Shown: positions 1 through 32,000 of the stretch, in pieces
Numbering within the stretch: the first letter of the stretch is position 1
Layout: each line of letters begins with the position of its first letter
Assembly: GCA_963781915.1 (NCBI GenBank)
Contig: CAWAIH010000016.1
Coordinates: forward strand, 1-32,000
Length of the DNA: 32,000 nucleotides
Reading direction: 5' to 3'
From: an uncultured Nitrospiraceae bacterium
GTDB lineage: Bacteria; Nitrospirota; Nitrospiria; Nitrospirales; Nitrospiraceae
Position numbers and translations under genes: made by a program
The notes under the pieces: generated by a model
What the model was told of the DNA's origin: nothing
Database searches by the model: none
What the model saw: the letters and a program-made list of their open reading frames with translations, nothing else

Positions 1-19
1 GCTTGGGCCACTCAAAGAA

Positions 20-1096
20 TTAGTTATTCGATGGCTGCGCAGACGGAATCTTATACACCCAATAGGCTCCCTGTTTATGGACCAACTGGACGGCTTTAAA
101 TTCGAGCGGCTGCGAGGTCGTCATGGGCAGCATCTGTGCGAGCAGCGTATTATCGCTCTTAGCATCGGTGAGGAAGTAGGCGCGCACTAAACTCTCCGAG
201 AGTCCATACACCGCTTGGGAGGTGTAGTTGTTGTCCATTTGCCAACGCTTCACCATCGCGCTTAGACCATGCACATCCCCACCCTTCAAGGGGAAGTCCT
301 TGTAGGCGACACCGATGCGATCGGGGCGCATCTGCCCAAGTTTGTAGATGTCCGAGACGTGAACCACGACATAGGTTTCGCGCCCGCCAGTCAGCTCACG
401 CAGCATCGCTGCACCCTCTGTTGACTCTGCTGATAGGGCGTCAGCAAAGCGTTGGAATTTCCCCTTCTCTTCTGCGCTTACTGTAGAGCCCCAGAACTCG
501 CGTTCGTATTTCTCGATCGCCTCGATTCGCGGTCGCCAGAGCGACGGCGTGATAAGAGGTCCACTGAGATGGGAGGTGAACACCGTCTCTAACCCGGTCA
601 AGAGCTGAATCTGACGCGAGGTGTCCCACCAGGCAAGAATGGCAGCGCCTTTCGGCACATGCTTAGCAATCACTGGCGCCAACAGGGTCAGCTCGGAGAG
701 CTTACTGTCGACGAAAATCAATGGATCGCCGGTGTAATTTTCCCAGGCGAGCATAACGGGCTTTGAATTTCCGCGGCGGGCAAGATAGGCTACAGCTACC
801 GGTTCGTCCACACCCTCTACTCGAATCTCTTGCTTGCTGATGACAAGGTCAGGCCAAGCATCTAGTCCAAGCTTGCTGAACTTATCAATACCGCCCTCTT
901 CCACTAAGCGGTAGTGATACGGCGCTGGGCCTGGACTGAACCACATAAATGCAAACCAACCTAGCATAAGAAGTCCTCCCGCCACTAGGACTATTCCTAG
1001 TGACGGGAGGACTCTACTACTTGGTCGCGTCAGCGCTGCTTCCATCGTCTGCGCTGCGCTAGTTGTCACCGCTGGTTCTTCTTGCGTCTGCTCCAT
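20..1096 (-). CDS. haoB: HaoB-like membrane protein encoded directly downstream of haoA (hydroxylamine oxidoreductase-associated, orf2 type)
   Basis: 358-aa ORF with one N-terminal hydrophobic helix ([24 protein letters not shown]) followed by a large soluble domain. It lies immediately 3' of octaheme haoA on the same strand, as in the haoA-haoB arrangement of ammonia oxidisers. The start is ambiguous: the ATG at 1096 overlaps haoA by 31 nt, the alternative ATG at 1045 does not overlap, and neither has a clear SD. The call rests on synteny and architecture, not on a diagnostic motif. Confidence 0.65.
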
Positions 1097-2775
1097 CCGG
1101 CGAGCGCGAGCGTGCCGGTCAGCAACAATCCGCCGCCCACGCTGCCGAGCGTAAGCTTCCCGTCCGTGCTATCAAAATCCAGCAGGCTACCCGTCTTGCT
1201 CTGCTCGAGTTTGGCCACACGTTCCATCAGCATCAGCCTATCCTTAAGCTTGGTGTCCTCGTCCATGATTTCGACATAAGCCCGGTTCATCGCTGCCCAG
1301 CCGACAGTGTAGGTGAACCCTGGATATTGGTGCGCGAGACTGACGTGCAGTTGCACCAGATGGTCCTCAGCCATTTCGAAGAGCTTGAGCTCGATGGCTG
1401 TAGGGCTGTTGCCCTTCGACCAGTAGATCTGCCAAAACTGGTCGAACTGGGCCTTAGCCGGCGCTGGAGGGGCAGGCCGGTTGTTCCTCTGACCGGTGAG
1501 GAGTCTAGCGTCATACTGCTTACGGACGACGTTGTGCGCCTCATCGTATTTATCGAGTCCTTCAGAGGTGCCGTTGTCCATAAACTCCAACCATGCGCGC
1601 GCGAAGCTCTCGGAGTGGCACGTTGTGCAGGTCTTGACCCACGCATCCAGGCGCTTCTGGCCCCATTCGCCAAATACAGGTTCTCTAATGCCAGGCACGA
1701 AGGGATAGTTCGCCCAGCGAACCTTACGCACCGTGTTGTGGCTGAATTTGCCCTGGTACTCCATATGACAGCTCTGGCAGGTAGGGAAGCGCTGCCCGCC
1801 CTTGGCAATTGCATCCTTGAGCTGTATATTCCAATTCGTTTGATCTTTAGAGGCCTGGTACCCCAGCCCATGCTGCGACCCGTTGTAGGCCTCCCAGTTG
1901 TTGTGGTCGGCGCCGCTGTGACAGGTGCCGCAGGCTTCAGGCTTGCGGGAGTTGGCCACCGAGAATTCGTGCCTGGTATGGCAGTTGTCGCACTTGTTCT
2001 GGTTGGTGTGGCACATTGTGCAGCCGTCAGCGATCTCACGCTGCGACATTCCGGCGTAGATATCCGTCTCGACGTTGGCCCTGTAATCCAGCGCGTGCGA
2101 CGGGCGGCCCCTCGGCCACTGGTTTTTCGGCCACAAGATCGTGTCGCGCTCGGACTCGCGCTCGGCATATTCTTGTAGATGGCAGTTGCCGCACACATCG
2201 GCAGTGGGCATCTTCAGGTCGACCCGGTGATCGGCCTTCTTCTTCGTGTTGATGTCCACGTGGCAATCGATGCAGCCAACTTCCTTCAGCGATTCGGTGG
2301 CACCGAGTTTGCCCAGGGAGCGGAGGTTCTTCTCGACGTCCTCCAGCTTCGCCTTCTTATAGTAGGTGTCATCCTTGGGGGTCAGCTTGCGAATCTTGTC
2401 AAGATTGGCGTGGACACTCTTTTTCCAAAGTACCACCCACCCAGGCGACTCATCGGTGTGGCATTTCACGCACTGCTCGCGCGTCGCAATATCCTTGACT
2501 GATGTCGGGGGCTTGTAGAACGACATTGGGTCGAAATACTTGCTCATTGGGATCGGCTCCCAATACTGGCCGTACTGCCCTTTCCCCGCGCCTCTGCCTG
2601 GATCCACGAAGCGCTTCGTCAACGCCTCATGCAACTCCTTGGGGCTGGCGGACCGATCAAGGTTCAGCGCCTCGTAGGTTTCCTTGGGGACGCTGGGGAA
2701 GTCCGCCTGAGCTGTTGCCGCAAGCAACACCCCGCAAACTACCAGGCCACATCTCAACCAGAATTTGTTGGTCAT
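1066..2775 (-). CDS. haoA: Hydroxylamine oxidoreductase, octaheme cytochrome c subunit
   Basis: Eight CxxCH heme-binding motifs read directly from the translation: CVKCH, CIDCH, CGNCH, CTMCH, CDNCH, CGTCH, CQSCH, CTTCH. Sec-type signal peptide [24 protein letters not shown]. The ATG at 2775 is preferred over the GTG at 2790 because GGGAGG lies 7 nt upstream of it. haoB is adjacent. The C-terminus has a hydrophobic stretch followed by a basic tail. Confidence 0.95.
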
Positions 2776-2905
2776 TCTTAACCCTCCCACAGATAATAAT
2801 TGCCCTATTTATAAGTCAAGCCACTCTAATGATCGTACGTGTGTATGTGCCGGTATCGCATCCACTATTGTTCATATTAGCGGTTATAATTAGCGTGCTG
2901 CGCAT

Positions 2906-2934
2906 GTATATCGCAGCATAATATTCGATGTCAA
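2906..2934 (-). promoter_or_regulatory. Putative sigma70-type promoter upstream of haoA
   Basis: On the minus strand: TTGACA (2934..2929), a 16-nt spacer, then TGcGATATA (extended -10-like, -10 at 2912..2907). It sits in an AT-rich intergenic region about 130 nt upstream of the haoA ATG. Prediction from sequence only. Confidence 0.35.
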
Positions 2935-3072
2935 TATATTAAGTGAGTTTGGTGTAAAAAAAGTCTCATATTTCTGAATTGGGCAAGTCTAGCGCCATCA
3001 GTATTCGTGTATGGCCAGATGCAAACTATTACGCGTTATAGTAATGAGAGAGAACTCTCTTGGTTCTTGAGA

Positions 3073-3528
3073 CTACGGTCTTTCGCGATCGATGACGACG
3101 GTGACCCCATCTACTCCAGGCTTCACTGGTTGACTCATCCCCTCTAAGTCTCCACTTTGCGGCATAGCCTGGCCGGACTTCGACAGACGAGCCACAATCA
3201 CCACCATTGCGACGTCGGAGAGTGTTCTGGACGGCATCATGCTGTTCGAGTCATCGAGCCGGAACGTAAAGGGCAAGTCTTTCTTCGTCGCCCGCATGAT
3301 CGCCACCGGCATCGGTGGGCCATTCGTCTCACGGGCAAACACAAATAACGTGTCCGTTGCGGACCCCTTGCCGGCAAGGCTCGGCGCAATACTGACCTTG
3401 CCGCTGATCGCAAGCGACTGTCCAGACGACTTGGCCGGCGCTGCCGGTTCCGCATATCCAGTTCCCATTGAAATAAGCAGCACGCCGCAGACCAGCAGAC
3501 TACACCTCAGCCAAAATTTGTTGACCAT
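3073..3528 (-). CDS. Exported stand-alone CcmI/CycH C-terminal-domain protein (151 aa)
   Basis: The ATG at 3528 has GGGAG 7 nt upstream; the longer ORF-track start at 3618 lies inside promoter-like sequence. Signal peptide MVNKFWLRCSLLVCGVLLISMGTGYA. The mature part (GQSLAISGKVSIAPSLAGKGSATDTLFVFARETNGPPMPVAIMRATKKDLPFTFRLDDS...VVIDRERP) differs from the last CcmI domain repeat at about 23 of 116 positions by hand alignment. Confidence 0.75.
   Translation of the reverse strand: MVNKFWLRCSLLVCGVLLISMGTGYAEPAAPAKSSGQSLAISGKVSIAPSLAGKGSATDTLFVFARETNGPPMPVAIMRATKKDLPFTFRLDDSNSMMPSRTLSDVAMVVIVARLSKSGQAMPQSGDLEGMSQPVKPGVDGVTVVIDRERP
3076..3423 (-). repeat. Copy 3 (stand-alone) of the ~350-nt CcmI C-terminal-domain coding repeat
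   Basis: Nucleotide and protein similarity to 3767..4114 and 4160..4504. For example, cgatcgatgacgacggtga occurs near the 3' end of all three copies. Confidence 0.85.
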
Positions 3529-3601
3529 GTGCATACTCCCCGTTTGTAAAAACACATCCCTACGCTCTTGAGTAAACTTATCGCTTAGCGAACAGCGCGC
3601 A

Positions 3602-3631
3602 TATATCTCAGCATACATCGGAATATGTCAA
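3602..3631 (-). promoter_or_regulatory. Putative promoter of the stand-alone CcmI-domain gene, homologous to the haoA promoter region
   Basis: On the minus strand: TTGACA (3631..3626), an 18-nt spacer, then TGaGATATA (-10 at 3607..3602). The block ATGCTG[A/C]GATATA...GCGC...CGCTAA is shared with the haoA upstream region. Confidence 0.3.
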
Positions 3632-3763
3632 GTGGGCTTGTGCAATAAATCGGGTGGCTTACTGCAATAAACAGAGCGCCCTAACGATACGTGACGGATC
3701 AGCGGCAGGAGTTATTGCAGCATGCGAGGCAATGGAAGAGAGCGGCATGTGGGCTTCTCGGCG

Positions 3764-5428
3764 TTACGGTCTTTCACGATCGATGACGACGGTGATCCCA
3801 TCCACCCCTGATTGTATCGGCTGACTCGTCCCCTCCAGATCTCCACTCTGGGGCATGGCCTGGCCAGACTTCGAGAGACGGGCGACAATCACCACAGGGC
3901 CTGCGCTGGAAAGTTTTCTGGAGGGCATCGGGCTAGTCGAGTCATCGAGTTGGAACGTAAAGGGCAAATCTTTTTTCGTTGCACGCACGATCGCCACAGG
4001 CATCGGTGGCCCACTCATCTCGCGGGCAAAGACAAACAATGTATCTGTCGCGGATGCTTTGCCGGCTAAACTCGGCGCCACAGTCACCGTACCTCTGATC
4101 GCACGCGGTTGTCCCGTCTGGCTGGCTAGCGGAGCCGGCGCTGCCGATTCTTTATCCATTCTCTCATGATCGATGACGACGGTGATCCCATCCACCCCTG
4201 ATTGTATCGGCTGGCTCGTCCCCTCCAGGTCTCCGCTTTGCGGCATGGCCTGGCCCGACTTTGACAGACGAGCGACAACAACGACCGGTCCTGCGCTGGA
4301 GAGTTTTCTGGACGGCATCGGGCTGGTTGAGTCATCGAGCTGGAACGTAAAGGGCAGATCCTTTTTCGTCGCTCGTACGATCGACACTGGCATGGGAGGG
4401 CCATTCATCTCGCGGGCAAAGACAAACAATGTATCTGTCGGTGATCCCTTGCCGGCCAAGCTGGGCGCCATCGCCACCGTGCCCTTGATTACGCGCGGCT
4501 GCCCGGCTGGCTGAGCCGGCGCCGCAGGTTCCGTAAGCCCAGACATCATGCTTTGGCCACCACCGAGTTGGCTCCGGGCCTCTTCGATAGCGGCCGTCAG
4601 TTGCTGTGTCATTTCCGGATCTACGTCCGCAGGAAGGTTTGCACGAGCTTGCTCCCAGTCCTTCGCCGCACGCGCAAAGTTTTTCCGATGGAACGCCACA
4701 GTCCCTGCCAGCATCAGTGCCTTCACATTGCGTGGATCGATCTTCAGCGCCTGCTGAATAAGGACTTCGGGTTTCCCCTCCAACTTGCGACCATGGACGA
4801 CACCCAAGGTATCGGCATAGTCGGCGAGTAACTGGGCATCATCGGGAATCAGTCCTACCGCTTTCTCATAGATCGACACGGCTTCGGCATGGCGCCCCAG
4901 TCCTACGTATGAACGCGCGAGCAACCCCCATCCCACACCATCATTCGGATTCTGCTCCATTTTCTGCTTGAGTCGCTCGACCAATCCTTCAAGTGCGTCA
5001 TCGGACGCATGCGCGCCTTCTGGCCCCCCTTGCGCAGACAACGAGGCCGCGGTTGGCTGCATCATGGCAAGTGGATTCCCCAGTTCCCAATAGAGCAACC
5101 CACTGACAACCGGAACAATGATGGCCAGTGCAATCGCAACCGGCCGGCTGCTTGCCTGGCGTACTGCCCTTGCGGGCGCCGTCTCCGTGGTGCCTGTTTC
5201 CTCCAGCAGACGACGTTCAAGCTCACGCCGCGCCTGCTCATACAATTCGTCGGTGAGCACACCGTTGGCGCGATCTTGCCCTAATTCAGCGAACTGCTGC
5301 CGGAAAATAGACAACGTCTTTTCCTGCTCTCCCGTTACGGCGACTGTGCGTTTCAGCAATGGCCACAACAGGAGAACGAGAATGAGAAGGGTCATGCTCG
5401 ATGCGATCAGCCAAAATATGATGGTCAA
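3764..5428 (-). CDS. ccmI: Cytochrome c maturation protein CcmI (CycH) with a duplicated C-terminal domain
   Basis: The N-terminal TM helix MTIIFWLIASSMTLLILVLLLWPLLKR is typical of CcmI. It is followed by a second TM, a TPR-like region (GWGLLARSYVGLGRHAEAVSIYEKAV...ALKIDPRNVKALMLAG), then two tandem ~115-aa C-terminal domains. The TTG start at 5428 forms a TTGA overlap with the ccmH stop. It is the last gene of the ccm operon. Confidence 0.9.
   Translation of the reverse strand: MTIIFWLIASSMTLLILVLLLWPLLKRTVAVTGEQEKTLSIFRQQFAELGQDRANGVLTDELYEQARRELERRLLEETGTTETAPARAVRQASSRPVAIALAIIVPVVSGLLYWELGNPLAMMQPTAASLSAQGGPEGAHASDDALEGLVERLKQKMEQNPNDGVGWGLLARSYVGLGRHAEAVSIYEKAVGLIPDDAQLLADYADTLGVVHGRKLEGKPEVLIQQALKIDPRNVKALMLAGTVAFHRKNFARAAKDWEQARANLPADVDPEMTQQLTAAIEEARSQLGGGQSMMSGLTEPAAPAQPAGQPRVIKGTVAMAPSLAGKGSPTDTLFVFAREMNGPPMPVSIVRATKKDLPFTFQLDDSTSPMPSRKLSSAGPVVVVARLSKSGQAMPQSGDLEGTSQPIQSGVDGITVVIDHERMDKESAAPAPLASQTGQPRAIRGTVTVAPSLAGKASATDTLFVFAREMSGPPMPVAIVRATKKDLPFTFQLDDSTSPMPSRKLSSAGPVVIVARLSKSGQAMPQSGDLEGTSQPIQSGVDGITVVIDRERP
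3767..4114 (-). repeat. Copy 2 (C-terminal repeat inside ccmI) of the CcmI C-terminal-domain coding repeat
   Basis: 116 codons (GQPRAIRGTV...VVIDRERP), differing from copy 1 at about 10 of 115 positions by hand alignment. Confidence 0.9.
4160..4504 (-). repeat. Copy 1 (internal repeat inside ccmI) of the CcmI C-terminal-domain coding repeat
   Basis: 115 codons (GQPRVIKGTV...VVIDHER), separated from copy 2 by a 15-codon linker (MDKESAAPAPLASQT). Confidence 0.9.
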
Positions 5429-5886
5429 GGACGATGAACTCCTTCGGATAACATTTTTTCGACACGGTTATGCTCAGCTTCCGATAATGTCACGTCGATA
5501 ACCTTTTTCTGTCTCCTGCGTAAAGCAAACACTAATCCCGTTGCGCCAACTCCCAATAATAGGAACGGCCCCAGCCAGAGCAACGTAGTCGTGAGCTTCC
5601 ACGGCGGTCGGTATAAGACGAAGTCTCCGTATCGAGTGACGAGAAAATCGATGATCTCCTTGTCGCTCATATCTTTTGCGATCATGTCCCTCACTTCTCG
5701 GCGCAAGTCCTCGGCCAACGGGGCATTCGAGTCGGCCAGCGTCTGGTTCTGACAGACCAGGCAGCGCAGCTCGACGGCGAGGGCTTTCAAACGCGCTTCA
5801 GCCTGCGGGTTCGTCGCGAGGGGCTGGGCCTCGTACGCCAAGGCGAAGCCAGGAAGGAGCAGAATGAACATCCAGAGCCATCTCAT
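5425..5886 (-). CDS. ccmH: Cytochrome c maturation thiol-redox protein CcmH (CycL)
   Basis: LRCLVCQNQTLADSNAPLA contains the CcmH LRCxxC motif. Signal peptide plus a C-terminal TM. ATGA overlap with the ccmG stop. Confidence 0.9.
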   Translation of the reverse strand: MRWLWMFILLLPGFALAYEAQPLATNPQAEARLKALAVELRCLVCQNQTLADSNAPLAEDLRREVRDMIAKDMSDKEIIDFLVTRYGDFVLYRPPWKLTTTLLWLGPFLLLGVGATGLVFALRRRQKKVIDVTLSEAEHNRVEKMLSEGVHRP

Positions 5887-6410
5887 TGCTTCTGCAACTC
5901 CCTGACCAGGGGTAAAATCTTTTTCTCCAAAATATCTTCACGTATCGGGCCAATCTGCTTGTAGCGGATGACCCCCGCCTTATCGATCACATAGGTTTCC
6001 GGCACTCCATAGACTCCGAAATTAATGCCAACGCGTCCCGACTCATCCACGGCGACGACAGGATAGGGATTGCCCCACTCCCTCAACCACGCCAAGGCCT
6101 CACTCCGTTGATCCTTATAGTCCATGCCATAGATGGGCACTTCCCCGGATTGTGCGATACGGATGAGCACCGGGTGCTCTTCCTTACAGCCTCCGCACCA
6201 AGACGCCCAGAAATTGAGCAGCCACACCTTGCCCTTAAGATCATTCGATGAAATCACTTTTCCTGGATCATGGAGCTGCGGCAGCGAAAACTCAGGCGCC
6301 GCCTTTCCGACCAAAGGAGACGGCAATTCGCGCGGGTTGAGGGTCAGCCCGACTGCAAGAAAACCGACCACGACGATGAAGAGCCCAAAGGGGATGAGAA
6401 ACCGGTTCAT
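5883..6410 (-). CDS. ccmG: Periplasmic thiol:disulfide oxidoreductase CcmG/DsbE
   Basis: The WASWCGGCKEEHP motif (WCxxC thioredoxin fold) sits behind an N-terminal anchor MNRFLIPFGLFIVVVGFLAVGL. The ATG at 6410 forms an ATGA overlap with the ccmF stop. The longer ORF-track start at 6545 would overlap ccmF by 139 nt. Confidence 0.9.
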   Translation of the reverse strand: MNRFLIPFGLFIVVVGFLAVGLTLNPRELPSPLVGKAAPEFSLPQLHDPGKVISSNDLKGKVWLLNFWASWCGGCKEEHPVLIRIAQSGEVPIYGMDYKDQRSEALAWLREWGNPYPVVAVDESGRVGINFGVYGVPETYVIDKAGVIRYKQIGPIREDILEKKILPLVRELQKQ

Positions 6411-8398
6411 GAGACAGTCGGGCGTGCCATCTGGGCCGTGGCCGGCACCGCAGCCTCTTTCCGCCGCCAGGCCAGCCGATAGCGCCGATCGCTGACGGCC
6501 AGGACGCCACCCGAGGCCATGACGAGACAGCCTCCCCAGATCCAATCGATGAAGGGCTTATGGTAGAGCCGCACGCTCCAGGCGCCGCCCTCAAGCGGCT
6601 CGCCCAACGACACGTATAGATCGCGCAGCAACCCCGGCGAGATCGCGGCTTCGGTCATCGTCTGGTTCTGGACGAAGTAGCGGCGCTTTTCGGGATACAT
6701 CACTGTCACCTCACGGCCATCCTGGCTCACATGAAACGTCCCCCGCGCCGCCACATAGTTTGGGCCATTGACCTGTTCCGTCCCGTCAAAACGGAACGTA
6801 TAGCCACCGAGCGTGGCCGTCTCACCAACGTTCATCCGCACGTCCTGCTCCACTTCAAAGCCCTTCACCATGGTCACGCCGACGATGAACAGGGCCACTC
6901 CGCAGTGGGCCAGTACCATGCCCCAATAGGCGCGGGGCAGCGTAGCCAGGCGGCCCCCGACGCTGCCGCTCTCGGCCTGGAGCAACCGCTCCCTCAAATC
7001 CACCAAGATCGTCGCCAGAATCCAGAAGGCCAACAAGAGCCCCAGACTGATCAGCGGTGTCCATTGGCCCATAAGCCATGGCACCGCCACGGCAGTCGCC
7101 AGGCTGACGCCGAAGGCCCAGCGCAGGCGGATGGCCAAGGCCGGCAGGCTCGCCTGTTTCCATTGGGCCAGCGGCCCGATCCCCATCAGAAATATGGCGG
7201 GGGTCATCAGGGGGAGAAAGACGGTGTCGAAGTACGGAGGGCCGACCGAGATTTTGCCAAGGTCCAGCGCATCCAAGAACAAGGGATACAGCGTTCCCAG
7301 GAGCACTGAGCCCAAGGCCGCCACCAACAACACATTGTTCGCCAGCAACATCCCTTCGCGTGAGATCAGGGCGAAGCTCCCACCCAGTCCGACTCGAGGC
7401 GCCCGCCAGGCGTACAGGACCAGAGAGCCGCCGATCACCACGGCCAAAAATATGAGAATGAACAAGCCGCGCTTCGGGTCGGTTGCGAACGCATGCACTG
7501 ATGTCAAGACGCCGGAGCGAACTAAGAAGGTTCCGAGCAAACTGAGCGAAAATGCCATAATAGCGAGCAGCACGCTCCAGGCTTTGAAACCACCCCGCTT
7601 ATCAGTCACCGCCAGCGAGTGCATCAAGGCGGTGCCGGCCAGCCAGGGCATGAAAGAGGCGTTTTCGACCGGATCCCAGAACCACCAGCCACCCCATCCC
7701 AGCTCGTAATAGGCCCACCCACTCCCCATCGCAACTCCCACGGTCATAAAACACCAGGCGACTGTGGTCCAGGGGCGAGACCAGCGGGCCCAAGCCGCAT
7801 CCAGCGTGCCCCCCAAGAGCGCGGCGATCGCAAAAGAAAACGCCACGGAGAACCCCACGTACCCCATGTACAGCATCGGCGGATGGATCACCATGCCAGG
7901 ATCTTGCAGCAGGGGATTCAGATCGCGCCCATCGAGTGCGGCAGGTATCAACCGCTCGAACGGATTGGAGACGGTCAACATGAATAAAAGAAATCCCACA
8001 CTGACGAGGCCCATGACGCCCAGGATGCGCGCACGCATCGCCTCTGGCAGATGGGTGGAGAAGAAAGACACAGCGACCATCCAGATGCTGAGGATGAACA
8101 TCCAGAGAAGCAACGAGCCCTCGTGCGCGCCCCAGATGGCTGCGAGGCGATAATGCAGCGGGAGCTGGGAGTTCGACGTGGCTGCGACGTAGAGCACGGA
8201 GAAGTCTTTGTCTGCAAAGGCATACCCCAGGCAACAAAAAGCCAGCAGGACCAGGAGGAATTGCCCTCGCGCCGCCGGCTTCGCAACAGCCATCAGCGAG
8301 GAGTTCCCCACCGCGGCGCCATAGATGGGCAGGCATCCCTGCACCACCGCCACGCAGAGCGCGAGAATCAAGGCATAATGACCAATTTCTGGAATCAT
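6407..8398 (-). CDS. ccmF: Cytochrome c heme lyase subunit CcmF
   Basis: 663-aa polytopic membrane protein with the WWD-type motif WGGWWFWDPVENASFMPWL. Located between ccmE and ccmG. Confidence 0.95.
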   Translation of the reverse strand: MIPEIGHYALILALCVAVVQGCLPIYGAAVGNSSLMAVAKPAARGQFLLVLLAFCCLGYAFADKDFSVLYVAATSNSQLPLHYRLAAIWGAHEGSLLLWMFILSIWMVAVSFFSTHLPEAMRARILGVMGLVSVGFLLFMLTVSNPFERLIPAALDGRDLNPLLQDPGMVIHPPMLYMGYVGFSVAFSFAIAALLGGTLDAAWARWSRPWTTVAWCFMTVGVAMGSGWAYYELGWGGWWFWDPVENASFMPWLAGTALMHSLAVTDKRGGFKAWSVLLAIMAFSLSLLGTFLVRSGVLTSVHAFATDPKRGLFILIFLAVVIGGSLVLYAWRAPRVGLGGSFALISREGMLLANNVLLVAALGSVLLGTLYPLFLDALDLGKISVGPPYFDTVFLPLMTPAIFLMGIGPLAQWKQASLPALAIRLRWAFGVSLATAVAVPWLMGQWTPLISLGLLLAFWILATILVDLRERLLQAESGSVGGRLATLPRAYWGMVLAHCGVALFIVGVTMVKGFEVEQDVRMNVGETATLGGYTFRFDGTEQVNGPNYVAARGTFHVSQDGREVTVMYPEKRRYFVQNQTMTEAAISPGLLRDLYVSLGEPLEGGAWSVRLYHKPFIDWIWGGCLVMASGGVLAVSDRRYRLAWRRKEAAVPATAQMARPTVS

Positions 8399-8406
8399 GT
8401 AGGCTC

Positions 8407-8874
8407 CTAGCGTGGATTGACGACTAACGTGCCGCTGCTCTGGGCCCCTGCGGTCTTGGCCTTGGCGAGCGCGTCCGCCGCTTCCGGCGGCATATAGTTT
8501 TCATCGTGCTTCGCCAGCACCTCACTCGCCAGGAATGCTCCATTGGCAGCGAGTTGACCCTGGGCCACGACACCCTTCCCTTCCTTGAAAAGGTCAGGGA
8601 GTATCCCTTTAAAGGTCACCGGCACTCGTTTCGCCATGTCGGTCACGATAAAATGCACAGTCAGTCCATCGCCTTCGCGGGTGAGACTTCCGGCTTCGAC
8701 CATTCCGCCGATGCGGAAGCTGCGCCCCTGGGGCACGTCCCCATTGGCCGCCTGCGTCGGCGTATAAAAGAACACGAGATTGCTCTGGAACGCATTCAAC
8801 ACCAAGAATGCCGCCACAGCCAACGCACTTAACCCCAAGCCGATCAGGACAAACCGCTTCTTTCGAGGTGTCAT
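8407..8874 (-). CDS. ccmE: Heme chaperone CcmE
   Basis: 155 aa with an N-terminal anchor, an OB-fold-like body and the heme-binding region [12 protein letters not shown] (HxxxY). Confidence 0.95.
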
Positions 8875-8889
8875 CGTCTTCGATTCCTC

Positions 8890-9045
8890 CTACGACTCAT
8901 CACGGCTCCCTGCCGCAGCCGCATGCCGCCGCCACACCGCGAGCACTTCCCCTCCCATACACAGGGCCGTGACGCCAAACGAGGGCCACACGTAGAGGCC
9001 GTACCCGCCCATCGCAAAAAACTCTGCCAGGCTCCCCCACTGCAT
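8890..9045 (-). CDS. ccmD: Heme exporter protein CcmD
   Basis: 51-aa product MQWGSLAEFFAMGGYGLYVWPSFGVTALCMGG..., matching the CcmD pattern (AFFAMGGYG.YVW). Its ATG overlaps the ccmC stop (TGATG). It corresponds to only the last 51 codons of the 189-aa ORF-track entry 8890..9459. Confidence 0.8.
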   Translation of the reverse strand: MQWGSLAEFFAMGGYGLYVWPSFGVTALCMGGEVLAVWRRHAAAAGSRDES

Positions 9046-9806
9046 CAGCGCGCCTCCACGACATCCGGCATCGACGCCTGCTTGCCCCACGACGGTTGTC
9101 GCTCCCGTTCGGCAATCACGCAACGCATACGGGCCAAGGTCACCGCGATACTGTACATCCAGAAGCCGAACATCATCACTAACATCGCCGTCACCATCGT
9201 CCCCGCCATCGTCGGCGCCGCTGTGATGCTGACCGAGGCTCCTTGATGCAACGTGTTCCACCAACGCACAGAAAAATAGATGATCGGGACATTGATCACC
9301 CCCACCAGCGCCAAGACGGCGCTCGCGCGATCCGCGCGGCGCAGGTCGTCGATCGATGAGCGCAGCAAGATGATCCCGATATATTGAAACAGCAAAATCA
9401 ACTCCGACGTCAACCGAGCATCCCACACCCACCAGGCTCCCCAAGTGGGTTTTCCCCACATCGACCCCGTAAACAGCGCGAGGAACGTAAACATCGCCCC
9501 GGTAGGAGCGATGGCCTGCGCCATCATGAACGAGGGGCGCGCATTGAGCCCCAATCCGAGACCGGCCCAGATCGCCATGATGACGTAGAGAAACATGGAC
9601 ATCCAGGCTGCCGGCACATGAACGAAAATAATGCGGTACGCATCACCTTGCGTCACATCGGTCGGTGCCACGAAAAATCCAACGTACAGGCCGACCCCGA
9701 TCAACCCCAGCGCCAAGGCAGCAAACCACGGGATCATCCGCCCGGCTAAGGGGTACAAGGCCTGCGGCGAGGAATACTTAAACCAGTTAATGCCTGTGGC
9801 GCTCAT
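9045..9806 (-). CDS. ccmC: Heme exporter membrane protein CcmC
   Basis: 253-aa membrane protein with the WWD motif WGKPTWGAWWVWDARLTSE. Confidence 0.95.
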   Translation of the reverse strand: MSATGINWFKYSSPQALYPLAGRMIPWFAALALGLIGVGLYVGFFVAPTDVTQGDAYRIIFVHVPAAWMSMFLYVIMAIWAGLGLGLNARPSFMMAQAIAPTGAMFTFLALFTGSMWGKPTWGAWWVWDARLTSELILLFQYIGIILLRSSIDDLRRADRASAVLALVGVINVPIIYFSVRWWNTLHQGASVSITAAPTMAGTMVTAMLVMMFGFWMYSIAVTLARMRCVIAERERQPSWGKQASMPDVVEAR

Positions 9807-9815
9807 AATGATCTC

Positions 9816-10499
9816 TTATTCCAATGCAATGCGTAATGCAACAGCAGTAGCCCATGGCGCAAATGCAAATGAGAACAGGAAGCAGGCTCCGAGTAACGAC
9901 AGATTTGCTTCGCTGCCGATTCCGGCCAAACTACTCGTGACGGCGCCGGCTCCGAAAATCAGCACCGGAATAAAAAGGGGAAGCACGAGCAGGGCAACCA
10001 GCAAGCCACTCCCGCGCAACCCAAGAGTTAACGCAGCACCCACCGCTCCAATCATACTCAACGTCGGCGTGCCAAGCAAGAGCGATAACGTCAATGCCCA
10101 CAACGGGGGACCACTCAAGCCGAATTGCAAACCGAGCAGGGGCGAGAGCAGGACCACCGGCAGACCCGAGATCACCCAGTGAGAGAACACCTTACCAACA
10201 ACCAGCACCGCCAAAGGCTGAGGGATCAACAACGTCTGTTCCAATACACCATCAAGATAATCGGCTGTAAAGAGACGCCCAAGTGATAACAGGCAGGCTA
10301 GCAGGGCCGTGACCCAGAGCACGCCGGAGGCGATCACCCTCAGAACCGCCGGCTCCGGCCCGACCCCCAATGGAAAGAGGCTCGCGACGATAACGACGAA
10401 GAAAACCGACATCGCCACATCCGAACGATGCCGCATGGCCAGCAGAAGATCCCGCCGAATGACCCCGCGCAATGCCTCACTCATGCTGGGCTGGCTCAT
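9816..10499 (-). CDS. ccmB: Heme exporter permease CcmB
   Basis: 227-aa polytopic membrane protein between ccmA and ccmC. ATGA overlap with the ccmA stop. Confidence 0.9.
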   Translation of the reverse strand: MSQPSMSEALRGVIRRDLLLAMRHRSDVAMSVFFVVIVASLFPLGVGPEPAVLRVIASGVLWVTALLACLLSLGRLFTADYLDGVLEQTLLIPQPLAVLVVGKVFSHWVISGLPVVLLSPLLGLQFGLSGPPLWALTLSLLLGTPTLSMIGAVGAALTLGLRGSGLLVALLVLPLFIPVLIFGAGAVTSSLAGIGSEANLSLLGACFLFSFAFAPWATAVALRIALE

Positions 10500-11116
10500 C
10501 GAGTCAGCCTCAAATGCTGGATAGAATCAGCCGGGATAGCAATCTCCTGGTGCGTGGCGACGACCACCATGCCGCCATTATTCAAATGCGCATGCAGGCG
10601 CTGGGTCAAATAACTTGTGGCTGCAGCATCGAGTGACGCGAAAGGCTCATCCAAGAGCCATAACGGACGAGTAGAAAGCCAGAGACGCGCCAGCGACACA
10701 CGACGCTTTTGTCCTTGCGATAGCACCCTCGTCGGCAAGCGATGAACCGGTCGTACGAGGCCAACTGCCTCCAATGCTTTTTGCACGATTGCGCCGGAAC
10801 TTTCATCGCCGGCCAGACAGGCCGAGACCGTAAGGTTTTCGACTGGGGTTAGCTCATCCTTGATTCCGTTGAGATGCCCGACATAGGTCAGCTGTGCGCT
10901 ATAGAGCTCCTTGAGCCGGCGGATGTCTTTCCCCTGCCAGAGGATTGCGCCTTCATCAGGAGACAACAGACCACAGAGCATACGGAGAAAGCTGGTTTTT
11001 CCACTGCCGTTCTCACCAACCACAGCCAGCAGAGTTCCAGGCTTGACCGTCACGCTGACGTCGGAGAACAACTGTCGGTCCCCGCGGCTACCGCTCAGTG
11101 CAACGGTTTGGAACAT
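10496..11116 (-). CDS. ccmA: Heme exporter ATP-binding protein CcmA
   Basis: Walker A GENGSGKTS, ABC signature LSQGQKRRVSLARL, Walker B LWLLDEPFASLD. The start is placed at the ATG at 11116 (MFQTVALSG...). The 36 codons upstream in the ORF track have no ABC similarity. The SD is weak, so the start is uncertain. Confidence 0.9.
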   Translation of the reverse strand: MFQTVALSGSRGDRQLFSDVSVTVKPGTLLAVVGENGSGKTSFLRMLCGLLSPDEGAILWQGKDIRRLKELYSAQLTYVGHLNGIKDELTPVENLTVSACLAGDESSGAIVQKALEAVGLVRPVHRLPTRVLSQGQKRRVSLARLWLSTRPLWLLDEPFASLDAAATSYLTQRLHAHLNNGGMVVVATHQEIAIPADSIQHLRLTR

Positions 11117-11571
11117 ATTAGGAAAAACCCCACGGAGAACGAAGAGAAAGTAGTACGGCAGCGTCGAGCCTTCTTGAATCGTGCTGTTCGTGAGCCTGTT
11201 ACCGGCACCGTCTGACGTCCCCACAGTTGCAACTGCCGCTGAGGCACTACTCCAATAGCACGGTCGATCAAGGTCGATGTCACTGTATCACCTTAGGGGA
11301 CTCGTGAAAGGGCCACAGGCTGGCTCCCCGATTGTCGCCCATCCGATAGTGGCAAGTCAAAGAGACTGGAGACAGAAAATGCATTCAGTTTTGTCGCTTG
11401 CCTTGCACGGAGGGGAGGGGGCTAGAATCTTGCCCCATCTTAGTGGCATCATGGTGAAGTATCTGATATGCCATGTCACTAATTCACATCATTATTAGTA
11501 CAGTGAAATCGCATGGCCGCACGAAATAGCAGAGCGTTGTAAGATCCATAACAGGAGGGTCCGGCATAATT

Positions 11572-12159
11572 ATGATAAGGCAAGTGACACGGGCAGCGGC
11601 TACAGTGCTCCTTCTTGTTGTCGCACTGTACCACCCCGGCGACGCCGCGGCACATGGCTCAGTGAGCGGGGAAGACGATCCCTGCTTACGGCGGGTAGGT
11701 GAGCGCGTGATACATTTCAGCGCCTATCAGCCGCAATATGAGCTGAGAGATCAATACTGCACGGACATTCCCAAGGAAGGCGACACCTTCCTCGTTGTAG
11801 ACCTCGTAGATCCGGCCTTGCGCAACGAGCCGGTCGGAATGCGGATCATGAGGGGGAACGGCTCCAATGAGTCAGAAGATCAGCTCGTAGCAGATATTCG
11901 GCCTAGCACCCACCCGGATGGAGTGCTCCGGGGCGAGGTCCGTCTTGCCGAGGGTCTCTATACGGTCACCATAGCGGCGGAGAAACAGAATCTGATGCGG
12001 CGCCCCCAATATCTATTGCGGGTACACATGATCGATTACCAGAAACTTGTGCGTACCATGACCGTACCGGCGATAGCAGTTCTGATCGTTGCATTGATTG
12101 GATACATACTCATACGATCGAAGTGGCTGCGAAATTGGTGGGCAGTCCGCCGTTCGTAG
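11572..12159 (+). CDS. amoE: AmoE/AmoD (PmoD-family)-like exported, C-terminally anchored protein; most divergent of three paralogs
   Basis: Signal peptide (cleavage predicted AAA/HGS), a ~130-aa periplasmic domain and a C-terminal TM helix (VPAIAVLIVALIGYILI). Conserved core C-x9-H-F-x-x-Y-Q-P...C-x-D-I-P-x-x-G-x-T. It sits upstream of copCD next to amo genes, as amoE/amoD do in ammonia oxidisers. The symbol is assigned from position and divergence only. Confidence 0.6.
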   Translation: MIRQVTRAAATVLLLVVALYHPGDAAAHGSVSGEDDPCLRRVGERVIHFSAYQPQYELRDQYCTDIPKEGDTFLVVDLVDPALRNEPVGMRIMRGNGSNESEDQLVADIRPSTHPDGVLRGEVRLAEGLYTVTIAAEKQNLMRRPQYLLRVHMIDYQKLVRTMTVPAIAVLIVALIGYILIRSKWLRNWWAVRRS

Positions 12160-12219
12160 AAAACCGGGCGCTCCGGCAAGCGAGCATATATTCAACATTC
12201 GAGAGGGAGGATACTGACA

Positions 12220-12801
12220 ATGGTTGTGCAATGGTTGAGGCCTATCGGCTTGTGCGTCTTGATGCTGGCAATCGGAATGCCATTCTTCTCCACACAGGCC
12301 CAGGCTCATGGAGGACTGGCACTGGCAGAAGACATGTGCAGGCTCACGATCGGCCCGTACAACATGCACTTTACCGGCTATCAGCCCGACAACACACGCA
12401 ATAAGGAGTTCTGCGAAGATATTCCGGCGACCGGTCGCACGGTTGTCGTGCTTGATTATATGGAAGATGCGCTCCGTCCGTTGCCTACCGAAGTTCGGAT
12501 CATCAAGGATACAGGCTCGGAGCAAGACATTCAGGCCATCACAGTCCTGCACCTGCCGCCCAAGGTCTACCCCGCCGGCTCGGTTAATTTCGAATATAAC
12601 TTCGATCGACCCGGCAAATTCGTTGGTCTGGTTACCGTGGGTGATAAGCATGTATCGCGATTCCCGTTCTCGGTAGGGGAAACGAAAATTTGGTTACCCC
12701 CCTCCTATATGTTAATTGCGCTCGCAGGGGTTGCTGTTATCGGAGTGATCGTCTTTGCCATGCGCGGGCGTGGCAGAGCATCAAACAGTTCCGTTTCGTA
12801 G
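12220..12801 (+). CDS. amoD: AmoD (PmoD-family)-like exported, C-terminally anchored protein, paralog 2
   Basis: SD GAGGGAGG. Signal peptide cleavage predicted AQA/HGG. Core CRLTIGPYNMHFTGYQPDNTRNKEFCEDIPATGRTVVVLD. C-terminal TM LIALAGVAVIGVIVFAM. Closely similar to the next gene. Confidence 0.7.
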   Translation: MVVQWLRPIGLCVLMLAIGMPFFSTQAQAHGGLALAEDMCRLTIGPYNMHFTGYQPDNTRNKEFCEDIPATGRTVVVLDYMEDALRPLPTEVRIIKDTGSEQDIQAITVLHLPPKVYPAGSVNFEYNFDRPGKFVGLVTVGDKHVSRFPFSVGETKIWLPPSYMLIALAGVAVIGVIVFAMRGRGRASNSSVS

Positions 12802-12900
12802 GCGGACAGCCTTCCGTCCAAAGCGCGGGCGCGACTCTGGCTCAACGAGGAAATTGAGCTGTCTAAAATAGATATGGATAGAATAATGAGGATACTGACG

Positions 12901-13488
12901 ATGTCTTTGCAATTTCTGAAACCGGTGGTCATGTGTTTCTTGATGCTGGCGCTCGGAGGCCCACTCTCCGCTCAGGCCCAGCACTTTCACGAATTGGATA
13001 AAAACTTTTGCATACTTAAATTCGGACCCTACGGCATGCACCTTACCGAATATCAGCCCGACATCTCAGATCGGCAGGAGCTCTGCGGGGATATTCCGTC
13101 GACCGGACGCACGGTAGTGGTGCTCGATTTTATCGAAGGAGAACTCCGCTCGTTACCCGTCGAGGTCAGGGTCATCAAGGATACGGGTTCGGAGCAGGAT
13201 CTTCAGGCCCTCACAATCGTTCACCTGCCGGCCAAAATCTACACGGGGGGGTTCATCAATTTCGAACATAGCTTCAACCAGCCCGGCAAATTCATCGGTA
13301 TCATCACCGTTGGCGGCAAGGAAGAACATGTCGCGCGATTCCCGATTTCAGTAGGAGAATCGGGAGTAGCTTCACACTTCATGCACTACATCATGGTCAT
13401 AGTCCCACTCGCAGTGATTGCCGTTGGAGCAGCGATCTTCTTTTTTCTGCGCGGACGTCGAAAATCCTCGCTTAGCACCGTTTCGTAG
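12901..13488 (+). CDS. amoD: AmoD (PmoD-family)-like exported, C-terminally anchored protein, paralog 3
   Basis: The start at 12901 is chosen because GAGGATACTGACgATG matches the amoD start context GAGGATACTGACaATG, and the N-termini then align (MSLQFLKPVVMCFLMLALGG vs MVVQWLRPIGLCVLMLAIGM). Core CILKFGPYGMHLTEYQPDISDRQELCGDIPSTGRTVVVLD. C-terminal TM present. Confidence 0.7.
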   Translation: MSLQFLKPVVMCFLMLALGGPLSAQAQHFHELDKNFCILKFGPYGMHLTEYQPDISDRQELCGDIPSTGRTVVVLDFIEGELRSLPVEVRVIKDTGSEQDLQALTIVHLPAKIYTGGFINFEHSFNQPGKFIGIITVGGKEEHVARFPISVGESGVASHFMHYIMVIVPLAVIAVGAAIFFFLRGRRKSSLSTVS

Positions 13489-13542
13489 GTAACCGAGGCT
13501 GCAGCGCCTGAACACAGCAGCCCGGGACTAAAAGGAGGTCCG

Positions 13543-13947
13543 ATGGAATCACGGGTAGCTTATGTACTCAAGCTCGTCATGGCAGTCGTGGTAATGGCGA
13601 CGATGACGTACCTGCATGTCGACCCGGCGCTGGCGCATTCGATGCTGGTCAAGGCAGAGCCACCGCGCCGGGCTGTCCTCGCCAAGACACCGGCACAGGT
13701 GCGACTCTGGTTCAACGAAGAACTCGAAGGCGAGTACGCGTCGCTTATTGTGCTCGACGCTGAGAAGCATCCCGTTACCGAGATCAAGCCACAGCTTGCT
13801 CCGAATGACCCAAAGTCTATCGTCCTGCCGTTGCCGGAGTTGACGCCCGGAAAGTATTCAGTGAAGTTTCGAGTCCTGTCGGTAGACGGTCATGTGGTGG
13901 AGTCGTCTTTCGACTTCACTGTAAAGGGCAAAGTACAAAAGAAATGA
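13543..13947 (+). CDS. copC: Periplasmic copper-binding protein CopC
   Basis: SD AAAGGAGG. The signal peptide ends ALA/HSM, giving a mature N-terminal His. The family-typical D-x-H occurs near the C-terminus (SVDGHVV). There is no Met-rich Cu(I) loop. ATGA overlap with copD. Confidence 0.9.
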   Translation: MESRVAYVLKLVMAVVVMATMTYLHVDPALAHSMLVKAEPPRRAVLAKTPAQVRLWFNEELEGEYASLIVLDAEKHPVTEIKPQLAPNDPKSIVLPLPELTPGKYSVKFRVLSVDGHVVESSFDFTVKGKVQKK

Positions 13948-15965
13948 TCGAGATCATCGGCGCGCTGCTCCGCTGGCTGCAGCTTGCGTCCAACATGATC
14001 CTGATTGGCAGCTGCATTTTTCTTGCGATTGCCGTGCGCTCAAAAACGGCACTCGACGCCCCTTGGCTAGCCCGTCTGGCGCGGGTTCTACCGTGGATTT
14101 CTATCACGCTTCTGCTGGGATTGCTGGGCTTGCTGGCCACGACTACCGCGCAGGCCACGGGCATGGCTGAAAATGCTTGGCGCCCGGGAGCCTGGCTAGA
14201 ACTTTTACAAAAAACCCGCATAGGACTCATCTGGACAGTGCGTGCGGCCCTTGCGTTTCTCGTGTTCGGAATAGCTCTCTACATTCGCTTCTCCCCTTGG
14301 GCGCGCTGGCGGTATATGCTGTGCGCTACCGTTGCCGCGCTCACGCTGGCTATGGGGTCACTCGCTAGCCACTCTGCAGCCGGAGAGCTGTCCGTGATAT
14401 CGGTGCTGCCATATGCGCTGCATATCGTTTTGGCGAGCGTCTGGCTCGGAGGGCTGCCGGCCGTTCTCTCAATAATGTTCGCCACCACCGGGAAACGATC
14501 ACACGAGGAAGTGGATCGGTTCGACATCCAGACCCTAAAGCGCTTCTCTGCACTAGCACTTCCCGTGATGGTCGCTGTCGTGGCAACCGGCACCATCGTT
14601 GCGTATGACATGGTGGACACGAGCTATGCCGCATTGGTCGCAACGAGCTGGGGCTGGTTTCTCGATACAAAGATTGCACTGCTTGGAGTGATTCTCGTGC
14701 TTGCCGCGTGCGCGCGCCATATCTGGATTCCGTCACTCGACAAGAACGCGGAAGTAGCTGCAGCCGGCGGACGTGGACTTCGAAAGTGGGTCACCGTCGA
14801 ATTCGTGATCGCGTTGGCGATGGTGCTGGTCGCGACAATGCTGGCTAACGCCGTTCCGGCGAAACATGCCGTCATTGAGGACTGGCCCTATCCATTCCGC
14901 TTCTCCATCGACGCCACCTGGGGCGGGCTGGGCATGATGATCGGCGCGGGGATAGGAGTCGCGTTGCTTATCCTGGCAGTTGGAGCGATTGCCCTCGGTC
15001 GGTCCAAGCGCTGGGAGACGAAGTGGCGCATTGCCATCCCGACTGTACTGGCGGTCTGTGCGCTGGTTGCGGCGCTGCCTCCCCTTGCCACTCAGGCTTT
15101 TCCGGAAACCTACCGCAAGACGCCGGTCCCGTTCGATGCCATTTCCGTTGCCAACGGTGCGACCATATTTGCCGCGAATTGCGTACTCTGCCACGGACCT
15201 CAAGCCAAGGGCAATGGAGTTCTAGCCAAGACCTTTCCTATACCACCGGTGGATCTACTTACGGAACCGCACACCGCCAAGCATACGGCAGGGGACTTTT
15301 TCCACTGGCTGACCCACGGTATACCCGGTACTGGCATGCCGGCGTTTGCCGACAAACTCTCGGAAGAGGATCGCTGGGATGTCGTAAACTTTCTCCATGC
15401 CACATCCCGCGGCTATCAGGCGCGCCTCATCAACCCCTATGTCGCCCCCAATCAACCCTATATGGCCCCGCAGAATTTCTCTTATTCCGCGCATGACGAT
15501 TCGAGCGGCACCTTGAAAGACTTTCGTCGACAGAAAGCAGTTCTGCTGGTTCTATTTTCCTGGCCGGAGTCGCGCGCAAGGCTGGATCAGTTGCGGTCGG
15601 CTTATGCCACACTAAGCGCCGCCAATACATTGATATTGGCAGCATCAGTGAATGATCTCAACCCGGAAGATCTGGCGGCGATCACGGCAGGCATGACTTT
15701 CCCTGTTGCGACGCAGGGGGCATCGGAGATCACGCGCAGCTACGCCCTGTTCCGTAGAACCCTCAGCAACCCTGATTTGGCCGGCGAGGGAACAATGCCG
15801 AAACACATGGAGTTCCTGATTGACCGTTATGGCTATTTGCGGGCGCGATGGATTCCTGCGGTGGATGGGACTGGGTGGACAGACATCGGGGAACTGATGC
15901 GGCAAGTCGAACAACTCAACCGGGAAAAAGAACTCCGTCCGCCACCAGACGACCATGTGCACTGA
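13944..15965 (+). CDS. copD: CopD-family membrane protein fused to a c-type cytochrome domain and a C-terminal Cys-less redoxin/thioredoxin-like domain
   Basis: The N-terminal ~300 aa is polytopic and CopD-like, directly coupled to copC, and is followed by two further TM helices. A class I cytochrome c domain follows: CVLCH at codons 413-417 (nt 15180..15194), with a distal GTGMPAF Met. The C-terminal ~150 aa resembles an AhpC/TSA-type fold (KAVLLVLFSWPES...HMEFLIDRYGYLRARW) but has no cysteine at the active-site position. Confidence 0.85.
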   Translation: MIEIIGALLRWLQLASNMILIGSCIFLAIAVRSKTALDAPWLARLARVLPWISITLLLGLLGLLATTTAQATGMAENAWRPGAWLELLQKTRIGLIWTVRAALAFLVFGIALYIRFSPWARWRYMLCATVAALTLAMGSLASHSAAGELSVISVLPYALHIVLASVWLGGLPAVLSIMFATTGKRSHEEVDRFDIQTLKRFSALALPVMVAVVATGTIVAYDMVDTSYAALVATSWGWFLDTKIALLGVILVLAACARHIWIPSLDKNAEVAAAGGRGLRKWVTVEFVIALAMVLVATMLANAVPAKHAVIEDWPYPFRFSIDATWGGLGMMIGAGIGVALLILAVGAIALGRSKRWETKWRIAIPTVLAVCALVAALPPLATQAFPETYRKTPVPFDAISVANGATIFAANCVLCHGPQAKGNGVLAKTFPIPPVDLLTEPHTAKHTAGDFFHWLTHGIPGTGMPAFADKLSEEDRWDVVNFLHATSRGYQARLINPYVAPNQPYMAPQNFSYSAHDDSSGTLKDFRRQKAVLLVLFSWPESRARLDQLRSAYATLSAANTLILAASVNDLNPEDLAAITAGMTFPVATQGASEITRSYALFRRTLSNPDLAGEGTMPKHMEFLIDRYGYLRARWIPAVDGTGWTDIGELMRQVEQLNREKELRPPPDDHVH

Positions 15966-16079
15966 GCCTGTTCCTTCGCGGCAAACGCCAGGTATCAGTA
16001 TAGATGTCGCCTATAAGCAGAGAAACGCCTGTGAACTTGACATCCAATACTTTCTCGTATATTCCTTCCCCTAATACGC

Positions 16080-17081
16080 TATGCACTTGACTCCAGTACG
16101 CTTGAGGCATAGCCTAGTCAAACTGTTGGAGGGCATAGATCATGCGGACCCTTGCCGAGTTCGAACAACGGTTCGCCACAGAAGGTGCATGCCGCGCCTA
16201 TCTGGCTCGGCTGCGGTGGCCGACCGGATTCTGTTGCCCCCAGTGTAAAACCAGCGGCAGCTGGACAACCACACGATGTCTCATGATGTGCCGCCGATGT
16301 GGATACCAAGCCTCGGTCACGGCGGGGACAATCTTCCATCGAACCCGCCTCCCTTTGCAAGACTTGTTTCGAGCGATATGGTGGATGACCGATCAGAAGC
16401 ATAAGATCAGCGCCTTGGGGCTACAGCGCCTACTGGGCCTTGGCAGTTACAGGACAGCGTGGCTGTGGCTGCAAAAGCTGCGACGCGCAATGGTGCGGCC
16501 TGGCTGGGACCTGCTGGGGGGCCAGGTGGAAGTAAACAAAACATATATAGGGGGCGGCGAATCGGGAGGAGGCCGTCGACACCTGGGAAATAAGATCGTG
16601 GTGGCGATCGCTGCACAGGTTGATGGGAAAGGGATCGGACGCGTCCATCTGCGTCGAATTCCAGCTGATGCCGCAAGTCCGCTTATGGCCTTTGTAAAAC
16701 AAGCAGTTAAGCCTGGGTCCGTGATCATCACGGACGGATGGGAAGCCTATGCCGGGTTGACACAGGAGGGCTTCAAACACCGACCATACGTGATTAACGC
16801 CAGCAATAAAACAGCGCCGGTCTTGTTGCCCCGTGTGCATCGAGTGGCCTCCATGTTCACGCGCTGGCTATTAGGTACCCACCAGGGTACCTTGTCCCGC
16901 GAGCAACTGGACTTCTATCTCGGCGAGTTCACCTCTCGCTTCAACCATCGAACATCGAGATATCGCTGGAAGCTGTTCTCCAGACTTGTGGCGCAAGCTG
17001 TCTCGGCTGAGCCAGCCCCCTTCTCCAGGCTGGCCACAGATATCGGCTAAACACGGCAGGATAACTGGAGCTAAGTGCATA
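16080..17081 (+). mobile_element. IS1595-family insertion sequence, apparently intact
   Basis: Imperfect terminal inverted repeats: TATGCACTTGACTCCAGT at 16080..16097, and the reverse complement of 17064..17081 (TATGCACTTAGCTCCAGT), matching at 16 of 18 positions. They bracket a single transposase ORF. Element length is about 1 kb. I found no flanking direct repeat. Confidence 0.8.
16142..17050 (+). CDS. IS1595-family (ISXO2-like) DDE transposase
   Basis: N-terminal zinc-ribbon pattern CPQC...CRRC inside FEQRFATEGACRAYLARLRWPTGFCCPQCK, which is typical of IS1595 transposases. The DDE-type body follows (ITDGWEAY...). 302 aa. Confidence 0.9.
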   Translation: MRTLAEFEQRFATEGACRAYLARLRWPTGFCCPQCKTSGSWTTTRCLMMCRRCGYQASVTAGTIFHRTRLPLQDLFRAIWWMTDQKHKISALGLQRLLGLGSYRTAWLWLQKLRRAMVRPGWDLLGGQVEVNKTYIGGGESGGGRRHLGNKIVVAIAAQVDGKGIGRVHLRRIPADAASPLMAFVKQAVKPGSVIITDGWEAYAGLTQEGFKHRPYVINASNKTAPVLLPRVHRVASMFTRWLLGTHQGTLSREQLDFYLGEFTSRFNHRTSRYRWKLFSRLVAQAVSAEPAPFSRLATDIG

Positions 17082-17086
17082 AATCT

Positions 17087-17105
17087 TTGCACGCATTTTG
17101 CACGC
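17087..17105 (+). promoter_or_regulatory. Direct repeat TTGCACGC-N3-TTGCACGC upstream of the amoC promoter
   Basis: TTGCACGC occurs at 17087..17094 and 17098..17105, an 11-nt period. The pair sits just outside the right IS end and about 30-50 nt upstream of the predicted -35. Its function is unknown. Confidence 0.3.
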
Positions 17106-17135
17106 GGGAACAGGTTTCTCTTCTAGATATTATGC

Positions 17136-17165
17136 TTGACATCGAGAAACTGTATCCGCTAATCT
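17136..17165 (+). promoter_or_regulatory. Putative sigma70-type promoter of amoCAB
   Basis: TTGACA (17136..17141), an 18-nt spacer, then TAATCT (17160..17165). It lies about 115 nt upstream of the amoC ATG. Sequence prediction only. Confidence 0.4.
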
Positions 17166-17200
17166 CCCCGCCACGCTGGTAAGCGGCGACCAATGTTTCA

Positions 17201-17256
17201 CCGGAGTTTTTTCTCCGGAATAAGCGGTGGGTCTCATTCAGTTTCACTGGGTCTCA
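17201..17256 (+). promoter_or_regulatory. Structured amoC 5' leader: hairpin plus direct repeats
   Basis: Perfect hairpin CCGGAG-TTTTTT-CTCCGG (17201..17218), flanked by TAAGCGG on both sides. It is followed by TGGGTCTCA at 17228..17236 and again at 17248..17256 (20-nt period), immediately before the SD AAGGAGG. Confidence 0.3.
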
Positions 17257-17280
17257 ATACTTAAACAAGGAGGTCAGGGT

Positions 17281-18078
17281 ATGGCGAGTACAACGTTCGG
17301 AGGGAGCGACAGAGGGTACGACATGTCGCTCTGGTACGATTCCAAACCGCTCAAGATTGGCTGGTTTGCCATGCTGGCGGCGGTGGGATCTGAGGTCGTG
17401 TTTCAACGCGTCTTTGGGTATTCCCACGGCTTGGACTCCATGACCCCGGAGTTCGAGAATGTCTGGATGGGCCTGTGGCGCTTTAACGTGATCTCCAACA
17501 TCATCTTCTCGGCGGCGACGCTGGGCTGGATTTGGAGCACGCGCGATCGCAACGTGGCCAACGTGGATCCCAAGACGGAACTCAAGCGGTACTTCTATTG
17601 GATGATGTGGCTCGCCATTTACGTGTTCGGCGTCTATTGGGCCGGCTCGTATACCCTGGAGCAGGATGCCTCGTGGCATCAGGTGATCATCCGCGACACC
17701 AGCTTCACCGCCAGCCATATCATTGCCTTCTACTTCACGTTCCCGCTCTACATTACGTGCGGCGTCGCGAGCTACCTCTACGCCATGACCCGGTTGCCGC
17801 AGTTCAGCAAGGCGGTCTCCTTCCCGTTGGTGGGCGCCATCGTGGGGCCGATGATGATTCTCCCGAACGTGGGCCTCAACGAGTGGGGCCATGCCTTCTG
17901 GTTTGTCGATGAACTGTTCGCGGCGCCGTTGCACTGGGGCTTTGTGACCCTGGGCTGGTGCGGATTGTTCGGCGGCACGGGCGGCGTGGCGGCGCAGATC
18001 GTCGCGCGCATGTCCAACCTGTGCGATGTGGTTTGGAACAACGAGAGCAAGGCTTGTTTGCATGTGATCCCGTACTAA
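17281..18078 (+). CDS. amoC: Ammonia monooxygenase subunit C
   Basis: 265-aa polytopic membrane protein with AmoC/PmoC-typical sequence ([16 protein letters not shown]...[22 protein letters not shown]). The ATG at 17281 has AAGGAGG 7 nt upstream. First gene of amoCAB. Confidence 0.95.
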
Positions 18079-18198
18079 ATCGTACTGGTGGTGTTACTGG
18101 GCTGACCGCGCGCTCCGGATTCCGAAGAGCGAGGTTGCCCATAGACTAGCTGGAACAAGGGAGAGAACAGATGTTTCGAATGAGTGAGGAGGAGACAA

Positions 18199-19092
18199 AT
18201 GGCACTGTTTAGAACAGCAGAGATTATAAAAGCCAGCAAGCTGCCGCCGGAAGGCGTCAAACTGTCACGGATGATCGACGCGGTGTACTTCCTTCCGATT
18301 GCATATCTAGGAGTATTCGCGACCTTTCATATGCACTTCGACCTGCTTGCAGGAGACTGGGATTTCTGGATCGATTGGAAGGATCGGCAGTTCTGGGTAA
18401 CGGTAACTCCTATTGTGGAGGTTATGTATCCAGGGGCGATCATGTACTACTTCTGGACGTTCTACCGGCAACCCTTTGGTGCAACGTTAAGCATCACGGG
18501 GCTCCTTGTTGGAAAGTGGATTACGGTCGTGTTGGCGTGGTACTGGTGGGCAAATTTCCCGGTAAACTTCGTCATGCCTGCCACCATGGTCTCCAGCGCA
18601 TTAATCCTGGACTGCACCCTGTTGCTGACCAGGAGTTGGATGTTGACAGCGATATTCGGCGTATGGGCATTTGCGATGATGTTCTATCCTACGCAATACG
18701 CCCTGTTCGGATACAGCAAGCAACCGATGGTCGTGGATGGTCAGCTGCTTTCCTTGGCCGACTACATGGGCTTCACCTATGTCCGGACGGGAACGCCTGA
18801 GTATATCCGCATCATCGAAGTCGGTTCGTTGCGTACATTCGGCGGACACACCGTGTGGATCTCCGCATTTTTCTCAGCGTTTGTCTCCATGTTGGTCTAC
18901 ACCATTTGGTGGCAAATCGGGCACTTCGTCGGCCAATCATTCTTTTGGGTCAAGGGCAAACGTGGAGTGATGTCACGGAAAAATGATATCATGATCGTCG
19001 GCACGGATGAGTATGCCGCGAGACTTGGCACACCGGATGGGGTTGCACCAAGACTGACAGCGGCAGCCACACTTGCGGAAGGGAAATCATGA
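18199..19092 (+). CDS. amoA: Ammonia monooxygenase subunit A
   Basis: Hallmark AmoA sequence (HMHFDLLAGDWDFWIDWKDRQFW...YRQPFGATL...YVRTGTPEYIRIIEVGSLRTFGGHT). The ATG at 18199 is preceded by GAGGAGGAG. ATGA overlap with amoB. Confidence 0.95.
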   Translation: MALFRTAEIIKASKLPPEGVKLSRMIDAVYFLPIAYLGVFATFHMHFDLLAGDWDFWIDWKDRQFWVTVTPIVEVMYPGAIMYYFWTFYRQPFGATLSITGLLVGKWITVVLAWYWWANFPVNFVMPATMVSSALILDCTLLLTRSWMLTAIFGVWAFAMMFYPTQYALFGYSKQPMVVDGQLLSLADYMGFTYVRTGTPEYIRIIEVGSLRTFGGHTVWISAFFSAFVSMLVYTIWWQIGHFVGQSFFWVKGKRGVMSRKNDIMIVGTDEYAARLGTPDGVAPRLTAAATLAEGKS

Positions 19093-20351
19093 ACGCAAAA
19101 AACATATTTAAATTGTGCGTGATCGGTTCCCTTGGGATGGCAACGCTGGGGCTCACCCTGGTGTTCAATGCCACTCCCGCAGCCGCCCACGGTGAGCGTT
19201 CTCAAGAACCGTTCCTGCGGATGCGTACCGCGCAGTGGTATGACACAAAGTGGAATCCTCAGAAGACCGCAGTTAACGATGAAGCAATGCTGTCCGGCAA
19301 GATTCATATCGCGGAAGACTGGCCACGAGCCGTGGTCAAGCCGAACCGTACCTTCATCAACGTGGGCAGCCCGAGTTCGGTGTTCACGCGTCTCAGTTCA
19401 AAAGTCAACGGAACTCCAATGTTCACATCGGGCCCGATGGAGCTCGGTGGGGACTACGAGTACGTGATCAAGTTGAGAGGCCGGTTGCCTGGCCATCACC
19501 ACATCCACCCAATGTTGGCCGTCAACGGGGCCGGCCCTGTTGCAGGACCAGGGGGATGGATGGATATCACGGGCAACTATAAAGACTTCACCAACCCTGC
19601 AAAGCTGTTGGTTGGTGGGACTATCGATACGGAGACTGCAGGCATGGCAGCCGGAATCTTCTGGCATGTCCTCTGGGGTGGTCTCGGCTTCGCATGGATC
19701 GGCTGGTTCATGATCAGACCGATGTTCTTGATTCGCGCCAGAGTGTTGGCTCAAGAGGGTGGCGACGCACTGCTGAACGACCCGGTCGACCGAGTGGTGG
19801 CATGGGGAGTTTTAGGAGTGACCTTTACTTTGATCGCGATTGGTTTCTACTCTACGGACCACTCGTACCCTTACACCGTACCTCTCCAGGCCGGTGAACC
19901 AAAGATCAAGGCAACGCATTTGAAGTCTGACCTCACAATGAAGGTACTCGCAGCTGACTACGATGTTCCTGGTCGTGCCCTGCGTATGACGCTCCAGGTC
20001 ACGAACAGCGGTGAGACGCCTCTCAGAATCGGTGAGTTCACGACAGCAGGCATCCGGTTCCTCAACAAGGTAGGTGTGGCCAACAACCTGGATCCAACCT
20101 ATCCGGCAGAGATCATGGCTCAAGATGGTTTGCATATGGAAGATGAGTCACCGATCATGCCAGGGGAAACCAAAGAAGTGAAGCTTGACTCCAGAGACTC
20201 GCTCTGGGAAGTCCAGCGGTTGATGGACATGGTCAACGATCCGGAGCAACGCTTCGGTGGCTTGGTGATGTCTTGGGACGAATCAGGCAATCGTCACATC
20301 AACAGCATCGCTGGCGCCATCATCCCGGTCTTTACAAGGGCTGCTGGCTGA
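19089..20351 (+). CDS. amoB: Ammonia monooxygenase subunit B
   Basis: The signal peptide ends AAA/HGERS, giving a mature N-terminal His. A GHHHIHPM histidine cluster, two TM helices in the middle and a C-terminal cupredoxin-like domain are present. 420 aa. Confidence 0.95.
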   Translation: MNAKNIFKLCVIGSLGMATLGLTLVFNATPAAAHGERSQEPFLRMRTAQWYDTKWNPQKTAVNDEAMLSGKIHIAEDWPRAVVKPNRTFINVGSPSSVFTRLSSKVNGTPMFTSGPMELGGDYEYVIKLRGRLPGHHHIHPMLAVNGAGPVAGPGGWMDITGNYKDFTNPAKLLVGGTIDTETAGMAAGIFWHVLWGGLGFAWIGWFMIRPMFLIRARVLAQEGGDALLNDPVDRVVAWGVLGVTFTLIAIGFYSTDHSYPYTVPLQAGEPKIKATHLKSDLTMKVLAADYDVPGRALRMTLQVTNSGETPLRIGEFTTAGIRFLNKVGVANNLDPTYPAEIMAQDGLHMEDESPIMPGETKEVKLDSRDSLWEVQRLMDMVNDPEQRFGGLVMSWDESGNRHINSIAGAIIPVFTRAAG

Positions 20352-20380
20352 GCTAGTCGTTTTACAGGTCAGTGAGTAAG

Positions 20381-20427
20381 GCCGATCCGCCCCCGTCATA
20401 AGACGGGATGGCGGATCGGCTTTTTTA
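20381..20427 (+). terminator. Rho-independent terminator of amoCAB
   Basis: GC-rich stem GCCGATCCGCC...GGCGGATCGGC with an inner CCCGTC/GACGGG pairing, followed by TTTTTTA. It starts 30 nt after the amoB stop. Confidence 0.85.
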
Positions 20428-20460
20428 TGGAATAAGAAGAACGGCAACGGCGACGATAAC

Positions 20461-20844
20461 TCACCGCTTGGATAGTTCTACAATCCACCGACGAACGAAT
20501 TGATGCAGCATCTGCAATCTTTTTTCGTCGTCGATCGAGGGAGAAACGAGTTCGACCTCGGTTTTATCGTTTACATCGCTTCCCTGCGCCCTTCCAAATG
20601 CAAACAACATAAGGACGTGGTAGGTGGTAGCAGAATCCGCTGGCGCACGTGTTCAACACCGCAAGGCGGCTTGGTCCCGGCAACCTTCACGTCGTAGCAA
20701 TACAAGATCTGGAAGTTTGTGCCGGAGCCACTCCAGCAGCGTTTCGCCTGATTCATGCCCAACGACGTGGAAGCCTTAGTGAGTCAGCCGTTTGCTGTTG
20801 GCAGAACCACTCGCCGGCTCATCGTCAGCTACAAAGATGAAACC
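20461..20844 (-). pseudogene. Decayed response-regulator receiver (REC) domain relic
   Basis: A single minus-strand frame reads GFIFVADDEPASGSANSKRLTH*GFHVVGHESGETLLEWLRHKLPDLVLLRREGCRDQAALRC*TRAPADSATTYHVLMLFAFGRAQGSDVNDK.... This follows the REC pattern (xxVADDEP / GFxV..A.SG.EALE.L...PDLVLLD / V.MLTA.G). It has no start codon, in-frame TAA (20776..20778) and TGA (20653..20655), and Arg where the phospho-acceptor Asp is expected. Confidence 0.5.
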
Positions 20845-20851
20845 TGTAGGG

Positions 20852-22780
20852 TTAGCCCTTTACCAACTGAACATCTGGAGATGACGGCAACCAAATGCTC
20901 ACGACAGTGCCTTCTCCGACCGCGCTCGTCACATGGATATATCCATGATGCCGGTCGATAATGTTCTTGCAGATCGCCATCCCTAATCCGGTTCCGTTAC
21001 GTTTCCCAGACGTAAAAAATGGCTCGAATACGCGAGACAGCGCCTCTGGCGGGATGCCTTTACCGGCATCTCGGACTTGTATCATGATACCGGTTTGTTC
21101 CTGGTGGAGTAACTTATACGCCGCGATTTCCATGGACAAACCGTACTTAGGAGAGGCATCTATCGCGTTGTCGATAACGTTCAAGAGCACTTGTTCGAGT
21201 TGGTCTCGATCGGCATAAAGATGGTCCGCTGCCTGAGATATGGAAGTTCGGACTTTGAGATGTTTAGCCTCCAGAGGCCCGGTCAGCAACTTGAGGACAC
21301 GGTTGATGAGGTCGGACAACACAAATTGAACCAGTGTAAGCTCGCGAGTCCTCGCATATTCCACAATCTGATTCACGATCCGATCCATTCGTTTGGCCTC
21401 GTGGAGAATCATGTCGATCTCCTCACGCCTTGGATCGGACCGTTCGAACTCATCCAATAACAGCGATGCCGTCGAGCCGATCCCGACCAAGGGATTCCTG
21501 AGCTCATGGGCAATGCCGGCCGCCATCTGTCCCAATGTCGCCAGCTTCTCGGTTCGGCTTAATCGTGATTGCAGAGTATTGAGTGCCGTAATGTCGATAT
21601 TGAATGCCACATAGATCGGATCGGGGCTGTCGAACCCCGATATCGGCACGCGACGGCTCAAAATCGTCAACACGCCGCCGTCGGCATGAACAAACCGGAA
21701 GATCAGTTCGCACTGGCGGCCCGCTGCGACGGCCTGTGAAAATTCCGACAAAACACGATCAAGATCTTCAGGATGAATTCGAGCACGGAAGGCGGCGGGA
21801 TCACCCTGTTCGTCAGGATCGAGCCCGGCCAAGACTTGATTATGTCGGTTGCTGAACGTGACCTGCATCCCCTTCGTCATAAAGATGCCGATCGGAGCGT
21901 TATCCACCAGACCGCGGTACTTCGATTCAGACTCTGATAAATGCTGGTTGAGTGTCCGGAGCGAGGCCTCAGACTTTACCACTTGATCGAACTGTTCCTG
22001 AACCTGCCGACTCATCTCTTGCATCACCCTGGTGAGGCCTCCGATCTCATCTTTCCGATCCAACACAAGGATGGTAGGACAAAGCCCGCCGGATGACTCG
22101 GCAACAGCCTTTGACAGGTTGACAAGAGGGACCGCAATCGATCGGGCAATCAGATAGAGCGCAGAGACGATAAGCCCAAACGTGAATAGCCCCCCGCCTA
22201 AAATGGCAAGAAGTGTCGACGTGCGGTCTAGGTTCATTTGCGCGAACTCATCCAGCGCGCTTTTCTCCTCGAATGTATCGAGTTTTTCCATCCAAGTCCG
22301 AAGATCAGACATCAGCGCCCTTCCTCGCCCTTCCCTGATATACTGAAGCGCGACCGATTTTCGGCCCGATTGAATATCTTTGATGAGGCCTTCCTTCTCT
22401 TCGATGATTCGGTTCACGAGGGCTTCAGCGTCCTTAAAATGCTGCTGATGGTCTTCTGAAAGTCTCGCGTTTAGATCCTTCCCGACCCCGCGAATGTTTT
22501 CGAGCGCCTCTTGATAGGGTTTGAGATCGCGAACATCTTCGGTCAACACATACCCTCGAAAACCGGTCTCCAAATCGACCGCCAGCCGCATGTATTGGGC
22601 TGCAGCCTTTTCGGCAAGATAGAGATTGTTCAACCGCTCTTCATCCTGCGAAAAGGTTTGCAGATTGATGTAGGTCACGATGCTGACGAGGATGAGGGAG
22701 GCGAGAGGGATCGTGGAGATGAACAGTAACTTGTGATGAATTGGAACATTATTGAACAGGCTGGCAATATGCTTGTACAT
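20852..22780 (-). CDS. Sensor histidine kinase with CHASE3-like periplasmic domain, HAMP, PAS, HisKA and HATPase_c
   Basis: TM1, then a CHASE3-like segment (ETGFRGYVLTEDVRDLKPYQEA), TM2 and HAMP, then a PAS region (YRGLVDNAPIGIFM). H-box AAGIAHELRNPL, N-box LLNVIDNAIDA, G-boxes VRDAGKGI and GTGLGMAICKNI. The ATG at 22780 (GGAG 5 nt upstream) is preferred over the GTG at 22825. Confidence 0.9.
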   Translation of the reverse strand: MYKHIASLFNNVPIHHKLLFISTIPLASLILVSIVTYINLQTFSQDEERLNNLYLAEKAAAQYMRLAVDLETGFRGYVLTEDVRDLKPYQEALENIRGVGKDLNARLSEDHQQHFKDAEALVNRIIEEKEGLIKDIQSGRKSVALQYIREGRGRALMSDLRTWMEKLDTFEEKSALDEFAQMNLDRTSTLLAILGGGLFTFGLIVSALYLIARSIAVPLVNLSKAVAESSGGLCPTILVLDRKDEIGGLTRVMQEMSRQVQEQFDQVVKSEASLRTLNQHLSESESKYRGLVDNAPIGIFMTKGMQVTFSNRHNQVLAGLDPDEQGDPAAFRARIHPEDLDRVLSEFSQAVAAGRQCELIFRFVHADGGVLTILSRRVPISGFDSPDPIYVAFNIDITALNTLQSRLSRTEKLATLGQMAAGIAHELRNPLVGIGSTASLLLDEFERSDPRREEIDMILHEAKRMDRIVNQIVEYARTRELTLVQFVLSDLINRVLKLLTGPLEAKHLKVRTSISQAADHLYADRDQLEQVLLNVIDNAIDASPKYGLSMEIAAYKLLHQEQTGIMIQVRDAGKGIPPEALSRVFEPFFTSGKRNGTGLGMAICKNIIDRHHGYIHVTSAVGEGTVVSIWLPSSPDVQLVKG

Positions 22781-23088
22781 GGAGTCTCCGTCGCACTCTT
22801 GTGAGTGCCTAGGATTTAGATCCACCCATTGTCAAACATCTCTCCGCTATACCGTGACATCCTCACCATGAGAATTATCGTGTCAGGGCGAAAGTCATGG
22901 GAAAGCGAAAGTCTGACTGTTCAGTGATAGAAAGCCACACGGAGGCATCCCTAAAATGGGCAATATACTGCGGAGGTGCCAGTATGGCTCCGCGTTCATA
23001 CCAGACATGACCATGCTATAGCTTTGCGAGAAATGCCGGGAACTTGCACGACGGCCGACCAATCCCTAGTGATCGGATTTAGCCTTGG

Positions 23089-23487
23089 CTACTTCCCCAC
23101 CTGACGGCGTAGCGCGACATACTCTAATGCCCGGTTCACGACCGGTTCTACCAGCTGGAGATCCACGGTCTTAATGATGAAATCGTACGCTCCTAGCTTC
23201 ATGGCCTCAACCGCTTCTTCGACTGTGCCATATGAAGTGAGAATGATCACCACCGCATCTCGCGCTTTCGCGCGAAGTGCCTCCAGGGTTTCCAGCCCCG
23301 TTCTCCCAGGCATCTTGAGGTCCAGGAGAATCAGATCGGGAAGGTCGGGAAGGCCTTTTTCAACCGCGGCCAACAGTTCATCTCCGGACTTGAAAGGCTG
23401 AACTTGGTGCTGGCTCTGAGACAGCCGCTTTACAAGTGCGTTGAGAAGTACTGGTTCATCGTCTGCAACATAGATCCTAGCTGGCAT
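23089..23487 (-). CDS. Single-domain (CheY-like) response regulator
   Basis: 132 aa consisting only of a receiver domain: IYVADDEP, phospho-acceptor context LILLDLKMPGRTG, ILTSYG, KLGAYDFIIK. No output domain. SD AAAGGAA. Confidence 0.9.
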   Translation of the reverse strand: MPARIYVADDEPVLLNALVKRLSQSQHQVQPFKSGDELLAAVEKGLPDLPDLILLDLKMPGRTGLETLEALRAKARDAVVIILTSYGTVEEAVEAMKLGAYDFIIKTVDLQLVEPVVNRALEYVALRRQVGK

Positions 23488-23553
23488 TTGGTCATTCCTT
23501 TCTATCGAGTTCGGTATAGTAACTGCGTATGCTTCCGCGCAAACTGCGCGTCT

Positions 23554-25335
23554 TCATGCAAAGGCCGTGAGGTTACCGGGAGTTTGACTGATACGATAGG
23601 CTAGCGCGTGATCTGATAGCCCGCGGAAATGCTCCATCCCGACGAGGACACAGGTATGCCCGGCTTCAATGGCTCGATCTTGGAACCCGTGCAAGTATTC
23701 CATGGTGGTATGGTCCACGATCTTTCCCGCCAAAATGAGCATATAGTTGGCTTTCATGCCTTCGGGAATCACGATGGCTTTGAGCGCCGCGTCGAGTTTC
23801 ACCAGGTTCATGCAGGTGGCCGAAGACAGGTAGATCTTGTAGGGATTCTTCATCGCTCCGACGGTGCCACGGAGCACCGCGTTTGCCGAGACGGTCATCA
23901 CACTGCGAGAGCCGCTGCCGGTGTCTCCAATGCGGATGACGGGATTGCGGAACAGTTCTTTGAATGCGGCCCCTATCCCCCTACCCTCGGGATCCTTGGC
24001 TGAAGCCTTGACGACATCCTTCACAAGCAAGGCGATCTTCGTCAGTGTGCCGACAATCATGCCGTCCAGTATGTCTGAGGTGGCCAACGTGACCACGACA
24101 TTGACCATGGCGACAAATATCTGTTCCTTGCCGACCGAAAAGATCCGCTTGAAGACTTTGTTCGAGCAGAGCTTCCATCCGATCCACATGAGCAACCCTG
24201 CCAGGGCCGATTTTGGGATTTGATTGATGAGGGCTGCGGCGAACAACAGGATGATCAATTGAAAGCAGGCATAGTAGAAGTTGGCCCAGAGGGTACGGCC
24301 CCCTGCAAGCATGTTGACCGTACTTTTCAGCCCACCGGGAATGATCGTCAATCCACCCAGTAGACTGGATGCGGTGTTGGAGACCCCCATGGCTCGCAAG
24401 GTGACATTGGGATTCGACTTTCGTTTAAACGGGTCGATCTTATCGATGGCGGCGATCGTCGCGAGCGACTCGGTGCCGTCGATGAGGGTCAGGGTGATAA
24501 TGATGAGTATGAGAGACCCGTATAGTTCCGGTCTGGAAAAGGCTTCAACGAAATGGGGAAATACGATGCCATGTTCAAAAATATCGAGGGGTACATGAAT
24601 GAGCTATTTTTCCTCAAGACCCAGGATCCAAGAGGCCAGACCGGCTAGAACGATCACGACGAGGGGCACAGGGACGAGCTTCGGCCACGTGCCTTTGATA
24701 CGGGCAAGGATGCCGCTAATAAAAAAGAGGAGGAAGAGGGTGGCGGCTCCAATGACGCAGATCAACGGATTCATGCCCATGATCTGTTCGGGAATCAGCA
24801 TGATGGCTTTGGGAATGGATTTGATGGGTGGCGTGATGTACCCGAGAAATGCCGGGACTTGTTTGACGATGATCAGCATGCCGATCGCCATCAACATGCC
24901 TTCGACTACCGAGATGGGGAAAAATAGCGCGAACCGCCCGGCATTGAAGACGCTGAGAATCACCTGCACAACACCGACTATCGCAATGGCCACCAGTAAG
25001 AGCGGATAACCCGCCTCCAAGTCTCCATGACCCAATGCGAGCGTACCGGCCAACAGCGCCGGCGCCAGACCGGCGGCCGGGCCGCTGATCGTGATATAGG
25101 CGCCACCGAGAAAGGGAAAGACAAATCCCGCGATGATCGCCGAGATGATACCGCAGACCGGAGGCGCACCGGAGGCAATCGCGATCCCGAGCGAGAGCGG
25201 GATCCCCATCATGGCGACTTGCAGTCCCGCCATCAGGTCGTATTGCCAATGCTTCAGACCCTTTATCCCATTTTCCGGTTTTTCTCCTGCCGGAATATCG
25301 TCTTCTGTTGCTGTTGCCGCTCCATGCGATGACAT
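23554..25335 (-). pseudogene. SulP-family anion transporter with C-terminal STAS domain, interrupted by one in-frame TAG
   Basis: ORFs 24604..25335 and 23554..24399 are in the same frame. The minus strand translates continuously as ...SWILGLEEK-TAG-LIHVPLDIFEHGIVFPHF...TLTLIDGTESLATIAAIDKIDPFKRKSNPNVTLRAMGVSNTASSLLGG.... That is an uninterrupted SulP core with a single amber codon at 24604..24606. Confidence 0.85.
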
Positions 25336-26112
25336 GCTGGTCCTCCTGAATTTCAGGTTGCCCTGTTATGCTGTAAAGCTATACGCGCTTGTATTTTCAC
25401 GACTTAGACGGTGCTTCATAGTTCCGCTCCTGCTGGAAGTCCCAATGGTTCTACGCAGACTCAGTGTCAGTTGAGGGCCTCGCGCTAGGCGCACACAATG
25501 AATAGGCGTTGATTGGAAAATGCTTTAAAATGCGTGATGTTACAGAACTCTATTGACCGGAGTCAAGCGTCAAGATGGAAGACAATCAGGAGCTCGCTGC
25601 TTGTCAAAATAAAAGAGGGAGAGGCAATGTCTCTCCCTATCCTAGACTGCATCAGTTCGTCACACTCTTCAGAGCCGTGACGCCTGACCGCTACAGACTT
25701 TTGAACCGCTGTGCTCTGAGAATAAAGCGTATCGTCGGCTACGGACTACTTCAGGCCCTGCTCCGCTAACCCATTCTCGAATGAAAACTCCAACGTATCG
25801 CCCTTCTTCCCAGGCTTGGTGTAAAACTCGCTCTGCACGACAGAGTACTCTTTCTCTACGTTAGGAAGCCAGCCGACCGGCTCAACTAAGCTCCCGCTGA
25901 CCTACTTTCCGGGTTTTGGGTCACAGGCTCATTTGGGACTAACAAAGGGCTTGACTCTTAACCGGACACTACGATATCACACCAGCGAATTTGGCTGTGT
26001 TATTCTTTTCCTCACACACAGACGAAGTGCCAGTGAGACCTTCACATAGAAAAGACCAGTTGCACATTTGCCTGGAGAAGTTCGCCCAACCATTTCAGAG
26101 AGGAGTTCAACC

Positions 26113-27060
26113 ATGATGAAAAGACAATCACCTCAACTGATAGCCATCGCAGGGGCCATGGTCCTTGCGATGGCCGGATTGATGGGATTGCCCTGCGAGG
26201 CATCCGCGAAGACCCATGACGTCAAGATGACGGCGCTCGAAACGGAAATCGTGATTGAAGGAACGGGAACGAAATATAAGGCCTGGACGTTCAACGGCCA
26301 GATGCCGGGGCCGGCCGTGCGGGTCACGGAAGGCGACACTGTCAACTTCACGCTGGAGAATCCCAAGACCAATGTTTATCCACATGCCATGGACTTCCAT
26401 GCGGCGGAAATCGATTTCCTGAAGAACTACCGGGCCATCAATCCGGGAGAAACCATTTCCTTCACCTTTGTGGCGAAGAAGCCCGGCGTGTTTTTCTATC
26501 ATTGCGGCGCAGCGCCCATGATCCAGCACGTCGCGCGCGGCATGTTCGGCGCGATTATCGTCGATCCCAAGAATCCGAAGGTCTGGCCGAAAGCGGACCG
26601 GGAGTTTTTGTTAGTCCAATCTGAGCTCTGGAAAAACCCCGACGATGTCGAGGCCATGTTCGCCCGGAAGTTCGACTATACGGTCTTCAACGGAGGGATC
26701 TTCAAGTATCATCCCTTCTTCATCGGCTCGGAAGCGCTGGAGGCGAAACCGAATGAGCGGGTCCGGATCTATTTTGTGAACGCGGGCCCCAACGAGTTTT
26801 CCTCGCTCCACCCGATCGGCGAGATTTGGGATAACGTCTACGAGAGCGGGAACCCTGCCAACAAACTCACAGGGGTGCAAACCTATGTCGTGGGACCAGG
26901 AAGCGCCGCCACATTCGACTTGGTCTCCGAATCACCCGGGGTCTATCCGATTGTGACGCATTCGCTCACTGGAGCCCTTCGTGGAGCCATTGCCGCGCTG
27001 ACGATTACACCGGTAGCCAAGAATGCTCCGCTGATGCCACTGACGCCCTGGAATCCCTAA
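26113..27060 (+). CDS. nirK: Copper-containing nitrite reductase (NirK-type two-domain multicopper protein)
   Basis: All NirK ligand motifs are present: HAMDFHAA (T1 His, catalytic Asp, T2 His), FYHCGAAPMIQHVARGM (T2 His-T1 Cys...His...Met), SSLHPIGEIWD (catalytic His) and IVTHSL (T2 His). Signal peptide. AGGAG lies 7 nt upstream of the ATG at 26113. Confidence 0.9.
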   Translation: MMKRQSPQLIAIAGAMVLAMAGLMGLPCEASAKTHDVKMTALETEIVIEGTGTKYKAWTFNGQMPGPAVRVTEGDTVNFTLENPKTNVYPHAMDFHAAEIDFLKNYRAINPGETISFTFVAKKPGVFFYHCGAAPMIQHVARGMFGAIIVDPKNPKVWPKADREFLLVQSELWKNPDDVEAMFARKFDYTVFNGGIFKYHPFFIGSEALEAKPNERVRIYFVNAGPNEFSSLHPIGEIWDNVYESGNPANKLTGVQTYVVGPGSAATFDLVSESPGVYPIVTHSLTGALRGAIAALTITPVAKNAPLMPLTPWNP

Positions 27061-27133
27061 ACGACCAGAAATATGATAGAACTGTGCATTCGAAGGAAGC
27101 CCTCATTTACCTCTCAAAAAAGGAGCGCCTTTC

Positions 27134-27580
27134 ATGAAACAACTTTCTCGCGCCATCAAGACTATGCTGACCGTCGCCGTACTGTTGATCTCAGCGCCGG
27201 TGTGGGCAGCCGATGCTCCGTTGCCCTCACTCTATGAACGGCTCGGCGGAACAGGCCCTATCACGGCCGTCGTCGGCAAGTTCGTCAGCATCGTGGGCCA
27301 AGACAAGCGCATCAACGGGTGGTTTGCCAAAGCCGATCTGCCGAAACTGAAGAAACAGCTGGTCGACCAGGTCTGCCAAGCCAGCGGCGGCCCCTGCACC
27401 TATGATGGGCCAGACATGAAAAAAACACATGCCGGCATGAAAATCACGACGGCTGCCTTCAATGCCCTGGTTGAAGACCTCGTCAAGGCATTGGATACGT
27501 TCAACGTGCCAGCCAGAGAAAAGAACGAACTCCTTTCCGTGCTGGGTCCTATGAAGTCCGACATCGTCGAAGTGCCGTAA
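27134..27580 (+). CDS. Group I truncated hemoglobin (trHbN-like) carrying an N-terminal Sec-type signal peptide
   Basis: LYERLGGTGPITAVVGKFVSIV...GGPCTYDGPDMKKTHAGMKITTAAFNALVEDL matches the 2-on-2 globin pattern, including the proximal His (KTHAGM). The N-terminus MKQLSRAIKTMLTVAVLLISAPVWA/AD looks like a cleavable signal peptide. SD AAAAGGAG. Confidence 0.85.
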   Translation: MKQLSRAIKTMLTVAVLLISAPVWAADAPLPSLYERLGGTGPITAVVGKFVSIVGQDKRINGWFAKADLPKLKKQLVDQVCQASGGPCTYDGPDMKKTHAGMKITTAAFNALVEDLVKALDTFNVPAREKNELLSVLGPMKSDIVEVP

Positions 27581-27588
27581 AGGGCAAC

Positions 27589-27619
27589 GGGCAGGCGGTG
27601 AGATCCTCGCCGCCTGCCC
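27589..27619 (+). terminator. Perfect 10-bp GC-rich hairpin after the globin gene (possible terminator, no U-tract)
   Basis: GGGCAGGCGG (27589..27598), an 11-nt loop, then CCGCCTGCCC (27610..27619), beginning 9 nt after the stop. No T-run follows it. Confidence 0.35.
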
Positions 27620-27860
27620 ATGAACGCATCCAAGAGAAGAACACTGCACCCCAGCCGAACCGAAGCTTCGCATAGTCCGACAAATCGATGAACCTACCCA
27701 AGGGCTTCAGATCGCATCCCTGCAGACAGGTATTCCGATGACGCGAACAGCTCATCGCAGATATGCAAACCGGACGCAGACGCCCTGTGCGAAAAGCGTA
27801 CCCGTAACCGGCCCACAGCCTCATGGAGACAGCAAGGCCAAGCTCAGGCACAACTGTCTG

Positions 27861-28202
27861 ATGCTTGCGATGGCGCTCACCGTGGGTCTTGGAGTATTTC
27901 AGCCGGCCAGAGCCAGCCAGGCTGCCATGGAGAGAGTTCCCGTCGCGCTGACAGGATCTGGTTGCGACAGCCATGAGAACGAGCTAAGCAGGGCGTTGCT
28001 CACCTTGCAGGGTGTGAACGCCGCGCATTTTCATCGCATACCCGATCACGTCTTGGTGGATATCACCGTCGGCATGATCGTGCCGGAAGAACTGGTTCGT
28101 CATCTCAATACGGCGGCCACGTCATGGCAATGCCGCGCTGAAATTATGCAGTCCTGCATCACGGCAGCCCCTGTCCCCCAGACTCGAAAAGACGCACCAT
28201 AA
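27861..28202 (+). CDS. Hypothetical small exported protein with an HMA-like (ferredoxin-fold) pattern and a degenerate metal loop
   Basis: From the ATG at 27861: MLAMALTVGLGVFQPARA/SQ signal-like N-terminus. Then VPVALTGSGCDSHENELSRALLTLQGVNAAHFHRIPDHVLVDITVGMIVPEELVRHLN, whose spacing resembles beta-alpha-beta-beta-alpha-beta HMA domains, with GSGCDSHE in place of GMxCxxC. There is no convincing SD and the start is uncertain. Confidence 0.35.
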   Translation: MLAMALTVGLGVFQPARASQAAMERVPVALTGSGCDSHENELSRALLTLQGVNAAHFHRIPDHVLVDITVGMIVPEELVRHLNTAATSWQCRAEIMQSCITAAPVPQTRKDAP

Positions 28203-28394
28203 GTGTGCGATTGAAATCCGACCAGTTTCGCACGCGATGCAGGATCATCGCCGGACTGATGTTTCTCCACGAACAGCCACTGGCGTAGCGGGCCTCGGTC
28301 AGTTCCTGAAGCAGACGTTGGCGGACCATTTATCCAAAATGTTCAAGAAGTGTACGCCGCCCAAGCTCATGAGGCGTGGGCGGCGTGGGAGAGT

Positions 28395-30261
28395 TTATTT
28401 TGTGATGTGTTTCGCAGCTTCGACAATCGATCGCGCCCCGATGCCGAAGTGGTCGATGAGTTCGTCCGGCTTCCCGCTGTGGGGGATCGTGCGAACCGCA
28501 AGCTTATGTACTTTAATACCTTCTGGTCCAACTGCGCTGAGCACCGCATCTCCAAGGCCACCGTGCGCATAATGATCTTCAACGGTGAGAATACGCCCCT
28601 GCGTAGCCCTCGCGCTGTCAATCAACGTCGTGTGATCGATAGGGACGACACTATAGAGATCGACGATCCGCACGGCAGATGCCGGCGGCTTTCAATGTGT
28701 CGTATGCCTTCAGGGCTTCGAAGAGCGTGACGCCGGCTGCGACGATCGTGAGGACATCCGCTGCACTTTGGCGAATTACCTTCGACCCGCCGATCTGGAA
28801 CCTTTCATCGGGCCCATAGAGAACCGGACACTTCGGACGCCCGGCCCGAATGTAGACCATTCCTTTATGTGCGGCAGCCATTTCGACGAGCCGGTACGTG
28901 CAGGTCGCATCGGACGGATACAACACGGTGACGCCCGGCTGCGCAGCCATCATTGCGATATCTTCCAGACCCATTTGTGAGGGGCCGTCTTCCCCGATGC
29001 TCACGCCGACATGTGTACCGACAAGCTTGATGTTCGAGCCGCTGATGGCAGCCATACGGATGAAATCGTAGGCTCGCGTAAAGAATGCGGCAAACGTGGC
29101 AACAAACGGAATCTTCCCGCAGGCAGCTAAACCGGCTGCGGCCCCGAGCATATTTTGTTCCGCGATAAAATTTTCAAAGAATCGATTGGGAAATCTCTTG
29201 CCGAACTTATCGGTATAGGTCGAGTTCTTTACGTCGGCATCGAGTCCCACGACCAGCGGATTCACCGCACCCAACGCCTCAAATGCGTTACCGAATGCTT
29301 CGCGCGTGGCGGCAGTGTCGCCTATTTTATAGGGCGAAGGCGGGAGAGGACTGGTAGACGACGGCCCCTGAACCGGCGTCGATGGTTTCTTCACTGAAAT
29401 GGTTGCACTGCTGGGTTTCAGCTGCTTGGTCAACTCATCGATCGCCTTCTGCGTTTCTTCGCCTTTGGCGGCCGGCTTTCCATGCCAGGCAGGATGATTC
29501 TCCATGAAGGAGATGCCCTTGCCCTTGAACGTTTTAGCGAGTAACACCGTCGGCTTGCCTTTGGTGCCGGCAGCGGTATCGAATGCCGCGAGCAAAGCTG
29601 AAAGATTATGCCCATCAACCACTAGCGCCTGCCAGCCAAAGCCGGCCCATCGGGAACGATAGGCCTCCATGTCATGTTGCAGCATGGTCGGATCGCTTTG
29701 ACCGAGTCGATTGACATCGACAATGGCACAGAGGTTATCCAACCCATGATGGCGCGCGACTTCAGCCGCTTCCCATACGGATCCCTCAACGGATTCTCCA
29801 TCGCCCATCAAGACGTAGGTTCTGTGATCGAGCTTGTCGACATATTTCGCATTGAGGGCGATTCCAATACCCACTGGCAACCCTTGCCCCAACGAACCCG
29901 TTGCCATATCGACAAACGACAAACGAGGCGTCGGGTGGCCTTCAAGATCGGACGTCAATGTTCGAAGTTTGAGAAGTTCGCTCTTGGGAAAGAGACCTGC
30001 TTCCGCCCAAGCGGCATACAGCAGTGGGGCAGCATGGCCTTTTGACAGCACGAACCGATCGCTATTGTACGCTTTGGGATTTTTAGGGTCGTATCGCATC
30101 ACGGAGAAGAAGAGGGCTGCGACAATGTCCGCAGCGGAACAGCAACTGGATGGATGTCCGCTCCCCGCTTCGCTCGTTGCACGAACGCTCTCGATCCGGA
30201 GCTGTGTGGCCTTGTTCTGCAGTTCAGTAAGCAATTCTGGTGAAGCGGTTGAGCTAGCCAT
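28395..30261 (-). pseudogene. tkt: Transketolase (single-polypeptide type) disrupted by a 1-nt frameshift near the C-terminal domain
   Basis: TPP motif GDGESVEGSVWEAAEVARHHGLDNLCAIVDVN. The N-terminus has SGHPSSCCSAADI and SKGHAAP. The main frame ends ...LKAAGICRADRRSL*, while the next frame continues (S)AVRIVDLYSVVPIDHTTLIDSARATQGRILTVEDHYAHGGLGDAV...HSGKPDELIDHFGI, the normal transketolase C-terminus. The frame switch must lie between 28654 and 28692, most simply one extra base near 28677. The ATG at 30261 has AAAGGAG upstream. Confidence 0.85.
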
Positions 30262-30599
30262 CGGAACTCCTTTCGGGATTGGATGCCAAGGATACTGCCT
30301 GACTCTTCTTGTCTTCTCTATCGGCAGCAACAGGACGGAGCTTGAGGCTAGCAAAATGAAATGGGGAGAGTCAATCAACCTAAACAATACAGGGAAGATG
30401 GGGAGCCAGATGTCGATACCAAGTAGGCGGCTAATGGAAGTGGTTTCATGAGATTATGATATGTGCGGGACAATGGCAGTGGGCGCTGGTAAAGGGCAAG
30501 CACGGGATGAAGCACTGCATCGAGACGGGATGTCACATGGGCTCTCCTTGGAAGAGGACCATCAAGCACATTATGTATCGGTGAGAGCGAAGCGTTGCA

Positions 30600-31454
30600 T
30601 TAAGTACTGTGAAGGAACCGGGATTCATCTCTGATGGACACCGCCTTGACCAGGTCACGTAAAGACAAGAGGCCCACGATCTTGTTGTCCTCTGTCACTG
30701 CGAGGTGGCGAATCCGTTTCTCAGCCATGAGCCGACTGGCATCGCGAGCGCTGTCATCGATGTCGATCTGAACCAGGGGAGCATTCATCACGGCGCCGAC
30801 GGGGGTACTGCTCGCAGGGAGACCGGCCGCAATCACCTTCCTCACCACATCGGTCTCGGTCACGATGCCGACTATCGCTCCAGCATCCAGCACGAGGAGC
30901 GAACCGATCCGCTTCCCCGCCATTGTCTGCGCTGCCTCCAGTACCATCGCTTCACTCGCAATGATCGCCATTGCCGTTTGCATGAGCACCCTGAGCACGC
31001 TGAGGGGCCGGAATACGTTGTCCAGATCACGGAGGGGGCCTCCTCCTGAATCGATGAAATATCGCACGAGATCTCGGACTGAAACCATCCCAACGATTTT
31101 GTCCTCATCGGAGACACAGAGATGGCGGACATGGTTCGTCTCCATGAGATGACTCGCATCCAGCATGGGGCAATCCGGCGTGATCATCAGCAGCGGACTG
31201 GTCATGGCCTGATCCACCCTGGTAAGAGAAGTATCCATTCCTCTAGCGAGTACCTTCCCCATCAGGTCTGTCTCAGTCACGATCCCCGACCTGCGGAATA
31301 CCCGACCCTCCGGATCGGTTGGCTGTACCAACAATGAACCAATACATTTCTCCCTCATACGCTCGGCGGCTTTTATGACCGTGGTCTCAGGCGGGACAAC
31401 CTCCAAGTCTCGATGCATGAGATCCCCGACCCTGCCTCCTGATTGTACAGTCAT
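30600..31454 (-). CDS. CBS-domain protein (two CBS pairs, four CBS motifs), no other domain recognised
   Basis: Four repeats of the CBS pattern: VIKAAERMREKCIGSLLV...GIVTETDL; MLDASHLMETNHVRHLCV...GMVSVRDL; VLEAAQTMAGKRIGSLLV...GIVTETDV; ARDASRLMAEKRIRHLAV...GLLSLRDL. The ATG at 31454 has GGGAG 5 nt upstream. Confidence 0.85.
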   Translation of the reverse strand: MTVQSGGRVGDLMHRDLEVVPPETTVIKAAERMREKCIGSLLVQPTDPEGRVFRRSGIVTETDLMGKVLARGMDTSLTRVDQAMTSPLLMITPDCPMLDASHLMETNHVRHLCVSDEDKIVGMVSVRDLVRYFIDSGGGPLRDLDNVFRPLSVLRVLMQTAMAIIASEAMVLEAAQTMAGKRIGSLLVLDAGAIVGIVTETDVVRKVIAAGLPASSTPVGAVMNAPLVQIDIDDSARDASRLMAEKRIRHLAVTEDNKIVGLLSLRDLVKAVSIRDESRFLHST

Positions 31455-32000
31455 GGGCGCTCCCTTCTGTGTGAGGCAGGACGACCGCCTACTACTACGC
31501 CTCAATCATACTCCTATGTGCCCGCGTCATTCATTCATAAATAAACCCAACCAAATAACGCTATGGAGTATTCGGCAAAGAAGAAGAAAGTCGTAGAACA
31601 AGATGCCTAGACCCCTTGCAGTATGGTTTGCAGCGGGTTCGGAACTGCACCTCGCGCTCCGCCATAGAGATCACGGTGCAGGAGACCGCGCGGTCGCCTG
31701 CCGCATTGCATTGGAGCGCGAATGCCGGCGTCTGCAAATCGTAGGCCGATTTAAGATACAGCAGAGTGACTTCAGGATTGTTGTCAGGGGCAGGATGAAA
31801 GGTTCGGGCCTTCAGGACCGAGAGACTGGCGGGTGATCCCACTCAGTCCTCTTGCAGAATAGTCACAAACCATTCTAGGACTTGTCCGGGCGAGCTTCCA
31901 ATTATCTGAAGCTCGCAACCGGAAACGCGCAAATGATGGACGCTTCACCCGTTCAATTGACCTTGAACAGATTTACCAGCCACATGATTTTTTTGGGTCT

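Follow-up and report, generated by a model that had tools for sequence, protein, structure and literature searches.

A conserved stand-alone Ig_CycH gene between ccmI and haoA in clade-B-type comammox Nitrospira, probably born by tandem duplication

The organism from which our window derives (the whole stretch of DNA that was analysed, 32,000 nucleotides) is a clade-B comammox Nitrospira. Using the list of open reading frames together with Pfam searches, we read the gene order on the minus strand as ccmABCDEFGHI, a small open reading frame referred to here as S, octahaem haoA and a putative haoB. The System I genes ccmA-ccmH (5425..11224; ccmA-G named by order and length) lie upstream of ccmI (3764..5428); ccmH precedes ccmI in related loci too, and the gene order agrees with that of annotated ccm operons. 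System I, which is absent from most canonical Nitrospira (10.1101/138586; PMC6852473), is located here in the ammonia-oxidation island. The haoA gene (1066..2775, 569 aa) was recognized by its match to Pfam Multi-haem_cyto (E 6e-133) and by a count of 8 CxxCH motifs. Directly after it, and overlapping its end, lies the 358-aa open reading frame (20..1096) that we call haoB by position only; it has no Pfam match and is kept in all related loci. The initial annotation had expected further cytochromes beyond the left edge, and two tetrahaem open reading frames do follow haoB in related loci. An Rfam scan of positions 1-12000 returned no RNA family, and a terminator scan of the ccmI, S and haoA intervals gave no convincing candidate.

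The 554-aa CcmI consists of an N-terminal membrane segment, a TPR region and two tandem Ig_CycH domains. Its N-terminus, MTIIFWLIASSMTLLILVLLLWPLLKR, reads as a hydrophobic segment of the CcmI type. The TPR region (residues 137-268, 4625..5020) is recognized by hmmscan against Pfam as TPR_CcmH_CycH (PF23914, E 3.3e-20) and matches the NrfG structure 2e2e, while Ig_CycH is matched in two stretches (E 5.6e-69, 229 bits). Pfam and alignment delimit these as copy I1 (residues 309-423, 4160..4504) and the C-terminal copy I2 (residues 439-554, 3767..4114), which are joined by a Pro/Ala-rich linker of 15 residues (4115..4159); an EPAAPA-type linker is found ahead of every Ig copy. The third copy forms residues 36-151 of S (3076..3423). 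The initial annotation had placed the three copies at the same positions, which lie on the minus strand, and hmmscan against Pfam assigned all of them to the CcmI/CycH C-terminal domain family Ig_CycH (PF23892). S alone aligns with model positions 2-108 of 108 at E 9.7e-37 and 125.5 bits, relative to a gathering cutoff of 27.

The copies are closely related to one another. I1 and I2 differ at 11/116 residues and 52/348 nt (dS 0.71, dN/dS 0.07), S differs from I2 at 23/116 residues and from I1 at 27/116, and pairwise blastp among the three gives E values of 1e-64 to 1e-77. A DNA repeat finder recovered the same three copies at 79-80% identity, and in a neighbour-joining tree I2 clusters with the single Ig domains of loci L005 and L012. 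An AF2 model of S shows a 7-strand, Ig-like beta-sandwich with pLDDT >90 over the domain. In the PDB this model finds generic folds of the Ig or transthyretin-like kind and no solved relative; the T2SS pilotin match is weak (TM-score 0.42 query-normalised, 0.53 target-normalised). S retains all family-invariant residues, and only 3 of the 116 positions are fully diagnostic between S and the CcmI copies. Conserved motifs of the domain include DTLFVFAR, GPPMP, LDDS and SKSG..GDL.G. In the literature searched we found no mention of PF23892 or Ig_CycH by name and no function assigned to the C-terminal CcmI domain.

The S gene (3073..3528, 151 aa plus stop) encodes a signal peptide, a Pro/Ala linker and one Ig_CycH domain. 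Its mechanical open reading frame begins at 3618, but translation likely starts from the ATG at 3528, which lies 7 nt past GGGGAG and yields the 151-aa product. The segment MVNKFWLRCSLLVCGVLLISMGTGYA (3451..3528) has the hydrophobic stretch and A-x-A type site of a cleavable signal peptide, as the initial annotation had described, and is homologous to that of HaoA. Cleavage is placed before EPAAPA by our reading of the sequence rather than by a predictor, and an A/G/V-x-A/S cleavage motif is conserved in the S orthologues.

We then asked how widely S is conserved. It is syntenic in 11 Nitrospira/Nitrospiraceae genome loci, which include CG24_A and CG24_C, both confirmed as clade B by amoA in the literature. 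The reading frame is intact in 11/11 of these loci, and its ribosome-binding site and start codon are conserved across them; metagenomes contain more than 100 clusters (90% identity) of intact S-type proteins of 151-154 aa. The mean dN/dS of S is 0.106 (48 pairs, dS 0.15-1.2). Since the values over all Ig copies range from 0.04 to 0.18, every copy is under strong purifying selection. Recent gene conversion was considered as a cause of the low dN/dS of S and rejected, because the S copies are monophyletic in the neighbour-joining tree and stand at a dS of about 0.9 from the CcmI copies. A tandem-Ig CcmI followed by S and then haoA lies on one contig in six independent assemblies (L003, L004, L007, L008, L011 and L002, the last cut at its 5' end). 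Together with divergence among the copies at 15-23% of nucleotides, these assemblies uphold the three copies against the concern, raised in the initial annotation, that they could reflect misassembly. By these comparative data, the 151-aa open reading frame is a functional gene, specific to the lineage of clade-B-type comammox Nitrospira.

The region upstream of S resembles that upstream of haoA. The promoter-like element of S (3595..3631), identified by sequence reading and by homology to the haoA element, comprises TTGACA (3631-3626), an 18-nt spacer and TGA-GATATA within the motif CTGAGATATATGCGCGC (3611-3595). The haoA element (2900..2934), identified by sequence reading and motif search, comprises TTGACA (2934-2929), a 16-nt spacer and TGC-GATATA within the motif CTGCGATATACATGCGC (2916-2900). 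These are the only two sites of the motif in the window. A search of 66 loci gave 17 matches in 14 loci, all of them just upstream of S or haoA or after ccmI, the matches directly after ccmI being contig-end cases (L012, L015); no match was obtained in the proteobacterial loci of this set. The element upstream of S is conserved in 11 loci, and a generic sigma-70 scan did not call it.

The likeness to haoA extends into the coding sequence. The DNA encoding the signal peptide of S is 78-80% identical to the haoA signal-peptide coding part (2722-2775), the two being copies of DNA repeat D3. Three collinear matches can be laid out along the region: the Ig match between S and ccmI (350 nt, 79%), the promoter patch between S and haoA (31 nt, 77%) and the signal peptide between S and haoA (49 nt, 80%, E 2e-8). 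S is, as judged from these homologies, a chimera of a haoA-type promoter-like element and signal peptide with a CcmI-type mature part. Given this collinear order, S can be explained by one tandem duplication of about 700 bp. The gene would have been born in this single event at an ancestral ccmI-haoA junction: the duplicated segment began where the Ig-coding end of ccmI begins, took in the intergenic region with the hao promoter and stopped where the haoA signal-peptide sequence stops, so that the junction created P(hao)-SP(hao)::linker-Ig(CcmI). A separate and older tandem duplication, of 390 bp, would have given CcmI its extra Ig domain. In the clade-A-like locus L020, haoA directly follows ccmI at a distance of about 240 nt, an arrangement that we propose as the ancestral state. 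In L010, a clade-B-like locus without S, haoA is preceded by this promoter-like element and by a 5'UTR of the S type.

The distribution of the copies was examined among related loci and in databases. Clade-B-type CcmI proteins carry 1, 2 or 3 Ig domains, with the free copy in addition, which bears out the earlier suggestion that this lineage has expanded the module. Since even close relatives differ in how many Ig domains their CcmI carries (1 to 3), dosage does not seem to be critical. One Ig domain and no free copy were found in clade-A-like loci (those with divergent, single-Ig CcmI; clade read from CcmI, not from amoA) and in 36 proteobacterial CcmI loci. S is absent from the clade-A-like loci examined, of which L019 and L020 pass straight from ccmI to haoA, and no S-type match that included the signal peptide was obtained outside Nitrospira/Nitrospiraceae, ammonia-oxidising bacteria not having been examined as such. 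It follows from both absences that S is unneeded for HAO maturation in general.

Beyond this lineage the domain proved more varied in its arrangement than the initial annotation had assumed, which knew of CcmI proteins that carry it once and was aware of no described free-standing version. Among the best 150 representatives at 50% identity, two Ig domains were counted in 45 full-length CcmI proteins and three in another 4, and these include a Usitatibacter protein and others in ordinary ccm operons without hao. The nearest relative of 72/118 domains is a sibling in the same protein, so most Ig duplications look independent. Duplication in unrelated ccm operons, which had been named as grounds for abandoning a multihaem connection, was therefore found in part, namely as multi-Ig CcmI without hao. 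Free-standing forms exist in Nitrospinota, Tectomicrobia and Myxococcales as Ig_CycH-only lipoproteins, each with 2-3 domains; since neither ccm nor hao genes lie around them, the domain may have a more general periplasmic role. Single-Ig free homologues outside Nitrospira were also sought, and the short matches among the top 150 representatives turned out to be N-terminally truncated CcmI fragments, apart from the comammox family and triple-Ig lipoproteins. S is thus less unusual than first thought, given the multi-Ig CcmI proteins and Ig_CycH-only lipoproteins elsewhere and a clade-B "CcmI duplication" already noted in a 2017 preprint (10.1101/138586).

The connection to HAO drawn in the initial annotation is strengthened by the haoA-type promoter-like and signal-peptide sequences of the free copy. 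We favor, with somewhat better than even confidence, a reading in which S is a duplication-born chimera that is made together with HAO and is accessory to cytochrome maturation. S would be exported by Sec as HAO is produced, freed by signal peptidase and then present as a free periplasmic Ig_CycH domain. Since all invariants are kept and only three positions are diagnostic, S and the CcmI tail most likely bind one and the same partner in the periplasm, candidates for which are an unfolded apocytochrome segment or one of the Ccm components, for instance CcmE, CcmH or CcmF. It would thereby supply Ig activity in trans, and in excess, while the 16-haem HAO module (HaoA, CycA, CycB) is made, and would act as a maturation accessory rather than as an essential factor. 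The role of an apocytochrome chaperone dedicated to HAO, proposed at the outset, is plausible from the apparent co-regulation and the shared compartment. Against such a role, apocytochrome binding has been assigned to the TPR region of CcmI and not to its C-terminal region (PMC3884852; PMC3601427), and E. coli can do without the entire CcmI-like part (PMC3601427).

A less probable reading, to which we give about one chance in five, is that Ig_CycH is a general periplasmic spacer or docking module and that S and the extra copies are dosage or geometry variants of small selective effect, copy number altering, for example, the reach of CcmI across the periplasm. The independent recurrence of tandem Ig duplication in numerous CcmI lineages whose ccm operons are ordinary, the Ig_CycH-only lipoproteins in housekeeping contexts, the copy number of 1-3 among close relatives and the weakness of the sole PDB fold match, the T2SS pilotin, are all consistent with such a module. 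However, every copy is strongly constrained, the conserved motifs suggest a specific binding surface, and a soluble free copy could not serve as a spacer.

Somewhat more doubtful still is a client-specific holdase or escort that would recognize the nitrification cytochromes (HaoA, c554, cM552) and hand them to System I. If the escort reading were true, the CcmI C-terminal domain would bind apocytochromes at a second site, apart from that in the TPR region, and the natural range of one to three copies, with the free copy in addition, would serve to adjust throughput for multihaem clients.

We consider it equally doubtful that S has left maturation and now serves mature HAO, or an HAO-cytochrome c554 complex, as a small partner or a subunit for assembly, its production being coupled to that of HaoA through the shared promoter. 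The hao-type element and signal peptide directly upstream of haoA would suit such a subunit, as would a non-synonymous rate about twice that of the orthologous CcmI copies (dN/dS 0.10 vs 0.04-0.07). Enzymes of the HAO family reportedly have small partner proteins: NE1300 in the case of the N. europaea HAO, and an assembly factor in that of anammox hydrazine dehydrogenase. Against this, only 3/116 positions are diagnostic, the resemblance of S to the clade-A-like CcmI consensus gives it a conservative rather than neofunctionalised look, and clade-A-like loci have hao genes without S. Finally, although MAG assemblies often break at the repeats (L001, L013, L015, L023) and the N-terminus is damaged in a few database entries (P0130, P0158), it is very improbable that S is a non-functional duplication by-product or the repeats an assembly artefact, given the intact frames in all 11 loci and in over 100 protein clusters, a dN/dS of 0.11 at dS up to 1.2, the conserved translation start, the nucleotide divergence of the copies and an identical layout on single contigs of up to 354 kb.

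As a naturally excised, predicted soluble and strongly conserved copy with a hao-type promoter-like element, S offers a handle on the CcmI tail: a 12-kDa Ig domain that is expressible alone and testable against apocytochromes and Ccm proteins. Found only in clade-B-type loci as read here, it is also worth testing as a clade-B marker in the ammonia-oxidation island. If the proposed origin is right, S is a clean case of gene birth, in which one tandem duplication captured the promoter and signal peptide of a neighbour. For genome work, the repeats break MAG assemblies exactly at the ccm-hao junction.

Among known systems, S is nearest to CcmI/CycH: its mature part is an Ig_CycH domain 77-80% identical to both of those in the adjacent CcmI, and it belongs to the same gene cluster and, by prediction, the same compartment. 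Unlike CcmI/CycH, which is anchored by two transmembrane helices, S lacks a membrane segment, and at E up to 0.01 the TPR model (PF23914) matches the 554-aa CcmI but not S. What S has instead is a cleavable signal peptide for Sec that descends from that of HaoA, together with an hao-type promoter-like element of its own. Since it lacks the anchor and TPR and has a HaoA-type signal peptide, S does not qualify as a CcmI, and 'CcmH', the label used by JGI, is a misnomer. The multi-Ig CcmI proteins, such as Usitatibacter HEX3099222.1 with two Ig domains and P0123 with three in a plain ccmABCDEFGHI-dsb operon, resemble the CcmI of this locus in their tandem C-terminal Ig_CycH domains and Pro/Ala-rich linkers, but differ in their independent origin, without a hao neighbour or a free copy. 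The Ig_CycH-only lipoproteins (P0196, P0190, P0170, P0231; annotated as hypothetical) are, like S, free-standing periplasmic proteins composed of Ig_CycH only, whereas they have 2-3 domains, a lipobox that tethers them to the membrane, only 35-45% identity and a separate origin. Maturation paralogues dedicated to one multihaem substrate and encoded beside it are known from NrfEFG with NrfA and, in Wolinella, from a dedicated lyase that handles the CX15CH haem of MccA. NrfG corresponds to the TPR part and acts on an unusual haem motif, CXXCK, whereas S corresponds to the non-TPR part and is accompanied by no dedicated lyase, and all eight HaoA sites are ordinary CxxCH, with no non-standard haem motif. 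Like those systems, S is a derivative of a Ccm component beside the gene for a multihaem enzyme, and the likeness lends itself to the idea of a client-specific accessory.

The first 11 kb carry, all on the minus strand, ccmABCDEFGH, ccmI (3764-5428), a small ORF with mechanical limits at 3073-3618, octahaem haoA (1066-2775) and a 358-aa ORF, called haoB from its position only. The likely start of the small ORF, an ATG at 3528 lying 7 nt past GGGGAG, yields a 151-aa protein, hereafter S. Ig_CycH (PF23892, "Cytochrome c-type biogenesis protein H Ig-like domain") was detected by Pfam at two places in CcmI (I1, 4160-4504; I2, 3767-4114) and at one in the small ORF, with all scores far over the curated cutoff. 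The three domains aligned without gaps. I1 and I2 differed at 11/116 residues (52/348 nt), S and I2 at 23/116 (73/348 nt), and S and I1 at 27/116 (80/348 nt). The three copies described in the initial annotation, with their coordinates and difference counts, are confirmed. With a dS of 0.71 and a dN/dS of 0.07 between them, I1 and I2 stem from a duplication that is old and has kept both its products; they are not an assembly artefact. I2 was nearly identical to the C-terminal copy of two other loci, L009 and L015 (dS ~0.05), while I1 was strongly unlike its counterparts there (dS ~0.6), which indicates a mosaic, recombinant history within ccmI. The Ig repeats also break short-read assemblies at the ccm-hao junction: contigs of L001, L013, L015 and L023 stop inside or beside them, and both L001 and L015 come from one Nitrospira MAG, ELA165, whose assembly broke exactly between ccmI and S. 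ELA165 has a protein 100% identical to S.

The remainder of the window, which has amoCAB, a NirK-like protein and a CopD fusion, shows this to be the ammonia-oxidation island of a comammox Nitrospira. An IS1595-family transposase gene (16142-17050, plus strand) lies directly upstream of amoCAB (17227-20351); transposases of similar kind are reported beside amoCAB from further comammox genomes (PMC6852473). A 673-aa ORF (13944-15965, plus strand) among the island's copper-handling genes is an unusual fusion, joining CopD to a monohaem cytochrome c domain and to a region with weak AhpC/TSA likeness. Between ccmA and this fusion are three ORFs of 193-204 aa (11572-13488, plus strand) that had no match in Pfam, one of which begins signal-peptide-like. 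A SulP-type sulfate permease is spread over two minus-strand ORFs (23554-24399 and 24604-25335) that match the C-terminal half and the N-terminal half of its Pfam model; a pseudogene or frameshift is the probable reason.

S is a genuine gene and a conserved one. In a protein search, over 100 clusters (90% identity) of 151-154 aa came up at 79-99% identity; most had no name or went under "CcmH" or "hypothetical", and the named ones were Nitrospira. Among one-genome-per-species contigs, ccmI and haoA flank S in 11 loci, every one of them from Nitrospira or Nitrospiraceae; no S-type match was found beyond Nitrospira/Nitrospiraceae genomes in this search of contigs, which was not aimed at ammonia-oxidising bacteria. 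S is in none of the loci with divergent CcmI (57-66% identity), which have a single Ig domain and which we tentatively read as clade-A-like. The expansion of the module is upheld, as a lineage-specific one. Two genomes with the S locus, CG24_A and CG24_C, belong to clade B by amoA (10.1101/138586), and the same 2017 preprint noted a "CcmI duplication" in clade B, without dissecting the gene, that is very probably S. The S copies were monophyletic in a neighbour-joining tree, and their mean dN/dS was 0.106 (Nei-Gojobori; 48 pairs with dS 0.15-1.2). Since S and the CcmI copies within one genome are separated by a dS of ~0.9, constraint acts on S itself, a result that speaks strongly against the reading of S as a neutral relic.

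At its N-terminus (MVNKFWLRCSLLVCGVLL...GYA|EPAAPA), S matches the signal peptide of HaoA (...AQA|DFP), and the coding DNA of the two signal peptides is 78-80% identical over ~50 nt (E 2e-8). Their upstream regions have in common a promoter-like element, made up of TTGACA without mismatch, a spacer of 16-18 nt and TGn-GATATA, which lies within the motif CTG(A/C)GATAYA..GCGC. This motif has only two sites in the 32 kb, upstream of S and of haoA. A scan of 66 loci gave 17 matches in 14 loci, each of them either a short way upstream of S or haoA or, at a contig end (L012, L015), immediately behind ccmI, and none in proteobacterial loci. The link to hao that had been drawn from gene position is borne out by leader and motif. 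Ig domain, promoter patch and signal peptide form collinear matches (4114..3475 versus 3423..2722). The simplest account is one tandem duplication of ~700 bp in an ancestral ccmI-(~240 nt)-haoA arrangement such as L020 still has; in both L019 and L020, ccmI is directly followed by haoA. The duplicated stretch would have begun at the linker that precedes the Ig domain of CcmI and stopped where the haoA signal peptide ends; at its internal junction, P(hao)-SP(hao)::linker-Ig would have arisen. We infer these steps, like the promoter-like nature of the element, from sequence, on which evidence S is an Ig_CycH domain cut from CcmI and re-equipped with its neighbour's promoter-like element and leader.

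One clade-B-like locus, L010, lacks S and has the same promoter-like element and an S-type 5'UTR before haoA, together with a lone CcmI Ig domain that is S-like in sequence; this pattern fits either a reverse unequal crossover or later recombination. Between its ccmI and the hao-type promoter lie ~1.1 kb of degraded ferredoxin/oxidoreductase-like ORFs (1181-2435 of L010). When 2722-2934 was compared with L002-L004, L008 and L016, the window and L001 had a HaoA signal peptide of the S-gene type, and relatives with HaoA 90-94% identical had the signal peptide MRSKLWVRCVLVLSG.LL and another 5'UTR. It looks as if haoA acquired a new 5' end from the S gene, through gene conversion or recombination.

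The initial annotation knew of no other multi-copy CcmI and no free-standing version of the domain, and neither claim of uniqueness survived. Of 5381 matches from an exhaustive HMMER scan across 1.84 billion representatives, the best 150 include 45 full-length CcmI with two Ig domains and 4 with three (the "3 Ig, full-length" class of 8 comprising these 4 and 4 Ig-only lipoproteins). Among these multi-Ig CcmI are one from Usitatibacter and one unclassified betaproteobacterial protein, and two whose surroundings were inspected lie in ordinary ccm operons without hao. The best 150 are skewed to multi-domain proteins because scores add up, and tandem Ig domains occurred in 0/36 proteobacterial genome loci; multi-Ig forms would thus make up, roughly, a few percent of families. 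For 72/118 domains the nearest relative was a sibling in the same protein, a pattern that indicates either concerted evolution or duplications arising independently many times over. In clade-B-type Nitrospira, CcmI has 1, 2 or 3 Ig domains. Ig_CycH-only lipoproteins with two or three domains (P0196, P0190, P0170, P0231; loci L065, L066), annotated as hypothetical, occur in Nitrospinota, Tectomicrobia, Myxococcales and ocean metagenomes; their surroundings are of housekeeping type and include neither ccm nor hao. Among inspectable representatives, a single-domain, Sec-secreted Ig_CycH with a hao-derived leader was confined to the comammox group. A CcmI-like protein of 181 aa (P0246) has two N-terminal hydrophobic helices straight onto Ig_CycH without the TPR region, and could be a real variant or a misassembly.

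CcmI, a periplasmic protein with a membrane anchor, belongs to the CcmFHI complex for haem ligation. Apocytochromes are bound by their C-terminal helix to the TPR region of CcmI, which also keeps aggregation down; in P. aeruginosa a disordered linker and an alpha/beta C-terminal region, assigned no role there, follow the TPR (PMC3884852). E. coli can do without the CcmI-like part (PMC3601427), and the Ig_CycH family is named nowhere in the literature searched. AF2 folded S with high confidence into a sandwich of seven strands; comparison with the PDB gave no solved Ig_CycH structure and only a weak resemblance to a T2SS pilotin. S retains all family-invariant residues. Only three positions fully distinguish it from the CcmI copies, and the clade-A-like CcmI consensus is closer to S than to the derived clade-B copies, so that S appears to be a conservative copy acting in trans and not a neofunctionalised one.

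Our best reading is that S is a periplasmic accessory that would be made together with HAO and would reinforce the binding activity of the CcmI tail, whatever its nature, by further copies when 16 haems per HaoA/CycA/CycB set need attaching; a chaperone role, as first proposed, is plausible. The absence of S from clade-A-like loci and L010, the lack of S-type matches beyond Nitrospira/Nitrospiraceae in the contigs searched, the labile Ig copy number of CcmI and the Ig-only proteins in unrelated contexts all weigh against an essential or HAO-specific role. Less probably, S might be a partner of the HAO complex, as its haoA-like leader and position would allow, or Ig_CycH might be a generic spacer or docking module, a reading favoured by those unrelated contexts and opposed by the retained invariant residues. 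S is a clear case of gene birth through segmental duplication; it is not a new system, and offers a tractable route to the function of an uncharacterised System I domain.

Follow-up and report, generated by a model that had tools for sequence, protein, structure and literature searches.

The gene for the copper nitrite reductase NirK of a comammox (complete-nitrifier) Nitrospira is followed by genes for an exported group I truncated haemoglobin and for an exported protein with a divergent HMA fold (ORF3), and the linkage of both to nirK recurs in other Nitrospira. The three ORFs occupy coordinates 26113-28202 on the plus strand of a 32,000-nucleotide stretch (positions 1 to 32,000 of contig CAWAIH010000016.1, assembly GCA_963781915.1), which we call the window, and all three evolve under purifying selection (pN/pS 0.28 for NirK, 0.39 for the globin, and 0.42 for ORF3). 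We read them as a nirK-centred set in which Sec-exported NirK would be accompanied by a periplasmic NO-binding globin and by ORF3 as a candidate copper chaperone; with NO binding and copper transfer included, we give this reading an even chance of being right. An earlier sequence-only reading of the window had described three same-strand ORFs with an export-signal-like N terminus on each, and this description holds apart from a shifted start of ORF3 (Table 1). Export signals were called heuristically (basic n-region, hydrophobic h-region, and small-x-small site or lipobox) and not with SignalP. All three regions are present in NirK and in the globin; ORF3 has the hydrophobic segment and an AxA site and lacks the basic n-region. 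The export signals are kept across homologues despite differing sequences, and lipobox variants occur.

Table 1. Features of the nirK-globin-ORF3 locus (window coordinates)
Feature	Coordinates	Strand	Evidence
Shine-Dalgarno sequence of nirK (GAGGAG)	26100..26105	+	7 nt before ATG, read from sequence
nirK, two-domain copper nitrite reductase precursor, 315 aa	26113..27060	+	TIGR02376, 4KNS, T1/T2 ligands, pN/pS
Shine-Dalgarno sequence of globin gene (AAGGAG)	27120..27125	+	8 nt before ATG, read from sequence
Exported group I truncated haemoglobin, TrHbN-2 subgroup, 148 aa	27134..27580	+	PF01152, HbN alignment, 120 homologues, pN/pS
G+C-rich 14-bp hairpin directly 3' of globin stop, no U-tract	27589..27619	+	Folding, relatives
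Non-coding spacer including spurious 41-codon extension (27738-27860)	27620..27860	+	pN/pS 0.93, indels
ORF3, exported divergent HMA-fold protein, 113 aa	27861..28202	+	Profile/PDB, AF2, Foldseek, nirK linkage, pN/pS

NirK matched TIGR02376 at an E value of 1.7e-62, with a score of 211.7 bits that lies below the curated cut-off of 296.3 bits of this model, which is tuned to NirK of the classical denitrifier type. The closest solved structure was that of Nitrosomonas europaea NirK (4KNS; E value 7.5e-101), and alignment to it bore out the complete set of T1 and T2 copper ligands claimed earlier: the T1 ligands His91/Cys131/His139/Met144, the T2 ligands His96/His130/His283, and the catalytic Asp94/His233 are all present. 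The Sec-type signal peptide spans codons 1 to 32 (26113-26208), with predicted cleavage between EASA and KTHDV. This site is supported because it coincides with the mature N terminus of the N. europaea enzyme, residue 1 of which aligns with residue 33 of the window protein.

Exactly 73 nt separate the globin gene from the stop codon of nirK. The globin matched PF01152 (Bac_globin; E value 5e-16; 59.4 bits against a gathering cut-off of 21) and aligned without gaps to Mycobacterium tuberculosis HbN over 114 residues. It has the proximal His99 (F8), Phe64 (CD1), and glycine pairs at positions 38-39 and 85-86 of group I, and its homologues carry the NCBI name "group 1 truncated hemoglobin," in agreement with the earlier assignment of this gene 3' of nirK. 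In the gapless HbN alignment, the distal pocket is apolar, with Val51 (B10), Leu72 (E7), Leu76 (E11), and Leu112 (G8), and none of the 120 nearest homologues has a residue other than Val, Ile, or Leu at B10; the best PDB matches were HbN mutants at B10/E11. The NO-dioxygenase type (TrHbN-1, HbN-like) is marked by a Tyr at B10 that, together with a Gln at E11 (or E7), holds the bound ligand in a hydrogen-bond network; this combination was not found in the window globin. Hydrophobic residues at B10, E7, E11, and G8 define the TrHbN-2 subgroup (PMC11904497), and on these sequence criteria the globin belongs to this little-studied subgroup.

The globin signal peptide comprises codons 1 to 25 (27134-27208; cleavage between VWA and AD). 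N-terminal signal peptides of unrelated sequence, or in some cases lipoboxes, were present in 120 of 120 nearest homologues, and relatives in other phyla likewise carry export signals. The Cys81/Cys88 pair is conserved; among the relatives in other phyla, no protein without an export signal has it, and it probably forms a disulfide. The view that truncated haemoglobins are cytoplasmic proteins, from which the sequence-only reading had started, has to be relaxed: cable bacteria have truncated-haemoglobin domains that are predicted to be periplasmic, where they are fused to multihaem cytochromes and proposed to be oxygen reductases (PMC11976967). A lipoprotein paralogue of the globin is also found in Nitrospira, encoded after a sigma-54 response regulator and not after nirK.

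Conservation of the gene order, which the sequence-only reading had suggested as a check, goes well beyond chance in Nitrospira. With the nirK-type globin as seed, 30 Nitrospira loci were informative, and each of them has nirK directly upstream of the globin gene, as do L059-L064; in the loci checked, the two genes share a strand and are about 45 to 120 nt apart. A metagenome scan seeded on ORF3 gave 58 informative loci, 7 of which end after the globin gene, before nirK could show; in all 51 that reach far enough, nirK is upstream, with the globin gene between (30 loci) or without it (21 loci). The distant ORF3 relatives P0257, P0259, and P0260 also directly follow nirK. The module is not a fixed triplet of nirK, globin, and HMA-like gene: the triplet recurs in those 30 loci, but the globin is missing from the other 21, and in another Nitrospira lineage ORF3 is absent and nirK and the globin gene are followed by a gene for an exported monohaem cytochrome c and then by a sigma-54 activator. 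The globin gene is deleted in L050 and L052, and ORF3 is intact in L052, where nirK is deleted as well. Members of the ORF3 family without nirK nearby occur in L070 (adjoining transketolase only), L067/L068, L148, and L149, and some members adjoin genes for a periplasmic serine protease, or for cytochrome c and beta-propeller proteins, instead of nirK. Judged from gene order, nirK and ORF3 can be paired without the globin, and ORF3 is not exclusive to nirK. L070 and L052 raised the reading of ORF3 as a mere syntenic bystander of transketolase, which we rejected as the main reading because nirK is directly upstream in 51 of 51 ORF3-seeded loci with enough upstream sequence, including the 21 without the globin. 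Our literature search found no description of a nirK-globin module, of exported truncated haemoglobins, or of a Nitrospira NirK chaperone, which agrees with the earlier impression that such a module had not been characterised.

The globin might nevertheless be unrelated to NirK, acting as an envelope O2 buffer or carrier or as a scavenger of peroxide or reactive species, and owe its position to a lineage-specific accident of synteny. TrHbN-2 globins have been proposed to suit O2 transport or storage, and reactivity towards peroxides is reported for the single member studied (PMC11904497). The neighbours of exported TrHbN-2 globins outside Nitrospira are heterogeneous, and nirK is not adjacent to these globins. 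Three of them (L037, L041, and L043) adjoin anti-sigma-factor genes, of the ChrR-type cupin kind in L041 and RskA in L043, with an ECF sigma factor and a cupin protein in L037 (by reading of the translations). The position of the Nitrospira lipoprotein paralogue and the 21 nirK-ORF3 loci without the globin point the same way. What makes this reading quite unlikely in our view is that the same-strand adjacency holds across NirK divergence to about 71% identity and in at least three flanking contexts, and that a strong Shine-Dalgarno sequence precedes the globin gene, with no terminator-like site in the scanned interval between this gene and nirK.

If the globin does serve NirK, it may bind NO or convert it; the sequence-only reading had offered capture, buffering, and oxidation side by side. 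The globin could be a catalyst in the periplasm, an NO dioxygenase or NO oxidase whose oxy-ferrous haem turns NO into nitrate and whose ferric haem is re-reduced by a periplasmic c-type cytochrome, so that NO from NirK would be turned over and not just bound. In favour of this, NO dioxygenase activity is established for group I truncated haemoglobins, M. tuberculosis HbN among them, the organism is aerobic, and an exported cytochrome c gene follows nirK and the globin gene in the other Nitrospira lineage. However, the O2-stabilising Tyr B10 and Gln E11 of HbN are replaced by Val/Leu in every homologue, and the window's own cluster has no cytochrome c gene; we regard this catalytic role as unlikely. 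Since the TrHbN-2 distal pocket is fully apolar, NO binding or buffering fits better than HbN-like NO dioxygenation. A stoichiometric NO trap alone is unable to remove a sustained NO flux.

For ORF3, the sequence-only reading had started the protein at 27738; by our analysis of the coding signal, the true start is at 27861. The 154-aa ORF from 27738 was rejected as a real protein: over the first 41 codons, the sequence evolves neutrally, with a pN/pS of 0.93 and without a third-position excess. Indels in relatives upstream of 27861 are not multiples of three, and L050 lacks an upstream ATG. Longer database gene calls of 176 to 205 aa were dismissed on the same neutral upstream part and non-triplet indels, and distant relatives begin at the hydrophobic segment. 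No clear Shine-Dalgarno sequence was seen for ORF3; its signal peptide comprises codons 1 to 18 (cleavage between PARA and SQ). That ORF3 is spurious was rejected in view of its pN/pS, a third-position excess, and a family of 203 clusters at 50% identity, for which there is no Pfam model.

The earlier proposal of an HMA-like ferredoxin fold was borne out by the family profile, AF2 models, and Foldseek. The matches of the profile in the PDB were almost all HMA domains (ATP7B, 5.8e-17; CopA, 5.7e-9; single domain 2l3m, 3.3e-6). The window protein itself had no Pfam HMA match, and 14 of 55 family members matched PF00403 at E values of up to 1 (best, 1.7e-5). The AF2 models have a beta-alpha-beta-beta-alpha-beta fold with a core pLDDT of 95 to 97, and all of the top 50 PDB matches in Foldseek were HMA domains (TM 0.8 to 0.87; MerP, ATP7B domains). 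On sequence and model evidence, ORF3 is a real, selected gene with a divergent HMA fold. Its conserved residues are Cys35, His63 (in PDHxLVD), Cys91, and Cys99 (QCRAEIMQSCITA). Cys35 is invariant and aligns with the first metal-binding Cys of HMA domains; the second Cys of the GMxCxxC motif is absent from ORF3, its position being occupied by His here and variable across the family. The His of the Cys/His-containing loop noticed earlier is thus not a family feature. A copper site could be formed by Cys35, His63, and Cys91.

The HMA fold, the tight nirK linkage, and selection on the gene favour ORF3 as the dedicated metallochaperone that the sequence-only reading had placed alongside NirK; the missing CxxC motif and the lack of a Shine-Dalgarno sequence and of a basic n-region speak against it. 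ORF3 might instead work as a redox or thiol-disulfide partner, bind a different metal, or have a structural or regulatory task with NirK, for example with a Cys91-Cys99 disulfide and one free thiol. Consistent with such a role are the lack of a canonical CxxC together with the non-conserved His of CxxH, the three invariant cysteines in an oxidising compartment, and the family members next to serine protease or cytochrome c/beta-propeller genes. We think it rather improbable, since the sequence and fold matches are nearly all with metal-binding HMA domains, with Cys35 on the first metal-binding Cys, and the recurrent partner, NirK, is a copper enzyme that is exported unfolded.

Transcription may not join the three genes evenly. 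The sequence-only reading had noted short gaps throughout, which applies to nirK and the globin gene; between the globin gene and ORF3 lie a hairpin and about 240 nt of non-coding DNA. The hairpin had also been recognised as lacking a U-tract, correctly so: none follows the 14-bp stem at 27589-27619. Folding of the 81-nt stretch gives -37.5 kcal/mol (z score, -4.5). Of 16 relatives, 15 have exactly the same outer 10-bp stem, and L008 differs from it by one base. The hairpin is a candidate terminator, attenuator, or mRNA 3'-end stabiliser; that it is a repeated element was rejected, as it occurs once in the window. With this conserved hairpin and the non-coding DNA in front of ORF3, its co-transcription with nirK and the globin gene is doubtful, as judged from the DNA. 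Scans of the plus strand for sigma-70 promoters and terminators gave nothing useful, a search upstream of nirK gave no convincing sigma-54 promoter (pattern matches were equal to chance), and a search of the window against Rfam returned no RNA family.

In the reading that we prefer, NirK would be exported unfolded via Sec, and nitrite and NO would be interconverted in the periplasm. The globin would be exported through its Sec signal (or, in some relatives, a lipoprotein signal), loaded with haem b outside the cytoplasm, and stapled by the Cys81-Cys88 disulfide. Its wholly apolar distal pocket would hold O2 weakly and NO tightly, so that it could trap or buffer NO in the periplasm beside the NO-producing enzyme, functionally like cytochrome c'; it might turn over if it reacts with O2 and c-type cytochromes of the periplasm reduce it again. 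Cys35, His63, and Cys91 of ORF3, in loops 1, 3, and 5 at one end of the HMA fold, may form a Cys2His copper site, and the most likely role of ORF3 would be copper delivery to apo-NirK.

A bolder version would make nirK and the globin gene, with ORF3 or cytochrome c as helpers, a periplasmic NO-processing step, in which NO from hydroxylamine oxidoreductase or NirK is captured and either passed to NirK as an NO oxidase or oxidised by the globin with cytochrome c electrons. Comammox bacteria are without nitrosocyanin and cytochrome P460, and their genomes do not encode the NO-binding proteins that are usual in ammonia oxidisers (10.1101/138586). The connection with ammonia oxidation is hypothetical, because no amo or hao gene was found in the few kilobases of DNA flanking the pair in several contexts. 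By its neighbourhoods, the nirK-globin pair is independent of the amo/hao island, and we give the bolder version little credence. If true, it would supply the NO-to-nitrite/nitrate enzyme that has been proposed to be "missing" from comammox ammonia oxidation.

NO is central to nitrifier function and to N2O/NOx emission by nitrifiers. For the handling of NO in the periplasm of Nitrospira, an exported globin that is apparently tuned away from O2 and stays fixed beside nirK across dozens of species offers a concrete candidate. Its export, if true, would give the almost unstudied TrHbN-2 subgroup a physiological context and would mean that stand-alone globins can be exported by the Sec or lipoprotein route. 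Likewise, if ORF3 acts as we propose, its family would represent a novel type of HMA metallochaperone, periplasmic and with a Cys/His/Cys site, and ORF3 would be the first candidate copper-insertion factor for a nitrifier NirK.

Compared with known systems, the closest parallel to NirK is the N. europaea enzyme, likewise a periplasmic nitrifier enzyme, with the same ligand set and mature N terminus. The accessory genes of its ncgABC-nirK operon, for a multicopper oxidase and two c-type cytochromes, lie upstream of nirK, whereas those in the window encode a globin and an HMA-fold protein and lie downstream. Cytochrome c' is a periplasmic haem protein of denitrifiers that prefers NO to O2 as a ligand in its apolar distal pocket; its likeness to the globin would be one of function only, given its unrelated fold and haem c in place of haem b. 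M. tuberculosis HbN shares the proximal His and Phe CD1 with the globin, but Tyr B10 is replaced by Val and Gln E11 by Leu, and the window globin is exported. Shewanella benthica HbN (8UGZ; PMC11904497) has the same fold and belongs to the same subgroup, with hydrophobic B10, E7, E11, and G8 and a shared Cys at E16; in contrast to the window clade, with its signal peptides or lipoboxes, Phe CD1, and Cys81/Cys88, it has no reported export signal, Tyr CD1, and no nirK link. The globin domains of cable bacteria are also outside the cytoplasm by prediction, whereas the window globin is stand-alone and linked to nirK. ORF3 has the fold of MerP, CopZ, and the HMA domains of P-type ATPases (TM 0.80 to 0.87), with the first metal-binding Cys aligned, and MerP is likewise periplasmic; ORF3 differs from them in lacking the second Cys of CxxC and in having the invariant His63, Cys91, and Cys99 and a C-terminal SCI[ST]A tail. 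In function, ORF3 may resemble AccA (PCuAC) of Neisseria, the dedicated periplasmic copper chaperone that the NirK-type enzyme AniA requires (PMC13006917). The two are not homologous: the AccA motif HXnMX21/22HXM is absent from ORF3, which has no Met-rich site and an HMA-like instead of a cupredoxin-like fold.

The nirK product scores 211.7 bits on the NCBIfam copper nitrite reductase model, short of the curated cut-off (296.3). Among solved structures, Nitrosomonas europaea NirK (4KNS) is the closest relative (E 7.5e-101). Their alignment opens at residue 33 (KTHDV), which faces the first residue of the mature N. europaea enzyme, so that residues 1 to 32 (MMKRQ...EASA) probably form a Sec signal peptide that is cleaved off. 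The full set of copper ligands that the sequence-only reading had described aligns with 4KNS, namely, His91, Cys131, His139, and Met144 (T1) and His96, His130, and His283 (T2), as does the catalytic pair Asp94/His233. A Shine-Dalgarno sequence (GAGGAG) lies 7 nt 5' of the ATG, and the pN/pS of mature NirK is 0.28. Some close relatives (loci L008, L012, L019, and L020) have a second, divergent NirK/multicopper-oxidase-like gene (∼34% identity) immediately upstream of nirK and in the opposite orientation; at this position the window holds 777 nt without a convincing ORF.

The globin gene, with a Shine-Dalgarno sequence (AAGGAG) 8 nt 5' of its start, begins exactly 73 nt past the nirK stop, the spacing already read from the DNA, and its Bac_globin match agrees with the earlier assignment to the group I truncated haemoglobins. 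Residues 32 to 145 align without gaps with residues 14 to 127 of Mycobacterium tuberculosis HbN, which fixes the key sites as the proximal His99 (F8), Phe64 (CD1), Val51 (B10), Leu72 (E7), Leu76 (E11), Val80 (E15), and Leu112 (G8). HbN stabilises bound O2 through Tyr B10 and Gln E11, whereas the window globin has aliphatic residues at both sites; its top PDB matches are HbN B10/E11 mutants. Judged by its residues, the pocket bears the signature of TrHbN-2, a "little-studied" subgroup in which B10, E7, E11, and G8 are hydrophobic and O2 affinity is expected to be low; its first studied member was Shewanella benthica HbN (PMC11904497). All 120 homologues compared keep Val, Ile, or Leu at B10 and both Cys81 (E16) and Cys88 (EF loop); E11 is occupied by Leu or Ile, and His F8 does not vary. 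The globin domain has a pN/pS of 0.39.

The signal-peptide-like N terminus noted earlier for this globin recurs as an export signal on all full-length members of the 120, with sequences wholly unlike between subclades. Some homologues have a lipobox (..VGC, ..SGC, or ..TGC) followed by a linker and are therefore predicted lipoproteins. The export-signal/Cys-pair pattern extends to relatives from Thiobacillus, Myxococcales, Pyrinomonadaceae, Gemmatimonadota, and others, and distant relatives without a signal peptide also lack the Cys pair. Since two independent kinds of export signal sit on one conserved domain, signal sequences evolve fast, and the Cys pair is confined to forms with export signals, there is strong, though indirect, evidence that this globin clade is exported. 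Most exported homologues lack a twin-arginine motif; the apo-globin would take the Sec route and receive its haem b after leaving the cytoplasm.

Several Nitrospira loci (L023, L026, L029 to L031, L065, and L066) encode a second, lipoprotein-type paralogue of the exported globin (157 to 162 aa) that has both a lipobox and a linker rich in Pro, Ala, and Lys. Its gene does not adjoin nirK but follows genes for a sensor kinase and a sigma-54 response regulator. Outside Nitrospira (Thiobacillus, Pyrinomonadaceae, and Gemmatimonadales), exported TrHbN-2 globins adjoin anti-sigma-factor genes, which hints at a tie to an envelope-stress regulon.

Downstream of the globin, the sequence-only reading had placed a hairpin without a U-tract and then a small ORF. 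The hairpin indeed lacks a U-tract and occurs once in the window; the folding energy of its 81-nt stretch is −37.5 kcal/mol (z −4.5 versus shuffles), and the outer 10-bp stem is unchanged in 15 of 16 relatives, with one base different in L008. The start of the third gene (ORF3) was examined by substitution patterns across 18 close relatives, as database gene calls for relatives range from 109 to 221 aa (mostly 113, 154, 176, or 205). Over the 41 leading codons of the 154-aa frame, pN/pS is 0.93 and the changes by codon position number 526/449/358, without a third-position excess, which rules out the 154-aa ORF as a real gene; in the mature part, pN/pS is 0.42 and the changes are 574/450/876, a clear third-position excess. 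Because the upstream codons are unselected, distant relatives start just 5' of the hydrophobic segment, and the close relative L050 wholly lacks the upstream ATG, we conclude that ORF3 starts at 27861, leaving ∼240 nt of noncoding DNA after the hairpin. No clear Shine-Dalgarno sequence was found for ORF3 in the window or in relatives of other layouts. Its pN/pS, set beside those of globin and NirK, indicates a gene under selection.

The ORF3 protein matches nothing in Pfam or NCBIfam. A profile built from both Nitrospira subgroups, which are 32 to 36% identical to each other, had HMA domains as 29 of 30 PDB matches, with the ORF3 GxxCxxH falling on the GMTCxxC loop. An exhaustive profile search yielded 203 cluster representatives at E ≤ 1e-3 (73 at <1e-10); the retrieved ones have 99 to 158 aa, nearly all with a hydrophobic, signal-peptide-like start. 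A 55-member family profile matched ATP7B (5.8e-17), CopA (5.7e-9), the single-domain 2l3m (3.3e-6), CopZ (4.8e-4), and MerP (6.8e-4), and 14 of the 55 members individually matched Pfam HMA at E ≤ 1 (best, 1.7e-5). With a deeper alignment, AlphaFold2 modelled a beta-alpha-beta-beta-alpha-beta core (pLDDT 95 to 97), for which all of the top 50 Foldseek matches in the PDB were HMA domains (TM 0.87 to ATP7B HMA, 0.84 to MerP). The HMA-like character proposed earlier thus holds for the fold, but not for the His of the Cys/His loop, which varies across the family. (Nearly) invariant are Arg25, Gly32, Cys35, His63 and Asp67 (PDHxLVD), Cys91, and Met96-x-Ser98-Cys99-Ile100. As HMA loops 1, 3, and 5 share one end, Cys35, His63, and Cys91 could converge as a Cys2His site. 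One Nitrospira MAG carries the family paralogues P0248 and P0249 (HP491_13425 and HP491_13450) on the same contig of 80 kb, separated by five locus-tag steps.

A globin-seeded scan of species-representative genomes gave 58 loci, and every one of the 30 informative Nitrospira loci with a nirK-type globin has nirK immediately upstream of it. ORF3 follows the globin in the window's clade (L001 to L022) and in a second clade (L024, L025, L027, L028, L032, and L033), where it is only 33 to 37% identical; tblastn detected none behind the nirK-globin pair of L034 to L036. An ORF3-seeded metagenome scan gave 74 loci: 30 with nirK-globin-ORF3, 21 with nirK-ORF3 without a globin (NirK 67 to 82% identical to the window's), 7 on contigs stopping past the globin, short of the nirK position, 16 too short to tell, and none with sufficient upstream DNA and no nirK. 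The gene order, whose conservation the sequence-only reading had proposed to test, is thus conserved, but the triplet is not fixed. The linkages nirK-globin and nirK-ORF3 are separate, each strongly conserved; within this NirK clade ORF3 is the more widespread partner, and the globin seems to have been inserted between the other two genes. Two loci, L050 and L052, look like natural deletions that took nirK partly or wholly and most of the globin, leaving ORF3 intact.

Among more distant ORF3 relatives, P0257, P0259, and P0260 have nirK immediately upstream. Exceptions are L070 (transketolase, then ORF3, no nirK), L067 and L068 (unrelated context), L148 (beside cytochrome c and beta-propeller genes), and L149 and L150 (after a gene for a putative trypsin-like periplasmic serine protease, judged from translation); a non-chaperone role of ORF3, a rival reading, is favoured by contexts such as those of L148 and L149 and opposed by the recurrent linkage to nirK. 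In a further Nitrospira lineage (L059 to L064, including the complete genome CP060499.1), nirK and the globin are followed by genes for an exported monohaem cytochrome c and a sigma-54 activator. The activator, in whose first ∼130 residues no sensor domain was recognised, may regulate this cluster specifically.

The window represents an ammonia-oxidation island of a comammox Nitrospira, in which nirK lies ∼5.8 kb downstream of amoB. Elsewhere, the nirK-globin pair has transketolase or queG upstream, with no amo or hao seen in the few flanking kilobases, and is therefore independent of the amo island. The SulP-family permease gene upstream of nirK has an in-frame stop (pseudogene or sequencing error) and is a single ORF of ∼600 aa in L003, L075, and L012; the transketolase gene downstream of ORF3 is frameshifted (649 to 659 aa in relatives). 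Together, the two lesions suggest either errors in the assembly or decay of genes near the cluster.

Features of the window and of homologous loci (L-numbers) in other genomes
Feature	Location	Strand	Remarks
hao-like multihaem cytochrome	1066-2790	-	
ccm cytochrome c maturation genes	3073-11224	-	
Three AmoD/E-like ORFs	11572-13488		Named by position and sequence features; no Pfam match
copC-like ORF	13543-13947		Putative
copD-cytochrome c fusion	13944-15965		
IS1595 transposase	16142-17050		
amoCAB	17227-20351		
CHASE3-PAS histidine kinase	20852-22825	-	
SulP-family permease	23554-25335	-	Stop near 24601
Interval without convincing ORF	25336-26112		
nirK	26113-27060	+	315 aa; NCBIfam E 1.7e-62
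Globin	27134-27580	+	148 aa; Pfam Bac_globin E 5e-16
Hairpin	27589-27619	+	14 bp, G+C-rich; directly 3' of globin stop
Third ORF as mechanically listed	27738-28202	+	154 aa
ORF3, corrected start	27861-28202	+	113 aa; MLAMALTVGLGVFQPARA, predicted signal-peptide cleavage, then SQAAMERVP...
Transketolase	28395-30387	-	Frameshift near 28650-28680; ORFs of 578 and 92 aa
nirK-globin-cytochrome c	L059 5709-7780		Cytochrome c of 152 aa
Deletion, Nitrospira sp. CG24C	L050 5179-6605		NirK ends at residue 240; globin residues 108-148 left
Deletion, RSF48	L052 6001-6741		nirK gone; globin residues 109-148 left
Second NirK-like gene	L012 4155-4793		
Second NirK-like gene	L020 2953-3531		
Exported globin with anti-sigma neighbour	L041 4432-5601		ChrR-type cupin (Pfam)
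Exported globin with anti-sigma neighbour	L043 6694-7869		RskA (Pfam)
Exported globin with neighbours	L037 937-3110		ECF sigma factor and cupin protein (translations only)

Our mechanism builds on three proteins with export signals, comprising a complete NirK, a TrHbN-2 globin, and a selected HMA-fold protein, and on their conserved linkage. A haem b globin whose distal pocket lacks a hydrogen-bond donor would bind O2 weakly and NO tightly, and beside an NO-producing enzyme it would trap or buffer NO, most plausibly its role here. Catalytic NO dioxygenation, the activity of HbN, is a rival: against it, the O2-stabilising residues of HbN are replaced; in its favour, the cytochrome c gene of the alternative layout hints that the globin haem can be re-reduced, which would make catalytic turnover possible. 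An NO-independent role in O2 handling or stress is a second rival, against which the adjacency to nirK speaks. NirK would leave the cytoplasm unfolded and need its copper supplied in the periplasm, for which ORF3 is the obvious candidate chaperone. The combined reading, in which ORF3 loads NirK with copper and the globin traps or buffers NO, we consider evenly balanced between right and wrong.

In a literature search that covered few subscription journals, we found no description of the nirK-globin module, exported stand-alone TrHbN-2 globins, or the HMA-like family of ORF3; any of these may have been mentioned before. A comammox comparative-genomics preprint lists a group I truncated haemoglobin among nitrosative-stress genes, its passages on hemoglobin and nirK mentioning neither export nor nirK adjacency (10.1101/138586), and periplasmic truncated-haemoglobin domains are predicted in cable-bacterial cytochrome fusions (PMC11976967). 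The NirK-type enzyme AniA requires a dedicated periplasmic chaperone, AccA (PMC13006917), to which ORF3 is not homologous. We rate the components themselves as belonging to known kinds: a globin, an HMA protein, and a NirK accessory factor.
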